Positions 1 through 64,000 of a stretch of 64,000 nt of DNA are shown piece by piece. The first letter of the stretch is position 1; every line of letters begins with the position of its first letter. Below the pieces are notes generated by a model that was given only the letters and a program-made list of their open reading frames with translations, made no database searches and had not been told where the DNA came from. Origin of the DNA: a virus. The position numbers and the translations under genes are program-made. The stretch lies in IMG/VR virus record IMGVR_UViG_3300044615_001997. One strand, 5' to 3'.

Positions 1-204
1 GAATGGAAGCGTATTACATTGATTCTCGACGGAGAAAACCAAACTCAGGAATTAGCACAAGAACTAACCGCCGAGTTTAAATACAATGGTAGGCAGGTAG
101 TGAACGTCGATCTCAGAGATTATGGTTTAACTTCTCCCGACGAAGCCACAACAGGACAACTAAACGAAATAGTCACCAAGTTATGGACACCGCTAACTCA
201 GTAG
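1..204 (+). CDS. Partial CDS, probably the C-terminal end of a DNA primase (TOPRIM)
   Basis: Frame is open from base 1 (EWKRITLILDGENQTQ...). The hydrophobic strand plus DGE resembles the TOPRIM DxD segment, and the gene lies just upstream of the helicase. Confidence 0.4.
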   Translation, partial: EWKRITLILDGENQTQELAQELTAEFKYNGRQVVNVDLRDYGLTSPDEATTGQLNEIVTKLWTPLTQ

Positions 205-728
205 AATTAGAGCAAATTAAAGCACGCTTAGAAGAAAATTATTCTTATATCAGAAGCGTCATTCAACCAGGTTATGAATATCACCCTTCACCAAAATTTG
301 ATAAAGCTTTTATTAAAGCAAGCAAGTTTTGCAAAGACAACAATTTGTCACCGGAAGAATATGCCTATGGTTTGATGTATAGTTTGGAACTCGGAAGAAA
401 AGAATGCTTTTATCCTTCCTACTTTGGGTCTGCCACAGCCAATCAAGCTGTGCTCCAATACAAGAAAGAAAAAGCTATTGCTTACGAAGACTTACTAGAA
501 CATCAAAAAGACTTATTGTATATACAGATCAATAAGTTGGGGCGTGATTACAAAGCTGTTCTAATGGATCCCAGGTTAAAATTCCATGCCTGGTTCAGGA
601 TATTGGCTACTGCCAACCCCGAACCAGACATTATCAACAAGTATAGCGATACAGCCAGAGCTGAAATGACGCCTGAATTGTTGGCTTTTTTGAAACAAAA
701 CAACCTAGATCTAGATAGAATATTATGA
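183..728 (+). CDS. Hypothetical protein (181 aa)
   Basis: ORF overlaps the helicase start (ATGA-type coupling); no recognisable motif. Confidence 0.75.
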   Translation: MDTANSVELEQIKARLEENYSYIRSVIQPGYEYHPSPKFDKAFIKASKFCKDNNLSPEEYAYGLMYSLELGRKECFYPSYFGSATANQAVLQYKKEKAIAYEDLLEHQKDLLYIQINKLGRDYKAVLMDPRLKFHAWFRILATANPEPDIINKYSDTARAEMTPELLAFLKQNNLDLDRIL

Positions 729-2125
729 ATAAAAACTTATACGAAGATTCCGATTTCATTGAATTAGTCATTAAGCATATTGTTAGAGATAACAATATCT
801 ACAATTTGGCTAAAGCTTATGACTTCGGTATGGATGATGTTGGAAGTATAGATATATACAGGGCGTTCATCAAAATTGTTTTTGATGTAGGTGAAGTGCC
901 TATCAGCATTAACTTGTTCCTGCTAAAGATCAAGGAGGCTTACTTACACGGACTACTAAATCAAACACAGGAAAATCAAATACTCCAATTTCTTTACTGG
1001 ATCTATGATGAACAACCACTCGATTCAAAATATATCGAGGAGCATATTCCTAAAATGCTGAAGCATAGAAGAATGGGAGCCATCTTAAACTCAAAGGAAA
1101 AAGATTTCGACAAGATTGCACAAAATCTCAGTTCGTTGGCTTTTCAATTTGAGTCGGCTAAAGATTCTGAAGACGACACAGTGTTTTACCCATTCCTGAA
1201 CCCAGTGTTCAAAACAAAGCAAGAAGCCTATGGAACAGGATTTATGGAAATTGACGCAGTGGCAGCAGGCCTAACACGTCAGGAATTTGGCTTGATTATT
1301 GGATATTCTGGTTCGGGTAAAACTGCTGTGGCGGTACATTCAGCACTACAAAACGCACTCAACGGAGTTAAAGTGCTCTATATATCTCTTGAGGAGTCTT
1401 CTCCCAATATCTCAAATCGTCTCTATGCAAATTATTTTAATATAAATTATAGCGACCTTCACCACGTTAGAAACGGTGCCAATGCCGAACTGCAGAGCAA
1501 AATTTCAGAAATGAAACCTGAAGAGCTTGATGTTCTGAAAAATATCAGAATTGCCCCACTAAAAGACAAGGCTCCTGTTACTGTGAGGTTTATAAAAGAT
1601 TATCTAGACAACCTATATAAAACCGAAGGTTATGCGCCTGAGCTAGTATATATAGATCAGATGGATTATCTCGAACCTTCTGAAGATTGTGATGCTTCAT
1701 GGGAAAAATACTCCAAAGTTGCTTTCGAGGTAGACGATTTATCTAACCACCTCATTGGTGGGGAGAAGCCCTTCTCGTTATGGTTACTTCATCAAGCCTC
1801 TGGAAAAATGAAACGTTACTTCACCAATGCCGACATTTCGGGGTTTAAAGGAATTATTAAACCGGCTGACTTTGTTTTGGGTATTGGTAAAGATAAACCT
1901 GAAGATGAGACTGTTTCGCTGTTCTCCTTAAAATGCCGACATTCTAAAAATTTCACTTTTGATTACTTTGCTGACTTGGCCCATATGCGTTTTGGAGCCA
2001 TGAATAAGGGAGGCGAAGCAAGAATCAAAAAAGAAAAAGAAATGTTGGGGAAATCTACGAGACGCTCACACTTCAATACACCTAAACAACAAACATTACC
2101 ATCACCCGACGGTGCTTTTGATTAA
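725..2125 (+). CDS. Replicative DnaB-like (SF4) helicase
   Basis: Walker A GYSGSGKT, YISLEES, Walker B YIDQMD, LLHQ and LKCRH arginine-finger region. Confidence 0.9.
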   Translation: MNKNLYEDSDFIELVIKHIVRDNNIYNLAKAYDFGMDDVGSIDIYRAFIKIVFDVGEVPISINLFLLKIKEAYLHGLLNQTQENQILQFLYWIYDEQPLDSKYIEEHIPKMLKHRRMGAILNSKEKDFDKIAQNLSSLAFQFESAKDSEDDTVFYPFLNPVFKTKQEAYGTGFMEIDAVAAGLTRQEFGLIIGYSGSGKTAVAVHSALQNALNGVKVLYISLEESSPNISNRLYANYFNINYSDLHHVRNGANAELQSKISEMKPEELDVLKNIRIAPLKDKAPVTVRFIKDYLDNLYKTEGYAPELVYIDQMDYLEPSEDCDASWEKYSKVAFEVDDLSNHLIGGEKPFSLWLLHQASGKMKRYFTNADISGFKGIIKPADFVLGIGKDKPEDETVSLFSLKCRHSKNFTFDYFADLAHMRFGAMNKGGEARIKKEKEMLGKSTRRSHFNTPKQQTLPSPDGAFD

Positions 2126-2676
2126 TGCTATTTACTGACGACATACATTACTGTGCTAGCTACGTTCCAGAAAATTTTGAGTTTGTTGTTTTGGGTACCA
2201 CCCAAATACTCAGAGATATTCCAGAGCTAGCTTATCCTGTGGTAAAAGAAACTATCATTGGAGATAATAAATTCATATCACGTAGTTATGATGACGTTTA
2301 TTTAATACCCATAGCCTCTAGGTTGGAATACACCAAAGAGGCTATGGAAATCCCCCTAGAACTTAAATATGACGAATACAAGAAGCTCAAAGAGATAGAT
2401 TTAAAAGATTTTAAATTAGACGATGAGACTGAAACGTTATTAGTAAGATACCCGCTTTCATTCACTCCGGACGTTGATAAAGAAATAAAGCTTAAACTGC
2501 ACGAAGGCAAGTTATATAAACGAATTAAATTATCCGAAGATGGAACTATAATGAGCGATGATTGGGAATTAATACATCCCAACCACCCATTCATAAACTC
2601 ATTCATGAATGACATGGTGGAGGATATATTAAAAGAATTATCGCTCGGAGAACCACAAGACGAAAATGAATACTAA
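2125..2676 (+). CDS. Hypothetical protein (183 aa)
   Basis: Coupled ORF in the replication operon; acidic. Confidence 0.7.
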   Translation: MLFTDDIHYCASYVPENFEFVVLGTTQILRDIPELAYPVVKETIIGDNKFISRSYDDVYLIPIASRLEYTKEAMEIPLELKYDEYKKLKEIDLKDFKLDDETETLLVRYPLSFTPDVDKEIKLKLHEGKLYKRIKLSEDGTIMSDDWELIHPNHPFINSFMNDMVEDILKELSLGEPQDENEY

Positions 2677-3100
2677 AGAACAAACATTTACAATTAAACA
2701 ATTTGACACCTGCTCGAAGAGCTTTCCTACCGTTAAATTTGAAATGCCTGAATCTTCATCATTAGATGATGTCATCGAAGCATTTGAAGCATTCTTAATA
2801 GGTGTGACTTTCGAGCTGCCTAAAGGAGCCAGGCTAGGATTGGTATACGATGAGGAAACAGAAAGACAGAAGTTGGAAGAAAAATATGGTAAAGACGAAG
2901 ATAAAATTGACTCTGGAAAAGAATATCAAACATTAGCAGGAACTACACCTGATGGTGGAGGTTGGTCGATTTCTCATCCTGTGTGGTCGGAGTCTTTTAC
3001 TTATCCAACAACTCAAACACTCACCACTTCTACTCCAATAACACCAGCACCGGCAAAGACCGCTAAAAAAAAGAAGAGTAAAAAGAAGAAAAATAAATGA
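2666..3100 (+). CDS. Hypothetical protein with Lys-rich tail (144 aa)
   Basis: Coupled ORF with a Thr/Pro linker and KKKKSKKKKNK end. Confidence 0.7.
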   Translation: MNTKEQTFTIKQFDTCSKSFPTVKFEMPESSSLDDVIEAFEAFLIGVTFELPKGARLGLVYDEETERQKLEEKYGKDEDKIDSGKEYQTLAGTTPDGGGWSISHPVWSESFTYPTTQTLTTSTPITPAPAKTAKKKKSKKKKNK

Positions 3101-6100
3101 AAGCTAAATTAGCTATAGGACGTCGACTCACGGCGAGTGAAGATATTTTAAAATGCGAGATAGCTGAACTTCGCCATGAAACTGCAAAAAAACTTGGTTT
3201 GAAGGATCAGCATGGTCTGACTGGTTCAGATGAGTCTAGACTCGAGAAACATAAAGTTGGTGTTGGTGGAGAAATAGCTGCAGCTGCTTGTTTAAAAATT
3301 GAAAATTTTATTCCTGGCGAAGGAGGGTTCAAGAGAATTCCAGATATAAATCTTGTTTGGCGTGACGGTAAGTATGTTTATGACCCAAAACAAGACCACG
3401 GAGGTTTAGAAATCGAAGTCAGGACTTCTACCACACACGACGGAGCTCTTATTATAAGAGATAGCGATAGGAAATATGGAACTTCTAGACCCTTTATTCT
3501 CGAGACTTTTGAAAATGGTCAATATGTTATGCGGGGTTGGATTCCAGAAGGAAGGTTAGCTTTTCAAGATAAATATTATACAGACAACAACAATAATCGT
3601 ACTAAGGCATATTTTATGCCTCAAGAAGATTTATACCCCCTTGAATCGTTATATGAATTAGTAGGAATAAACGTTGAGGATGTATTATCTACACCAGGTA
3701 TAACAACCGGAGATACTGAAATAAAAGAAAAAGTACGTGTAGCTCCTCGTGGTAAGCGTGGAGCAAAGTACATGCTTATCTATTCGCATCCCGGCAAGGA
3801 CGATCTGCAATCTAAGATGTTTGGTTATGCTGGTTACGCTGCCGAAGAAACTATCGCAGCGTTAAAGTCTGTGGGAATTGACCCACAAGAATGTTATTTC
3901 ACTGGAATGGTTAAGGAGGGTATTGGTAACAAGCCCAAGCCCACAGCAGAGCAAATTGAAAAATGGGCGGCTGAACTTGACCAGGAGATAGAGATAATTA
4001 AACCTAAAATAATCATCAGCTTGGGTGCCGAAGTATTTAAGCGGGTGATGAAAACAAATATCAAGGTAGGAGACTACATTGGAGAAATTATAGATTCTCC
4101 GTATGGAAAGCTTCTAGCTAATTATTCTCCTGCTATGGTGGTTGTTCAAGACCCAACCAAACGACCCGAATTCCAAGATATATTTGAATTGGCTAAAAAA
4201 GCCGTAGAGAATAACTTGGAATACGACAAATATACTTACAAGGTAATTTCAGATCCTGCTGAAAATATAGCGGTATTGCAGAGTTACATCGACAGAGGTA
4301 TGTTTAGTATTGGTTATGACGCTGAGTGGTTCGGGGCTAAATTCACCGATGATGAGGTGATGTACGAATTTCAATATAGCTGCGAAAAAGACGTAGCCAT
4401 TATATTGAATATATCTCCTGATGGTAAAACAGAAAATCGTGAGCTGCTCAACACAATGAAGCTCATACTGGAGCATCCCAAAGCTGATAGGCTAGGATGG
4501 AACATCAGGGCTGATGACATTAGACTGGTTTATCGTGGGTTTAATCTCGCAGATGAAACTTTGGGGTTTGATGGAATGAAAGCTGTGGCTTTCTATGACT
4601 CTAGACTCGGTAAGGGATTAGAAACTGGGATTAAAAAATTTACAAATTATCCACCATATTATGTCCCATTTAATCGCAAGATGAAGGAGCATAAGCTGGC
4701 TAAAAATGAATTGGCAAAACTCAAGTTTTTTGAACCCGATGTTTATTATAATTATTGTGCTGGTGACGCCGTGGCTCATCGTGAAGCATGTTTAAATATG
4801 CGTGACGGGTTTCCACAGGAAGTCTGGCCATATTATAAAAACGTATACTTACCATTGACTAATTACTTCTTGGATATGGAGCTTACCGGTATTCCAATAG
4901 ATATGGATGTGTTGGAAGATATCACTGGAAAGTATATGTCTAAGTATGAAGAAATTAAGCTGGAGTTGGGGAATTTTCTAGAACAGAGCTATGGAATAAA
5001 GGAATTTAATCCTAACTCAGCTCTACAGAAAAAAGAGTTCTTGTTTAAAACTTTAGGGTTGAATCCTGCTTATTATACAAAAGCAGGTAAATCACCTAAG
5101 TCTAGGACATGGTGGGAGAGACAAAAGCCACAAACTCAAAAGTTATTCTCTCCTTCCACCAACGGTAAATCTCTATCCACAATTAAATTTGAATTGGAGG
5201 AAGAGATGGCTAAAAACAATTCCCAAGATCTAAAAAACGCACATCAGGCAATTAGTTTATTGTTAAACTTGAACAGAGTTAGTGTTTTTGCCAATAAGTT
5301 CTTGTCCAAGAAAGGTATAGTTGTGACTGAGGATGATGACGATGAACCACTGAAACAGAGTTATTGGGCGGCTATTTCTAAGGATGGGAGAATACATCCC
5401 AGCTTTTTTGAGTTGCTTAAAAACTTCAGATCTTCGAGTTCACCAAACGTACAGAATCCAGCTTCCAAGGTGTTGACTTACATTCCGGATATTTTTATCC
5501 CGGGATATAACAAACTAACTAAGGAGGAGCAATCACAACATGACTCCAAACTACCGGCAAACTTACGCAATATATTCTATCCAGGACATAAAGATTTTAA
5601 CTGGGTAGAGTTGGACATTGCTGGTGCTGACCTGGCTATTATGGCCTTCTTGAGTCAAGATCCTAACTTTATTGGTGACATTCGAGCAGGAAACTTCCAC
5701 CAGACTAAAATGAGGGAATACTTCCAGGATGAAACATTGAGCAAAAAGGACACGGCAAAGTATGTTATATCGAAAGGTATTACTTTCCGAGTATCGTATA
5801 CTGCAGGTCTTGATTTTGCTGCGATACCTATTCAGGCAGACATCTATGCTGAAAATGGACTACACGTTCCATTGCAGCTAATTGAGTTTGCGTTGGAAAC
5901 TTGGAAGCGTTATGAAACCTATATGCGCTATAGACAGCTCTGCAACCTTGAAGTACAAGAAAATAAAAGTATAACTTGTGCCAGAGGAATGCGACTCAAC
6001 TTTGAAGAAACAGATAATTTTGGAATTCTTGCCGGATGGATGAATGAAAGTTTAGCCTTTCCGGTAGCCTCAGAATTAGCTCTCTTCATGTGGGAAGCGT

Positions 6101-6390
6101 CTGTTAATGTAAGAAACTTGTTGAAACGCGAAGGCTTATGGATGCGCTGGATTTACCCTGTGAATGTGGTGCATGATGCCAATTACTGGATAGCTCACAA
6201 AGACTTGCTCAAGGGCAATTATCTTCCTGAGCTACTGAGAACAGTGTTTTGTAAAAGCACAAAAATTGCCACCGGCGATAACTTAGGCTGTGAATTAGTC
6301 GTGAGTGATCGTTGGAAAGGCAAAGAAAAAATATTCGAAAAAGAAACCGTTTGGAATAACGAACTTAATGAATGGGTTTGGAGTTCTTAA
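3097..6390 (+). CDS. Family A DNA polymerase with N-terminal PD-(D/E)XK-like domain, degenerate UDG domain and 3'-5' exonuclease
   Basis: ExoI YDAE, ExoII WNIRAD, ExoIII YCAGD; GRIHP..SSSPNVQN; motif A LDIAGADL; motif B SKGITFRVSY; motif C VVHDA; UDG-like IKPKIIISLG. Confidence 0.9.
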   Translation: MKAKLAIGRRLTASEDILKCEIAELRHETAKKLGLKDQHGLTGSDESRLEKHKVGVGGEIAAAACLKIENFIPGEGGFKRIPDINLVWRDGKYVYDPKQDHGGLEIEVRTSTTHDGALIIRDSDRKYGTSRPFILETFENGQYVMRGWIPEGRLAFQDKYYTDNNNNRTKAYFMPQEDLYPLESLYELVGINVEDVLSTPGITTGDTEIKEKVRVAPRGKRGAKYMLIYSHPGKDDLQSKMFGYAGYAAEETIAALKSVGIDPQECYFTGMVKEGIGNKPKPTAEQIEKWAAELDQEIEIIKPKIIISLGAEVFKRVMKTNIKVGDYIGEIIDSPYGKLLANYSPAMVVVQDPTKRPEFQDIFELAKKAVENNLEYDKYTYKVISDPAENIAVLQSYIDRGMFSIGYDAEWFGAKFTDDEVMYEFQYSCEKDVAIILNISPDGKTENRELLNTMKLILEHPKADRLGWNIRADDIRLVYRGFNLADETLGFDGMKAVAFYDSRLGKGLETGIKKFTNYPPYYVPFNRKMKEHKLAKNELAKLKFFEPDVYYNYCAGDAVAHREACLNMRDGFPQEVWPYYKNVYLPLTNYFLDMELTGIPIDMDVLEDITGKYMSKYEEIKLELGNFLEQSYGIKEFNPNSALQKKEFLFKTLGLNPAYYTKAGKSPKSRTWWERQKPQTQKLFSPSTNGKSLSTIKFELEEEMAKNNSQDLKNAHQAISLLLNLNRVSVFANKFLSKKGIVVTEDDDDEPLKQSYWAAISKDGRIHPSFFELLKNFRSSSSPNVQNPASKVLTYIPDIFIPGYNKLTKEEQSQHDSKLPANLRNIFYPGHKDFNWVELDIAGADLAIMAFLSQDPNFIGDIRAGNFHQTKMREYFQDETLSKKDTAKYVISKGITFRVSYTAGLDFAAIPIQADIYAENGLHVPLQLIEFALETWKRYETYMRYRQLCNLEVQENKSITCARGMRLNFEETDNFGILAGWMNESLAFPVASELALFMWEASVNVRNLLKREGLWMRWIYPVNVVHDANYWIAHKDLLKGNYLPELLRTVFCKSTKIATGDNLGCELVVSDRWKGKEKIFEKETVWNNELNEWVWSS

Positions 6391-6669
6391 ATGTATAAAA
6401 AACACACACTATACACCTTTCAAAGCAACGAACCATGTCCACACTGTAATTCGACAAAAATTTTGAGCTTTGAAATCGAAGAAAACTTAAAAGAAATACA
6501 TGTTGCTCGTTGCCAAGATTGCGGTATCGAAGATGTTGCGATATATGATCTCAGTAACGAGTACATGTACACAGACTATGGTGACACATACCACGAACCT
6601 GGCTATACCAGGGTTAAACAAATTAAGCGGCCTAGAAAGCTTGAATCTGTCCGACAACAGGAAGACTAA
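6391..6669 (+). CDS. Small zinc-ribbon protein
   Basis: CPHC...CQDC; starts immediately after the polymerase stop. Confidence 0.6.
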   Translation: MYKKHTLYTFQSNEPCPHCNSTKILSFEIEENLKEIHVARCQDCGIEDVAIYDLSNEYMYTDYGDTYHEPGYTRVKQIKRPRKLESVRQQED

Positions 6670-7378
6670 GTTTTTCTCCGGTCATAAAAACACATTTGGA
6701 CTGCGGACAGGTTTACCTAAATATGGTGGAACCTGTCCCAGTGCAACCTTTGGCGAAGGCGGATGTCTATGTGGTAGGGGAGCTAAAGGCGAACCTACTT
6801 GCTATGCTGCCAAGCTGCGTAGAATATACCCTAATTATGGTAAAACCGAAGACTATAATACGGATCTACTTCTAAACGCCTCGTACGAGGATATGGTGGT
6901 CATTATTAGAAATACTGTTATGAAATGGCTCCTTAATGGTGGTCATAAAAAGCAGTACTTCCGCCTACATATGGGTGGAGATTTCTTTAATGAAACCTAT
7001 ACTCGTGCCTGGAAGCATGTCATTGACGAATGGCCCCTGGTTAAGTTTTGGACTTACACCAGATCCATGTTCGCTCTACCTATTTTGGCAGATTGTAAAA
7101 ACCTGTCATTATATCTGAGCTGCGATCCTGCCAATGCCGAAGAAGTTCGTAAGGCCTACGAACCATATAAAAGCTACAGTAATGTAGCCGTTGCTTGGAT
7201 GGGGAATAGCTTTCCTGAAGCTGTTCTCAACGACAGGAAATATTTAAAATGTCCTGAAGTAGCCAAGAAGCTAAAAAGTACTAAAGTCGAAGGTGCATGC
7301 TCTAGGTGTAGAGCGTGCATTGACAGACCGTTGAAAGATGGTAAATTGAGGCATATTCAATTTCCTATCCATAAATGA
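6578..7378 (+). CDS. Gp88-like Cys-rich (putative Fe-S, radical-SAM-like) protein
   Basis: TCP..C.C...CYA, FRLHMGGDFF, WTYTRS, and C-terminal CP...CSRCRAC match the phage GP88 family pattern from memory. Start set at ATG 6578. Confidence 0.7.
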   Translation: MVTHTTNLAIPGLNKLSGLESLNLSDNRKTKFFSGHKNTFGLRTGLPKYGGTCPSATFGEGGCLCGRGAKGEPTCYAAKLRRIYPNYGKTEDYNTDLLLNASYEDMVVIIRNTVMKWLLNGGHKKQYFRLHMGGDFFNETYTRAWKHVIDEWPLVKFWTYTRSMFALPILADCKNLSLYLSCDPANAEEVRKAYEPYKSYSNVAVAWMGNSFPEAVLNDRKYLKCPEVAKKLKSTKVEGACSRCRACIDRPLKDGKLRHIQFPIHK

Positions 7379-7779
7379 ACGTGAATATTCATCAATACAA
7401 CACTCCTCTTCTAGAGCTAGATAACAATACGGAAGTTGAAAAACTTTTGTTACCTAGCCTAGAATACGCCATGACGATAGCTTATCCACTACACAAACCC
7501 GAAACATTCAGAGTTATATCTGGGTCTAGCGGCGTTAGAAAAAGTGAGTTAGGAAAAATAATCATGGATGTATATAAGCAGATCTATAGAGAAGAAGTCG
7601 AAGACTCGGGTCCTCCGATGTATCATCCGACAGAGCCCAGACGAATAGAGTCTAGTGGACGTCATGGTATCTGGGGGCATGACCTAGAAGATCTCTGGTT
7701 GAGCTGGGTTGAAATAGATAATAACTTAAACAAAATAACACCTATTGTTACTACAAAAATAAAAACTTATGAACATTGA
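7375..7779 (+). CDS. Hypothetical protein (134 aa)
   Basis: Coupled ORF containing YPL...GIWGHDLEDL. Confidence 0.7.
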   Translation: MNVNIHQYNTPLLELDNNTEVEKLLLPSLEYAMTIAYPLHKPETFRVISGSSGVRKSELGKIIMDVYKQIYREEVEDSGPPMYHPTEPRRIESSGRHGIWGHDLEDLWLSWVEIDNNLNKITPIVTTKIKTYEH

Positions 7780-8467
7780 TACAAATAAAATTAGAAGTAC
7801 TTATTTTAAGGGAAAGAAAGCCTACTTTGTGAGCGATATTGCTGCACAGTTGGGAGAACGTCCTGTAAATCGACTTACAAAAAATAAAGCTATCTTCAAA
7901 GCTAGGGTTAAGGACGAAGGTAATAGTCAAAATCGTCGTCTGGTATTCCATAAAGATCTACAAAATCTTTCTATGGAAAATATTGAAAAGGGAACAGAGA
8001 AACTTTCTATGTTTACACGCATTAAAAAATACTATCAAAAAAATAAAGAAAACTTCAAAGGCGCTGAAAAAAAGCAGACTCCTGTTTTAGTAGATATTTC
8101 ACTAGATAAAATTCGCAAAACCTCTATTTCTTTGGAAAAAGAGCGCAATAATATGATGAAAGATCGTATTAAGCAGCTCTGTCAGAATGAGGGTAAGCGT
8201 ACAGTCGCCGCCAAGAAAAAAGCTGGCGAGACTGTAGATGCTGAGCGTATGGAATATCGTGAGCCGTACCTAGTCATGTATTCGGCATTTGATCGCTATA
8301 TGCGTATCGAGCTTAACAAGCTTAACATGACTTTGGAAGACATCGGTTTGGGTCGTGCCCGTAACGAGGGCAAGAAACCCTATATCGACAGAATTGCTGA
8401 AGCAGGTCAGCTCCATAACTTGCTCGTCGTGGCTGAGGCGTTATTTCAGCCAAAAATCAACAACTAA
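7769..8467 (+). CDS. Basic hypothetical protein, possibly DNA-binding (232 aa)
   Basis: Lys/Arg-rich; N-terminal AYFVSDIAAQLG is Bro-N/HTH-like. Confidence 0.65.
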   Translation: MNIDTNKIRSTYFKGKKAYFVSDIAAQLGERPVNRLTKNKAIFKARVKDEGNSQNRRLVFHKDLQNLSMENIEKGTEKLSMFTRIKKYYQKNKENFKGAEKKQTPVLVDISLDKIRKTSISLEKERNNMMKDRIKQLCQNEGKRTVAAKKKAGETVDAERMEYREPYLVMYSAFDRYMRIELNKLNMTLEDIGLGRARNEGKKPYIDRIAEAGQLHNLLVVAEALFQPKINN

Positions 8468-8479
8468 CACATACCATAT

Positions 8480-8737
8480 ATGGACAGAAAATACACAATC
8501 AAAATCTCGGATAACACCGGACATACAGAGCTCTTGGAGCAAACGACAAAACAAACCGTTGATGCTGTGATGGAGAAAGTTTCGAGCCATGCCCACTGGG
8601 TCTGGATCGATGGTCAACTGTTCGAGTTCGAGCAGGGAGATATCAACTCCAAAGCCAACGCCGATAAATTGGCTGCTCGTCTCGAAACTGCCAATGACCC
8701 CACAGTGGTCTTGTCAGGTACCCTCATCGGGGGTTAA
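8480..8737 (+). CDS. Ubiquitin-like (ThiS/MoaD/Urm1-type beta-grasp) protein with C-terminal di-glycine
   Basis: 85 aa; pattern YTIKIS / HTELLE / helix / WVWIDG / TVVLSGTLIGG-stop; JAB and E1 genes lie downstream. Confidence 0.7.
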   Translation: MDRKYTIKISDNTGHTELLEQTTKQTVDAVMEKVSSHAHWVWIDGQLFEFEQGDINSKANADKLAARLETANDPTVVLSGTLIGG

Positions 8738-8760
8738 TCGAGTCTAGAAGACTTAATCAA

Positions 8761-8794
8761 GAAGGGGGAGCTTCGGCTCCCCCTTCTATTTATT
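8761..8794 (+). terminator. Intrinsic terminator after the Ubl gene
   Basis: 11-bp stem GAAGGGGGAGC/GCTCCCCCTTC, cUUCGg tetraloop, TATTTATT tail. Confidence 0.8.
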
Positions 8795-8810
8795 GCTAAC
8801 CCATACACTT

Positions 8811-10874
8811 ATGAATATATCTACCAAAAAATTCAATTCCTTTGTAGACGAGTATAGTAAAGTTAAAAAATTCGTTACCGAAGGCAATGTAGTGATACGC
8901 GAAGATTGGAGCAAGCGTAATTACAACAAGCCAAACAACAACGAAGATGAAGTATATTCTATACACTACGAGAACTTAAAATTTAAAAATCTATCTAACG
9001 CACATAAATTTACTCAAGTTAGCAGAATCAATGGAAACCCAAAAATACTAACCGTAGAAAATAAAAAAGATCCTAACTCTCCAGAAGTTAAGATAAAAGA
9101 GTCTATCGCTGGCAATCTCTCAGCGGGGTCGTTACTGATGGTTACTACTGCAACCGCACAAAATTTAGCCAAAGATTATAAATCTATGCGGTTTATTCCC
9201 AAAACTGATCTAGATAATAAGCTCAAGTTTCCAAAAATTATTTCAAAGCCACCGTACGAGATAATGGAGGGAAATAACACCTATCGTGTGCTTTGTCGTT
9301 CTGGTTACGGTATTTATTTTATCGGTTGCGACACTGACGACATTTATGATTACCTCGATGAAGGATTCTTCATTTTAGGTATAACCGGAGTAACGCCTTC
9401 AGGTAAAAAGAATCGACACATGGTTGTAACGAACCAGTTGGATATCAATACCATGCATATTTTTATCCTGTGCCAGTTCCAGCCGAAGTTTTGTGAAATG
9501 TTACATAAAGGATGTTTTGTCCACACTAATGATGCACAAATGATGCGTCTTAAAATGGAAAAGAAACTTCCGGAAAAATACAAAACTAAGTACGAGCATG
9601 CCCGTGAAGCCATTGAGAAAGACTATCAAAACAACACCTCACTGATTCTTATTAATAACCTAAATAATAAAGAAATCGCCAAGGTGGCATTGAATGATAT
9701 CGAGCTCACCAGTAACTCGGCCTCTTACGACAGAATCAAAATAGAGGCAGACGACCTCCTGAATGTAATCTATTCAAAGGTTAACTTTGGTGGCGAGTTT
9801 GATATTTATTCTGTGGTAGAAACTTATGCCGACCACATTCAAGAAAAAGTGGACGGAGCTCAATTGCCTGAAGAAGGGCAATTTAGAACTCTACCTACCA
9901 TAAAGATCAATGGTTTTAACATTAATATAACCACATCACATACCGGTGTACGTAGAATTAATGGAAAGCGTATCAATAAAGCAGAAATTAAGGATGCCGT
10001 CTACCGAGCTAGTTGTCATCATACTCAAGAAGATTACGACTTATTCTTAAATCGTATCTCGAGAATGAGCTTATTGTGGCACGATATTCTGGCAAATGGC
10101 TTACCTGTTAAAATTCACGACAACATGACGTGGGATGAGTATAGGGAGCCAGAACCATCTGCCGCCGCTCCGGCAATTAAGTTCTTTATCGATAAAGAAG
10201 ATCGTTGCATCAAGATTAAAACCGAGGATCCTAAAGGTTGCCGTGTTCGTTTAGGGCAACTAATTAAGAAAATCGATACAATCAATCGTAAAACAAATAA
10301 TCGCTGGACGCGTGGTGGTATGGAGAGCCGTAACAGTAGGTGGGCCAGAAAAGAGCTAGCTAAAGCCTTGAAAGAGGCCACCACGTTTGATGTTAAAACC
10401 AAGCGGGAAGACGGAACTGTAGAGACTCGTTCTGTTACAGGTATAACTGCAGCAGACATCACAAAGCTGATTCAAATAGCAGATGAATACAAGAAGGCAG
10501 CTATCGAGAGAAGCAAAAACTTCCTCGCTACAGCTGTTCAATTCACGGGTGCAAAAGAAATTGAATTTATGGGTAAGCAAGCCTATAAAGTTGATGGAAC
10601 GTTGCGTTCGTATGCTGTAGTTATAGAAACTGCCAAGGTGTATGACTATCAGACAAAACAGTATCGTTGTATCGTAAACGACAACCATTTCCGTGGTGCA
10701 GGTTACGACGACATTGCCGCTAGACTATATGCACTGAAGAATGACTCAGTTATGCAGAAAGTGATTGGAACATTGAAGGGTGCCGCTCAGCCAGGAGCTG
10801 AGAATGCACACAATGACTATGTTCCTGACCGTGCAGTAGATGACGCCGTTCTAGAAGGATTAAATCTAGATTAA
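8811..10874 (+). CDS. Large hypothetical protein (687 aa) between the Ubl and JAB/E1 genes
   Basis: Long ORF with likely ATG start at 8811; C-terminal segment VDGTLRSY...YRCIV...ARLYALKND. Confidence 0.8.
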   Translation: MNISTKKFNSFVDEYSKVKKFVTEGNVVIREDWSKRNYNKPNNNEDEVYSIHYENLKFKNLSNAHKFTQVSRINGNPKILTVENKKDPNSPEVKIKESIAGNLSAGSLLMVTTATAQNLAKDYKSMRFIPKTDLDNKLKFPKIISKPPYEIMEGNNTYRVLCRSGYGIYFIGCDTDDIYDYLDEGFFILGITGVTPSGKKNRHMVVTNQLDINTMHIFILCQFQPKFCEMLHKGCFVHTNDAQMMRLKMEKKLPEKYKTKYEHAREAIEKDYQNNTSLILINNLNNKEIAKVALNDIELTSNSASYDRIKIEADDLLNVIYSKVNFGGEFDIYSVVETYADHIQEKVDGAQLPEEGQFRTLPTIKINGFNINITTSHTGVRRINGKRINKAEIKDAVYRASCHHTQEDYDLFLNRISRMSLLWHDILANGLPVKIHDNMTWDEYREPEPSAAAPAIKFFIDKEDRCIKIKTEDPKGCRVRLGQLIKKIDTINRKTNNRWTRGGMESRNSRWARKELAKALKEATTFDVKTKREDGTVETRSVTGITAADITKLIQIADEYKKAAIERSKNFLATAVQFTGAKEIEFMGKQAYKVDGTLRSYAVVIETAKVYDYQTKQYRCIVNDNHFRGAGYDDIAARLYALKNDSVMQKVIGTLKGAAQPGAENAHNDYVPDRAVDDAVLEGLNLD

Positions 10875-10878
10875 CTTA

Positions 10879-10913
10879 TAGAGCCCCTGTAGGCAAATCC
10901 TACAGGGGCTCTA
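10879..10913 (+). terminator. Perfect 15-bp hairpin (terminator or RNA-processing site)
   Basis: TAGAGCCCCTGTAGG-CAAAT-CCTACAGGGGCTCTA with no clear U-tract. Confidence 0.6.
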
Positions 10914-10939
10914 ATACATAAACTTAAACAAATAATTAA

Positions 10940-11590
10940 ATGAAAACATATATTATAGACATTGAAACTGCTCCATTACCTCAAAACCAAATAGAGGCAT
11001 TTCAGCCAGAATTTAAAGCCGATACTCGTTTGAAAGACCCTATAAAAATAGCGGAAGATATTAAAAATAAAAAAGAAAAGTTTATAGCTAACGCTGCTTT
11101 AAATCCTCTTACTTCGTATATTTGTGCTTTGGGTGTTTGGGAAACTTCTCAAAAAGAACCTGAGTTATATATCTCTAATAGCGAAAAAAATATCATTGAA
11201 GCATTTTTAGAGTTAATCAAAGAAGAAAATTTAACCAGAACAAGAATAGTGACATTTAATGGAATGAACTTCGATATTCCGTTTTTATGTCGAAGAGGTT
11301 TACTCTATGGTCACGATATATTCCCAACATTCTATAGAATAGATGGATGCTTTAAAATTTTAGATAAAGCTCCGGTATTTATAGACTTGGCTGCTATATG
11401 GGATTGCCGTAGAAAAGACTATATTAGTTTGAATGACTTAGCTATCTATATGGGGGTAGGTAAAAAAAATAAGAATGAAGATCTTTTTTATCAATTGCTA
11501 GAAAAAAATAAAGATGTCGCTAAGGATTATTTAATTAATGATTTAAAATTAACTAAAGATATAGCAGAAAAATGGGGATTAATTAAATGA
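10940..11590 (+). CDS. DEDDy 3'-5' exonuclease (PolB-exo-like, standalone)
   Basis: IIDIET, TFNGMNFDIPFL, FIDL, YLIND. Confidence 0.85.
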   Translation: MKTYIIDIETAPLPQNQIEAFQPEFKADTRLKDPIKIAEDIKNKKEKFIANAALNPLTSYICALGVWETSQKEPELYISNSEKNIIEAFLELIKEENLTRTRIVTFNGMNFDIPFLCRRGLLYGHDIFPTFYRIDGCFKILDKAPVFIDLAAIWDCRRKDYISLNDLAIYMGVGKKNKNEDLFYQLLEKNKDVAKDYLINDLKLTKDIAEKWGLIK

Positions 11591-12048
11591 GATTAATAGA
11601 AAAAATAAATAAGGGGTTAGCTAGAGCTGTAGCTACGGCTACAGTGGAATGCGGTGACTCTAAAGAAGAAGAAGGAGGGATTATTCTCACTAATAATCAA
11701 TCTTCAGGAGCTAGAGATTATAAATTTATAAAAGTTATAAACGACCGACGTGGAACACTCTCTGCTCGAGGACTATATGTGGCAAACCCTGAAGATTTTG
11801 GAAAGCATGTATTTCCATCAATTTCTGAAGGTTGGAATATGTATGCAAGTTTTCATACTCATCCCACCTTTTCAGCTACACCTAGTTCTCTAGACGAAGA
11901 TAAATTATTCAGAGGATTTAAATATAATTTTATATTTTCTAACTCTGAAAGGACTGTATCGTGTTCGGAGTGGTCTCCGCAAAACGATTTGCATACTGTG
12001 TATTTAAACATTATAACCTTACTATACTTAGCTAATGAGCAAGATTAA
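11587..12048 (+). CDS. JAB/MPN+ (JAMM) metallo-isopeptidase
   Basis: EEEGGIIL, then exact HxH-x7-S-x2-D motif HTHPTFSATPSSLD. Confidence 0.85.
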   Translation: MRLIEKINKGLARAVATATVECGDSKEEEGGIILTNNQSSGARDYKFIKVINDRRGTLSARGLYVANPEDFGKHVFPSISEGWNMYASFHTHPTFSATPSSLDEDKLFRGFKYNFIFSNSERTVSCSEWSPQNDLHTVYLNIITLLYLANEQD

Positions 12049-12631
12049 AAAAATTGGTATTGCCGGTGCCGGTGGCATTGGATCAAATTTACTGGCTATA
12101 TTATTTGATTACGGTTTTAATCGTAAGCAATTTGACTATTCTTCTGTGGATGTTGATATATACGATGATGATGTGGTAGATCTAAAAAATCTACTACATC
12201 AAAACTTCAAGATGGAAGATATCAGCAAGTACAAAGTAAAAGTTCTTGAAGATAAATACGTTGTGAAGGGCATCACTAAATTCATGGATGAAAAAGACTT
12301 TAAGAAATATGACGTTATTTTCAGCTGTGTAGACAGTATGGAATTTAGACGTAAGCTCTATAACTATGGCTTTGAAAATAAAACCAAGCCGTTTTGGATT
12401 GATGGTCGTTGCACTAGTCGTCAAGGGGCTATCTTCAACTCTGATGTTGCTGAAACTGAACTAAAAAAATATATTACCGAAGACGATATTCGTGGAGGCT
12501 GCCTCCTAAATTACGAGAAAGAACAAAACATAAGCCATACTATCCCGCTTGTAGTGGCAGGAATGATGGTACAAACATTCTTGAATTTCTTGCGTGGTGA
12601 AAAGACCGACAAGAAATTATTTATGGTGTGA
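12035..12631 (+). CDS. ThiF/MoeB/E1-like adenylyltransferase
   Basis: IGIAGAGGIGS, YDDDVVDLKNLLHQ, KYKV, SCVDSMEFRR, WIDGR, candidate catalytic Cys in GGCL. Confidence 0.9.
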   Translation: MSKIKKIGIAGAGGIGSNLLAILFDYGFNRKQFDYSSVDVDIYDDDVVDLKNLLHQNFKMEDISKYKVKVLEDKYVVKGITKFMDEKDFKKYDVIFSCVDSMEFRRKLYNYGFENKTKPFWIDGRCTSRQGAIFNSDVAETELKKYITEDDIRGGCLLNYEKEQNISHTIPLVVAGMMVQTFLNFLRGEKTDKKLFMV

Positions 12632-12936
12632 TGATTGCTTATAAATTACTCAAAAAAAGAAAAAATGGAACCATAGGTTCCCTGTTTATAAACAAGAGAG
12701 CTGTTTTGGAAACTGGTAAATGGTTGGTGGCTGAAGACCATAAAACAAATGGCTTCTCCCACCGACCAGGATGGCACTGTACAGTTGCTGCTAAGGCACC
12801 TCACTTAAAAGAAGAAGGACGTGTGTGGTATAAGGTAGAAGTATCTGGTTATCGCACCTTCAATCGCCCCAAGAGTCAGGGAGGAAAATGGCTCATTGCA
12901 AATAAATTAAGAATATTAACACCATTAGAAAATTAA
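12628..12936 (+). CDS. Hypothetical phage protein (102 aa)
   Basis: AYKL...SLFIN...W...RPGWH...SQGGKW; coupled to the E1 gene. Confidence 0.75.
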   Translation: MMIAYKLLKKRKNGTIGSLFINKRAVLETGKWLVAEDHKTNGFSHRPGWHCTVAAKAPHLKEEGRVWYKVEVSGYRTFNRPKSQGGKWLIANKLRILTPLEN

Positions 12937-12937
12937 T

Positions 12938-13681
12938 ATGGGATACACACATTACTGGGAAACTTTAAGAAGTTTTACCGACGAAGAATGGGACAGTTTA
13001 ACAAAAGAAGCCAACCGTATTATAGGGTTGGCTAAAAGTTTAAATATATCATTAGGAGATGCTCTTGGTGATTTTGAGCCTGTAGTGACTAAGAAAAGAA
13101 TAGCCTTAAATGGCTATGGTAACGCAGGATGCGAGTCCTTTATTTTAATGAAAAATAAAAGAGAAGCTGCAGACTGGGAAAGAAAACGTGAAAACGACGC
13201 AGTTTTTGATTTCTGCAAAACTCGTCAATTACCGTATGATGCTGTGGTAGTTTCTATATTATTTGCAGCCAATAAAATAGCTCCGGACGCACTACGTCCA
13301 AGTAGCGATGGTGGTGATATATTTGAATCTGCTATAGACATAATGGCAGCTAAAATGTTGAGCGCTGCACCGGTAGAAAAAAATTATCACGAAACAAATT
13401 GCGAGATTGTGGAAAAAAAGATGCGTGAGACGCTTGACAATATCTGCAATCAACTCGATATTAACTTCATGAAGTTTGGTGTTTCAGAAGACTTACACAA
13501 AGCAATATTGTTAAGATTTAATGATATTTATGAACGTGTAGATTCTTTAACAAGTCTCTTCAAAACATATGACTCGTTTTTCGAGGTGGCCGATGCGCTG
13601 AATACTGAAATTAAAAAAGAATACAAATTATTCAAAAATCTAAATGAACTTACTTTAATAACACAATATGCCAATAATTAA
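12938..13681 (+). CDS. Conserved phage protein (MGYTHYW type) with helical C-terminal extension
   Basis: MGYTHYW...ESF...FCKT..LPYD...SSDG pattern. Confidence 0.7.
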   Translation: MGYTHYWETLRSFTDEEWDSLTKEANRIIGLAKSLNISLGDALGDFEPVVTKKRIALNGYGNAGCESFILMKNKREAADWERKRENDAVFDFCKTRQLPYDAVVVSILFAANKIAPDALRPSSDGGDIFESAIDIMAAKMLSAAPVEKNYHETNCEIVEKKMRETLDNICNQLDINFMKFGVSEDLHKAILLRFNDIYERVDSLTSLFKTYDSFFEVADALNTEIKKEYKLFKNLNELTLITQYANN

Positions 13682-14744
13682 ACCTAGCCTTAAATTCGAG
13701 GGTGCTGAAACAGGTACTACTCAAAATACAACACCATATCTACGTGAAGATGTACGCAAAGTTATCTTTAATAAAAATAACAATCAAAACGGAGTTTATC
13801 TATACTTTCTCCCACCTTATCGAGCGGATAGCTTGGGTAATGGTGTATGGTACAAAAGCATAGAAATACGCGACAATTTTGGCGATAAGTACAAAGAAAA
13901 ATATCTGGTTGTCTCTCGTGAAAATGATCCTGCCGAATATTTTGGAAGAAATTTTAAATTACTCTATCCAGAAGAATCCAAACCAGGCACAATTGTAAAT
14001 AACGGAAAAACATTCAAGAAATATCCGAATTACGGCCGTGTCACTAAGCGTGTGCTTTTCAATGTGGCATATGCTAACAAGCTCGAAGCAGGCCCACATA
14101 TCTTGGACCTGCCTCTAGCTAACGGTGCCAGCCAGCTATTTGACTGGCTAAGCAAGACCGATATTGCTGGTAACCCTCGTCCACTGGTAAATAATCCAGA
14201 GGCAGCGTTCCCAGTATTTCTTCAATTAAAAGATTCTGGTACAAATCCTTGGCAATTGAATGTGGAAGCTAGCCAACCAGCTATACTTCCTGAGGCAATC
14301 GCCACATCAGATAATCTCTACAACTTAGATGAGATTCTAGTGATTCGTTCCAAAGAAGAAATTATCGGAAAACTCCGTGAAATGTATCCTCAACATGTAT
14401 TCGATGACTGCATGAACGGATATCCTGGGTTAAAAACAGCTAAATCTGCTGGTTTTGGTCCTGGGCCTGTTCAGCCGCAATTCTCTGCCGCAACTGTTAG
14501 TCAGTCTAATACTCCTACATTTTCCGCAGCTACGCCCGTAGCGAAACCAGTTCCAGCAGGAAATATTAATCTTCCTATTCCTGGCACTGCTCCTGGCGTT
14601 GTTCAGGCAGATGTACCGGTTAAAACTTCACTACCTAGCGTTACAACCACAGCACCAATAGACCCTTCGGAACTTCCTCCGAATCCTATGGCTGCTATGT
14701 CGTCCATGACACGCGAACAAGCTGAGAAGTTCTTGGCATCCTAA
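13668..14744 (+). CDS. Probable single-stranded DNA-binding protein (gp32-like)
   Basis: YFLPP, DPA, R.LFNV, ILDLP pattern with a Pro/Ala-rich tail; lies directly before RecA. Confidence 0.55.
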   Translation: MPIIKPSLKFEGAETGTTQNTTPYLREDVRKVIFNKNNNQNGVYLYFLPPYRADSLGNGVWYKSIEIRDNFGDKYKEKYLVVSRENDPAEYFGRNFKLLYPEESKPGTIVNNGKTFKKYPNYGRVTKRVLFNVAYANKLEAGPHILDLPLANGASQLFDWLSKTDIAGNPRPLVNNPEAAFPVFLQLKDSGTNPWQLNVEASQPAILPEAIATSDNLYNLDEILVIRSKEEIIGKLREMYPQHVFDDCMNGYPGLKTAKSAGFGPGPVQPQFSAATVSQSNTPTFSAATPVAKPVPAGNINLPIPGTAPGVVQADVPVKTSLPSVTTTAPIDPSELPPNPMAAMSSMTREQAEKFLAS

Positions 14745-14748
14745 TCCT

Positions 14749-15942
14749 ATGGATTTTGACGCTTATTTAAACAGTATCAAGAAGGACTTTAATAAAGCCT
14801 TCAAAGGTTCTGAGGCATCTCTAGAATTAAACTCTGTAGACAAGGAACTTCCTCCTACAGGTATTACTCTAGATAATCCGCTCTTGGAATATGCATTTGA
14901 CCGTAGGTTCATAGCCTACGGTAGGTGCTACCTAATCTATGGTAAAAAGGGTTGTTCAAAAACCACATTGCTGTTTGAATTGGGCAAAATCTTCCAGAGA
15001 GCCGGAGGCAAGATGATCTGGGTGGAGACGGAGAATGCTCCTGACTTTGACTATATGAAACGTCAAGGACTGGACCCTGCTAACGTCATTTATCATAATC
15101 CCAAATCTTTGGAAGAAGCTCTAACACTGATCAAAACCATGATCGAGAATATACCCAAACACGATCCTGAAGGTAAAACACCTATCATGATTGCCTTGGA
15201 CTCGATCGCTGGGGCGGCTTCAGAGTATGAGCGCGACCAAGACATTATCGGCCAAACCAAAGTCGGTGAGCACGCTAAACTTATGAGTGGGTTTTATCGC
15301 CATATCATTCCATACTTAGAATCCGAAAGAGCTATTCTGGTTGTAACAAATCAACTAAAAGAACAAATCGGAGGCATGATGGGCTTTGGAACTGAAAAAC
15401 CCGAAGCTCTGATCGGCGGAGAAGCTCAAAAGTTCAACTCTACATATCAATTCAAAGTAGCCAGAATCACTGACCTACTTGAAGAAGATCATATGGGAGT
15501 TAAGCGTAAATGTGGATCAACGCACTCCCTCACTGTGAAGCGTAACAAGCTGGGCCGTGAGGGTAATAGTCAAAAAATCACCTTTGATATCTATATTAAT
15601 GGTGGTATTGATTGGTATTCTCCGTTGGTAAAACATTTAGGTGAAAGCTATACTGCTATAGTCGGAAAGACTGGTGGATGGTACACATGGAAAACACCTG
15701 ACTGTAAAGCCACAATCTTGATTGATGGTGAACCAACAGAAGTCGATATCGATACTTCTAAAAAGTATAGAGACAAAGAATTAGGATTCTTGATTGCAAA
15801 TAGCCAAGACGCTAAAGAAGTCTGCCGTAAAGCCTTCGGTATACCTGATATGCCGGATGCTCAAACCACCCAAGCTATTGAAGCCAAGAACAAGAGTAGG
15901 AGAAAGAAAAAATCAGACCTAGAATCGGATCTTGAAGAATAA
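14749..15942 (+). CDS. RecA/UvsX-like recombinase
   Basis: PTGI..LD, GR..LIYGKKGCSKTT, WVETE, ALDSIAG, VTNQLKE, GGEAQKF, KRNK. Confidence 0.9.
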   Translation: MDFDAYLNSIKKDFNKAFKGSEASLELNSVDKELPPTGITLDNPLLEYAFDRRFIAYGRCYLIYGKKGCSKTTLLFELGKIFQRAGGKMIWVETENAPDFDYMKRQGLDPANVIYHNPKSLEEALTLIKTMIENIPKHDPEGKTPIMIALDSIAGAASEYERDQDIIGQTKVGEHAKLMSGFYRHIIPYLESERAILVVTNQLKEQIGGMMGFGTEKPEALIGGEAQKFNSTYQFKVARITDLLEEDHMGVKRKCGSTHSLTVKRNKLGREGNSQKITFDIYINGGIDWYSPLVKHLGESYTAIVGKTGGWYTWKTPDCKATILIDGEPTEVDIDTSKKYRDKELGFLIANSQDAKEVCRKAFGIPDMPDAQTTQAIEAKNKSRRKKKSDLESDLEE

Positions 15943-16133
15943 TGACTGACTATATGCAAAAACTGGCCGATGTAGCCCAGCTAATCAAAAAAATGGATTT
16001 GCCGGAATACAGAAAATCAGTTAAACATAACACAGACTTAAGATGGTTGAAAAATAACTTACATGTAAAAAATGGTAAGCACAAAAACTATCAAAAAGTC
16101 ATAGACATTATAGATACACTAAGTGTAGGTTAA
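15942..16133 (+). CDS. Hypothetical protein (63 aa)
   Basis: Coupled small ORF. Confidence 0.65.
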   Translation: MTDYMQKLADVAQLIKKMDLPEYRKSVKHNTDLRWLKNNLHVKNGKHKNYQKVIDIIDTLSVG

Positions 16134-16143
16134 TATTATTACA

Positions 16144-16169
16144 GGGGCGGAGCAATAGGGCTCCGCCCC
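16144..16169 (+). terminator. GC-rich hairpin
   Basis: GGGGCGGAGC-AATAGG-GCTCCGCCCC. Confidence 0.55.
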
Positions 16170-16184
16170 ATAGAACTAAATTTT

Positions 16185-16685
16185 ATGATATATGTAGGAG
16201 TAGACAACGGAACATCTTCAAATGGTATAGGTGTAGTTTCAGACAGCGGTAAAAGCTGGCTGTTTAAAACACCTATTAAAAAAGAATTGAGCTACACAAA
16301 AGTAGCCAAGAAAATATCTCGCATCGATTTTCCAAAGATGCTGGAGACATTTGAAGAAATACAGGACTTGGCAATGGACGAAGAGATGATTGTGGGTCTT
16401 GAACGACCTATGGTGAATCCTGGAAGGTTCTTTGCTTCTATGAGTGCCATGAGAGCCTTGGAGTCTACGTTGATAGTCCTGGAGTTGAACAGTATTCCAT
16501 ACATATATCTCGATAGTAAAGAATGGCAGCATGTCCTGCTACCAAAAGATTTAAAGAAAGATGACCTTAAAAAAGCCAGCTTAGATATCGGCAAAAGACT
16601 ATTTCCTAAGCTCACTTTTAAGGGTGACGCAGACGGAATACTCATTGCTGAATATCTGAGAAGGAAAAATAACAAAAAGTTATAA
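16185..16685 (+). CDS. RuvC-like Holliday junction resolvase
   Basis: YVGVDNG, VGLE, SKEWQ, DADGILIAEY. Confidence 0.8.
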   Translation: MIYVGVDNGTSSNGIGVVSDSGKSWLFKTPIKKELSYTKVAKKISRIDFPKMLETFEEIQDLAMDEEMIVGLERPMVNPGRFFASMSAMRALESTLIVLELNSIPYIYLDSKEWQHVLLPKDLKKDDLKKASLDIGKRLFPKLTFKGDADGILIAEYLRRKNNKKL

Positions 16686-16837
16686 TGGATAACACAGAAG
16701 AAGCAGATTTGCAGTATAAAAAAGAAATACAGAATGTATTAAATTATTTTGTAAAAGAGGGGATGGCTAAGGAAATTTCTCCAGGAGAATATGTCCTAAC
16801 TGAGGAAGGTAAAAAAGTATCGGCAATTTCTCTATGA
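16685..16837 (+). CDS. Small winged-helix-like protein (50 aa; not in the ORF track)
   Basis: MDNTEEADLQYKKEIQNVLNYFVKEGMAKEISPGEYVLTEEGKKVSAISL; coupled to genes on both sides. Confidence 0.6.
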   Translation: MDNTEEADLQYKKEIQNVLNYFVKEGMAKEISPGEYVLTEEGKKVSAISL

Positions 16838-17586
16838 GTTCATCTAGCCTACTACAACTTGATTTTATAGGAAATTATATAAACCATGGAGATCAGACAG
16901 AGTTATTCAACGAAAGTCTAGAACCTAACCGCAGAATTAGAAATCCACAATACAGTACAGTAGAAAAGTTTTTCAATGGATTATCCCGAGACAAAATTGA
17001 TAGATACTGTGAATATTGGGATAGTATAAAACCCAGGACAGCATCAGAGATATTCCGACGTTGGCTATTCGCCTTCATGTCGGTACACACAAGCTGGAAA
17101 TCTAATGTCGAAGGTTACAACGCCATCAAAGATTGGTGGGAATGGTGCGGAAATTATAAAGCTTTATTAAAAGCAATCGATGGGAGCCGTGTGGGAATGC
17201 AGAATAATCGTGCACGTTATATATCACAATTTGCACAGGAGTTCTGGAAAAACGGCGAGTTTTATGAAAAAGGCGACAGTGAGACTTGGACAGAGTATCG
17301 CAACCGCCTGGAAGAGAAAACATTGGGTCTTGGTCCTGCCAAAACCAGTTTCTCTCTCGAGATGTGCTTTCCTACAGAAGCACATGTAACTTGTCTCGAT
17401 ACTCACCTATTTCAGGTTTACGGACTGGATCAATCTCGTGATCTCAGACGTTATGAGGAAATCGAGGCACACTGGCTCGACATGAGCCGCATGTGGAATG
17501 TCCCTGCCTACGTAGCCCGATGTATCTATTGGGACGAAAAGCAACGTAAAGAGGATAGCCGCTACTGGTCATACGTATTGGAATGA
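16834..17586 (+). CDS. HhH-superfamily DNA glycosylase/AP lyase (OGG/EndoIII-like)
   Basis: HhH motif LGLGPAKTSF with the catalytic-position Lys, and CLDTHL with the catalytic-position Asp. Confidence 0.7.
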   Translation: MSSSSLLQLDFIGNYINHGDQTELFNESLEPNRRIRNPQYSTVEKFFNGLSRDKIDRYCEYWDSIKPRTASEIFRRWLFAFMSVHTSWKSNVEGYNAIKDWWEWCGNYKALLKAIDGSRVGMQNNRARYISQFAQEFWKNGEFYEKGDSETWTEYRNRLEEKTLGLGPAKTSFSLEMCFPTEAHVTCLDTHLFQVYGLDQSRDLRRYEEIEAHWLDMSRMWNVPAYVARCIYWDEKQRKEDSRYWSYVLE

Positions 17587-17623
17587 CCTAGGACGAACCA
17601 AGGTTCGGCAACACAAATTTTCT

Positions 17624-17899
17624 ATGAATAACACAATTATACACGAGGTGGCAGGCCTGATCATGACTCTATGTTTCATGTTCTGCTATATACCTCAAAT
17701 CATCAAAATATTTAAAAACAAATCTTCTCATGACGTGTCCCTGGGACTGATATTAATGTCGATAGGTGGTTACATCTCCGGCATGGTATATCTATTCACT
17801 GGGACTTTTGGCCTCTGGTGGTTCATGAACTATTGCGTGGGACTGGTGATGTGCAGTATACTAGTCTGGCAATGGTTTCGTTACCGGAGGGATAACTAA
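17624..17899 (+). CDS. PQ-loop/SemiSWEET 3-TM transporter
   Basis: CYIPQIIKIFKNKSSHDVSL; three hydrophobic helices; WFMN. Confidence 0.8.
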   Translation: MNNTIIHEVAGLIMTLCFMFCYIPQIIKIFKNKSSHDVSLGLILMSIGGYISGMVYLFTGTFGLWWFMNYCVGLVMCSILVWQWFRYRRDN

Positions 17900-17905
17900 A
17901 AACTT

Positions 17906-18008
17906 TGTGGTATTGGGGCTATGGCTGCTCGGGGGGAAACCTAACCGAAAGGCTTACCGAGTGAACCCGCCCCGAAATGACCCGCTTCCCTCCACAAGAA
18001 GAGCCACA
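17906..18008 (+). ncRNA. Candidate structured non-coding RNA upstream of tRNA-Lys
   Basis: GC-rich intergenic island with nested pairings TGTGGT/GCCACA, TTGGGGC/GCCCCGA and CTCGG/CCGAG, two GAAA tetraloop hairpins, and CTTC/GAAG. Confidence 0.5.
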
Positions 18009-18015
18009 CTAACCA

Positions 18016-18087
18016 GGGATGGTAGCTCAATGGTAGAGCAGTACCCTTTTAAGGTATTGGTTCTGGGTTCGAGCCCCAGCCATCCCA
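18016..18087 (+). tRNA. tRNA-Lys(UUU)
   Basis: Acceptor GGGATGG/CCATCCC, anticodon loop CTTTTAA, T-loop GTTCGAG. Confidence 0.95.
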
Positions 18088-18102
18088 AACTAAAAAATAA
18101 CA

Positions 18103-19395
18103 ATGAACATTATATCTGAAAATACACAAGAATTATTCTGCTATCACAAGACACGCTGTAATGCATTAAAAGAAATAGGTGAAGAAGGCAGAGACCTTTT
18201 TATATATTTAGCACATAACGTATTAGAACATCATTCTGATTTTTTAAATTATACTGAAGAGCCTATATTTATAGGTGGTTTATTAGATGGATTTAGTGGC
18301 AAAGATCAATCAAATATGTGTAAAGCTTTATTAATGGCGTTGCATCAACACGGTTTTTGCGTAGAAAATATGGTTTTAGAAGAATTTTTATATAGATTAC
18401 TTTATGCTGACTTTACTTTTGTGTTGGATACCGTATCTCACGCTGAAGATGAAGACAGATTAGAACTTGTTAAACCTTGGGCTAGATTGTTAGCAATTAT
18501 AGAAAATAAGCCTGGTTTAATGATTCCGACTGAAGAAGATTGGGATTCGTGTTTTGAACCTGCGTTATTTTGGGATGACGATTTTCACTTTTTTAATAGT
18601 CTCTATGATTCTGGTTGTTTGGGGTTAAAGGCTATACAAACAATTAAAAAAGAGTTAGAAATTTTTGAAAATTTAGATGTAGCTAGAATGATAGTCGAAC
18701 CGGAAGATTTATGGAACGACTATAAATTTGATAAAAAAGACATCAAAGAAGCTAAACTTAATAGTTTGATAAAAAAGAAAAAACTAGAATTAACTGAAAA
18801 TCAAACATCTAAAAATGCTGAAAAAGGATTAAAATATATTTCTCCTTCTTTATACCAAGATAGAGACGACTGGTTTTTTGCTATAGTGGCTAAAGGTAAA
18901 TCTCAAGTTAAAAAAGATTTGAATACACGAGATTTAAAAACAGCTCAAACAAATTTGTTAAAATATGTTGCGTCTTTAGGTAATAAATGTAGATCTGAAA
19001 AAGAGGAAATTCCTGCAACTAGCTCGCCGCCTAAAATAAAGAAACCTAAAATCTACGAAGGACTGGTTTATTGTATTAAAGATCAGTCAGGTAGACTTAA
19101 AATAGGTGAAACTTCTAGACACATAGTGAAGCGTTTAAAAGCATTACAAACAAGCAATCCAGATAAATTAGAAATTTGTTTTACTATATACGTAGCTAAT
19201 AGACTAAACGCAGAAAGACAAATTCACCACGAACTTAAAGCATTTAAATTAACTGGCGAATGGTTTAATTGTTCTTTAAATGAAGCTTTCTGTGCTTTTA
19301 AAAAAATAGAAAATGCCAAATGGATTCAAAATGACACCGAATATAAAACAACAACTGAAGAAACAAATAAGGAAGTTGAAGATTGGGCGGCGTAA
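18103..19395 (+). CDS. Protein with C-terminal GIY-YIG-like (T5orf172/MUG113) domain
   Basis: LVYCIK...LKIGET...RLKALQTSNP...AERQIH..LK....GEWF. Confidence 0.75.
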   Translation: MNIISENTQELFCYHKTRCNALKEIGEEGRDLFIYLAHNVLEHHSDFLNYTEEPIFIGGLLDGFSGKDQSNMCKALLMALHQHGFCVENMVLEEFLYRLLYADFTFVLDTVSHAEDEDRLELVKPWARLLAIIENKPGLMIPTEEDWDSCFEPALFWDDDFHFFNSLYDSGCLGLKAIQTIKKELEIFENLDVARMIVEPEDLWNDYKFDKKDIKEAKLNSLIKKKKLELTENQTSKNAEKGLKYISPSLYQDRDDWFFAIVAKGKSQVKKDLNTRDLKTAQTNLLKYVASLGNKCRSEKEEIPATSSPPKIKKPKIYEGLVYCIKDQSGRLKIGETSRHIVKRLKALQTSNPDKLEICFTIYVANRLNAERQIHHELKAFKLTGEWFNCSLNEAFCAFKKIENAKWIQNDTEYKTTTEETNKEVEDWAA

Positions 19396-19750
19396 CGACT
19401 ACCCTGGCGGTGCCAGCGTATTTGCCTATGTCCAGCTTACCCCCAGATACGGTGTTAAGTTTTATAAACGACGTAAGCTTTGTGAAGATGCTTTCCTGAG
19501 GCAGAAGGCGTCCCACAGTATAGGTTTGGCACCTGAAGCTTACTTCATTGTGAGAAAGGGGTTTAAACTTGGTTACGTAACACGCCATGCCGAGACAGAG
19601 ACTCGTGCAAAGCGAGAAGATGTCCGAGAGATACAGCGTACCTGTGTTTCCATGGGCTGGTGTGCCTCGGATATAGATACCGACCAGAACGTAGGATACG
19701 TCGACGGACGTTTGGTCCTGATCGACTTTGATGACGCAACCTTAACCTAG
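19313..19750 (+). CDS. Minimal protein-kinase-like fold enzyme
   Basis: GGAS glycine loop, GVKF, LAPE, DIDTDQNVG, LVLIDFD. True start may be slightly downstream. Confidence 0.65.
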   Translation: MPNGFKMTPNIKQQLKKQIRKLKIGRRNDYPGGASVFAYVQLTPRYGVKFYKRRKLCEDAFLRQKASHSIGLAPEAYFIVRKGFKLGYVTRHAETETRAKREDVREIQRTCVSMGWCASDIDTDQNVGYVDGRLVLIDFDDATLT

Positions 19751-19756
19751 AAATAT

Positions 19757-20092
19757 ATGGAAGAAAATTACTTCGAAGAACCCAAACCTTTTGTAGATAT
19801 AAAGAATCAACCTGTCGTGCCTGGTGATTTTATTATGTATCCCGTCATGACTTTTCTGCGCTGTGCTGTGGTGCAGAATGTTTTGAGCGACAGTTCACTT
19901 ACCGTGAAATATGTAAAAGGGAGTTATGCCGTGAACGAAAACGATTTAGTGATAGGTCGCCAAACTGTGAATACGTATGAACGTAGTGTTTTAAAAATAA
20001 ACGAAGACCTGCTTAAATCAATTGTCAACAGAGCAGACTTCGACTACTTTATTAGTTGTAGTAGAGGAGTCGTAGAAAAAAATCGTAAATAA
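19757..20092 (+). CDS. Hypothetical protein (SH3/KOW-like start)
   Basis: DIKNQPVVPGDFIMY. Confidence 0.65.
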   Translation: MEENYFEEPKPFVDIKNQPVVPGDFIMYPVMTFLRCAVVQNVLSDSSLTVKYVKGSYAVNENDLVIGRQTVNTYERSVLKINEDLLKSIVNRADFDYFISCSRGVVEKNRK

Positions 20093-20097
20093 TGCAT

Positions 20098-20171
20098 GCG
20101 GGATTAGTTTAGTGGTAAAACCCCTGTCTTCCAAACAGGAGATGTCGGTTCGATTCCGTCATCCCGCTCCA
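20098..20171 (+). tRNA. tRNA-Gly(UCC)
   Basis: Acceptor GCGGGAT/ATCCCGC, anticodon loop CTTCCAA, encoded CCA. Confidence 0.95.
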
Positions 20172-20225
20172 AATGTCAACTACAGTCGACATTAATCCAG
20201 TTAATGTCTTAGGAAGTTTACAAAA

Positions 20226-21224
20226 ATGAAATTAGCATCAATAGAAACAATAACAGATCTGATACACCATCCCAATGCCGATAAACTAGACATTGTTAAA
20301 GTTTTGGGTTGGCAGGCGGTGGTGCAACGTGACGAATTTAAAAAGGGGGACAAGGTGGTGTTTGTTGTGATAGACACTATCCTACCCAGAGCCCCCTGGT
20401 CAGAGTTCTTGGCAGACTCCAAGAAACCTGATGCACCTATAAGACTCAGAACTGCCAAGATAAGAGCATCCTATTCACAAGGCCTTGTTCTTCCGCTCTC
20501 AGTCCTACCTGAAAATATTCAGGGATGGCATGAGGGTGCTGATGTTGGTGGAGCCCTCGGAATTAAAAAATACGAGAAAGAGATCCCTGCACAATTGTCG
20601 GGTGAAGTACTCGGTGGATTCCCCGGTTATATCTGTGCACAAACCGACGAGGACAACGGGCTCTCCAATCCTGAGTTAGTTGAGGAGGTGCTGCGTAACA
20701 AATGGATCACAGTTACTGAAAAATACGATGGGAGTTCTTGCACCATAATTATCGAAGACAAAAAGATAACACATGTTTGCAGCCGGAGACTTTCCTTAAA
20801 AGAAACAAATGAAAACGCTTTCTGGAGAGTTGCTAGAAAACTTGATTTGAGTAAAATTAACAATGAGCGTTATGTAATCCAGGGAGAACTAATGGGTCCA
20901 GGTGTTCAAGGAAATCAGTTGAAATTGATGGAGCCAGAACTCTATGTTTTTCAAATCAGCCGAAATAATTCATTCGATAGTTATTTAAATATGGTTTGGG
21001 CATGTCGTAATATGTTTAACTGCAAATATGTTAAGCATATAAGTAATTTCGATACGTCTGCAGGCAAGGTAGACCTAGACTTCCTACAGGGCCTGGCTGA
21101 TGCGAGAACATTACCTGACGGTAAACCTGCTGAAGGAATTGTTGTTAGACCTCTAGACTACAGGAGTGCTGGTAACGGTAGACCTCTCAGCTTTAAGATA
21201 ATGAATAGAAACTACGTAGATTAA
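20226..21224 (+). CDS. RNA ligase (DRB0094/Rnl2-like, with N-terminal OB domain)
   Basis: HPNADKL, SQGLVLP, motif I TEKYDGSS, QGELMGPG, YVFQI, EGIVVR, SFK. Confidence 0.9.
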   Translation: MKLASIETITDLIHHPNADKLDIVKVLGWQAVVQRDEFKKGDKVVFVVIDTILPRAPWSEFLADSKKPDAPIRLRTAKIRASYSQGLVLPLSVLPENIQGWHEGADVGGALGIKKYEKEIPAQLSGEVLGGFPGYICAQTDEDNGLSNPELVEEVLRNKWITVTEKYDGSSCTIIIEDKKITHVCSRRLSLKETNENAFWRVARKLDLSKINNERYVIQGELMGPGVQGNQLKLMEPELYVFQISRNNSFDSYLNMVWACRNMFNCKYVKHISNFDTSAGKVDLDFLQGLADARTLPDGKPAEGIVVRPLDYRSAGNGRPLSFKIMNRNYVD

Positions 21225-21225
21225 T

Positions 21226-21438
21226 ATGACCCGAGAAGAATTACTAGCACATTATAAATTAAAGCTGTCAGACCTCCAGCCTAAGTATTTATTTATACCT
21301 ACCGGAGATCATCGTGACTTTGCCATAGCGGTTAAAAACAGGCCCTTCTTTTTCATCCGGTGGATGCAGAGACTGTTTTTTGGATTTAAATATATGCCTA
21401 TAGCAAAGGCTAACAAACTTTGGGAAAATAAACCTTAA
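21226..21438 (+). CDS. Hypothetical protein (70 aa)
   Basis: Coupled small ORF with WMQRLFFGFKY. Confidence 0.6.
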   Translation: MTREELLAHYKLKLSDLQPKYLFIPTGDHRDFAIAVKNRPFFFIRWMQRLFFGFKYMPIAKANKLWENKP

Positions 21439-21444
21439 TAAAAT

Positions 21445-21891
21445 ATGAATAACGTAAAAATTTATTGGAATAAAAAAGGACACACAGTTAGGGCTTGCCC
21501 CGCCGACACATTAATTGAAAGTAACTATTGGCCTGATGAAGATTACGGTAACGAAGAAATTGATACCTTGGTCTACATCAACCCTATCTTAATTAATTCC
21601 GAACGGTTCGAGGCAGATATAACGGTGTCTCCTAAGCGTCAGACCGCTCCAGGGTCTAGGCACATCAAGCATCCCGAGCGTGGATGGACCTCGGTTCCAG
21701 CCAGACTTCCATTATATGTCGTCTATGGTCGCATCGGAAAAGACAACGTTTACAGTCTCCACATAAATCATTATAAGCACGATTTCAATACTCTATCTAG
21801 CGATCTAGTAAAGCATTGTATTGATGCATTTAGTTTTGGGAGACTACGTTTCACGGAGGTATTTAGAAATGAAAACGCTTGTTGTACCTGA
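21445..21891 (+). CDS. Hypothetical protein (148 aa)
   Basis: ORF in operon. Confidence 0.65.
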   Translation: MNNVKIYWNKKGHTVRACPADTLIESNYWPDEDYGNEEIDTLVYINPILINSERFEADITVSPKRQTAPGSRHIKHPERGWTSVPARLPLYVVYGRIGKDNVYSLHINHYKHDFNTLSSDLVKHCIDAFSFGRLRFTEVFRNENACCT

Positions 21892-22654
21892 CATTCATCA
21901 AAGAATACATAATGTAGAGAAAGTGTTGGAGAAAGAGGACTATCACGAGGTGGTTTTCTTAGGAGACTGGCTTGATTCCTTCTACGAACCACCCCAGGTG
22001 GCTACATTTGAAGAAACCTGCTACTATCTCAGAAGCCTTATCCTAGATCACCCTAAAAGAGATACGTTCACTTTTCTCGTGGGTAACCACGACATGAATT
22101 ATATCTATAATAATAACGGGGAGTCTACTAGAAGACATGTACAGAAAAATGAATATTATTGTTCTGGATATACTCAAAGTAAATCTAAAAAGTTTAGACG
22201 TGTTTTTTGGGATGAAGGTATGCGTGACCCATTTTTCAATCAGCATTTTAAAATGGCTCATAAAACCCAGGGGTGGCTTCTCTCACACGCTGGATTTATT
22301 CCCGACATCCTACCTTATGGTAAAACTATAGACGAGGTTGTGGATAAAATTTTGCCAGATGTGTGGCTCAATTTCAGAAATATGGGATATATGTATAATT
22401 ATCTAATTTCTGCTGTTGGGCGGGTGAGATATGGAATGCAGCCTTTTGGAGGTGTCCTGTGGTTAGATTGGCGTTTTGAGATGGAGCCTTCAGTTGAAAT
22501 AGGGAATCAGATAGTTGGACATACTACCCTGAAAGAGCCCTATAAAATCACAACACCTAATAAAAAAGTAGCTTGCTGGAACCTAGACACCGAGTTACAT
22601 TATGGTGTAATTGAAAATGAAAAAGTTACTCCTAAATGTTATGCTGACCTATAA
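21869..22654 (+). CDS. Calcineurin-like metallophosphoesterase
   Basis: PDIH, LGDWLD, GNHD, SHAG, VGHT; start set at ATG 21869. Confidence 0.9.
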   Translation: MKTLVVPDIHQRIHNVEKVLEKEDYHEVVFLGDWLDSFYEPPQVATFEETCYYLRSLILDHPKRDTFTFLVGNHDMNYIYNNNGESTRRHVQKNEYYCSGYTQSKSKKFRRVFWDEGMRDPFFNQHFKMAHKTQGWLLSHAGFIPDILPYGKTIDEVVDKILPDVWLNFRNMGYMYNYLISAVGRVRYGMQPFGGVLWLDWRFEMEPSVEIGNQIVGHTTLKEPYKITTPNKKVACWNLDTELHYGVIENEKVTPKCYADL

Positions 22655-22904
22655 TTTAATTATGTTGGTAGGCTGCACATCAAAAGACCTCCAAGTAGCC
22701 GGGAACTTGGACTATATGAGAGAAGTAAATTCTCCGCAAGAAACATTAAAAAAAGCCGTTGAGTTAAAGTATCGTCAAAATTTGCACGAAACTAGAGATA
22801 AAAAGTATTTAATATATTTGGGAGGAAAAGTATACGTAGATTACGATGCTTTTAGAAATACCAGTAAGGTAAACACCATGTCATCTTTGGGATTGGAGTT
22901 TTAA
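22611..22904 (+). CDS. Putative lipoprotein
   Basis: MKKLLL...LVGC lipobox. Confidence 0.55.
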   Translation: MKMKKLLLNVMLTYNLIMLVGCTSKDLQVAGNLDYMREVNSPQETLKKAVELKYRQNLHETRDKKYLIYLGGKVYVDYDAFRNTSKVNTMSSLGLEF

Positions 22905-23147
22905 ATGACCGAAGAACATTATATTTATTTAACGTCTTTTGTGTTGTTGCTGTCTGTACTTATAAATATTCTTTTATTTATAAGGCTGGATCTTGCCAAT
23001 AAATTTATACAATATTCAAGAATATCAATGGCTATTCTTCATCTAGAATTAGAAAAAATAAAATATGAACACGAGTCAACAAAAAGTAGTGATGGCTCTC
23101 AGGAAACACCTTCGACTGAGCCAGAAAATGTTGGATCCTCTGGTTAA
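22905..23147 (+). CDS. Single-pass membrane protein
   Basis: N-terminal TM helix. Confidence 0.55.
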   Translation: MTEEHYIYLTSFVLLLSVLINILLFIRLDLANKFIQYSRISMAILHLELEKIKYEHESTKSSDGSQETPSTEPENVGSSG

Positions 23148-23520
23148 CCAATCACTCAAAGAAAACAATAATATATTTTTTGATTTAACTAAATTTGACA
23201 AGGACCTACCTGGAGGACTGAAAAATAGAATATTCTTTGTATCTCCAGAAAAGGAAACCAGACTAGGCTATCTATGGAACTATGGTAAGTTTGAAAAAAC
23301 TGGTATATACTCCAGTTATATCGACGCTAGTTATAACTTCGGAACAGACCTGATTTTTTGCTTTGTGGCTATAGACCCTTTTGTAATTTACGAATCAGAA
23401 AGTTATTCAGGTATCGGTGGGATATTCTGTAAACGTGAAAGTGACGTATATATGGGGTTTGTTATCGAACCTCTTAAAAACTACCTAGGGTCGATATTTC
23501 CTGTTTATTGGGAAAATTAG
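23065..23520 (+). CDS. Hypothetical protein (151 aa)
   Basis: ORF. Confidence 0.6.
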   Translation: MNTSQQKVVMALRKHLRLSQKMLDPLVNQSLKENNNIFFDLTKFDKDLPGGLKNRIFFVSPEKETRLGYLWNYGKFEKTGIYSSYIDASYNFGTDLIFCFVAIDPFVIYESESYSGIGGIFCKRESDVYMGFVIEPLKNYLGSIFPVYWEN

Positions 23521-23544
23521 CTACCCCCCTAGCAAACACACAAG

Positions 23545-23562
23545 TTGTTGTTGGTATAATAA
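23545..23562 (+). promoter_or_regulatory. Extended -10 promoter element
   Basis: TGgTATAAT in the intergenic gap before 23658. Confidence 0.45.
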
Positions 23563-23657
23563 AATGACATAGAGTTATGTCGTGCTCTTTATTTTTACTA
23601 TTGGTAGTACGGATAAAGTAGTATCGTTTGGTTAATCCTTAAAAACAAATAAAATAA

Positions 23658-24527
23658 ATGCACATACCCATAGAAGTTGAGCAAGCTGTTTTAGCTGCTG
23701 AAAAACAACAAGATAAAAAATTGTCGGTATCTACATCTGAAGTGGTGGAAGTTTTACATGATGCTCCCGCTACAAAAGACAAGATTGTTAAAAACCTGGT
23801 AGAGAAAAAGACAGACGAGCTGGTTCAAAGCTTTGTAAACCGCCTCATGTTGGACTATCCCCGGGATAACGCTGCAGAAACAACTAAACCCAATAAACCC
23901 CAGAAAGAGTCCCCAACTTCTTTTAATTTGGTTGAGTTGTTGCGCAACACACAAACCCACATAGATGGTTTAGAAAATGCTTTTGCTAAAAAAACAGCTA
24001 TGAAGCATTTAATGAACCCCTTTATGCTGCGTCCTGGTGCATACATAGCAAAGATTATAGACTTGGCTAACGCCAAATTTGAACAAGTTAACAGCTTGGA
24101 ATCTTTAGAAGAGCTGTTTAATTCTATCAATCATGCTGAGATACGCGTAGAAAATTTCTATTACGGAACAGATAAAAAATATGTAAAATTACTAAAAGTT
24201 CCGGTTCCTTCAAATTATGTTGTTTCTGTAAGCAGCATTAAATTGAAAGATATTCCACGTCAGTATTTTCACGACAAGAAAATTACTCTCAGTATAAAGC
24301 AAACCAAAAAAGCTTTTTTACCAAATCGGCTTGATTTAGAGATTTGTTGCGAAGAAGCAAAACCAATTTTATCTATTCAGCCAGGCATGGAAGAATATCA
24401 GATCATGTCGATAAAAATAGATAAAAAAACAAACACCATTTTAAGCTGGATGCCTGGGGCACACCCAAAGCATTTCAACCACAGCTTTCTTCAAGAACAT
24501 ACGTGTGTTCTTGGTAAATGGGCATAA
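23658..24527 (+). CDS. Hypothetical protein (289 aa)
   Basis: Long ORF. Confidence 0.75.
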   Translation: MHIPIEVEQAVLAAEKQQDKKLSVSTSEVVEVLHDAPATKDKIVKNLVEKKTDELVQSFVNRLMLDYPRDNAAETTKPNKPQKESPTSFNLVELLRNTQTHIDGLENAFAKKTAMKHLMNPFMLRPGAYIAKIIDLANAKFEQVNSLESLEELFNSINHAEIRVENFYYGTDKKYVKLLKVPVPSNYVVSVSSIKLKDIPRQYFHDKKITLSIKQTKKAFLPNRLDLEICCEEAKPILSIQPGMEEYQIMSIKIDKKTNTILSWMPGAHPKHFNHSFLQEHTCVLGKWA

Positions 24528-24533
24528 CTCTAA

Positions 24534-24561
24534 AGGAGGGGAGAGGAAACTCTCCCCTCCT
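24534..24561 (+). terminator. GC-rich hairpin with GAAA loop
   Basis: AGGAGGGGAGAG-GAAA-CTCTCCCCTCCT. Confidence 0.55.
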
Positions 24562-24568
24562 CTACTAC

Positions 24569-24853
24569 ATGAAAGAAAAAATAACTCAAACTTTATTCAT
24601 CATTATATTTATTGGTAGCGTTTTTCAAGGAATCACAACTGATTCTCTTTATCTGTTAAGTTTTAGTTTATTTACTGCGGGCTGTAGTGGAGCCATTTTA
24701 GCAGGAGCGTTATTAAAATATTTCTCTCAACATGAGAGAGATATGAGAGACATGAAGAGAGAACGTAAGCTTATATCAAAGCAAAAATCGACAAAATCTA
24801 AAACAATCAAATCGAGTAAAATAGGTGTTAAAAATTTCGCCGCCCGTAAATGA
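24569..24853 (+). CDS. Two-TM membrane protein with basic tail
   Basis: Start moved past the hairpin (MKEKITQT...); two hydrophobic helices. Confidence 0.55.
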   Translation: MKEKITQTLFIIIFIGSVFQGITTDSLYLLSFSLFTAGCSGAILAGALLKYFSQHERDMRDMKRERKLISKQKSTKSKTIKSSKIGVKNFAARK

Positions 24854-25247
24854 AAATAATATAGATATATTTAAAAAGAATTTAATATCGGCACCATCAG
24901 TATTTTCTTTTGAGGGAATCAGTGATTTTATTAAATTCAATTTTTCAAGAGTAGATAAAAGCCATGACGAGTTTATTTTAACTCCATTTAATTTAACAAA
25001 AAAAATTAAATTAAAGTTACATAAGCTATGCTTAAAACTTAATTGGCTAGATGACGAAACAATAATTAACAACTTAAAGTTGCCCGATGTAGATACAATA
25101 AAACATGCGCCTTTCAATTACAAATATGTGTTTGATTACGTTTCCACCCACAAAACATTCAGCTATAATCATGACCTTTGTGTGGCTGAAAAGCTTTTGA
25201 CTGCCCCAGTCAATCAGAAAAAATTTAAATTGTTTTATTCGATTTAA
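24825..25247 (+). CDS. Hypothetical protein
   Basis: ORF; start uncertain. Confidence 0.5.
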   Translation: MLKISPPVNENNIDIFKKNLISAPSVFSFEGISDFIKFNFSRVDKSHDEFILTPFNLTKKIKLKLHKLCLKLNWLDDETIINNLKLPDVDTIKHAPFNYKYVFDYVSTHKTFSYNHDLCVAEKLLTAPVNQKKFKLFYSI

Positions 25248-25248
25248 T

Positions 25249-25284
25249 AAAAAAGGAAGACCTTAACCGGTTTTCCTTTTTTTT
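25249..25284. terminator. Bidirectional-type intrinsic terminator
   Basis: AAAAAAGGAAGACC-TTAACC-GGTTTTCCTTTTTTTT. Confidence 0.7.
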
Positions 25285-25318
25285 AGCTATTAGATGTGCT
25301 ATATTATTAACAATTCGT

Positions 25319-25606
25319 ATGCAACGTGGTGACGGTTTTAAATTGCCTAAACATTTCCTCAACCAGTTGGGGGAGTTTACTCGTGGTTATTATCTTGCTG
25401 TGGTTAATGAACGTGGAGAAATAGAGTCTTTTGAGAGTTATGATAATCCTACAATACGTTTAGCAATTATCAATTTTGTAGACGCTCAAACTGACGCAAT
25501 GCAAGACCATTTGCGAAACCAGGCACTTAAATTAGAGGAACAAGCTGAGCGGCCTATTGAGGAAGAAGATGACGACGAAGACGAAGATAATTGGCAAAAG
25601 TCTTAA
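25319..25606 (+). CDS. Acidic hypothetical protein (95 aa)
   Basis: ORF with a D/E-rich tail; converges on the endolysin. Confidence 0.7.
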   Translation: MQRGDGFKLPKHFLNQLGEFTRGYYLAVVNERGEIESFESYDNPTIRLAIINFVDAQTDAMQDHLRNQALKLEEQAERPIEEEDDDEDEDNWQKS

Positions 25607-26106
25607 AGTTTAGCTGCTTGAAAATGCATCCAATCATAATTTTTAAGTCTTCCTAAACTGATCCAACCCTCAGCTTCCACGATTTTCCAAAAGTCTTGGT
25701 ATTCTTTTTTAGCAAAAGTGGCGCGATCTCGTCCCCATTTTAATTGATTATCATTAGGATCAAGATCCACAGCGGCTCCCCAAGAATGTATAGACCAAGA
25801 TGAGCCTCCACGCATTTTACGGACGTTTAAACAACCTCCAAAAAGGTCTAATCTCAATTTTTTTATATTCTCCAAACCATAAGTTTTTAAAGTTTTTTCA
25901 AAGATATTATGGAGAGATTCCGCACATTTTTTATTACAGGTAATTTTTTTAACTACAGTGTCAGTATCCCACGCTAAAACCATTGGATAAGGCAAAACTA
26001 GCTGTGTTTGATTTTCACCAGGACCACCATAGAAAGCCGTCATAGAAGCATATCCTTGTTTAGGCCAAACGTTATTACTTTTAATAGGTTTCATGGTCTC
26101 GATCAA
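25603..26106 (-). CDS. Endolysin, M15-family Zn peptidase
   Basis: GGCLNVRKMRGG, SIHSWGAAVDL, DWMHFQ. Confidence 0.9.
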   Translation of the reverse strand: MIETMKPIKSNNVWPKQGYASMTAFYGGPGENQTQLVLPYPMVLAWDTDTVVKKITCNKKCAESLHNIFEKTLKTYGLENIKKLRLDLFGGCLNVRKMRGGSSWSIHSWGAAVDLDPNDNQLKWGRDRATFAKKEYQDFWKIVEAEGWISLGRLKNYDWMHFQAAKL

Positions 26107-26575
26107 AGCTTTCCACCCATTCTAGCGGAGCATAAGATTTATCGTTTTTATAAACTTGCTCGTATTTAGTGGTAGCTTCCGCTATTCTTTTTTCTTCATA
26201 TATGGTTTTATCTGTGTGTGATGAAATGCTGCTGTTAGATGAACTACCATACTTCAAGTCGACTACAGCCTGAAAACCTACATAGGCCGCTATAACAACA
26301 GCCAAAACTTCTATAGTTTTAGAAAAAATGGTGACGTAACCTGTTGTTATCTCTGCATTTTCCGGTAAGAAAAAAAGTATCAACACACTGAAGGCATAAA
26401 AAAGAGCTATTATCAAAATAGCGGACATTGTTATAAAAAATTTTCTGGAACGAAAATGATTTTTATATTCCATCTCGTATATGTACTCTGCGGGAGTATT
26501 AGTTGGAGCTGTACCAGGACCACTTTTTAAAAACTTAGCGGCGTTAGTAAAAACATCTTTTATAGCTGAAATCAT
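26081..26575 (-). CDS. Putative holin (2 TM)
   Basis: FRSRKF followed by two TM helices; adjacent to the endolysin. Confidence 0.55.
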   Translation of the reverse strand: MISAIKDVFTNAAKFLKSGPGTAPTNTPAEYIYEMEYKNHFRSRKFFITMSAILIIALFYAFSVLILFFLPENAEITTGYVTIFSKTIEVLAVVIAAYVGFQAVVDLKYGSSSNSSISSHTDKTIYEEKRIAEATTKYEQVYKNDKSYAPLEWVESFDRDHETY

Positions 26576-27093
26576 GGTTGTTCTGGTTTAGAATATTTTT
26601 TCTCATACATTTGCTCTAAATCAGCACTATGTAAAATTTTTATATTGTCATCTATGCCTTTTAATTTAACAAATACTTCTTGGACTTGTTGAGCTATCTG
26701 TACTTGTCCTGAATGTTCTTTAGAGAAGAACCAAATAATCCCGCCGAGCTGAAATATAAAGGCAAAAACACCACTCAGCAGAAATTTGCCAATCATAGAT
26801 TTTAATTCTTTATAATTATGGGCGGTTTCACGTAAAAAAAGAAAATCTTCTTTTATTTTATTTACTGTTCCGGAAAGCTCATTTATAGCTGCCCTTAAAC
26901 CATTCTTACCATCAACACCTATAGCTATATGGAGGGTGTCGCGAGCCATATCTCGAGTATCTCTCAATTCAATCTCTAGAGTTTTAATTTTAACTCTAAG
27001 TTCTTCAATATGTACATTTTGTACATTTTCTTCACTATGAGAACCCTTGGAAATAATCATTGTTTCACTCCTGGTAGCTTCTATTTGTTCCAT
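26572..27093 (-). CDS. Coiled-coil membrane protein (holin/antiholin-like)
   Basis: Coiled coil, GVDGKNGL, one TM helix; first gene of the lysis unit. Confidence 0.5.
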   Translation of the reverse strand: MEQIEATRSETMIISKGSHSEENVQNVHIEELRVKIKTLEIELRDTRDMARDTLHIAIGVDGKNGLRAAINELSGTVNKIKEDFLFLRETAHNYKELKSMIGKFLLSGVFAFIFQLGGIIWFFSKEHSGQVQIAQQVQEVFVKLKGIDDNIKILHSADLEQMYEKKYSKPEQP

Positions 27094-27128
27094 CTATAAA
27101 TAATATAAAAAATAGAACAAAAAGTCAA
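27094..27128 (-). promoter_or_regulatory. Sigma70-type promoter, predicted leaderless
   Basis: TTGACT-17 nt-TATTAT-6 nt-ATG. Confidence 0.65.
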
Positions 27129-27135
27129 TTTAACC

Positions 27136-30100
27136 TCAATTAACTTTTATATTTATAAACGCCGAAGCATCGAAACGATTGTTTTCACAATAAACACAAA
27201 CTCTGTATGTTCCTGGGGCAGAAATTGTTCCTGAAATTTTTCCTGTGGTGGCATCAATACTTAGCCCAGCTGGAATGTTTAATATATACCACCCGGTAGG
27301 TACACCGACATAGGTGGGAGTAAACTCAAAAGGAGTACCAGCAGCGACTATTACAGTTTGTTCAGGATTAATTTTAAGTAAACTTGTAATGGCTGCCACA
27401 ATTATCTTTATTTTTTCACTACTAGCGCCATAACTGTTTTCAACTTTTATCTCACAATCTACCCCACCAGCAGAGGTAGCTTGCGTAGGTGTTCCGCTTA
27501 TTGTGCCTCTTAAAGTATTTAAAGTTAGCCCTTGAGGCAGTGGAGTCAACGCTGCCCATTGTGTGGGAGGAGTTCCTCCAGCAGATGAAAAAGCTATACT
27601 GTATGTTATAAAATTAGCTGTTGATAAATTTATAACTTGATTGGGGGTGATAACGGGTACTTTAGACAATATATTAATTTTTATACTAGCGCTTCCAGAA
27701 ATACCGCTTACGCCCGTAGCAGTAACTACGCCTGTATATTCTCCCGCTATTCCAGGAGTTCCTGAGATTACGCCGGTATTAGATATAGTTAATTGAAGAG
27801 AGGTAGGAAGATTTGTTAATTGCCATGAAATTGGATTTCCTTGTGTACGTACTGTAGCTGTAAACGGATCTAAAGCATAGCCATTAAAGCTTTGTCCGGG
27901 GCTTACAACTATAGCTGGCTCATCTACCGCTACAGTGATATTTTCTTCGTCACTTCCGTCTTGATTCCCTGCAAAAATACGAATGGTTCTACTACCGCTA
28001 TATACTGTAGGAGTACCAGATAGCGCACCAGTAGAACCATTTAATATTAAGCCTGCAGGTAATTCACCAGACACTATCCTCCACTCCGTCACATTTCCAG
28101 AAAATGTTATATTTCTAGAAAATGGTGAATTTAATGTAGCTCTGAATATTTGTCCTTGCGCAATATTAGGAGCATTAACACTTTCTGTAATTTGAAAATT
28201 AATTGTTGCAGGTGCGCTATCGCCAGCAGAATTTGAGGCTATTAATTGTGCAGATGTATTTCCTGCGGTTGTTGGAATCCCAGACAAGTAACCATTTCGT
28301 CCGTCTAGCGTTATCCCGGGATGTAGTAAGGTTTGTGCTGTGGCTAATCTCCAATTTATAGGTGTACCGCCGCTATTTAAAAATCCTATAGTGTAATTGA
28401 AATTAACTCCCTTTCTTCCGATAAATGTTTGATTTGGTGTTATAACCGGAATCAAGGTTGAGCTGGCTACGATAATAGTTATTTCAGCAGTATCACTACC
28501 TGACTCATTTTCTACTCTAATTATTGTTGTGAATGTTCCTGTGGCTGAGGGAATTCCAGATATGGTTCCTACTATCGCACTTAGCGAAGTCCCAGAAGGT
28601 AGAGAATTGTTCGGAATATTATCAACTAACCAATTTGTGATAGTACCTGTGGCTTCGAGTTGAAAGCTAAAGTGAGCTCCTCTGAACGCATTTATAGTTT
28701 GATTATTTATAACAGGCGGAATAACGGAAGACACAACATTTATGGCTAAAGTTGTAGTAGCACTTCCGGCAGAATTACTAGCTGTAACTGTAACAGTTTT
28801 ATTTTCTACTGCAGAAGGTCTTCCGGAAATTGTTCCTGAGTTAAAATTAACAGACAGTCCTTGCGGTAAATTAGAGGCTGCCCACGCTGTAGCTATTCCT
28901 CCAGAATTTACAAAGTTATAAGGAGTCATGTTGACGTTTCTAATCAATTGTATCGGGCTGAGATTTTGTTCTAATACTGGTAATTGCGTGGTTGGTGAAG
29001 TCACTGTGATGGAAACAGTTTCAGTATCTGTACCTGCCGAATTTCTTGCAGTTATTATAGCATTAAATACTCCTGCTGTTAGAGGTCTTCCTTGAAGTCT
29101 GCCTGTATTTCCGTCCATACTAACACCGCTTGGCAAATCTTGACTTGTTAGTGTAACCCCAGACCCAGTAAAAAGTATTGTTGCATTTGTTGTGATAGTT
29201 GTATTTAGTGTGAATGTAAAAGTTTGACCGGCCGTTATTTGTGGAATTGTGACAGGTTGAGTTATTATAAACTCCACAGCTCCGGTGCTACTACCTGCAC
29301 TATTGGAAGCTGTTATATTACTTGATGTGGTTGTGGCGGCAGCATTTAAAGTTCCTGATATTTGACCTGTGGTTGTAGCGATAGCTAATCCTTGAGGTAA
29401 CCCCGTAGCTGTCCAGCTTGTAGCCGTTCCACCAGTTGTTTGGACGAAGAGGTTGCTTACTTGCTGCCCTGTCACTAAATTAAACTTTTGTCCTGAGGGT
29501 ATTTCGGGTTTTATAACTCCCTGAGTAATCGTTATTGTGACATTGACTGTAGGGGAGCGCCCCTTACTGCTTTCGGCAAATATACCGACAATAAAAGTAC
29601 CTGCAGTTGTTGGTTTTCCTGTAAATCTACCTATAGATAACGAAAAAGTTAATCCTGGGGGTAGCTGTGTGGGTATAGGTAAACCCCAAGTGATAGGTGT
29701 GCCTCCTGTAAAAGCTACCGTAAACTCAGCATCATTAGATGCAGTTCCTGTAAATGTTTGATTAGGTGTTATTACAGGTATTTCCGCCGATACAACTAAA
29801 GCCACGAATGCGCTAGAAGTATTTCCAAAGTTAGTTAAAGTTACTCTTATGTTATAATTACCTGCAGGAGGTGTGGTTCCTGACAGTCTTGCTGGATTAA
29901 AAAATAGTTGTACTCCGGCTGGAGCAAACTCCAAAGTACCGCCGGTAGGTGTTCCACCGGTGGTGGCGATATTTCTACCAAAACTACCGGTCCCCTCCGT
30001 TAAATCAAAAATTTGGTTAGGTGTTATTGTTATTGGCTCATCTTTAATTATAAATTTAACTGGCACATTTCCAGTAGAGCCAGATAAATTTGATGCGCTG

Positions 30101-33100
30101 ACATTGTGGGATGTTTCTCCCGTTGTTGCTGGGGCTGTTCCTGTAAAAGTATAAGCTGCGGGATTAAAAACTATTCCCGAAGGTAAAGTTGAGAAAGATA
30201 TGCTTGTTGGTGTCTCGCCTAAAACATTAAGTTTGTCGGTTCCTGGTAGTGTTGTACTTTTAACAAAAGAAAAAGATTGATTGTCTGGGATAATTGGTCT
30301 TCCATCAGATACAATTATTGTAATTGAAGACGTATCTGTCCCTGTACCATTCGAAGCTATTAAGTCAAAATTATATACTCCACTAGTTGTGATTGTTCCA
30401 GATATAGTGAATCCGTTAGCGGATTGTACTACTGAAACTCCTTGAGGAAGATTCACACTAAATTCATAGTCATCTATTGCACCACCAGCATTAATCAAAT
30501 TAAATGTAAAAGGAGTATTTAAGTTAGCTCGAATTATAGCGTTGCTTAGGTTAGGTGCAGCTGTACCCCCACCACCACCATCATCATCTGAAAATACATC
30601 TATAGTTATTTCACATTCGTTAGATACTATATTTTGTAGTCTAGCTAAAACATTAAAAGAAAAAGAACCGGTTACTAATGGAGTACCTACAATTTCGCCT
30701 AACGGAGTAATAGAAAATGGTCCTGCGTTACCACTACTAATTTCCCATGTAGCTGGAATTTCGCCTTCCAAAGGAATGTCGACAGAAAACGGTAAATTGA
30801 CTTCTGCGGTTAAATCTAGAAAACTGGGTATCTCTATAAAGTTTAACCCTACGTTTATGGTGTATGTCTTGGTGGTAGAAAAAGCGGGAACTATTTCATG
30901 CTCGGCAGTTATAATGACCGTATATACTCCATTGGGTACATTAGTGATACCTGTAATTAATCCACCGGAAATTGTTCCTGTGTTCATGTCCATTGTAACA
31001 GCTGTGGTCATACTTAATCCTGCAGGTAAAGGACTATTTAATACCCAACGTGTAGGAACATCTTGAGTATAAGTTAATTGAACACTGGCGGACCTACCTC
31101 TAACAACATTAATTGTGATATCGGATAATTGTATTTTTCTAAATATTACTATCCAATTAGCTAAAGCAGAATACTCAAAATCTTCTCCAACTTGAGCCGT
31201 TAAATAAAATTGACCTTGTCCTTGTTCTGTAGCCAATCCTCTTATTATACCGGTAACAGGATCTTGAGTAATTCCAGTCGGCAATCTAAAGTTTCCTGAG
31301 TTTGCGGGAGGTACCCAACCAGTTAAAATGCTTGGATCGTTGACAGCTGCCATTAACCCAGGCATCCATCTACCCTGAGCTACAAAAGATTGATTCGGAA
31401 CGACATAAAAATCTTGAGTTCCTTCTACGACTGTAAACTCTTCCGACTTAGTCAAAACTATTCCGCTCGTGTTATATGCTGTAGCTGTAACATTATAGGT
31501 TCCTACTTGAGTAGGAGTACCTTGAATACTCGTATTGGTTGAATTAAAGACCAGTCCAGGTGGAAGATTTGCAAAAAGTAAACTTGTAATATTTCCACTT
31601 ATCGAGATAACTAGGGGAGTTATTGTTATAAATTTAGGAAAAACAGGATTTACCGGCATTGTAAAATCAATAGCATCTACTATTGTGATACGGAAAGTTT
31701 GTTCTACATAACTAGAATAAACATAAACTCTAATTACGACTTGGTGGATACCGGAAGATTCTGCTACACCCAGTATAACTGGTTGATCGCCGCTGGGGTC
31801 ATCCCAATAAAGTCCGCTGTCTTCCAATCCTGTCACTGAAATATCTGTCCAATTAAAATTACCAGAAATTAATATAGGTATAGGTGTTATGTCTGTACCT
31901 AAATTATAAGTTTTATTATCTATCTCTTCTACAGTTAAACCTAAAAGTATCTTAAAATAAAAACCATCACTAATGTAATCATCACCGTTCCACAAACGGA
32001 CGGTCACTCTGGCACCATAATAATCATTTTCAGTCATTTCTAAAAATGTTCCAGAGATTGTTCTTGTGGTTTCATTGTAAGTCAAGCCGTCCGGTAAATC
32101 AGCTAGATTTGGTATAGATACTTTTGTGCATGGGGTTGGTCCGGATGTTTCTAGAACAAGCGAAGACAAAGTAGTGCCTAAAAGATAAGTTAATGCAGAG
32201 TTGGTAACATCTAGTGTTATCTTGACTGTAACTGTTATGGTAAATGATACAGTTCTAACAAGTCCACTGAACGTAGTGACAGTTATTGTTACCGTTGTAC
32301 CGTTCCATGGATTGACTTCTGTTGGTGTTCCTTCTATATATTGCCGATCTCCCTCATTAACTAAATCTAATCCTGGCGGTAAAGTATCAGCGGTTATTGT
32401 ATCTACTTGTGTTGCTTCTCCGATATATCGGAACACTATAGGAGTCATGGGAGCACCTTTAGCTAAAGTCGTGTTTTGAGGTGTTATTACTTGGAAAAAT
32501 TCTACGATTGTGAGACTGAATGTTTCTGATAACGCAATTCCTCCAGGCGCAGTAAAAGTTATGGTGGGATTGAAGTTACCAAAAACAGTAGAAGAACCTG
32601 ATATTTGCCTAGTGCTTGCATTATATGTAAAAGTTCCTGCAGGGAAACCAGATAAACTCGCTGTTAGTGTTAAATTTAAATTAGTTAGCACCAGTGGTAC
32701 AGCTATTGAAAATTGTTGATTTTGATTAGCTGTGACTGGTGAAATTTCACCTATTGAAAATCCTGGATCTACGAATAGTTCAAATGCCCTAGATATTTCT
32801 TGACCATCTAGGTCGACTGCCACTAGAGTAATTTCGAAATTGCCGGGAGCTGTAGGTGTGCCATATATTCTTAAAGATGTGGGATTTCCACATTCACCTG
32901 TAATACCTTCCCAATCCATCCCGTTGGGCAGGTCATAAGCATATAACTCTAATCCCCAATCGCAAACCTCTCCCTCCATATCTGCATAAATTTCTATAAA
33001 CTCTCCTAAAGAATATTCGAAACTTCCTAATTGTGGAGCATCTATATTTAAAGTAAAATTTAAATTTAACTCTAATGTTCCAGAATTGCTTGTTGTTGGT

Positions 33101-36100
33101 GTTCCTTTTTGGGCTCCTCTGATATCTGGGTTAGACGTTTGTGTAATATAGTTATAATTTTTATACCCAATTCTTAATTGTGGGACGGTGCCTACAAAAG
33201 CGTTGTCGGCATGGCCAACTATTTTACCTGTGATATCGCCGGTTCTTATAAATCTAAAATCGTCGTAATATCGACCACTAGAATCATGCCCAATTATATG
33301 GAGATGTGTAGTATTAGCTAAAATTACAGGAAAATTAAATAAATTTGCTTTGGGGTATGTCCTAACTATACTTGTTACGGCTGTTGGGCTTGCAGGAACG
33401 GATTGATTGCCTACCCATAACCCATCAGCTATTGCCGAAGGAGGAGGAGTGAAATTTGTTTGATATAACGACGTCCCTTTCGATATAAAAAGATCTCTAA
33501 CATAGCCCGAAAATGGAAATCCATCAAAAGCTCCTATAGTTAAATTTTTATTAGTTGCACCACTTAAATCAAGGTAATTTGAGTTATCGTTGACGTTTGC
33601 TACAATACCCGATCCACTAACTAAGATATTTCTCTGCTGACCATTTACGAAAGCCCTGAATATGCCATTAGTTCTAGTAAAAGCTATATGCACCCATTGA
33701 TTTAGGGGCAGTGTATCTTGCACCTGAAGCTCTCCTAATAAATAACTTCCAAATTTAATAGTCCCAGGGTATCCTCCTAATTCGACCCCCCAGCCTTGTG
33801 TTAATTGGGCACTTAAAAATCTAGCATATGTAGCATATTGCGTAGCATATGCCCAAAATGAAACAGTGAAATTGTCGGTGCCAAAAGAAAGTATATTTTT
33901 TTGATTTGATAAAACCAAGTGTTTTACAAAGCCATTGTTAAAATGCACACCGTTCCAACCGCCTACAGTGCCAATAGCGAGATTTGGTTGAGGATCGCTA
34001 TAAAAAGGTGTGCTAGTTGTTTGAGTGAGAGACATTCCTCCAAAAGTAAAAGTAGATACTCCCACAGCTTCGTTAAATGGAAAATATATTGTATTTTGGG
34101 GTAGAGAGCCTCCGGTTCCACTAGAGCCGTCGATTAAAATAAAAGGATTAAAATAAGTAGTAATGCCTGTATACCCTGGAGGCGCATCAACTAGCTTAAA
34201 GTTAAATCTTGTTTTCTTAAAATCAGAAGTGTATGTTGAAATAGTTGTTATAGCTTGAGCTAAAACATCAGATTGTTGATATTGTTGAGGAGAATCGCCA
34301 TCCAGAGGGTCTACAACAAATCTCCAATTTTCATCAAATGGGTCTCCGGTTGGATAAAAATATCTAGTTATAGGTGCAGTACTGAAAACTTCGTTTCTAT
34401 TGTGTAATAAGAAGCTTCCTTTGAGGGGTCCGGCGAAAGCCGGAGTCAGCATATCGGCGGTGTATCCACTAGATTGTTGTGTTCCTGGTTTTGTCCAAAT
34501 AGATTCACCTTTAGTAATTTGAATATCGCTTACCTTAGCTTTCAAATCATCACATACAGAGATATCTAGTGGTGCACTATAAATACCACTCAAACTGCTA
34601 TGCGTTAAATCGCCGGTGTATGGTTTTACGCCGTTTATATAAACGTTAAAATGCCCTGTAGAAGTTCTTGCAAAGGCTACATGAGTCCATTTTTTATCAA
34701 CATTTGACGTAAAATAAGGCTCATCAAATATAGTCACGCTAGCATTCCAGTCACCTACCACCCAACCTTGGTCGATCATTACTCTGAGGGTTAGAGTTCC
34801 TGGATAATTTAACTTCAGTTCAATAGTGTAATGGTTAATAGTACCATCACCTTGGTCTACATGAAATAATTGTCCTCCCCAAGGACTAACAGAGCTATCG
34901 ATATAAAACCAAGCTTCAAAGCTAAATGGTTGGTTATAAAAAATATCAGAAATATAGTATTCTCTGTTAGGTATATCTATTGAAGTATTTGAAGCAGTGC
35001 CATTTATGGTGAGCTTGTGCTGCTGAAGTAATAACCCCTTTTTAAATTTACCGGTTGTATGTACAGGGCTGTCTTGAGTTGAAGAAAAAACTATATTTTT
35101 TGGAAAAGCTGTGCTGTCATATATCAAAAATTTGTCACCATTAAAATTTTTATTTTTAAAATAATTGGCTGAAATGCTACTAATTGTGTTTTTACCTCCA
35201 GGAATATATTTTAAAATTTGTGGACCTCTCTCATTTGTAAAAATAAAAACCTCGTAATCATTAATTGGTACTGGAGACAATCCACAAAATCCTTTTGTCG
35301 GTGTGTTTGGATATGCAGCATTAAAACTCGAATCAACCCCCGAGAGTGGAAGATCTCTCACGTGGGTTATCGGTAAAACACTGCTGGGATTAATGTATGT
35401 TCTACGCTGATAAATATTTGCTGTGCCTCTCACTATCTGTATTGTGATTACTGTGTCACTATTTAATCCCAGTATTGCGCCACCTATAGGTGTGTTAACG
35501 GCACGCTGCGACTGCATTTTAGTCCAGCTAGCTCCGTTATTTAGAGATACAAAATAATTAAGTGTAGCTGTGGCAAAATTTTGAGGCCATGGAGCTATTT
35601 GAAACGCAAGCAATTCTTGTCCAAATGAAATCATTTGCGTAGGACTAATGACAGTATTATCTGACGCTTGAAATGCCAACATATGCCAGTCAGCAGTGCT
35701 CCAAATATTTGTAGTTCTTTTAGGAGTTCCGCCCTGATTATAAAAAATATAGTGCCCGTTATGATACACTACATCATAATAGGGTTGTTGTGCCTGGGGC
35801 GATGTAGTTCCTGATGGATAACTATGTATTTCAGTCCAGGTACTTCCATCGGTAGATGCGTGACAAACATAAGATCCTACAGGATAACTACCCGGACCTT
35901 TAAGTAAAAACCAAATATTATTTACAAACTTTATATTTTTAAATTCGTGTGGTTGAGAGTTTAAATTTGCAATTCTAGTCCAAGAATCTCCGTTATTTGT
36001 AGATATATAATTAAAACCTGGAACACTTGTAGTTAAAATCCACTTACCTTGACCAAAAGCTATGTTGTTTATAAAAGCTCCGGTAGGTAAATCGTTTCCC

Positions 36101-39100
36101 GTAGAAACAAAGTTTTTATTTTGAAAATTTGAAAAATTTGAAGTTGTATAAATAATTGGAACATCATTACCCATCCATCTAACAAACATAAATAAATTAT
36201 TTCCATACGTCATGGAATAATACGAAGCTGAACCTCCTGCAATCGAAACCGCTCTCCACTTCCCACCATTGTTGTCAGAGACATAAGCAAAACCCGACAG
36301 TCCCTTTTCAATATAGGCTATAGTGCTAGTTCCGTTAGAAGCCATATTTATCTCACCGCTATATACCCAAGGTCCATTTATGGACTTCATGATATTAGCT
36401 ACGGAAGTTGTGAATTCTGTCGAAAGAATTGAAATATTTTCACTTAAGGGTTCGTTAGCTAAAATAGTTAATATGTATTTTTCTGCAGGTGGCGCGAGAG
36501 TAGTGTCTTCTTTTTTTGTAACTGTTAAACTTAGCGGTCGATAATAAGGTGAAGAGCTGTCGGCTGGGTTTTTTCTAGGAAGAGTACACTTAATTTCAAC
36601 GTCAGTATCGCCTATATTTGGACCGAATATGCTGAAGTTTTTGCTGTCATTGAGGAAGCTTTTATTTTCGAATAATATAAAATAAGTTCCTCCGAAAGAA
36701 TTTAAATGAGTATAGTAACTTGGGTTTGCGGTTTGAAACAGGGGAGTTAAATGATGCCAATATTCGTAATTATTATTTAAATAATTAACTTCTTTTTGTT
36801 CTGCTAGTAATTCATATATATATCTCGGATTTGTAGAACTAAACCCTCCAAAAAACCATCTAAAATCTGAAGTATTTTCGCCAAAAGTGAAATTAAATCC
36901 TGAAAAAGCATGACTGCTTCGTTTAAATGAGGAACAGCTTGTAAAAATATTAAAAGGGCGTGAGTGAGGCTCTATTGTTGTAACAGTTGAAATTATATTA
37001 GTTGCGTTGGTTGAAAGGCTGTAAACAGTTTCAACTGCGCCCGAAGCCGTATAATAAACGGTTGTTGGATTATTTGGATTAATATTCCCTAAACTATAAC
37101 CATTAAAAGTTGTTATTGTTTTTATTGAGCTATTACTTAAATCGCTATTGAAATCTCCGGATATTGCTAGTGAATATAAATTAGACTGTAACAGGTTTGG
37201 CGTACTGAAATCAATTTGGTCAGATCTTTTGACTCTTATATACACATGAGACCCGCTAGCTGCCCATTCATAGTCTTGAGGATCATCTATCGATAATACA
37301 GAGCTATTTATTCCGAGTACACCGCTAGCGTTTCGACCAAAAGCAGAATAAACTTTTTGCTCTAATCTATTTGTACTTGGGTCATACAAATACAATTTAC
37401 CTCTAGCATTAATTAAAAATCTACCTGTAGATGGTATATATAAAACAGCTTTATCTGTTAAAATTTCCTCTGTAAATGGCAGCGCCGGTCCTTGCGATAA
37501 ATTAAAAGAAGATCTAGAAAAAAAGCTGAGAATTCCACTAGTTGTTTGTCCTGAAGGTAAATCGATATGGTAACGCGCTCTATAGGGACGACTTTCTGCA
37601 ATAGTATTTAATTGCCCATATATTTCTCCTGTTTCAGAGTTAATGCCTAGATTTTCAAAATAATATGAATAATCGTCTTCTTCATCTACGATATCGTCTG
37701 AAAAATAAAAGTTTATCCCGGGCTGATCGTAGTTTTTAATAATTTTTGGAAAAACTGCAAAATGTTGAAAAGCATTTACATAAATATTATAATTTTGTAT
37801 CTCAGGAACTAAATATGGCGGTTGTTGTGTTGTGGGTAACGAAAAACTACCATTTGTACCCGTCATGTTATAAACTTGAGGATTTTTTGTTAATCTAAAA
37901 TCGTCTACTAGCCCTAAAAATTTGCTGTCTATCAGATTTCCACCTACATTAAAATTACTGGAAGGTGTCAATATTTGAGTAAGTCTCCATGTTGCCGTAG
38001 GTATCCCATTGTGATAAGCAGTGTAATATTCTCCAGCTTTTACTAAAGCAAAGTGATTCCAGCTATTATACTCCGCTGAGCCAATAGCTTGACCATTTAC
38101 ACCAGTCGTATAATCATTATTATTTCCTATATAAACTCCAACTAGATAGCCTTGAATTTTATTTAATGGGTCGTCATAAAGGTCGCTACTGGTCGTTGTT
38201 GCCCCGGCAAAAAATGGGCGGCTCGTAATTTTAATCGATCCTCCCAGATCAATCATGGCTTGTTCCCACGCTGTAACCGGAGGAGACCAGTTAAAATCTT
38301 GTAGCAGTGACGGAGAAAAACAGTTATACCAAAACTCTAAAGTAAAATCAGAATTTAGATTTTGATTTGATGCTGCGTTGTATGGCCAAGTGACTACACC
38401 GTTATCATTTAAACATAATAAAGCACCTTTACCAAATTTAGTTACTTCGTTAGAAAATAAAACAGGAAAATTTGTAAATAATTTTCTATTATATCTATTA
38501 TGTCTACTAGAATCTAATATAGCTGGATTAGGTCCCCAACCACCAACCATTCTAGGAGTGATAAATTTAAAACACACAGCTGAAACATCTGCCGCTGTTG
38601 TTGTTGTTGTGGATGATGTATTATTAAAAATTGGAGATGAGCCTGGACGAATTCCTTCATTTGTTTCCCAGGAGTTTGTACCTACTTGAATAATATTTTG
38701 ATAATCTGTGGCAATTAAATTTCCTTGAGAAGTTGTGCCGCCGATATTTTTTTTCCAAATATACCTAAAATTAGGATAAACTAAGCCATTACTTTCTGCC
38801 GTTACCAAAAAATATGTATCTGCTGCGGGTGTAGTAGGAAGCCTATTTAAATGCGACGAAAAATTGTTAAAAGCTGAGTATCGGTTAGCTGTAATTCCAA
38901 AACTTAAACGGTAATCATATACATCTACATATTCCCTACTGTCTGAGGCATCTCCGCATAACCTCAGTACTTTTGTATTATCTCCCGGAGTCCAACCGCC
39001 CATAGTCCAATTGTTTATTTGTTGTTTAAAATTTCCATCTATATGTAGATATGCTACTTGATTAGTCGTGCCTATGCCAAAAGGTATGGTTAAAGCAATA

Positions 39101-41688
39101 TGAAACCATCTATGGTAAGGTACTTTAATATCATCAAATCTAAAATTACTGCTACCATCAACTATTCTTAAACTTGCGTTGTTATCTACCCAAATATCCC
39201 AAGGAGCGTTATAAGCACTACTTCCTGGCGTGCCATAATGTTGTAATACGGCACCTGAAGAGGCTACATTAAGTCCACTCCAATTTTGTCCAGGCCGTAT
39301 TCTAAACCAACCTTCAATACATATACGGTTTGCCGACATGGTGGGAACATCGCCAAGAGGAAATTGCACCCAAGCACTTTTATACGCGTTATCAGGCTTC
39401 CCTATGTTTACGTCTCTCCATCTTTCTATTGAATTGCTGACTCCTGGTGCTGGGTTTGACTGTGGGCTTTGGCTACTCCACCCACTTGGGGGGACGGTAG
39501 TTGAAGTAGAGGTCACAGTGTAGGTTATACCTGCAGAAAAAGTACTTAAAACTGAAATATACCAAACTCCTAGATTGTAACCTATAGTCGCCTCGGAGTC
39601 GTTTTTACGATAGAGTGGTCTACTTTGTTGATAACCTACTAAGGTATACCAGCCATTTAAAGAAGCTACGCCTGCCCCTGACACGAGAACTTGGTTACTT
39701 CCTCCGTTAGTAGAGTCAATGTCGTCTTCTGTAGTTGAGCTACCAAAGCCCTCCGTAAAAACAATCGCTTCATGGTTTCTAACTGAAGGAACCTCTCCTG
39801 AAATGTTTGGTAAATAATCCTCTGGATAGAAAGCTATGCCTTCTTGCTCCAGGTAGTCGAGTGCTGTACCCGTGAGAATTCTGAAGCCTTTTAAATGTCC
39901 TTGAAATCCATTTGCGTGGGACTGATCATAATTTAAATAATTTTTTCTTCTAGCATAAACTTCTCTAACGTCTGCACCTAAAATAAACTTTTTTTGATTA
40001 TAAATCTCGTCTGTATATTCAACAGAAGTTGCTTTGTTGCCGTCTATAAATAGAAATAATTCACCATTTCTACGTTTTACAACTATATGATGCCATTCAT
40101 TTAGTTGAAACCCGTGATAGTAAAATATTGGAGTACTGTTATTTATAACGCAGTAAATTTTTTGCCTGTCTATCGATATTTTAAAAGCCTGAAAATTATC
40201 GTCACCTGAAGTATAGATTGGATATTCGGCACCGTAGTTATTTAATGGAAAATCTGTTAAATTAATAAAAACTTCAACTAAAAAGTCCTTTTGTTCAAAT
40301 AGTAATTCTCCTAAAGAATTTTCATATATTTCTATAAAAAATGGATAAAAATTGTTAGAGTTGGCGTTATGAAAAAAAATACTTTCAGTATTACTTACGG
40401 GAGGGGTTGTATTTCTATTTTTATAGCTATCCGGAAGCTTAATTAACTTCGTATCATTAAAAAGCAAGCGTTCCGCTCCATCTGCAGCATCATAAACTTT
40501 GTTTTCGTCTACTTGGTTAAAATGTAGACAAGACGCGTATTCAAAATCTTTTATTATTAGATTATATGTTTTGGTGGTAGTTCCACCGCCGCCGGTAGCA
40601 GATATTGTTATTGGTGGAGGTGGAATTGCTGGGGCTACCGGTGTAACTGGTGCTGTTGTTGTTCCGGATAGAACTCCGGTAGAGCTATTTAATGTAATGC
40701 CTGTGGGAAGTGTTCCACCAGTAACCGCCCAAGAAACAGGTAAGCTGTAAGTTGAAGCTAACCTAACTGGATAGTTTAAAAACATTCCTCTAGTGATGGT
40801 TATACTCGAAGCAGTATCTTCTATTACCGGTAGAGCTGTAGCTACAGTTATAGAAACACTTCCACTATTTCCACTTCCTGAGGCGGCACATGTGAATGTT
40901 CCTGCGGCGGCAGGACTACCAGCGATGAAATACTTAAACCCGAGTTTTAGAACAGTTAGTCCTGTTGGAAGACCTGAAAGCCCTAAACTTGCAGGTGCTC
41001 TACCACTATACGGTATTTCGTAAAGCACTCCATGTCCAAAAGTAGTACTTAAACTTCCACTTACTGTGGTTGTTGTTGCGGTACCTGAAAATGTTACATT
41101 TAATGAATTTGATGTGTGCGCAGAAGTTAAACCGTTAGATGTTACCGTAGATATAGTAGCTGAATTGTTTACGGCGGTAGGCCATATCGTCCATTGAGTT
41201 CTAGTTGTTCTTACCGCATTATTAGCTGTCGCATTGAAATCTAAAACACCATCTCTACCGTTCATGCTAAAAAGATCGGAGGCAGATAATGAAAAACTGC
41301 CTGATGTTTGACAGGCTTTAGCGGCCGGACTGGCTATTATCGAGGGAGCGCCTGTTTTAGGAACAAATTCAATATTTAAAGTGAAATCTCTAAAAATATT
41401 TCCAGGTCTGGTAACTCTAAGCACACAAGAAGCTGTTCCAGAGCTTACAGTGCTATTATTGGTTGTACCGTAATATACCCCGCATTGTACAGTGGAGATC
41501 GGTGTGCCGTCTGAAGCATTTTGTGTACCGCTAACAGAAATATTTTGTAAGCGTAGCTCTGGATCACTAGTACTAACTACGGAAAAAGTAGCATCTTGTA
41601 CATTTATACCCCTAAATGTATTAAAATGTCCCCCTGTAAAGTATTTAAACCCATACAGTGTATTCGTGGTTATTGCAGGAACAGACAT
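27136..41688 (-). CDS. Giant (4850 aa) virion fibre/adhesin with LamG/ConA-like domains and a tandem putative Ig (He_PIG) array
   Basis: Many LPxGL..n..TG.ISGTP repeats; several LamG motifs (DFTLEFW...WNHFALV...Y.NG...IG...F.G..DDFR); no signal peptide. Confidence 0.85.
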   Translation of the reverse strand: MSVPAITTNTLYGFKYFTGGHFNTFRGINVQDATFSVVSTSDPELRLQNISVSGTQNASDGTPISTVQCGVYYGTTNNSTVSSGTASCVLRVTRPGNIFRDFTLNIEFVPKTGAPSIIASPAAKACQTSGSFSLSASDLFSMNGRDGVLDFNATANNAVRTTRTQWTIWPTAVNNSATISTVTSNGLTSAHTSNSLNVTFSGTATTTTVSGSLSTTFGHGVLYEIPYSGRAPASLGLSGLPTGLTVLKLGFKYFIAGSPAAAGTFTCAASGSGNSGSVSITVATALPVIEDTASSITITRGMFLNYPVRLASTYSLPVSWAVTGGTLPTGITLNSSTGVLSGTTTAPVTPVAPAIPPPPITISATGGGGTTTKTYNLIIKDFEYASCLHFNQVDENKVYDAADGAERLLFNDTKLIKLPDSYKNRNTTPPVSNTESIFFHNANSNNFYPFFIEIYENSLGELLFEQKDFLVEVFINLTDFPLNNYGAEYPIYTSGDDNFQAFKISIDRQKIYCVINNSTPIFYYHGFQLNEWHHIVVKRRNGELFLFIDGNKATSVEYTDEIYNQKKFILGADVREVYARRKNYLNYDQSHANGFQGHLKGFRILTGTALDYLEQEGIAFYPEDYLPNISGEVPSVRNHEAIVFTEGFGSSTTEDDIDSTNGGSNQVLVSGAGVASLNGWYTLVGYQQSRPLYRKNDSEATIGYNLGVWYISVLSTFSAGITYTVTSTSTTVPPSGWSSQSPQSNPAPGVSNSIERWRDVNIGKPDNAYKSAWVQFPLGDVPTMSANRICIEGWFRIRPGQNWSGLNVASSGAVLQHYGTPGSSAYNAPWDIWVDNNASLRIVDGSSNFRFDDIKVPYHRWFHIALTIPFGIGTTNQVAYLHIDGNFKQQINNWTMGGWTPGDNTKVLRLCGDASDSREYVDVYDYRLSFGITANRYSAFNNFSSHLNRLPTTPAADTYFLVTAESNGLVYPNFRYIWKKNIGGTTSQGNLIATDYQNIIQVGTNSWETNEGIRPGSSPIFNNTSSTTTTTAADVSAVCFKFITPRMVGGWGPNPAILDSSRHNRYNRKLFTNFPVLFSNEVTKFGKGALLCLNDNGVVTWPYNAASNQNLNSDFTLEFWYNCFSPSLLQDFNWSPPVTAWEQAMIDLGGSIKITSRPFFAGATTTSSDLYDDPLNKIQGYLVGVYIGNNNDYTTGVNGQAIGSAEYNSWNHFALVKAGEYYTAYHNGIPTATWRLTQILTPSSNFNVGGNLIDSKFLGLVDDFRLTKNPQVYNMTGTNGSFSLPTTQQPPYLVPEIQNYNIYVNAFQHFAVFPKIIKNYDQPGINFYFSDDIVDEEDDYSYYFENLGINSETGEIYGQLNTIAESRPYRARYHIDLPSGQTTSGILSFFSRSSFNLSQGPALPFTEEILTDKAVLYIPSTGRFLINARGKLYLYDPSTNRLEQKVYSAFGRNASGVLGINSSVLSIDDPQDYEWAASGSHVYIRVKRSDQIDFSTPNLLQSNLYSLAISGDFNSDLSNSSIKTITTFNGYSLGNINPNNPTTVYYTASGAVETVYSLSTNATNIISTVTTIEPHSRPFNIFTSCSSFKRSSHAFSGFNFTFGENTSDFRWFFGGFSSTNPRYIYELLAEQKEVNYLNNNYEYWHHLTPLFQTANPSYYTHLNSFGGTYFILFENKSFLNDSKNFSIFGPNIGDTDVEIKCTLPRKNPADSSSPYYRPLSLTVTKKEDTTLAPPAEKYILTILANEPLSENISILSTEFTTSVANIMKSINGPWVYSGEINMASNGTSTIAYIEKGLSGFAYVSDNNGGKWRAVSIAGGSASYYSMTYGNNLFMFVRWMGNDVPIIYTTSNFSNFQNKNFVSTGNDLPTGAFINNIAFGQGKWILTTSVPGFNYISTNNGDSWTRIANLNSQPHEFKNIKFVNNIWFLLKGPGSYPVGSYVCHASTDGSTWTEIHSYPSGTTSPQAQQPYYDVVYHNGHYIFYNQGGTPKRTTNIWSTADWHMLAFQASDNTVISPTQMISFGQELLAFQIAPWPQNFATATLNYFVSLNNGASWTKMQSQRAVNTPIGGAILGLNSDTVITIQIVRGTANIYQRRTYINPSSVLPITHVRDLPLSGVDSSFNAAYPNTPTKGFCGLSPVPINDYEVFIFTNERGPQILKYIPGGKNTISSISANYFKNKNFNGDKFLIYDSTAFPKNIVFSSTQDSPVHTTGKFKKGLLLQQHKLTINGTASNTSIDIPNREYYISDIFYNQPFSFEAWFYIDSSVSPWGGQLFHVDQGDGTINHYTIELKLNYPGTLTLRVMIDQGWVVGDWNASVTIFDEPYFTSNVDKKWTHVAFARTSTGHFNVYINGVKPYTGDLTHSSLSGIYSAPLDISVCDDLKAKVSDIQITKGESIWTKPGTQQSSGYTADMLTPAFAGPLKGSFLLHNRNEVFSTAPITRYFYPTGDPFDENWRFVVDPLDGDSPQQYQQSDVLAQAITTISTYTSDFKKTRFNFKLVDAPPGYTGITTYFNPFILIDGSSGTGGSLPQNTIYFPFNEAVGVSTFTFGGMSLTQTTSTPFYSDPQPNLAIGTVGGWNGVHFNNGFVKHLVLSNQKNILSFGTDNFTVSFWAYATQYATYARFLSAQLTQGWGVELGGYPGTIKFGSYLLGELQVQDTLPLNQWVHIAFTRTNGIFRAFVNGQQRNILVSGSGIVANVNDNSNYLDLSGATNKNLTIGAFDGFPFSGYVRDLFISKGTSLYQTNFTPPPSAIADGLWVGNQSVPASPTAVTSIVRTYPKANLFNFPVILANTTHLHIIGHDSSGRYYDDFRFIRTGDITGKIVGHADNAFVGTVPQLRIGYKNYNYITQTSNPDIRGAQKGTPTTSNSGTLELNLNFTLNIDAPQLGSFEYSLGEFIEIYADMEGEVCDWGLELYAYDLPNGMDWEGITGECGNPTSLRIYGTPTAPGNFEITLVAVDLDGQEISRAFELFVDPGFSIGEISPVTANQNQQFSIAVPLVLTNLNLTLTASLSGFPAGTFTYNASTRQISGSSTVFGNFNPTITFTAPGGIALSETFSLTIVEFFQVITPQNTTLAKGAPMTPIVFRYIGEATQVDTITADTLPPGLDLVNEGDRQYIEGTPTEVNPWNGTTVTITVTTFSGLVRTVSFTITVTVKITLDVTNSALTYLLGTTLSSLVLETSGPTPCTKVSIPNLADLPDGLTYNETTRTISGTFLEMTENDYYGARVTVRLWNGDDYISDGFYFKILLGLTVEEIDNKTYNLGTDITPIPILISGNFNWTDISVTGLEDSGLYWDDPSGDQPVILGVAESSGIHQVVIRVYVYSSYVEQTFRITIVDAIDFTMPVNPVFPKFITITPLVISISGNITSLLFANLPPGLVFNSTNTSIQGTPTQVGTYNVTATAYNTSGIVLTKSEEFTVVEGTQDFYVVPNQSFVAQGRWMPGLMAAVNDPSILTGWVPPANSGNFRLPTGITQDPVTGIIRGLATEQGQGQFYLTAQVGEDFEYSALANWIVIFRKIQLSDITINVVRGRSASVQLTYTQDVPTRWVLNSPLPAGLSMTTAVTMDMNTGTISGGLITGITNVPNGVYTVIITAEHEIVPAFSTTKTYTINVGLNFIEIPSFLDLTAEVNLPFSVDIPLEGEIPATWEISSGNAGPFSITPLGEIVGTPLVTGSFSFNVLARLQNIVSNECEITIDVFSDDDGGGGGTAAPNLSNAIIRANLNTPFTFNLINAGGAIDDYEFSVNLPQGVSVVQSANGFTISGTITTSGVYNFDLIASNGTGTDTSSITIIVSDGRPIIPDNQSFSFVKSTTLPGTDKLNVLGETPTSISFSTLPSGIVFNPAAYTFTGTAPATTGETSHNVSASNLSGSTGNVPVKFIIKDEPITITPNQIFDLTEGTGSFGRNIATTGGTPTGGTLEFAPAGVQLFFNPARLSGTTPPAGNYNIRVTLTNFGNTSSAFVALVVSAEIPVITPNQTFTGTASNDAEFTVAFTGGTPITWGLPIPTQLPPGLTFSLSIGRFTGKPTTAGTFIVGIFAESSKGRSPTVNVTITITQGVIKPEIPSGQKFNLVTGQQVSNLFVQTTGGTATSWTATGLPQGLAIATTTGQISGTLNAAATTTSSNITASNSAGSSTGAVEFIITQPVTIPQITAGQTFTFTLNTTITTNATILFTGSGVTLTSQDLPSGVSMDGNTGRLQGRPLTAGVFNAIITARNSAGTDTETVSITVTSPTTQLPVLEQNLSPIQLIRNVNMTPYNFVNSGGIATAWAASNLPQGLSVNFNSGTISGRPSAVENKTVTVTASNSAGSATTTLAINVVSSVIPPVINNQTINAFRGAHFSFQLEATGTITNWLVDNIPNNSLPSGTSLSAIVGTISGIPSATGTFTTIIRVENESGSDTAEITIIVASSTLIPVITPNQTFIGRKGVNFNYTIGFLNSGGTPINWRLATAQTLLHPGITLDGRNGYLSGIPTTAGNTSAQLIASNSAGDSAPATINFQITESVNAPNIAQGQIFRATLNSPFSRNITFSGNVTEWRIVSGELPAGLILNGSTGALSGTPTVYSGSRTIRIFAGNQDGSDEENITVAVDEPAIVVSPGQSFNGYALDPFTATVRTQGNPISWQLTNLPTSLQLTISNTGVISGTPGIAGEYTGVVTATGVSGISGSASIKINILSKVPVITPNQVINLSTANFITYSIAFSSAGGTPPTQWAALTPLPQGLTLNTLRGTISGTPTQATSAGGVDCEIKVENSYGASSEKIKIIVAAITSLLKINPEQTVIVAAGTPFEFTPTYVGVPTGWYILNIPAGLSIDATTGKISGTISAPGTYRVCVYCENNRFDASAFINIKVN

Positions 41689-41714
41689 CGAAAAAAATAA
41701 TTAAATTAAAATAA

Positions 41715-42245
41715 TTAAAAAAACAGCCATACCCAACCCGAAGAAATCAGGGCAGTAATTACCGGAAGTGCAAAAGCATACATAGCGTATATCGGTGGAA
41801 CAAATCGCATAAGCCAAACACCAAATATAAGACCAAATATGCCTCCAACAATAGAAGCTACATATTTTAATTTATGATATTTTGATAATATTTTTTTATG
41901 TTTATCCATCCATTCAAATGACTCGTTTTGTTTAGCTACACCCCAATCTCTTAAGATATCAGCGTTGCGTTGCACAGTAACAGTATTTTTCTGCGCCTCA
42001 CCCAGCGATTTAGTGGCATTTTCCAGACTAATCTTTAATTTAGTATTTTCTGTTTTAGCTGACCCTAATTCTAAATTTAATTCACGTATAATTTTACGAG
42101 CCTCTTGAAGATTATTCATGGGAGACTGGGTGACTTCGGCTTTAACCACAGGTACAGGCGTTGCTTTGGGTTTTGGTTTCCAGAATTGACCGTAGCCTGC
42201 ACCAGTTAAAATTAAAAATGCTGTAAAAGTAATTAAAGTTTTCAT
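41715..42245 (-). CDS. Exported coiled-coil protein with C-terminal TM hairpin (spanin-like?)
   Basis: Signal-like MKTLITFTAFLILTGAGYG, coiled coil, two C-terminal TM helices; start set at 42245. Confidence 0.55.
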   Translation of the reverse strand: MKTLITFTAFLILTGAGYGQFWKPKPKATPVPVVKAEVTQSPMNNLQEARKIIRELNLELGSAKTENTKLKISLENATKSLGEAQKNTVTVQRNADILRDWGVAKQNESFEWMDKHKKILSKYHKLKYVASIVGGIFGLIFGVWLMRFVPPIYAMYAFALPVITALISSGWVWLFF

Positions 42246-42249
42246 AAAT

Positions 42250-42507
42250 TTATTGTTTTGGTTGAGAAGATTCGATTTGCTCCAAGATCTTCTCAAGGCG
42301 TTCAGCTAGAGTCAGAGCCGTATCAATTTTTTTAGCTACTGCGGTATTTGCCTCACCTGCGTTATTCAATTCTACCTTTGTCTCTTCTAAAGCCCTCACA
42401 ACATTGGCAGTAGTTACAGATGGAGGGGCATCTTTTTTACCCCCTTTTACAAATGCGCAACCGGTAGTTAACAGAGTAAAAATTAAAATAATGGGTATAT
42501 TTTTCAT
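42250..42507 (-). CDS. Small coiled-coil lipoprotein (o-spanin-like?)
   Basis: MKNIPIILIFTLLTTGC lipobox. Confidence 0.6.
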   Translation of the reverse strand: MKNIPIILIFTLLTTGCAFVKGGKKDAPPSVTTANVVRALEETKVELNNAGEANTAVAKKIDTALTLAERLEKILEQIESSQPKQ

Positions 42508-42542
42508 AGCCCTAAGTTATCATAATGGGCAAGAAAACTCAA
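42508..42542 (-). promoter_or_regulatory. Sigma70-type promoter, predicted leaderless
   Basis: TTGAGT-17 nt-TAACTT-6 nt-ATG. Confidence 0.5.
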
Positions 42543-42609
42543 ATAATAGTTACTTAATTAAAAAACTTAAAAATAGCCAACCATATTATAAAAATTATAA
42601 AATAGTATT

Positions 42610-42804
42610 TCATGCTCCAGAAATAAGTCTGTCTAATCCCACTTCAGCCAAGTCGTAAATAGCATTCATTTTCTCAGTCGAAAATAAATAATTTATAAAC
42701 TGTTCAGGAGTTAACCAGCCTATTTCTGTAGCTATTTCTACACCAATATCAATATCTCTTAGTGTATATTCTTTGTTATCTATTTTGATAACATAATACG
42801 TCAT
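42610..42804 (-). CDS. Hypothetical protein (64 aa)
   Basis: Coupled ORF after the fibre chaperones. Confidence 0.6.
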   Translation of the reverse strand: MTYYVIKIDNKEYTLRDIDIGVEIATEIGWLTPEQFINYLFSTEKMNAIYDLAEVGLDRLISGA

Positions 42805-43262
42805 TACACAGAATTTAAGGTAGTTAAAGCTTCCCTAGCAACATCTTGAAAAGCGAAGGGAGGCCGCCCCCAATCACTTTTAAAATCCGGTAAAAAAACA
42901 TCTTCTGATAAAACAAGATTTATCCAATTTATAATTACATCCAGATTTTCAGAGTTTTTGTTGGCTGCTTTTAATTGATTTTGCAAATTAAATAAAAATA
43001 TTAGCTTGGTAGAGCTAAAACCATTAAGTTCAAGCCATTCTTCTCCAGAATATTTGACAAGAGGCGGAATTTCATTCAATGCATCTATAGTTATATTTGA
43101 ATTTTGTCTTGTATACCGCACCACTTTATCTCCAGGAAGCATATCTATTCCTCCCACATAGAGAGACAGTTCTCCATCACGATAAAGTAATTGTGTTGGA
43201 GGAACATCTTCTTCGTGAATAAAATATTCGGATAATTTTTTTAATAGTATTTGATCGTGCAT
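42804..43262 (-). CDS. Putative tail fibre assembly chaperone (paralog 1)
   Basis: Aligns end to end with 43264-43725 (GD.V..Y...N..I.I, EEWL...G, W+..+L, WG.PP..F..V..EA.T.L). Confidence 0.5.
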   Translation of the reverse strand: MHDQILLKKLSEYFIHEEDVPPTQLLYRDGELSLYVGGIDMLPGDKVVRYTRQNSNITIDALNEIPPLVKYSGEEWLELNGFSSTKLIFLFNLQNQLKAANKNSENLDVIINWINLVLSEDVFLPDFKSDWGRPPFAFQDVAREALTTLNSV

Positions 43263-43263
43263 A

Positions 43264-43725
43264 TTATGAAGATAATTCTGTGAAGGCCTCTAAAACAGTT
43301 TGTTCAAATGTGTGAGGAGAGCCAGGCCAATTATTGTGAGGCGTTGGATCCATGACGTAGCTAGTCAATATACCATCTAACCAAGCTCTAACTGCTGTGA
43401 CTTTTTGAGAAGTTTTATTGGTAAACCTTAATTTATTTTCTAAATCCATTAAAGTAACTATTCTTGTAGGAGTATAGCCCTGGCTATTTATCCATTCTTC
43501 TGCGGTGACAAACTCTTTTTGATAACTTGCGTTATCTATTGGAATAATCTCAATGGCTCCGTTGTTTTTAGAATAGTCGAAAACCTCATCACCAGCTCTA
43601 ACTAAATAAGGAGTTGGTAGCACAGTTACTTCCTCTCCCCTAACTAAAATTCTAGTTACTGGAGTATTCCCATCTTCGTTAAAAAGATCATTAGGTATAT
43701 TTTGAATAATTTCTTGTGTAGTCAT
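43264..43725 (-). CDS. Putative tail fibre assembly chaperone (paralog 2)
   Basis: Directly downstream of the fibre gene; paralog of 42804-43262. Confidence 0.5.
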   Translation of the reverse strand: MTTQEIIQNIPNDLFNEDGNTPVTRILVRGEEVTVLPTPYLVRAGDEVFDYSKNNGAIEIIPIDNASYQKEFVTAEEWINSQGYTPTRIVTLMDLENKLRFTNKTSQKVTAVRAWLDGILTSYVMDPTPHNNWPGSPHTFEQTVLEAFTELSS

Positions 43726-43728
43726 AAA

Positions 43729-46700
43729 TTATGTAACTTTATAGAAGGTTAGTATTACGTCTTGTATAGTGGCTCCGTTACTGTTGTTGTTATTTCCATA
43801 AGCTGCAAAATAAGCAGCATAATTAAACCAGGTGTTTGTTGATGCTATAGGCTCAGAAGTCGACCATACGATTCTATCTCCTGTAGCTGCTCCGCCACCA
43901 AAGTCCTGTAATCCAGGTACTGTGGTTTGGGTACTACCGTCCCAACTTCTAATCATGCAATGTACGCCGTCATTAAACCAGCTAGTGGTTCTAACTGCAG
44001 CAAATATTCTATAATTCGATCCAGGTCCAAAGAAAATTTCTGGATTGAATGTTCTTGGTGTTCCTACGCCAAAAGTACCGCCCTCCAAAGTATTTCCAAA
44101 AGGAGTCATTGTGAAAAACCCGTTAGAAGATGGGGGGCTAAAAGCTGTAGCTCCTGGATTGTAATTACTTGAAGCGAATAGCAAGTTTCTAAATCTGTTT
44201 AACACCAGAGGACCAAATGCTCCTGCAGGTACTTGCCAAGTTTTGTCTCCTCTCAAGAATTGTGCTGCGGATGTTCCTTGACCTAGAGAGTTTTCTTTTC
44301 CACTTAAACCTGTTTGTACGAATGCCGTGGTGGCAAGCTGTGTTGTATTTGTTCCTGCTGTTGCGGTTGGAGCTGCAGGAGTTCCTGTGAATGTGGGACT
44401 TGCCAATGGTGCGAAACCAGAGATCGACGCTCCTGCGGGAATTGTCACAGTGCCCGTAAATGTGGGAGAAGCTATGGGAGCTGCTCCGAGGTTGGTGCGG
44501 GTGGTGGCCGCTTGATCAAAATAAATAGGAACGCTTGCTTGAATATAGTTGGTAAATACATTCATTGCCTCACCAAATTGAGCAAGGCTTCCAGAGCTTG
44601 GTGGAGGACTTCCCACATAATCTCCAGTAACAAATAAATTTTTAAACGTAACATCATTCGTGGCACCAAGTCCGAGGTTGGTGCGTGTTTCCGCAGCTCC
44701 AGATATAAATGTAATCCCCACTGTACCCAAATCAAGACGCATTCCTCCTGCAGCACGAACATTAAATGTATTTACCGCATTTGAAATAAAATCTGCTGTT
44801 TGACTATCTGCCCAAACAAAAGCTCCTTGATGGTTAGCCTTAGCATTACGCCCTGCAGCAAAACTATAATTACCGCTAGCTTCCAACCCTGCTCCCAAAG
44901 TAACAGAATATTCCCCGCTGGCAACGTTGCCAAAACTTGCACCTTGAAAACTGGCAAAGCCTGTCCCCCTTAAACCTAAATTAGTTAATGTTCTTTGCCA
45001 TGCATTGGGTGCAATTAAATCAGTTTCAAACGCCAATCCTAGTGAACCAGCTTTAAAAGTCAAAGCTTGCCCAGAATTAATATCTGTGACACTGCCTGTG
45101 CCACCACCTGTGCCAACAGAATGCCAAGCACCGTCTCGAAGTTTTAAACGTAACATTGTGTCGCTAGTGTAAGTACCCGAAGACGCCCCAGCTGGAACAT
45201 TTGTAAACGTGCTAGTATAACTTGATCCTGCCCATTGATATTGTCTCAAAATAACACTTCTTCCTAGAACTATACTTTCCAAGCTAATAAGTAATTCGTC
45301 CCCCGCCACAGCTCCATCGACTCCCTGCCTGGGAAGAGTTACTGTGCATGTGGTGTCTCCAGGGCCTCCTCCCACAATTCTTGCCCAAGTATTAGGTCCA
45401 CTAGGAATCGTTACAGATATATCCCCATAAAAGGATTGAAGCCATACTTTGTTGTTAGATAAAATAAGCTGATTTCCTTGCCCGTTTTGATTAAAAATTT
45501 CTGCTATTCTTAAATTTCTAGTATCGTCAGACACTACAATATCGTCGCCATTTAATCTCAGCTTAATAGCATCTGTGGACCCTATCTCGGTACTGTTAGG
45601 TGTTTTATTAGTGAGCTTTTGTCCTAAAGTAATCGTGTTGTCTGCTTGGTTAGTACAATTAAATCCATAAATAAATGAATTTTTTCTATACCATTCAACG
45701 GAACTTATTCCACCAAAAATACCCTGTGTTATAACACCCTGAGCAACGCCTGCTGCGTCTGGATAAACATTTCTATGTAGGTACCAACCAACGTCAGCAA
45801 ATGTTTGTTGATGTCCTGGGTCTGTGTTGCCGATATGCACAGACCATCCGGTAGCATCTAAATCTTGAGCATCTTGAAACACCGCCCAGTATGTTCCATA
45901 AGTAGGTTTCCATGGGAATTTTACAGTAGGTGCGTTAATTCCAGTTTGTCCGTTGAAGGCATCTAATTCTGTGGTATAGAACCAGGCATGATATTGTGGA
46001 TAAAAATTACTTACACGAACATAATAATCTACATTTTCTACCAATGGTTCTGGAAGTTTGGCATTGCTTATAAATTTTACTCGATGAACTATTTTACCGG
46101 CATATAAAATAGAATTAGTTCTATCCAACGAACCCCCAGTCCAGGCTATTGTGTATGTTCCTACACCGCCAGCAGTTCCACTGACTTGACTCACAATTCT
46201 AGCCCCTGTAGCTAGGGAATTATTGAAAGTTTCGTCTCCATTAGATGAAAATAAATTCATCTTTGGCTCTATATTGTACCCAGTAGAGAGCATTTCTGTA
46301 ACCGTCATAGTAGTTCCAGATATATTGGCTCTAAACTTTAATCTTTTGTTATTGTCGGAAGGAAACGCATTGATTAAGAGACAGAAATCTTCTGAATTTC
46401 CTAGAGTTCCATTTAAATTGTGGTCCCCTGGTGCCTTAAATTCATAGACACCCACCATAGCTGTCTCTAACCTTCTCGCTGTCCCGATTAATATTTCAAT
46501 AGTATTAGCATCAATTACTTTTAAAACTGTGCAATTCAATCGAGCCGGATTACTAACCACAAAAGATTTATTGAGTAAATTTAAAATAATGTTTTGTCCT
46601 AGAGTTAAACCGTGGGGTTGACTCCAACTGGCTACAAGTTTATCACGTCTACCTGGAACAAGAGTTAAACTAGTTTGATTTGTTGGCTGAATTGGAGGTG

Positions 46701-48492
46701 TGCTGCTTTCAATACTCCATCTACTTGGTCCTGTGCTATTTACTGTTGTGAAATCTGCCATGAATGGATACCATTCGTTTGGGTTCAGCCCCTGTATTCT
46801 AATCGTTAATTTGTATTTCCCAGTCACCCCATTGGGAGCTGTTAACGGTCCTTGCACCCCAGGGGCTACCACAGTTCCAGATAAAACTGCTGCAGCGATA
46901 CCTGCAACGCCTACTGGAAATCTAGTAATTAAAAATTGGTTGGTTGAAACTGTGAAATTGTTGTTAAACCAAAAATCTACTTCGGCATCCCACCTGGGTG
47001 GAGCGGGGCTTGTATTTCCTTCGCTAATACCACCACCTGTTAATTCTACCCTACGAGTATCTATACCATAAGGAACAGAACCAGAAACTTCACCTTGCCC
47101 AAAAAAGAATTGAGTCACTCCGCCCAAGAAAATTTCATTAGCGTCTGCATTATTGGCGTTTTGCATTTGCCAATTTCTCCACATTTGTCTTCCATTCCAA
47201 TCAAAAAAGCCCAGCTTATATTGAGAATAGTGTTGTGGAGTTCTAAATCCTGCTCCTGAGTTTACGGCTCCGATAAAGCCCAAGTGAAAGTGGTCTGCTG
47301 CTGAAGTAAATCTACCACCACCACCCAACAAGTCTAGTCCGTGTAAATAACCCACTCTACCTCCGACTTGCAATGGAGCTCCTGGATCCTGTAAATTTCC
47401 GTGATATACATTTACATTTTTATTTGTGGTTAAACCATTCCCAAGCCTTAAAATACTTGCTTGATGTTCGCCGTCGTTATTAACCGGATTTTCCGGTATA
47501 AGCCCATTAAAAACTCCCGTCACAATACGCAATGTCCAACTTCTAGAGCCAAATTGATCTGGAGAGGCTTTGTAGTAAAACCCAGGAGTCATTCCATATG
47601 TTCCGTGAGCACTTTGAGAACCTGGTAACCACGAAGTTGAGTCTAATTTTAGTCTAACTATGACTCTATAACGTTGAGATGGTGGAACTGCGGTTCCACG
47701 AGAATCTGTCGTCGGTATATTTCTTAAAGCTACGTTATCTTGCCATGCGCTTAAAACTCTACCACCATATATTCCTTCCTTTATTCCGCCAACATCATGA
47801 TAAAATTGAAGATAAACTTGAGAGTCTGTTCCTATAGAATATAGGGTTGCTTCTTGCGAAATATCTGAATTTAAAATAGTGGCGCTATAAGTATTTTGTT
47901 CAAACCAAAAAGCAACATCTACCTCAACAGATTGTCCTGGTGCTGGCGTTGGAGGAGTTGGAGTAACCACAGCGGTATCAAACCCATATTTATAACCCTC
48001 CATCACATGGCTATCCCAAGGCTTATTAAAATTTTCTGTATTCCATTGAACAGAGCCTACTATTTGGGGATTATCTTCAAAGTCAGGAAAAAGAGGACCA
48101 ACGCTTTCTAAAGTCATTTCTATCCCTGACCCGCCTTCAACAAGCATATCTAACACAATTTCATTTTTTCCTGCTCCTTGACGTCTGGCTGATCTTAAAA
48201 AAGTAACAATTTGTCCTCCAACTCGGTTATAGTTGGTTTGTGTTATTGTGCCTCGACCATCAAAGCTTATATCAATATCGAACGTAGCATTGATTTTATT
48301 GTCTGGCGCGTCTGCATAAATTTTTAATGTGCCTGAAATTACTCGCCGAATTTCATTAGTGCTGATAACTCTAACAATTCTGTACCAACGCCCCGTTGTA
48401 GGGGGTGTAAATTTTTTACGTTTACCTATAACCAACTCCTTAAAGGATCCGTTCTCTTGCTGTTCCAGTGTTGTAATATTTTGATTAGGCAT
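43729..48492 (-). CDS. Tail fibre/receptor-binding protein (1587 aa)
   Basis: APLASPTFTGTPAAPTATAGTNTTQLATTAFV fibre motif, TRTNLG repeats, YadA-head-like ASGEYS/ASGNYS, FLRGDKTW. Confidence 0.8.
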   Translation of the reverse strand: MPNQNITTLEQQENGSFKELVIGKRKKFTPPTTGRWYRIVRVISTNEIRRVISGTLKIYADAPDNKINATFDIDISFDGRGTITQTNYNRVGGQIVTFLRSARRQGAGKNEIVLDMLVEGGSGIEMTLESVGPLFPDFEDNPQIVGSVQWNTENFNKPWDSHVMEGYKYGFDTAVVTPTPPTPAPGQSVEVDVAFWFEQNTYSATILNSDISQEATLYSIGTDSQVYLQFYHDVGGIKEGIYGGRVLSAWQDNVALRNIPTTDSRGTAVPPSQRYRVIVRLKLDSTSWLPGSQSAHGTYGMTPGFYYKASPDQFGSRSWTLRIVTGVFNGLIPENPVNNDGEHQASILRLGNGLTTNKNVNVYHGNLQDPGAPLQVGGRVGYLHGLDLLGGGGRFTSAADHFHLGFIGAVNSGAGFRTPQHYSQYKLGFFDWNGRQMWRNWQMQNANNADANEIFLGGVTQFFFGQGEVSGSVPYGIDTRRVELTGGGISEGNTSPAPPRWDAEVDFWFNNNFTVSTNQFLITRFPVGVAGIAAAVLSGTVVAPGVQGPLTAPNGVTGKYKLTIRIQGLNPNEWYPFMADFTTVNSTGPSRWSIESSTPPIQPTNQTSLTLVPGRRDKLVASWSQPHGLTLGQNIILNLLNKSFVVSNPARLNCTVLKVIDANTIEILIGTARRLETAMVGVYEFKAPGDHNLNGTLGNSEDFCLLINAFPSDNNKRLKFRANISGTTMTVTEMLSTGYNIEPKMNLFSSNGDETFNNSLATGARIVSQVSGTAGGVGTYTIAWTGGSLDRTNSILYAGKIVHRVKFISNAKLPEPLVENVDYYVRVSNFYPQYHAWFYTTELDAFNGQTGINAPTVKFPWKPTYGTYWAVFQDAQDLDATGWSVHIGNTDPGHQQTFADVGWYLHRNVYPDAAGVAQGVITQGIFGGISSVEWYRKNSFIYGFNCTNQADNTITLGQKLTNKTPNSTEIGSTDAIKLRLNGDDIVVSDDTRNLRIAEIFNQNGQGNQLILSNNKVWLQSFYGDISVTIPSGPNTWARIVGGGPGDTTCTVTLPRQGVDGAVAGDELLISLESIVLGRSVILRQYQWAGSSYTSTFTNVPAGASSGTYTSDTMLRLKLRDGAWHSVGTGGGTGSVTDINSGQALTFKAGSLGLAFETDLIAPNAWQRTLTNLGLRGTGFASFQGASFGNVASGEYSVTLGAGLEASGNYSFAAGRNAKANHQGAFVWADSQTADFISNAVNTFNVRAAGGMRLDLGTVGITFISGAAETRTNLGLGATNDVTFKNLFVTGDYVGSPPPSSGSLAQFGEAMNVFTNYIQASVPIYFDQAATTRTNLGAAPIASPTFTGTVTIPAGASISGFAPLASPTFTGTPAAPTATAGTNTTQLATTAFVQTGLSGKENSLGQGTSAAQFLRGDKTWQVPAGAFGPLVLNRFRNLLFASSNYNPGATAFSPPSSNGFFTMTPFGNTLEGGTFGVGTPRTFNPEIFFGPGSNYRIFAAVRTTSWFNDGVHCMIRSWDGSTQTTVPGLQDFGGGAATGDRIVWSTSEPIASTNTWFNYAAYFAAYGNNNNSNGATIQDVILTFYKVT

Positions 48493-48515
48493 AAAAAAAG
48501 TATACTGAATTTAAC

Positions 48516-51500
48516 TTACCATGTCGCTAAAATTGTGCGTTTCCATGTGTTGGGTCCCACACAAACATAAAGGTAATTGTCCGCATAAGCCATTTGTCCT
48601 GCTGTTCCTGTTGCTCCAGCGGTTTGTGGTACGGCGCTCCAAGTCATGCCGCCGCCAGCTCCGCCCGTGTCATCCCCAGGAGCCCAGACGGTTCCATTCC
48701 ATTTGATTACTTGTCCTGTAGTGGCTCCGCTTTGAGTAAGATCTCCTACTGGATGGGTGTGCTGTGGAACAGCTAATACACTCCAACTACCGGTTCCCAT
48801 CCTGAAAATCCATCTACCTGTCTTATTTAATGTTGTTAAAGGGGCTACAGCGCTAGTAACATAGCTGCTTCCAGTCCATATAGGGCTTCTAACATCTAAT
48901 GTAGTACCTGTAGCTGATTGTGTGTGATTAATAATAACAATGTCTCCTGTCAGTGCCCCACCTTTAAAAAGGGTGGGATTTCCGCCCTGGGTATATCCAG
49001 GCAAAATAAAGATTGATGGATCGCTGGTGCCTGCTGTATTACTGACAGTTATTTCTGTTATTCTCGCTGCGTCGAGCAGCTCAGTTATCGGTGCAGTAAT
49101 TTGAAGGCTTAAGGGTTTTGTATAAGACTGATCGAGCCTCACTATAGCTGTTTGGGTATTATTATATGAAGTTTCCCAAGGAAAGTTAGCCTGACTTCTA
49201 CCTGCAGTTACTAGAGTACCCGAAGACATTAAAAGCCACAAATTTGAAACATCTTTGTACAAATAATAAACTGTACCCTCCTTTTGATAAATAATAGGTA
49301 ATGGGCTAGTAATGTTGGTAGGCTTGGCGACTGCTTTGTAAACACCGCTAGCCACACCCGTATTAAAAACTTCAATATCGGGGTATATTGATAAAGCGTC
49401 AGTGATACCATAACCACTTAAAGTTGTAGGGGTATTGGTAATTTCACTCCAATTACTAGAACCACCACCTGTGTCGTCTCCAGGAGCCCAATTAGTTCCA
49501 TTCCATTTAATTACTTGTCCTTCGGTTGCTCCACTCTGAGTAAGACTAGCTACTGCAAAAGTTTCCTCACGCCAAGCTGCCCCATTCAAGTTATTGTCTT
49601 TTATAAATGTGTGAGTAGTACTACTTGGAAAACCCTGCGCTGCACGGCTCACAAGAATTTGATCTACGAATTGTCCAGGACCACCTACAAAGGTTCTATT
49701 AACGAACCTAAATGGTCTGGTTGATCCTCCTGAGGTAGTGACACTTATTCTGCGCCGCAAGGTTGAAAAGGCGTAGTTTGAGACTGGTTCGGTGGTTCCC
49801 ACAAGAATAGTTAATTCCGGTGATGTGCTTGGTCCTTGTAATATAATTTGAAAATATCTATCAACACTAGAAGCGTTTATTGGAGTTACGGTGTCTAAGT
49901 CTAATAATTCAGTACTGGCTGCTACCGTTATACTTTCACGTTCGGTCATCGCTATTTTATTTATTAGCGATTCCTGAGTAGCTGCGTCAGGAAAATACCA
50001 ACGATTTGTTGTCTCGTCATATCTTGTCAATAATGGTTTTGCCCACTCGGTATCACCTGCAGCGTATTTTACTTTAAACCCAAATGGGTCAGCACCTATC
50101 GAACCTATAGGACTTTCGTAACCAATCTCAAAACTTTCGTCAATAGCCAGGATTCGCATTAATTCAGTTGTTCCATCAGGCCTAAAACTCAGGGTTGCTG
50201 GAGATGACACTAGGTCAATTTGAGTTGCTTCCAACCTGTCAGATTTCGTGATTCCAGTTTTTGTTACGGAAAATTTGGACTCGCCGTCAATTCTCAAATT
50301 AATGAGATTGCTCCCTTGAGCTGATGATGAGTCGGTAACATCTAATAAAATAGAGTCAAATGCTGTGAAACCATATTCCCATGTGTCAGATATCTTTAAA
50401 GCAGACCTTGGTGCCGAAGAAGAGGAACCGTTATCGGATGTAGTTATTTCCGCAAGTTTAAGCTTAGCTCGCCCAGCACTGGTATAACCTATATCAGGAG
50501 CTGTGTTTAAAAAACGTCTAGTTTCGTATTCTGAAAATATTTCCCAACTACCAATGCCGTTTGCTGTCTTTATTAATTGAAATGTATTTACTGGAAAATC
50601 TATCCAATTATCTACGGCTCCCATTTCTTGCTGCACAAATAAATTATTAGCTTGAGTCTTATTATTAAAAAATATTTCAACTCTTGAGCCAGGTGCGGCT
50701 GCTGACGGTAATCTAACCTGTACTCCAGCACCAGCAAATGTCCCAGCTAGAAAATATCGTATATGTTTCTCAGAGCTAGGAACATTGACTTGCGTTCCCG
50801 ATATAGGAGGAGTTACTGTTACTTCGGTTATACCGCTTCCAGTCCCATCACTATTATCATCTCCAGGAACCCAATTAGTTCCATTCCATTTAATTACTTG
50901 TCCTTCGGTTGCTCCACTTTGAGTTATATCAGTTAAACTTACTTCTGCCTTAGCAAAATATTCTATATTCCAAGAACCAGCATAAATTAATTTAATATAG
51001 TCATTTTTAGAAGTTAACGTAGCGACTGATTGAAATGGTGGAGTTCCGCCCGCAGTTCCCACAATAAAATTTCCTGTTGTGTTATTAATATAATAAGTTG
51101 ATATACTTATAGAGTCGCCGTTAACAGCTGTAATAGGTAATTCGAGATTAATAGCCCCACTGACTGATTTAGTTAAAATGTAATGTTTATTACTCTGTAA
51201 AGCTATTTGAGTTGTACTCGAAACAGTTATAGTTTCGACCTCTAAACTAAGTTGAGTTAACTTTGTTTTATCTATAGGAGCCATCAACCCTGCATTTGTG
51301 GTAGTCGCTAGAGGTAAAGTGGCATCGTTTCCTGTGTCGCTGACCACGGTTCCGCCTGTTGGTGAAGCTGTATAACTGAGATTGGTGTTTCCGCTCCCAC
51401 CGGTAGAAGAATTATCATCTCCAGGAACCCAATTAGTTCCATTCCATTTAATTACTTGTCCTTCGGTTGCTCCACTTTGAGTTAAGTCGCCTAATTGATG

Positions 51501-53885
51501 TGTGTGTATGGTTTGAGCCGCTCCGTACAGGGTAGGAAAATACTCCCATACAACATAGTCGTTAGCTGTTGTTCCTGTTTCTATAGTGGCTTGGAATGCC
51601 GCATTGAGGGCAACGCCTCTGGTTGTAAATGTAGTTAAATTATTCCAGACTCCGAGTCCCCAATATTGAAATGTTACTGTGACACCTTGAGGAATGGTAA
51701 ATTTAAAAAGAGCTTGATCGCCTTTCCAAGCACCTAACCCTGTAGTTAACCATTGCGGAAGTCTTATAACTGTTGTTCCGCTTGTTACAGCTGCACCGAA
51801 AGTGATAGTGGTGAGAGTTCTTCTTAAATCTGCACCATTATTGTTTGGATAATAAGTAGATACTAGGAAAGTCTGATTGTTTGCTGCTACGGGAATTGTA
51901 GCGGTATTAAATATGGTGGCTTGTTTCCCATTCAATGCTTCCTGTAACCCAGCAACAGCAGAAATTTGACCTGAGCTGGGGCTTATTTCTATATAAGTAG
52001 TACCTGTCCAACGCCAACATTTATTATCGTCTAAAGTAACATAAATTTTTCCTATTTCACCAGGATTAGGTCTTGTTCCTTGTGTAGCTGCTTCGATGAC
52101 GTCATCAACATAGCTAGGTAATTGACTTTCAGGAACTTTACCATTCACTAGAGCTGCATAAGGTCCAGTAAGGCCATTTAACTTTGTTTTATCAGCAGGA
52201 CTCATTAATCCTGCATTTGTTGTATCAGCTAATGTAAGAGTAGCATCACTTCCTGTATCGCTAAGGACAGTTCCGCCTGTGGCGGAGGCTGTGTAGCTCA
52301 AATTAGTGGCTCCTGCGCCACCTGAATCATCCGCAGGAGCCCAGGCGGTTCCATTCCACTTAGGCACTTGTCCTGTAGTTGCCCCACTATTAGTAATTTC
52401 GGACAAGTCGATTTGCTCCTTAGCAAAATATTCAATACGCCAATCCTGATTAAAATAAACTAATTTAACTGATCTGCTCTGTGAGTTTAAAGAGGCCAAT
52501 GGCTGAAATGGTGGGGTGCCTCCTACTGCTCCTATAATAACGCTTCCTGTTGCGCCTCCAGGAGTATTTAATCTTATAATTATGGCGTCACCATTACTAC
52601 TAAGGTTGCTAGTTGGTAAAGCAAAATTAACATCTCCATTAACTGTTTTAAGTACAAAATAATGTTTATTTTTTTGTAGCGTTACTTGACTTGTATTATT
52701 GACAGATAACTCAGTAAGCTCTAACCCAAGATTATCTAATTTTTGCTTATCTGTAGAAGACATTAACCCACCGACAGTAGTAGTGGCATTAACTGGCTTA
52801 TTTAAAATTTGTGCCACTCCGGTTGTCGCCGCCCAATCAGAATTAACTTGAGTTCCACCAGAACCAATAGAAATATCTCCACCACCTAATAAAGATGTGC
52901 CGTTGATAGATTTAATATTGGTTCCACTTACTAATGTAGCTTGTGCTCCTATATCGCTTGCTGTTGGAAGCGCATGAACGTGGTCCGCTCTAGCGTAGGC
53001 GGTTGCTGTACCTACCGCTGCTGTTCCTAGGGGCTGCGGAGTTACTGCCGCCGCTGCGTTAGCTGTTGCCCCATCTGCCACATTTAGTATAGTTCTAACT
53101 TGTGCCGCTGTGAGATCTTCTACGTTTCCAGTTCCAGTTGTAGCTCTTCCCTTTATAGTGTTAGCTGCGATTTGAGCTAACTTGGCATTAGTGACTACGT
53201 TATTCCCTATGGCGGTAGCGCCGTCTCCTGCACTGGTTACATCACCGGTATGATTAGGATGTGTATAATTATTAGCATTTGTGGCTACACCATTGAGTTT
53301 TGTTTTATCAGCAGGACTCATTAATCCTGCATTTGTTGTATCAGCTAATGTAAGAGTAGCATCATTTCCTGTGTCGCTGACCACAGTTCCGCCTGTGGGG
53401 GAAGCTGTGTAGCTCAAATTGGTATTTCCAGAACCTCCTCCACCAGTTATAGCGATGTCTCCAGCACCCAAAAGAGAATTACCATTTATAGTTTTAATAC
53501 TTGTACCACTGACAAGTATGTCTTGTTTAGCATTAAGAGCTGTTTGAGTAGCTGTACTTACAGGCTTGTTAGCATCGCTAGTGTTATCAACGTTACCTAA
53601 ACCAACATCACCTTTCACTAATGTAACGGCTCCAGTTTTACCTGCTACAGAGGTAACTGGAACATTTACAGTGGGAACTTTTTCAATTAAATCAGTATCT
53701 CCGGTACCTGCCTTGAACCAGTAATCAACTGTATTGGTCAAACCAATACCTACAGTTAAACCTATATGTCTCTTAAAACTAGGAATTCCAGAAATAGCTA
53801 ATGCTACCGTAGCGTAGGGACCATATCTATTATCGACTGGTTTATTAGCCGCAATATCTAAATTGTCGTTTAATAAAATTGCCAT
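48516..53885 (-). CDS. Tail fibre protein (1789 aa) with repeated modules
   Basis: NVDNTSDANKPVS, YARADHVH, GKVPESQLPSYVDDV, five GQVxKWNGT.W modules, C-terminal YLYVCVGPNTWKR. Confidence 0.85.
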   Translation of the reverse strand: MAILLNDNLDIAANKPVDNRYGPYATVALAISGIPSFKRHIGLTVGIGLTNTVDYWFKAGTGDTDLIEKVPTVNVPVTSVAGKTGAVTLVKGDVGLGNVDNTSDANKPVSTATQTALNAKQDILVSGTSIKTINGNSLLGAGDIAITGGGGSGNTNLSYTASPTGGTVVSDTGNDATLTLADTTNAGLMSPADKTKLNGVATNANNYTHPNHTGDVTSAGDGATAIGNNVVTNAKLAQIAANTIKGRATTGTGNVEDLTAAQVRTILNVADGATANAAAAVTPQPLGTAAVGTATAYARADHVHALPTASDIGAQATLVSGTNIKSINGTSLLGGGDISIGSGGTQVNSDWAATTGVAQILNKPVNATTTVGGLMSSTDKQKLDNLGLELTELSVNNTSQVTLQKNKHYFVLKTVNGDVNFALPTSNLSSNGDAIIIRLNTPGGATGSVIIGAVGGTPPFQPLASLNSQSRSVKLVYFNQDWRIEYFAKEQIDLSEITNSGATTGQVPKWNGTAWAPADDSGGAGATNLSYTASATGGTVLSDTGSDATLTLADTTNAGLMSPADKTKLNGLTGPYAALVNGKVPESQLPSYVDDVIEAATQGTRPNPGEIGKIYVTLDDNKCWRWTGTTYIEISPSSGQISAVAGLQEALNGKQATIFNTATIPVAANNQTFLVSTYYPNNNGADLRRTLTTITFGAAVTSGTTVIRLPQWLTTGLGAWKGDQALFKFTIPQGVTVTFQYWGLGVWNNLTTFTTRGVALNAAFQATIETGTTANDYVVWEYFPTLYGAAQTIHTHQLGDLTQSGATEGQVIKWNGTNWVPGDDNSSTGGSGNTNLSYTASPTGGTVVSDTGNDATLPLATTTNAGLMAPIDKTKLTQLSLEVETITVSSTTQIALQSNKHYILTKSVSGAINLELPITAVNGDSISISTYYINNTTGNFIVGTAGGTPPFQSVATLTSKNDYIKLIYAGSWNIEYFAKAEVSLTDITQSGATEGQVIKWNGTNWVPGDDNSDGTGSGITEVTVTPPISGTQVNVPSSEKHIRYFLAGTFAGAGVQVRLPSAAAPGSRVEIFFNNKTQANNLFVQQEMGAVDNWIDFPVNTFQLIKTANGIGSWEIFSEYETRRFLNTAPDIGYTSAGRAKLKLAEITTSDNGSSSSAPRSALKISDTWEYGFTAFDSILLDVTDSSSAQGSNLINLRIDGESKFSVTKTGITKSDRLEATQIDLVSSPATLSFRPDGTTELMRILAIDESFEIGYESPIGSIGADPFGFKVKYAAGDTEWAKPLLTRYDETTNRWYFPDAATQESLINKIAMTERESITVAASTELLDLDTVTPINASSVDRYFQIILQGPSTSPELTILVGTTEPVSNYAFSTLRRRISVTTSGGSTRPFRFVNRTFVGGPGQFVDQILVSRAAQGFPSSTTHTFIKDNNLNGAAWREETFAVASLTQSGATEGQVIKWNGTNWAPGDDTGGGSSNWSEITNTPTTLSGYGITDALSIYPDIEVFNTGVASGVYKAVAKPTNITSPLPIIYQKEGTVYYLYKDVSNLWLLMSSGTLVTAGRSQANFPWETSYNNTQTAIVRLDQSYTKPLSLQITAPITELLDAARITEITVSNTAGTSDPSIFILPGYTQGGNPTLFKGGALTGDIVIINHTQSATGTTLDVRSPIWTGSSYVTSAVAPLTTLNKTGRWIFRMGTGSWSVLAVPQHTHPVGDLTQSGATTGQVIKWNGTVWAPGDDTGGAGGGMTWSAVPQTAGATGTAGQMAYADNYLYVCVGPNTWKRTILATW
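48660..53430 (-). repeat. Dispersed near-identical coding repeats in the 1789-aa fibre
   Basis: QSGATEGQVIKWNGTNW-type x5 (about 48.7, 49.5, 50.9, 51.4, 52.4 kb); TNLSYTAS.TGGTV.SDTG.DATL...NAGLM x3 (about 51.3, 52.2, 53.3 kb). Confidence 0.85.
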
Positions 53886-53887
53886 AA

Positions 53888-56800
53888 TTAATTATTTCTA
53901 AATTGTATCGAACCACTGGTATTGGTTGCTCCAGAACTAATATACACTTTAAATGGCACACCAGTCCATCTTCCATTTTGGGCGTTCATAGTTTGTTCTT
54001 CTGGTGCCAGTATAAAATTACCTGCACCAATATTCCCATTGTTTAAATCAGTATTATACCATTTTGTTTTTGCAGTATATTCGTTCGCATGGGCAAACCA
54101 AACGAACTGACCATTTGCACTATATGTTATTGTAACAGTCCCAGAAGAGCTAGATAATTCCCTGGTAGCTCCCACACCAGTTTGTATAGCTGTGGCTATG
54201 CTGGCTTTTGTGGGTTGTGTACTAGATACCCCCCAATAATAAGGATAGATGCCGGTTATAGTTATAGCTGAAGTTTGAAATCCTGTAGAAGATGCTTGAG
54301 GAGCTGTAGTAGTTCTAACCGCAGCAATTCTGGTGTCATTCACACCTTTATTATTTTTCTTAACTAATCCAGCACTATAGTTACCGCTTCCTGTCCAGCT
54401 GCTTGTTCCTGAAGGTACTGAAAAATCAGCTATTCCTGTAGGCGCATAAGTATACGTAGTGTTGGGGTTGTTTGGATTGGCGTATCCAAATTGGTCAGCT
54501 ACGTTTGTTGTTGTTCCGGTTGTGGGTGAAGTTGTTCCTGAGCCTATGGCTGTTCCGGCTCCGCTATTTACAGAGCGAGATATAGATAAATTGGTGAATG
54601 CTCCAGCATCATTCTTTGTTCCAACTAATGAAAGAGATTGTGCTACCGTTTGACCAACTTCATAAGTACCGGCAGTGATGCCTGTTATTGTTATAGTAGG
54701 AATGGTATATGTGGCCAGTACATCTGGGAAAAGAATGGCGTCTAATACCTGAACAATTGTTTTAGTTTTCCATTCAGAAGCAGCTGTTGCTGTTGCTCCT
54801 CCCACTGCAGTGCTTTGAACTGTATCAGACATAGTCGTATTATAAACAGTACTTAAATTATCGCTTGAAATAGTTAATCCTACGTTGGGGCTAACCGTTA
54901 AAACTCCAGATGTTGTTATAGATATATCCCCAGAGCCTAAAACAGAGTTACCGTTAATTGTTTTAATATTAGTTCCGCTAACAAGAGTATTTTGTTTAGC
55001 GTTTAATGCTGTTTGTGTTGCTGTTGATACAGGTTTATTGGCATCACTAGTATTATCAACGTTACCTAAACCAACGGAAGATTTATCTAAAGTTTGCCAG
55101 CTCTTATCACCTCTCCAGTATTGTGTTGTAGTACCTGCAGTAATTGTATTTTCTTTAGCATTAAGAGCTGTTTGTGTTGCTGTTGATACAGGCTTGTTAG
55201 CATCGCTAGTGTTATCAACGTTGTTTAAACCAACAGCGGACTTATCAAGGCTTTGCCAACTCTTATCACCTCTCCAGTATTGTGTTGTAGTACCTGCAGT
55301 AATTGTATTTTCTTTAGAATTAAGAGCTGTTTGAGTTGCAGCACTAACAGGCTTGTTAGCATCACTAGTGTTATCAACGTTACTTAATCCAACATCCGCC
55401 TTTGCCAGGGTAACTGTACCCGTTTTACCTGCTACGGAAGTAACCGGAGCTGTGGGATAATTTAATTGTGTCCATGAGCCAATTTGACTTGGTGTGGTAC
55501 CTGTAATTATAAATACTGTACCGGTATCTGTTCTATTAGCCCAGTCTCCCTTTTGGCCTGTGAGCGCTAACATCGCGCTCTCGGTAGCTACAGCGCCTAA
55601 GTAGTCACTAATAGCCAAGTCAGGTAGTTGAGACGACGTTAACTTACTGGATGCATCTAACGTGGCTACACCGCTGGCAACACCTAAAGAAGAAGTATTT
55701 ACCTTGGCGTTTAATGCTGTTTGAGTAGCGGTTGATACAGGTTTATTAGCATCACTAGTATTATCGACGTTAGATAGCCCAACGGCGGATTTATCTAAAG
55801 TTTGCCAGCTCTTATCACCTCTCCAATACTGTCCTGTTGTTCCTGCGGTTATTGTGTTTTCTTTAGCATTAAGAGCTGTTTGTTGAGCTGTTGATACAGG
55901 CTTGTTAGCATCGCTGGTATTATCAACGTTAGACAACCCGGCAGCAGTTTTGTCTAAAGTTTGCCAACTCTTATCACCTCTCCAATATTGTCCTGTTGTT
56001 CCAGCTGTTATTGTGTTTTCTTTAGCATTTAATGCTGTTTGGGTAGCTGTGGATACAGGCTTGTTAGCATCACTAGTATTGTCAACGTTGCTTAGCCCTA
56101 TACTTTCTTTAGTAAGTGTTATATTTCCACTACCCAACAAACTTTCTTGGTTCAGTGTTTTAATGTTATTTCCACTGACAAGTTGATTTTGTTTTGTATT
56201 AACTTGGGCTACAGAAGCAATGACGGTGTCGTCTACTAAAACAGTGTTTGTTTCTTTAATCAAGCCATAACCCGCCAAAATAAGATTAGCGTCTTGATTT
56301 GTGTAATAAACAAAATTTAATGGGGTTGTATTTAGATTTACATTTCCGCTGGTTATTAAAACCCAGGCAGAGTTTTTATTAATCGACCCATCTAGTACAA
56401 ACACATAAACACCATTTTTCATCTCTAACGAAGAATCAGCATCTGTAGTTCTTTGCCAAATTCCTCCGATATTAACAGTGTAAATACCGTTTTGTGCTGG
56501 GTTTGTTTGATTTTTAACCAGTACACGGTTACCTGCAGTTAATGCAACACCATCAATTGAAGTTACTGAGCCAGTTAAACTTATATTTCCGGTCTGAGGA
56601 GTAGTAGCTACCTTAACAGGCTCTCTAACAGTCAAACCGCTCTGTAAAGCATCGACATAGGCTTTTGTGGCAGCATCACGCTCGTTAATAGGTGTACCTA
56701 GTGAAGTTATTCTAAAATTATTTAAACTAACATTGTTTCTAGGAGCTGTGAAGCCATCTATACTTTGTTGTTTAACATAGCTTGTAGTAGCTAGTCTGGT

Positions 56801-57379
56801 ATTATTGTCTGTATAGTCTGGGGTGGGTGCAGTTGCAAGTCCAGTGAACTGCGGATTATTTACAGGTGCCTTGGAGCTATCAGAAGGATGCGAATGGTCT
56901 TCTCTGGCAAACTTTATACTTGTTCCAACCTCTCCAGAAACACTGTCAGGTTCAGGAATTTCTGTTGCAGTTAAGTTTTTTACAAAAGCAGTTGTAGCTA
57001 CTTGTGTAGAATTTGTTGCTGTGGGCGCAGTGGGAGCTGTCGGAACACCTGTAAAATTAGGCGAGTCAAAATCTTCTTCAGAATCCTGAACCGTGCTCAA
57101 ACGAATCCAGCTATTTTCTTGGCTCGCTGGAGAAGTTTTTAAGAAATATATAGAATTATTGTCGCTCTGAATACAAAAATCTCCGGGAGTAGCTGAAGAT
57201 AGGGCTAAACGAGCAGCGGTATTAACTGCATCGTATATTGTGGCAGAATTGCTTACTAAGCTGAGGTTTATTTTTCCCTCAGCATCCAAAAGAGGAACTT
57301 TAAAGGCATCTGCCTCACCAGAACTCTCGAAAACCGCACCCCTTACAGGGAGTCTAGATAAAAAAGCGCTATCAGCCAT
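53888..57379 (-). CDS. Tail fibre protein (1163 aa)
   Basis: SPNFTGVPTAPT, DAATKAYVD, RVLVKNQT..AQNGIY, tandem 53-aa repeats. Confidence 0.85.
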   Translation of the reverse strand: MADSAFLSRLPVRGAVFESSGEADAFKVPLLDAEGKINLSLVSNSATIYDAVNTAARLALSSATPGDFCIQSDNNSIYFLKTSPASQENSWIRLSTVQDSEEDFDSPNFTGVPTAPTAPTATNSTQVATTAFVKNLTATEIPEPDSVSGEVGTSIKFAREDHSHPSDSSKAPVNNPQFTGLATAPTPDYTDNNTRLATTSYVKQQSIDGFTAPRNNVSLNNFRITSLGTPINERDAATKAYVDALQSGLTVREPVKVATTPQTGNISLTGSVTSIDGVALTAGNRVLVKNQTNPAQNGIYTVNIGGIWQRTTDADSSLEMKNGVYVFVLDGSINKNSAWVLITSGNVNLNTTPLNFVYYTNQDANLILAGYGLIKETNTVLVDDTVIASVAQVNTKQNQLVSGNNIKTLNQESLLGSGNITLTKESIGLSNVDNTSDANKPVSTATQTALNAKENTITAGTTGQYWRGDKSWQTLDKTAAGLSNVDNTSDANKPVSTAQQTALNAKENTITAGTTGQYWRGDKSWQTLDKSAVGLSNVDNTSDANKPVSTATQTALNAKVNTSSLGVASGVATLDASSKLTSSQLPDLAISDYLGAVATESAMLALTGQKGDWANRTDTGTVFIITGTTPSQIGSWTQLNYPTAPVTSVAGKTGTVTLAKADVGLSNVDNTSDANKPVSAATQTALNSKENTITAGTTTQYWRGDKSWQSLDKSAVGLNNVDNTSDANKPVSTATQTALNAKENTITAGTTTQYWRGDKSWQTLDKSSVGLGNVDNTSDANKPVSTATQTALNAKQNTLVSGTNIKTINGNSVLGSGDISITTSGVLTVSPNVGLTISSDNLSTVYNTTMSDTVQSTAVGGATATAASEWKTKTIVQVLDAILFPDVLATYTIPTITITGITAGTYEVGQTVAQSLSLVGTKNDAGAFTNLSISRSVNSGAGTAIGSGTTSPTTGTTTNVADQFGYANPNNPNTTYTYAPTGIADFSVPSGTSSWTGSGNYSAGLVKKNNKGVNDTRIAAVRTTTAPQASSTGFQTSAITITGIYPYYWGVSSTQPTKASIATAIQTGVGATRELSSSSGTVTITYSANGQFVWFAHANEYTAKTKWYNTDLNNGNIGAGNFILAPEEQTMNAQNGRWTGVPFKVYISSGATNTSGSIQFRNN
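54990..56100 (-). repeat. 159-bp (53-aa) tandem repeats in two arrays
   Basis: Unit NVDNTSDANKPVSTATQTALNAKENTITAGTTGQYWRGDKSWQTLDK...; six NVDNTSDANKPVS copies at 159-bp spacing within each array. Confidence 0.9.
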
Positions 57380-57414
57380 TAGACTATTCTATAAATTCGT
57401 TAGCTGTTAGTCAA
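57380..57414 (-). promoter_or_regulatory. Sigma70-type promoter, predicted leaderless
   Basis: TTGACT-17 nt-TAGAAT-6 nt-ATG. Confidence 0.65.
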
Positions 57415-57423
57415 TTTATAAGG

Positions 57424-57798
57424 TTAACTATCTAGTTTTTTTACGATAGGCATTTTTTCTTCAGAAACATCCTCGTCGTCTTGAATATAGTAATTTATTT
57501 CTCGGCTAGAATAAAATTTAGCTTTTTCAACTTCAGTCTCAATTTCTTCGAAGTCTTCTTCTGTTTCTCTGTCGGCATTTTTAAATACTGCTCTTACAGA
57601 ATCATTATAAACTTTATCTACTACACGCATTTCACTAGCCCCTACCTCACCCATAAAAATACCTTGTTTGGGTTTTGTAAAGGAATTTTCTACACACGTC
57701 CATTGTTCCTGAGGAACACCTAACATTTTTAAAGCTTCTACTCTTTCTTTTGGAATTTCTTTTCCACTAACCATACATTTATAAATTTCTTTAGGCAT
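57424..57798 (-). CDS. TraR/DksA zinc-finger-like protein (degenerate)
   Basis: C..SGKEIPKERVEAL...TCVE resembles CxxCGeeIpeaRleA.P....CvxC, with only two Cys retained. Confidence 0.55.
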   Translation of the reverse strand: MPKEIYKCMVSGKEIPKERVEALKMLGVPQEQWTCVENSFTKPKQGIFMGEVGASEMRVVDKVYNDSVRAVFKNADRETEEDFEEIETEVEKAKFYSSREINYYIQDDEDVSEEKMPIVKKLDS

Positions 57799-57803
57799 AA
57801 TTT

Positions 57804-59537
57804 TTATTGAGTCGGTTGTTTACTTTGTTCCAGCCCTTGGCTACGTGCCTGAGAAGTCATTTGCTCTAATTGAGACTTAACGGTAGCATAAAGTGCTTGG
57901 TCTGTTGCCTTTATTTCTTGCAACTTACTTCTGCGCTGCGCTCCATCTAATGGAAATAGCTGTTGCGCAATGTCCTGGGCTTGTTGTAGTGCATCTTGAG
58001 GAGTAGCAGGTCCTGCCGCCCCTTGAGGCTGGTTAGCGCTCATAACATCGTAAATATTAACGTTGTTCAATTGAGCAAATTCATCTTTTTCTTGTTCTTC
58101 TATTTGAAGATCTTTAGCTATACGGTCTTCTTCGGTTTTCTTCCGTAGCTGGTCTTCATAATCAAAGTTGTATAGGTTGAGAAGTTCTGATCTAGCGATA
58201 GCATTAGCAGAAACAAGTTGTCCGATGACAGATTTGCGCTCGATATCGTCCGAGAAAGAAATCGGTATCAACCCAACCTTGGCCTTAGGAAGTGATAAAA
58301 TTTTACCTATAACATCAGCAAGGTGATTTAAAAGAACGTTGTAGTTGTTAGGTATAACATTCCAAGAATTCTCAAATAGTCTCAAAGCTGGACCAGCTGC
58401 TTCAGCTTTCAAAGACATTTGGAAAAGCTCCACAGGTATATCGAGAGCATTCAGAATATTATTTTTATAATTTTCCATCAATTCAACAGGAGCTAAATTT
58501 TTACCTTCACCACCGAGTTGTTGATAGTTGATGGGGAATGGGAACTTGTGATAAGCACCTGGATCTTTACGATGCTCATCAATCATTTCGTCTACAGAAG
58601 CAGCCCAAATACCGCCGTTTTGATGCAAAATTGGGTTGGCTGCCGAGTTACTCTCTGGACTCATCGAAATAACTCTGAATGGGGCTATATCTTCGTAGCA
58701 AATAACCTCGTTATACTTCTTCAGTGTTTGAAGCATGAAAAGATCTTCGAACAAAAACATACAGGGAGGAATAGCTTTACCGTCTGTTCTCAAGGTTGTA
58801 GGAGTTTCTAGTTTGAGATGCAGAAAGTTTTTGGTATTGAAAGACAGCATTTTCTTGTCAAAAATACAGTCGTAAATTACCTTCGGAGTTTTTTTACTGT
58901 AAAACTTATTATTCTTAGTAGTTACTTTCTTAATGTACTGCTGTGGTATATCCCAAAAATACTCATATTCTCCGGTAGTATCTTCGTAACGAATCTTAAT
59001 TTCTTTGGCGGGCCAGTGAACTATGTGTATTTTTGAAATATCGTTCGAAGGTTTGTCGATAACGAGATGCTCCCCTTTATAGCCGCACTTTAAACAAGTT
59101 TTAGTATATTTACCCTTGTTAAATTCAAAGTTATTAACTTTGTCGATATTGTCTACTCTCCCACATTTAGGACATGACAGATTTCTAACAAACCCCTGGT
59201 TAACAGTTAAAAATTCATTTCCAAAAGCCAACAAATTCAACCCAGCAACACTCAATATTTGCCGCCACTTCAGCTCTTCTAAAACTTCTTTATATTTTTC
59301 TTTGGCTTCAGAATCATCACATTCCACATTAAGAGAAGTGATGAAATAGTTAGCAATTCGGTTTAATGCCTGCTTATAGAAACCGTTACGGAAAAGAAAA
59401 TGCTCAGCCCAAAGCAACATTCCGTCAATATTTAACGGCATGTATTGAAGGGGTATATTATAAAAAGGATTACTATAGCGGTCATTCTTCCCCAACCCTG
59501 TCTGGAAAAATGCTTGTGGTTCGTTAGGATTTATCAT
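57804..59537 (-). CDS. Probable portal protein with zinc-ribbon insertion
   Basis: 577 aa at the head of the structural block; FGNEF, FLHLK, G.AIPP, I..ALDIP.ELF portal-like pattern; CPKC...CLKC insert. Confidence 0.55.
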   Translation of the reverse strand: MINPNEPQAFFQTGLGKNDRYSNPFYNIPLQYMPLNIDGMLLWAEHFLFRNGFYKQALNRIANYFITSLNVECDDSEAKEKYKEVLEELKWRQILSVAGLNLLAFGNEFLTVNQGFVRNLSCPKCGRVDNIDKVNNFEFNKGKYTKTCLKCGYKGEHLVIDKPSNDISKIHIVHWPAKEIKIRYEDTTGEYEYFWDIPQQYIKKVTTKNNKFYSKKTPKVIYDCIFDKKMLSFNTKNFLHLKLETPTTLRTDGKAIPPCMFLFEDLFMLQTLKKYNEVICYEDIAPFRVISMSPESNSAANPILHQNGGIWAASVDEMIDEHRKDPGAYHKFPFPINYQQLGGEGKNLAPVELMENYKNNILNALDIPVELFQMSLKAEAAGPALRLFENSWNVIPNNYNVLLNHLADVIGKILSLPKAKVGLIPISFSDDIERKSVIGQLVSANAIARSELLNLYNFDYEDQLRKKTEEDRIAKDLQIEEQEKDEFAQLNNVNIYDVMSANQPQGAAGPATPQDALQQAQDIAQQLFPLDGAQRRSKLQEIKATDQALYATVKSQLEQMTSQARSQGLEQSKQPTQ

Positions 59538-59574
59538 TTTTGGTGCTCGTTAGATAGCGATGATGAAACGATGT

Positions 59575-59739
59575 TCAATCTTTTTTCTCAAACAATTCGC
59601 TTATTTTTTTAGGATTTTTTAATTCGTCTTTATGTTCACGGTCAGCTATCTCAAAACCATCCTCGTCATAAAATTCAGCTTTTTTTGTAGTATCAAAATC
59701 GCTTCGAGACTCTTTTGTAACCATTCCGTATTTATTCAT
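59575..59739 (-). CDS. Small acidic/basic protein (54 aa; not in the ORF track)
   Basis: MNKYGMVTKESRSDFDTTKKAEFYDEDGFEIADREHKDELKNPKKISELFEKKD; overlaps the upstream stop. Confidence 0.55.
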   Translation of the reverse strand: MNKYGMVTKESRSDFDTTKKAEFYDEDGFEIADREHKDELKNPKKISELFEKKD

Positions 59740-60322
59740 CTTTTTTAGGTACCTTAAAAAGTATCATAGCTTTTTTTACACCATCCGTCCAATCAAATAT
59801 AACTCCTGGATAGTAAACAGAATAGCTAACTTTATTATAGGTAAAGTCTAGAGTTTCACTCACTTTAGGTTCAAATACGATTTCATCTTCACTAGAAAAG
59901 AGAAGCATAAAAGCCAGATCATGCTCTATAACTTTCTCAACAGCTGAGCGTATCTTACCAAAGGCGTTCTCAAAATAAACTTGAGTGGGTTTAACTTTTT
60001 CTATTACAGACTCTTCCACAAATTCTATGTTTTCGGTTGTAGAAATTTTATAAGTTGGTTCGACATCTACCGGAATATAACTATTTATTTTTTTTGTTTT
60101 TCTGCCTTTTTTCTTTTGGAGTTTTCCGCTTTCTCCTATTTGCTGCCCTGATTGCTTAGCAGCTTTTTTAATTTGTTCTTGCAACTGTTCTATATCTGCC
60201 TCGTCTCCAACAATAGCCACACCACCATCAACCAACTTTCTACCTTCCGCACTATAGACTGACTTTGAGGGATCTCTAGTACCTATAACTAGATCTCCAG
60301 TTTTTAAATTCATGGTTTCCAT
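59732..60322 (-). CDS. Hypothetical protein
   Basis: ORF with likely start at ATG 60322 or 60313; TTGACT element upstream. Confidence 0.65.
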   Translation of the reverse strand: METMNLKTGDLVIGTRDPSKSVYSAEGRKLVDGGVAIVGDEADIEQLQEQIKKAAKQSGQQIGESGKLQKKKGRKTKKINSYIPVDVEPTYKISTTENIEFVEESVIEKVKPTQVYFENAFGKIRSAVEKVIEHDLAFMLLFSSEDEIVFEPKVSETLDFTYNKVSYSVYYPGVIFDWTDGVKKAMILFKVPKKDE

Positions 60323-60381
60323 AATAATTTCATGTACTCTAATCCAACCCAAACACAAGTCAAATTATTTTTTGAAACTAG

Positions 60382-60410
60382 TTGACCTGGTTAAATTAAA
60401 GAAGTATCTT
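60382..60410 (+). promoter_or_regulatory. Sigma70-type promoter, divergent from the structural block
   Basis: TTGACC-17 nt-TATCTT. Confidence 0.5.
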
Positions 60411-60429
60411 ATATTGTCAAAGCCTGAAA

Positions 60430-60738
60430 ATGAGTTCATCCAAGCTGTACATAGCTAAAAAAAATAGCAAACGTCGTCTAGGTATTTTAGTAGATCTAGA
60501 AGACTACATTAAATATCATAAATGTAACCTTCGTGTACTACCCGATGGAAGAGTTTATTTTACCGACAAAGGCAAAAAAAAGTATTTGCATAGAGAGATT
60601 TTGGATTTGACAAGCCCCGAAAAGAAAGTATTTTTCAAATCAGTGAATAAATTAGACCTGCGTAAAACTAACTTAATCATCCGAGAAGTATCTGATGAGT
60701 ATAGAGGACGTTATGCCGTACAATTTTACAACAACTGA
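60430..60738 (+). CDS. Degenerate HNH endonuclease-like protein
   Basis: LVDLED...YLHREIL...FKSVNKLDLRKTNL versus canonical DHINGNKLDNRRxNL; the catalytic His and Asn are lost. Confidence 0.55.
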   Translation: MSSSKLYIAKKNSKRRLGILVDLEDYIKYHKCNLRVLPDGRVYFTDKGKKKYLHREILDLTSPEKKVFFKSVNKLDLRKTNLIIREVSDEYRGRYAVQFYNN

Positions 60739-60835
60739 AAAAATTAAACTCGAGCTAATTTTATTATAAGTGCTTAGTTATAAATTAATTACAAATATTA
60801 ACTAATAAATTTAGTAAAGTTTTAAAAAATAAAAA

Positions 60836-62347
60836 ATGAATACAACAGAATTATTCTCAAAATTAACAAAACTAAAAGAACAGAAAAAAGGAGCTAAGAG
60901 CTTCCTTCTAAAAAAAGGGTACCAGATAAAAGAAGCTGATCGTGTTGTGGAAGTATTCCGGGCAGCTAAGAATGAGAGAGACTTTGAAGCTAAGGTCGAT
61001 CGTTTTATTGCCGATCTTCCTGAAGACGAACACAACTGGACAGAGAGTCTAAAGTTTGCTGAAAAGTATGTGTACAATAAAGACGATGATAAATATGTTT
61101 TCTATTTGAAGGCAGCTAACGATTTTATCGTACTTCCAGGAAATACTGTTCGTGGAATAATTGATAATTACTCTAATTGGTACAAGAGCCCTAGCTCGGT
61201 AAATGAAATTTGTAGAAATTACCAAATTCCCAAAGCTTATTTCAACGAACTGCGTGAAATTTTAGGCATTACACATAATTCAGAACCTATTACCAAAGAA
61301 GAACTTATAACAAAAAACATAGACCAATTAGCTGACGATATCTTAGAGAAGAAAAAATTCCAACTCTACCAAAAAGTACAAAAAAAGAGTTGGAAAGACA
61401 CTGAAGAAGCTGCCAGTAAATGGTATGATTTTATCGAAGGGTCATTCAATCCGTTTGACTCGCTGTTGAAGTCTTGGGTTCCACCAAAATACGAATCAAT
61501 CAAACAAATAAACAAAAAGAAAAAAGTCGGCAATAAAGCTATTGTTGTAGGTTTGTCAGATATCCACTTCGGAACATATGCCAGCCCAGATAGTTCTTTT
61601 CGTAACAAAGGGTCTAACACAGAAGATATTATTAGGAGCATTGAAAAATACTCCAAAGATATTGTGGAATTTTTAGATAATAGAACCTATAACTTTAACG
61701 AATGTATTATAACTTCACTGGGGGATATCTTACATACTACTGGACAGGGATTCACTACCAAAGGGACCTTGTTGAGTCACGACTGTATTAAAGAAGAGCA
61801 GTTCAATGCCGCTTTTGATACGCTGACTAAGTTCGTCAGTAGTATGTTAGAGCTCTTTCCCAAAGTCAAAGTAAAGAGCGTTAAAGGAAATCATAACGAC
61901 TTTGGAGATTATGTATTATTCCGTGCTTTGCAGGCATATTTCAGAAAAGAGAAGCGTATTGAATTTGAAGTGTTCCAGTCTGACCACGGGCTATTCAAAG
62001 TAAACAACACACTATTCATTATTTCTCATGGTTATAGTGCTGAGTATAAAGGGCACCTACCTGCTAACGGGAAAGCTCGTGAAAGCTATATAGCTAATTT
62101 ATTTCTAGCTAATCCCGAAGCACTAATGAATGTAAAATCTAAAGTACTACTCACTGCTGATCAACATCATTGGGAAGCAAAGGAATATGCCGAGTTCGAA
62201 CACTACATGCTCAGTACTATTGTAGAGGGGGATAAGTATTCTGAATCGATGGGATTAAACAGCAGAGCAAAACAGAGTTGTTTCATTGTCGATGACGAAG
62301 GAATATCTGAAATAATATACAGCTACGCTGGGGGGAAAAAACAATAA
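60836..62347 (+). CDS. Calcineurin-like metallophosphoesterase with N-terminal helical/HTH region
   Basis: LSDIHFG, LGDILH, GNHND, SHG, DQHH. Confidence 0.85.
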   Translation: MNTTELFSKLTKLKEQKKGAKSFLLKKGYQIKEADRVVEVFRAAKNERDFEAKVDRFIADLPEDEHNWTESLKFAEKYVYNKDDDKYVFYLKAANDFIVLPGNTVRGIIDNYSNWYKSPSSVNEICRNYQIPKAYFNELREILGITHNSEPITKEELITKNIDQLADDILEKKKFQLYQKVQKKSWKDTEEAASKWYDFIEGSFNPFDSLLKSWVPPKYESIKQINKKKKVGNKAIVVGLSDIHFGTYASPDSSFRNKGSNTEDIIRSIEKYSKDIVEFLDNRTYNFNECIITSLGDILHTTGQGFTTKGTLLSHDCIKEEQFNAAFDTLTKFVSSMLELFPKVKVKSVKGNHNDFGDYVLFRALQAYFRKEKRIEFEVFQSDHGLFKVNNTLFIISHGYSAEYKGHLPANGKARESYIANLFLANPEALMNVKSKVLLTADQHHWEAKEYAEFEHYMLSTIVEGDKYSESMGLNSRAKQSCFIVDDEGISEIIYSYAGGKKQ

Positions 62348-62420
62348 GACCCCCCTTAAAAATACTCCCTACTTTTAAGGTATAATTAATTAGTAGGGAG
62401 GTATTTTTCGCCCTATTTTT

Positions 62421-62491
62421 TACCTCGTGGTGTAATGGTAGCACAAGAGTTTTTGGCACTCTTTGTCATAGTTCGAGTCTATGCGAGGTAG
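62421..62491 (+). tRNA. tRNA-Gln(UUG)
   Basis: Acceptor TACCTCG/CGAGGTA, loop TTTTGGC, discriminator G. Confidence 0.9.
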
Positions 62492-62501
62492 TAGTAGATT
62501 A

Positions 62502-62595
62502 GCTGGATTAGTGTAACTGGAAGCACCGACGGTCTTATAAGCCGTGTGCCCTAGATGAGGGCCGAGCGTAGGTTCGATTCCTACATCCAGCACCA
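62502..62595 (+). tRNA. tRNA with UAU (Ile) anticodon and long variable arm
   Basis: Acceptor GCTGGAT/ATCCAGC, loop CTTATAA, V-arm GCCCT/AGGGC, T-arm GTAGG-TTCGATT-CCTAC, ACCA end. Confidence 0.85.
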
Positions 62596-62622
62596 ACCGT
62601 AACAACAAACATAAAACACAAT

Positions 62623-62781
62623 ATGCCTAGCAAAAAACCCACAAAGAAAGCAGCTCCTAAAAAAGCCGCAGCAAAAAAACCGGCAGCTAAAAAATCAGCA
62701 GCTAAAAAAGTCGACACTAAAAAAGATCCTGCTCCTACTTCCCTCTCCATTCCTGGTTATGGAAGACGTGCAGCAAAATGA
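62623..62781 (+). CDS. Histone H1-like Lys/Ala/Pro peptide (52 aa; not in the ORF track)
   Basis: MPSKKPTKKAAPKKAAAKKPAAKKSAAKKVDTKKDPAPTSLSIPGYGRRAAK; ATGA overlap with the next gene. Confidence 0.7.
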   Translation: MPSKKPTKKAAPKKAAAKKPAAKKSAAKKVDTKKDPAPTSLSIPGYGRRAAK

Positions 62782-63281
62782 AAGGTTCTTTAGCTGTAGA
62801 CTCAGTTAAATTACACTTTTTCTCTGACTCACTCTATAGGTTAGCTGGGTGTGCGTACTCAGCTATTAGTATACTCACTGGAGAAAATCCCGAGTTGTTA
62901 AGAAAACATTATAAAGATGCATCAGGAATGCCTCCGAATGTAATGTTAAAACATCTTAAAAAACTCAAATTTACTATAAAAAAAATAGATAAAAATTTTC
63001 TCTATAAATTAATACAAGAAGGAAAATATGTCACAGATAGCCATGTAATTTTGGCGTCTGTGAGAATGAATAAAAAAGAAGCTTCTTGGGTCGTACTGTA
63101 TGGGGGAAATATGTGGCATAACTTTGTACCGTTGAGTACATCTTACGTCACCTCCATGAGTTATCCTATGGAGCATGGATATGTCTTGTATTTGCCTGAA
63201 TGGAGAACATGTGCAATTAATACTGTGATAGATAAGCGGATATTAAGATTACAAAAACTTAAAAGACGAACACTACATTAA
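62778..63281 (+). CDS. Papain/C39-like fold protein
   Basis: GCAYSAISILTG...GM....M...LK.L...(S)WVVL; the His position is Ser. Confidence 0.45.
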   Translation: MKGSLAVDSVKLHFFSDSLYRLAGCAYSAISILTGENPELLRKHYKDASGMPPNVMLKHLKKLKFTIKKIDKNFLYKLIQEGKYVTDSHVILASVRMNKKEASWVVLYGGNMWHNFVPLSTSYVTSMSYPMEHGYVLYLPEWRTCAINTVIDKRILRLQKLKRRTLH

Positions 63282-63282
63282 A

Positions 63283-63480
63283 ATGTTAATAACAAAAACC
63301 TCCCAATTAACCGGTAAAACACATACGTTAGATATCCCTGTTACTGAGCACCAATTGAGTGCTTGGAAAACATCAGGTAAAACTATACAGTCAGTATTAC
63401 CTCATCTCACAGCAGATGAAAGAGAGTTTATTCTGACTGGTGTTACAACTACTGAGTGGAACAACGTTTTTTCAAGATGA
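63283..63480 (+). CDS. Conserved small phage protein
   Basis: S.LTGK.HTLDIPVT...IQ..LPHLTADEREFILTG. Confidence 0.7.
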   Translation: MLITKTSQLTGKTHTLDIPVTEHQLSAWKTSGKTIQSVLPHLTADEREFILTGVTTTEWNNVFSR

Positions 63481-63578
63481 AGCATTTGACAACTATTTTC
63501 TATAGTCTATCTATAGTTGGAACGTTTGCTCTGTTCTGGTTCTTTGCCATTTACGGAGCAATACATTTCTTTAAATAA
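63477..63578 (+). CDS. 33-aa membrane peptide
   Basis: MKHLTTIFYSLSIVGTFALFWFFAIYGAIHFFK; ATGA overlap. Confidence 0.45.
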   Translation: MKHLTTIFYSLSIVGTFALFWFFAIYGAIHFFK

Positions 63579-63584
63579 TTTATA

Positions 63585-63657
63585 GGGGTGGTAGCTCAAT
63601 GGTTAGAGCAGTCGGCTCATAATCGATTGGTTGGGGGTTCGAATCCCTCCCGCCCCA
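63585..63657 (+). tRNA. tRNA with CAU anticodon, probably Ile2 (lysidine)
   Basis: Acceptor GGGGTGG/CCGCCCC, loop CTCATAA; lacks the initiator GGG/CCC anticodon stem; body resembles ileX-type tRNAs. Confidence 0.85.
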
Positions 63658-63665
63658 CACTTTGT

Positions 63666-63869
63666 ATGAAAAAATCTAAACGCAAATACACAGCAAAAAA
63701 ATACGAACATCTTTTTTTCGCTGTTACTCAAGGTGAAAACGAAGACTACAAGAGAATGTACAATCTCATGGTAGACTTTGGCTTAACCAAGCAGCAAATA
63801 TTCAAAAGATTCACAGAATATTTGGAGACATATCGACACGAAGCCGATATGATTTTAAAGAAAATATAA
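63666..63869 (+). CDS. Hypothetical basic protein (67 aa)
   Basis: MKKSKRKYTAKK...; true start lies after the tRNA. Confidence 0.6.
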   Translation: MKKSKRKYTAKKYEHLFFAVTQGENEDYKRMYNLMVDFGLTKQQIFKRFTEYLETYRHEADMILKKI

Positions 63870-63875
63870 CACAAC

Positions 63876-63951
63876 GCGCTGGTAGCTCAGTGGATAGAGC
63901 AGTAGCCTTCTAAGCTATTGGTCGCAGGTTCGATCCCTGCTCAGCGCGCCA
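63876..63951 (+). tRNA. tRNA-Arg(UCU)
   Basis: Acceptor GCGCTGG/TCAGCGC, loop CTTCTAA, GCCA end. Confidence 0.95.
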
Positions 63952-64000
63952 CAACAAATTAAACTATTATGTACACTACATACACAAAAATCAAAACACC

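Follow-up and report, generated by a model that had tools for sequence, protein, structure and literature searches.

The window analysed here, a 64,000-nt stretch of viral DNA, encodes a family A polymerase (PolA) fused to a UDG-like domain, which sequence comparisons place in a subfamily not described before. The change in its active site is real, ancient and strictly conserved: residues that are otherwise near-universal in PolA were replaced along a single long stem branch and have been frozen since. Few enzymes have been studied as thoroughly as the family A polymerases, in which R754, R841, N845 and Q849 (Klenow numbering) are treated as fixed parts of the machinery that binds the nucleotide and checks fidelity. 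In the 2023 reclassification of the family, the motif residues were strictly conserved across all 19 subfamilies (PMC10201439). Here, a widespread lineage under strong purifying selection, apparently with no back-up polymerase, does without these four residues. The explanation that we favor, with a probability of about 0.6, is that the protein is an undescribed UDG-PolA replicase with a Klenow fold, in which a rewired pocket would carry out ordinary chemistry with remodelled template handling.

Domain layout and fold of the polymerase

The polymerase reading frame encodes 1,097 amino acids, and its domains and motifs are listed in Table 1 together with the neighboring genes. An independent ENA contig is 100% identical in the polymerase region and carries the same N-terminal fusion. 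The motifs quoted in the earlier note were all located on the window coordinates.

Table 1. Features of the polymerase and its neighbors in the window (Klenow numbering for substitutions)
Feature	Positions	Strand	Remarks
DnaB-like replicative helicase	725..2125	+	Pfam and PHROG matches
Whole ORF (P0001)	3097..6390	+	N-terminal domain, UDG-like domain, 3'-5' exonuclease, PolA
N-terminal domain of about 200 aa, function unknown, phrog_18407	3097..3696	+	PHROG E 1.7e-13
Family-4 UDG-like domain, catalytically degenerate	3739..4176	+	Pfam PF03167 E 6e-10
3'-5' exonuclease domain, Exo I/II/III intact	4294..4896	+	Aligned to Klenow
Exo motif DAE	4318-4326	+	
Exo motif NIRADD	4501-4518	+	
Exo motif YCAGD	4753-4767	+	
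PolA polymerase domain (thumb, palm, fingers) with C-terminal extension of about 25 aa	4897..6387	+	Pfam, hhalign, AF2 and Foldseek
TGR motif region, NFRSSSSPNVQN	5422..5457	+	R668, Q677 and N678 equivalents kept; T666N, G667F
Motif A, DIAGADLA	5614..5637	+	D840 = D705 kept; Q708G, E710D
Helix N, HQTKMR	5698..5715	+	H868 = H734 kept
Motif B / O-helix, YVISKGITFRVSYT	5761..5802	+	R754Y, G763R, G767T; K758, F762, Y766 kept
Motif 6 / helix Q, WMNESLAFPVASEL, contains AFPVAS	6037..6078	+	R841N, N845A, Q849A
Motif C, VHDA	6169..6180	+	H881, D882 kept; E883A
GP88-like Cys-rich protein, PF17338, function unknown	6500..7378	+	E 2.9e-30

The N-terminal domain occurs only in this phage's version of the polymerase and is missing from 22 of 22 related loci; it is probably a recent, phage-specific addition. 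It had no Pfam match at E up to 1, and a word-index homolog search of shorter proteins returned no match. Stand-alone homologs of 153-167 aa occur in other phage contigs, close to a C5 DNA methyltransferase. The AF2 model of the domain, built from four sequences, had a pLDDT of 53 and was too poor for use.

The UDG-like domain has lost its catalytic residues. Compared with solved UDGs, GE(A/G)PG reads YSHPG (3781-3795), TN reads TG and HP(A/S) reads YSPA (4120-4134), so that the motif A Glu, the TN Asn and the motif B His are each replaced. The exonuclease domain, on the other hand, is intact: D408/E410, N469/D473 and Y553/D557 correspond to Klenow D355/E357, N420/D424 and Y497/D501, and the Exo I-III patterns (DxE, Nx3D, Yx3D) are all invariant in the clade described below. 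The core enzyme is about 900 aa long, with only about 25 extra residues past motif C.

The Pfam PF00476 score of the polymerase domain is 32.4 bits, under the gathering cut-off of 34.3, and relatives score 23.6-26.8 bits. Since the Pfam PolA model misses the replicase at its curated threshold, these phages are likely annotated with a UDG and not a polymerase. A phmmer search of the PDB with P0001 as a single protein found UDGs only, with no polymerase, and a profile was needed to reach polymerases. Using a profile of 20 homologs, we obtained a Klenow match in the PDB at E 8e-14, in which the polymerase stretch spans motifs A, B, 6 and C. Alignment by hhalign to E. coli Pol I residues 324-928 (NC_000913.3) gave a probability of 98.6%, E 1e-15 and 502 aligned columns. 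The AF2 model (pLDDT 83.9) had Klenow 8oo6 as its best Foldseek match (E 7e-23, TM 0.79), and the top matches were Klenow and Bst structures at E 7e-23 to 1e-17 with TM up to 0.8. The protein thus has the fold of a family A enzyme, with a Klenow-type exonuclease and thumb, palm and fingers.

Residue equivalences rest on comparing the protein with Klenow by HMM, by profile-profile alignment and by structure, and on a MAFFT alignment with canonical-motif outgroups, which agrees with the Klenow residue pairing. The equivalences that the earlier note had drawn by eye were borne out by these four independent comparisons, and the canonical residues were not restored. In the TGR region, hhalign locally pairs TGR wrongly with an upstream DGR, and the AF2 model is of low confidence (pLDDT under 50); the outgroup alignment equates NFR with T666-G667-R668, in support of the pairing originally suggested.

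Active-site residues and their conservation in the clade

Like E. coli Pol I Klenow and the Bst large fragment, the protein has the catalytic Asp pair, K758, F762, Y766, R668, H734, H881 and the exonuclease motifs (the kept residues in its own numbering include D840, D1027, K893, F897, Y901, R778, H868 and H1026). D840 and D1027, the equivalents of D705 and D882, do not vary within the clade, and R778 is the Arg that faces the minor groove on the primer side. It differs from these two enzymes in its low identity (18%), in the extra UDG-like and, in the window's version, N-terminal domains, and in the replacements R754Y, G763R, G767T, Q708G, E710D, R841N, N845A, Q849A, E883A and T666N/G667F. 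Among these, R841N and Q708G had been missed by the earlier note. The motif B pattern R-x3-K-x3-[FYL]-x3-Y-G is broken by Tyr for the Arg and Thr for the final Gly, with Arg in place of G763.

Almost all of the substitutions are fixed across the 133 proteins of the clade, and fixation extends to proteins of only 39% identity. NFR was found in 123 of the 133, the motif B pattern Y...K...FR..YT in 125, and N....A...A, which replaces R....N...Q in motif 6, in 115. The clade is monophyletic (SH-aLRT 100) on a stem of 2.27 substitutions per site, and the E-value jumps from 1e-211 to 1e-34 between its full-length members and all other representatives. Its nearest relatives are other uncultured UDG-PolAs with canonical motifs, HDA apart and with R754Y in five. 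No described UDG-PolA or divergent PolA group fits, and a literature search found no paper describing this subfamily; the earlier note's suggestion of an undescribed PolA clade is therefore upheld.

The relatives keep motif 6 almost without exception (R841 in 79/80, N845 in 80/80, Q849 in 78/78). At the R754 position, a motif-anchored recount gave Arg in 101 of 109 relatives and Tyr in 5; a column count from hmmsearch, by which about 25% of relatives would be without R754, was rejected as an alignment bias of the Tyr-containing profile. Since the five related UDG-PolAs with R754Y otherwise keep canonical motifs, Tyr may be tolerable at this position. The helix N residues K871 and R873 are basic and clade-conserved but not conserved in relatives; basic residues there are no commoner in relatives scored as being without R754, a scoring that is alignment-biased and whose classes are contaminated.

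The HDE to HDA change is not special to the clade, as Ala is found in 50 of the 63 nearest non-clade relatives. The steric-gate change E710D is present, but Glu is retained in P0123 and P0124, which branch deep in the clade.

Comparison with named polymerases and genome context

Membership in the N4-like, SP15-like, divPolA1/2 and DpoZ groups was considered and rejected. In a tblastn search of P0001 against 50,697 phage records, no N4-like phage was among the 57 matches at E up to 1e-5. The cultured phages matched only through T5-like Vibrio phage polymerases, at 23% identity in the exonuclease region, and the enzyme thus has no named relative.

The N4-like UDG-PolAs (cluster #17, Czernecki et al. 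2023, PMC10201439) are phage replicases that resemble the clade in having an N-terminal family-4 UDG-like domain with its catalytic residues lost, followed by exonuclease and polymerase domains, with a core of about 900 aa and Phe at motif B position B3. Their genomes, however, are about 70 kb as against about 200 kb here, and they keep canonical TGR, motif A, motif B and motif 6, which are strictly conserved in all 19 clusters (PMC10201439).

The SPO1-like and SP15-like UDG-PolAs (10.1101/2025.03.26.645540; PMC13697223) share the UDG-exonuclease-polymerase fusion and a short C-terminal beta extension after motif C. In both groups the UDG motifs are those of an active enzyme (E53 and H178 in phiLo), the polymerase pocket is canonical, and the phages that encode them have 5-substituted uracil; the SP15-like enzymes (1175-1306 aa) also have two large inserts and a C-terminal domain of about 80 aa (10.1101/2025.03.26.645540; PMC13697223). 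The clade differs from them in its dead UDG, absent inserts, rewired pocket and core of about 900 aa. The nearest non-clade relatives do resemble the SPO1 type: the best cultured match of P0139 is Bacillus phage Nachito, at 25% identity over 95% of the length.

The divergent phage PolAs divPolA1 and divPolA2 (Virol J 2024, PMC11348598) were also found by genome mining, divPolA1 in phage genomes of 155-190 kb. They have no active exonuclease and a truncated or missing thumb, and a regular polymerase is found alongside them (PMC11348598), whereas in the clade enzyme both exonuclease and thumb are intact, and no further polymerase was found beside it.

DpoZ, the PolA of 2-aminoadenine phages, had been cited as a parallel because it too is a phage PolA and its lineage is tied to genome chemistry. 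DpoZ has canonical motifs except for Phe at B4 (Y766F), and thus differs from canonical PolA mainly by a change unlike those seen here, and it co-occurs with PurZ. In the clade, Y766 is kept, other residues are changed, and PurZ is absent from all five related genomes described next.

Gene content was analyzed in five related IMG/VR contigs of 166-204 kb, of which three are at least 93% complete and one has terminal repeats. Each has one PolA-like ORF, and no PolB or DnaE was found in the five. In the complete relative, 144 ORFs (about 60% of the genome) were scanned with Pfam, and no second polymerase was found. An Rpb2-domain match was seen in the same relative. DnaB lies upstream of the polymerase in 22 of 22 related loci, and the GP88-like gene lies 0-2.5 kb downstream in 21 of 22, the exception being L016, which ends about 700 bases downstream. 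Within this DnaB-PolA-GP88 module, the polymerase is conserved at 52-75% across the 22 related loci and DnaB at 32-53%. Because it is the sole recognizable polymerase in the five genomes and sits in a conserved replication module, the protein is probably an active replicase, serving a large lineage of uncultured phages with genomes of about 165-235 kb. This, with the intact catalytic Asps and exonuclease motifs, agrees with the earlier expectation of a working enzyme.

Proposed mechanism and alternative explanations

In Klenow, Ala at R754, Q849 or R668 costs much activity. Since R754 and Q849 matter there, the clade enzyme would be expected to work poorly by the canonical mechanism if nothing made up for their loss. 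We propose that nucleotidyl transfer would still follow the ordinary two-metal route, while the triphosphate would no longer be held by R754 and Q708; K893 and H868, with the new basic residues K871 and R873 of helix N and R898 beside F897, probably hold it instead. Helix Q, with R841, N845 and Q849 lost, would no longer read the minor groove of the template strand. As the glycines of the O-O1 hinge are replaced as well, template handling near the nascent pair is probably remodelled, and fidelity is probably more dependent on proofreading by the exonuclease domain. For the dead UDG domain, a role like the one suggested for N4-like enzymes is probable, in which it would travel along the 5' template strand and guide it or add to processivity. 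In solved structures of fused PolAs, the UDG domain sits on the 5' template strand, and inactive ones have been proposed to aid processivity or strand displacement. If active, the clade enzyme would be a natural experiment in alternative triphosphate binding and nascent-duplex checking by PolA, and a possible scaffold for minor-groove-modified or unnatural nucleotides.

It was proposed in the earlier note that the pocket is adapted to a modified base. In such a case the phage DNA would contain a non-canonical base with an alteration on the minor-groove or the Watson-Crick edge, and the changed pocket would let the polymerase copy and incorporate that base. N845 and Q849, with R841, contact the minor groove on the template side, and these are the residues uniquely lost; a Cys-rich GP88-like protein of unknown function adjoins the polymerase, dCMP deaminase and dNMP kinase are present, and the complete relative has several glycosyltransferases. 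However, ThyA-type hydroxymethylase, PurZ (PF00709), TGT/DpdA and dUTPase, the nucleotide-modifying genes for which a search had been suggested among them, are absent from the five related genomes, one of them complete. The only nucleotide enzymes in the 144-ORF Pfam scan of the complete relative were the deaminase and the kinase, and ThyX in one relative implies ordinary dTMP. The glycosyltransferases lie in a 60-97 kb stretch that also encodes a polysaccharide pyruvyl transferase and three collagen-repeat proteins, a setting consistent with the decoration of proteins or glycans. CGCG and GGCC occur less often than chance predicts (O/E 0.35-0.64), as expected for restriction-sensitive DNA, and dozens of long clade contigs came from routine metagenomes, whereas hypermodified genomes are hard to sequence. 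The PolA motifs of known base-modifying phages are canonical, and according to published structures the PolA active site can accommodate C5-modified bases unchanged, because the major groove stays solvent-exposed. Nothing found ties the substitutions to an unusual DNA base; the modified-base idea is unsupported, and we regard it as unlikely. In its narrower form, template-side minor-groove reading and the canonical gamma-phosphate Arg would have been given up because a base is modified on the minor-groove or pairing edge by an unrecognized pathway, possibly involving the GP88-like protein; this would make the enzyme the first PolA specialized for such DNA, and is quite unlikely.

The protein might also not be a replicase but a crippled or specialized protein, acting in repair, in lesion bypass or as a scaffold for exonuclease and helicase, while the host replisome copies the genome. 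The loss of several residues important to Klenow activity and the Pfam score below cut-off would fit this, and the divergent phage PolAs divPolA1/2 are regarded as accessory. Unlike the clade enzyme, however, divPolA1/2 have no active exonuclease and occur alongside a regular polymerase; no other polymerase was found in the five genomes of about 200 kb, nor by Pfam in about 60% of the complete relative. The adjoining DnaB gene and the strict conservation of the catalytic Asps, K758, F762, Y766 and exonuclease motifs also argue against a non-replicative role, which appears decidedly improbable.

An arms race is a third possibility. It has been proposed in the literature that phage polymerases are replaced under pressure from defence systems directed against them, and the very long stem followed by stasis could mark the evasion of a host inhibitor or defence able to recognize the polymerase, with the active-site changes as by-products. 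The fixed changes cluster at buried, substrate-contacting positions and not at surfaces, however, and no defence context was identified, making this explanation very improbable.

Finally, replacement of dT by dU, with the UDG domain inactivated for that reason and the pocket drifted, would fit the dead UDG domain, the presence of dCMP deaminase in five of five genomes and of a dNMP kinase, the absence of dUTPase and ThyA, the finding of ThyX in a single one of the five, and the Rpb2-domain match (known U-DNA jumbo phages have split multisubunit RNA polymerases), but it is extremely improbable: one relative does have ThyX, dTMP can come from the host thymidylate synthase, and canonical PolAs use dUTP readily, so that dU explains none of the substitutions.

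Catalytic residues and fold of the polymerase

The 1097-aa protein P0001 contains a UDG-superfamily domain (residues 219-360, E 6e-10, Pfam) and a family A polymerase match (residues 760-902, Pfam) whose score of 32.4 bits lies below the curated cut-off of 34.3. In PHROGs, the match over residues 218-1083 was to phrog_17, a DNA polymerase family (E 2e-38); residues 11-188 fell in an unannotated family. The ORF is preceded on its 5' side by a DnaB-type helicase and followed on its 3' side by a GP88-like Cys-rich protein (Pfam, PHROGs).

The earlier note had described altered active-site motifs aligned with Klenow by eye. All of these motifs are where it placed them, and a homolog profile runs motifs A, B, 6 and C against Klenow in the same register. 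While P0001 as a single sequence found no polymerase in the PDB, a profile of 20 homologs matched Klenow at E 8e-14. Using hhalign, we found that the clade profile, built from P0001-like proteins with replaced PolA motif residues, aligned with residues 324-928 of E. coli PolA (reference from NC_000913.3) over 502 columns with a probability of 98.6% (E 1e-15). The AF2 model of residues 385-1097 had a mean pLDDT of 83.9, and its best Foldseek matches were Klenow and the Bst large fragment (E 7e-23, TM 0.79). This model is not reliable around the TGR segment. A local hhalign pairing of TGR with an upstream DGR was an artefact; alignment with canonical-motif relatives places NFR at TGR.

The catalytic aspartates are retained (D840 = D705, D1027 = D882), as are K893 = K758, F897 = F762 and Y901 = Y766 in motif B, R778 = R668, H868 = H734, H1026 = H881 and Q786/N787 = Q677/N678. 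Exo I, II and III are all intact. The replacements are Q708G and E710D in motif A; R754Y, G763R and G767T in motif B; R841N, N845A and Q849A in motif 6; and E883A, T666N and G667F elsewhere.

A clade among the UDG-PolAs

A large protein index yielded 192 relatives; among the matches listed, identities were 53-100%, lengths were mostly about 900 aa, and the contigs, from JGI, ENA, NCBI and Logan, reached 236 kb. The replacements are fixed across the clade, as the earlier note had proposed to check: of 133 proteins, 117 carry D[VI]AGADL in motif A, 125 carry Y...K...FR..YT in motif B, 115 carry N....A...A in motif 6, 127 carry VHDA in motif C and 123 carry NFR at the TGR position. When 1.84 billion representatives were searched exhaustively with HMMER, the clade amounted to no more than a handful of clusters at 50% identity, with full-length members at E 1e-211 or better, fragments down to 1e-39 and the next proteins from about 1e-34. 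These next-nearest proteins, about 900-1000 aa long, are UDG-PolAs too, again uncultured, and retain TGR, DYxQAEL, RxxAKxxxFGxxYG and NFPIQ. In the maximum-likelihood tree the clade formed one branch (SH-aLRT 100) with a stem of 2.27 substitutions per site and short internal branches; the tree tool warned that long branches meet here, so that its position with respect to Klenow cannot be trusted.

Among the nearest non-clade representatives, position 710 is Glu in 95/95, 841 is Arg in 79/80, 845 is Asn in 80/80, 849 is Gln in 78/78 and 763 is Gly in 89/98. Three of the substitutions in the earlier note need qualifying: the HDE-to-HDA change is also found in 50/63 relatives, the E710D steric gate of P0001 is still Glu in the deep clade members P0123 and P0124, and R754Y also occurs in five related, otherwise canonical UDG-PolAs. 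A first count that gave more frequent R754 loss among relatives was an alignment artefact. What is truly specific to the clade is that the R841/N845/Q849 trio is lost, that G763R/G767T are present and that TG is replaced by NF.

The described UDG-PolAs fall into N4-like, SPO1-like and SP15-like groups (PMC10201439; 10.1101/2025.03.26.645540; PMC13697223), and the further divergent phage enzymes divPolA1 and divPolA2 have been reported (PMC11348598). None of them matches the P0001 clade. The N4-like enzymes share its dead UDG but neither its sequence cluster nor its altered motifs (PMC10201439); the SPO1-like and SP15-like enzymes, unlike the clade, have active UDGs, and the SP15-like enzymes have large inserts; divPolA1 and divPolA2, again unlike the clade, lack proofreading and accompany a regular polymerase (PMC11348598). 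A full-text literature search on UDG-PolA enzymes turned up no account of the clade. The suggestion of an undescribed PolA clade was thus borne out, and the P0001 clade is a new subfamily of the UDG-PolA type.

In the UDG-like domain, comparison with solved family-4 UDGs showed that the Glu of GE(A/G)PG, the Asn of TN and the His of HP(S/A) are all replaced, in P0001 and clade-wide, the state described for N4-like UDG-PolAs. In SP15-like enzymes studied by cryo-EM, the UDG domain sits ahead of the active site, where it holds the 5' single-stranded template, and the authors suggested a strand-displacement or processivity role where UDG catalysis is lost.

Probable replication role and the modified-base proposal

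The search for polymerases covered five related IMG/VR genomes, 166-204 kb in size, of which one is complete with terminal repeats (G001, IMG/VR 3300044646_001937) and two more are at least 93% complete. Each of the five encodes exactly one PolA-like ORF, and neither PolB nor DnaE was found in them; a Pfam scan of 144 ORFs of G001 found no second polymerase. The gene order DnaB, UDG-PolA, GP88-like, large Cys protein, JAB, E1 is kept in related loci that extend far enough, and the polymerase is 52-75% identical across loci, compared with 32-53% for DnaB. The single polymerase, conserved order and higher identity than DnaB point to an essential, working enzyme. A second 3'-5' exonuclease, of PolB-type/RNase H fold (PF03104, E 1.4e-8), is encoded in the window as a separate 216-aa protein; it carries no polymerase domain and occurs in only some relatives.

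By analogy with DpoZ, the earlier note had proposed that the active site may be adapted to a modified base. Nothing positive emerged for this. The five genomes contain no ThyA-family enzyme (searched as the fold used by dCMP/dUMP hydroxymethylases), PurZ, TGT/DpdA or trimeric dUTPase. Of all 4-bp palindromes, CGCG (O/E 0.35 in the window, 0.54 in G001) and GGCC (0.45 and 0.64) show the strongest depletion genome-wide in both; this weakly suggests that restriction can reach C/G sites. A/T-only palindromes are not depleted. The analogy itself is weak because C5-modified pyrimidines, which lie in the solvent-exposed major groove, need no change in the PolA active site according to published work, and because DpoZ departs from canonical PolA mainly by a Phe at B4. 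Several glycosyltransferases of G001 share a scan batch (60-97 kb, L029-L031) with collagen-repeat proteins and a polysaccharide pyruvyl transferase. We consider a modified base, including a minor-groove modification of an unrecognised kind, an improbable explanation.

P0001 and its clade would use D840 and D1027 for two-metal catalysis, with the dNTP stacking on F897 and Y901 and its phosphates bound by K893 and H868. K871 and R873, one turn past H868 on helix N, and R898 are candidate replacements for R754 and Q708. The steric gate, whether Asp or Glu, may still exclude the ribose 2'-OH. The primer-side minor-groove contact through R778 would be retained and the template-side contacts lost, and error control would therefore lean more on the exonuclease.

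Other genes and a window-specific insertion

Features of the window discussed in the text
Feature	Position	Strand	Remarks
Insertion	2125-3696		about 1.6 kb
Two small ORFs of the insertion	2125-3100		between DnaB and polymerase
Polymerase ORF, P0001	3097-6390	+	1097 aa
GP88-like Cys-rich protein	6500-7378		PF17338
JAB peptidase and ThiF/E1 enzyme	8480-12631		PF14464 and PF00899; downstream of 693-aa protein
Stand-alone exonuclease	10940-11590		216 aa
T5orf172/MUG113 protein	18103-19395		430 aa; GIY-YIG-type C-terminal domain
RNA ligase	20226-21224
Single giant ORF	27136-41688	-	4850 aa; repeats in C-terminal 1500 aa match a tail-protein PHROG

The N-terminal ~200 aa of P0001 and the two small ORFs are absent in 22/22 related loci. 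Together they make up the insertion, with the ~200-aa domain joined in frame to the polymerase. It is not an assembly error, because the same elements recur on an independent contig from ENA whose polymerase is identical. Its 183-aa ORF weakly matches a SwaI-like restriction endonuclease (E 0.014); the other encodes 144 aa. In high-GC phage contigs that are unrelated (L024, L026), homologs of the ~200-aa domain exist as separate proteins, encoded two genes downstream from a C5 DNA methyltransferase. The insertion could be a mobile nuclease-type cassette.

The GP88-like gene follows the polymerase at a distance of 0-2.5 kb in 21 of the 22 related loci (L001-L022); the exception, L016, ends about 700 bases past the polymerase. 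Its homologs in cultured phages come from Mycobacterium and Streptomyces phages, where they carry no annotation. The JAB and ThiF/E1 genes are a phage ubiquitin-like module; wherever a related locus is long enough to cover them, both are conserved, as is the 693-aa protein.

The nucleotide-metabolism set of the five relatives is unusual and minimal for a 200-kb phage: dCMP deaminase is present in 5/5 and ThyX in 1/5, and the scanned part of G001 encodes a T4-gp1-type dNMP kinase but no ribonucleotide reductase. A DNA ligase and a PNKP-type kinase/phosphatase are also present in G001; taken with the RNA ligase of the window, they suggest an RNA/tRNA repair set. The ~60-97 kb region of G001 holds three collagen-repeat proteins, three or four glycosyltransferases, the pyruvyl transferase and a Methyltransf_24 enzyme, and probably serves glycosylation of collagen-like virion fibres. 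In the window, further giant ORFs (1587, 1789 and 1163 aa) come after the 4850-aa ORF and show matches to tail-fibre and Ig-like repeats.
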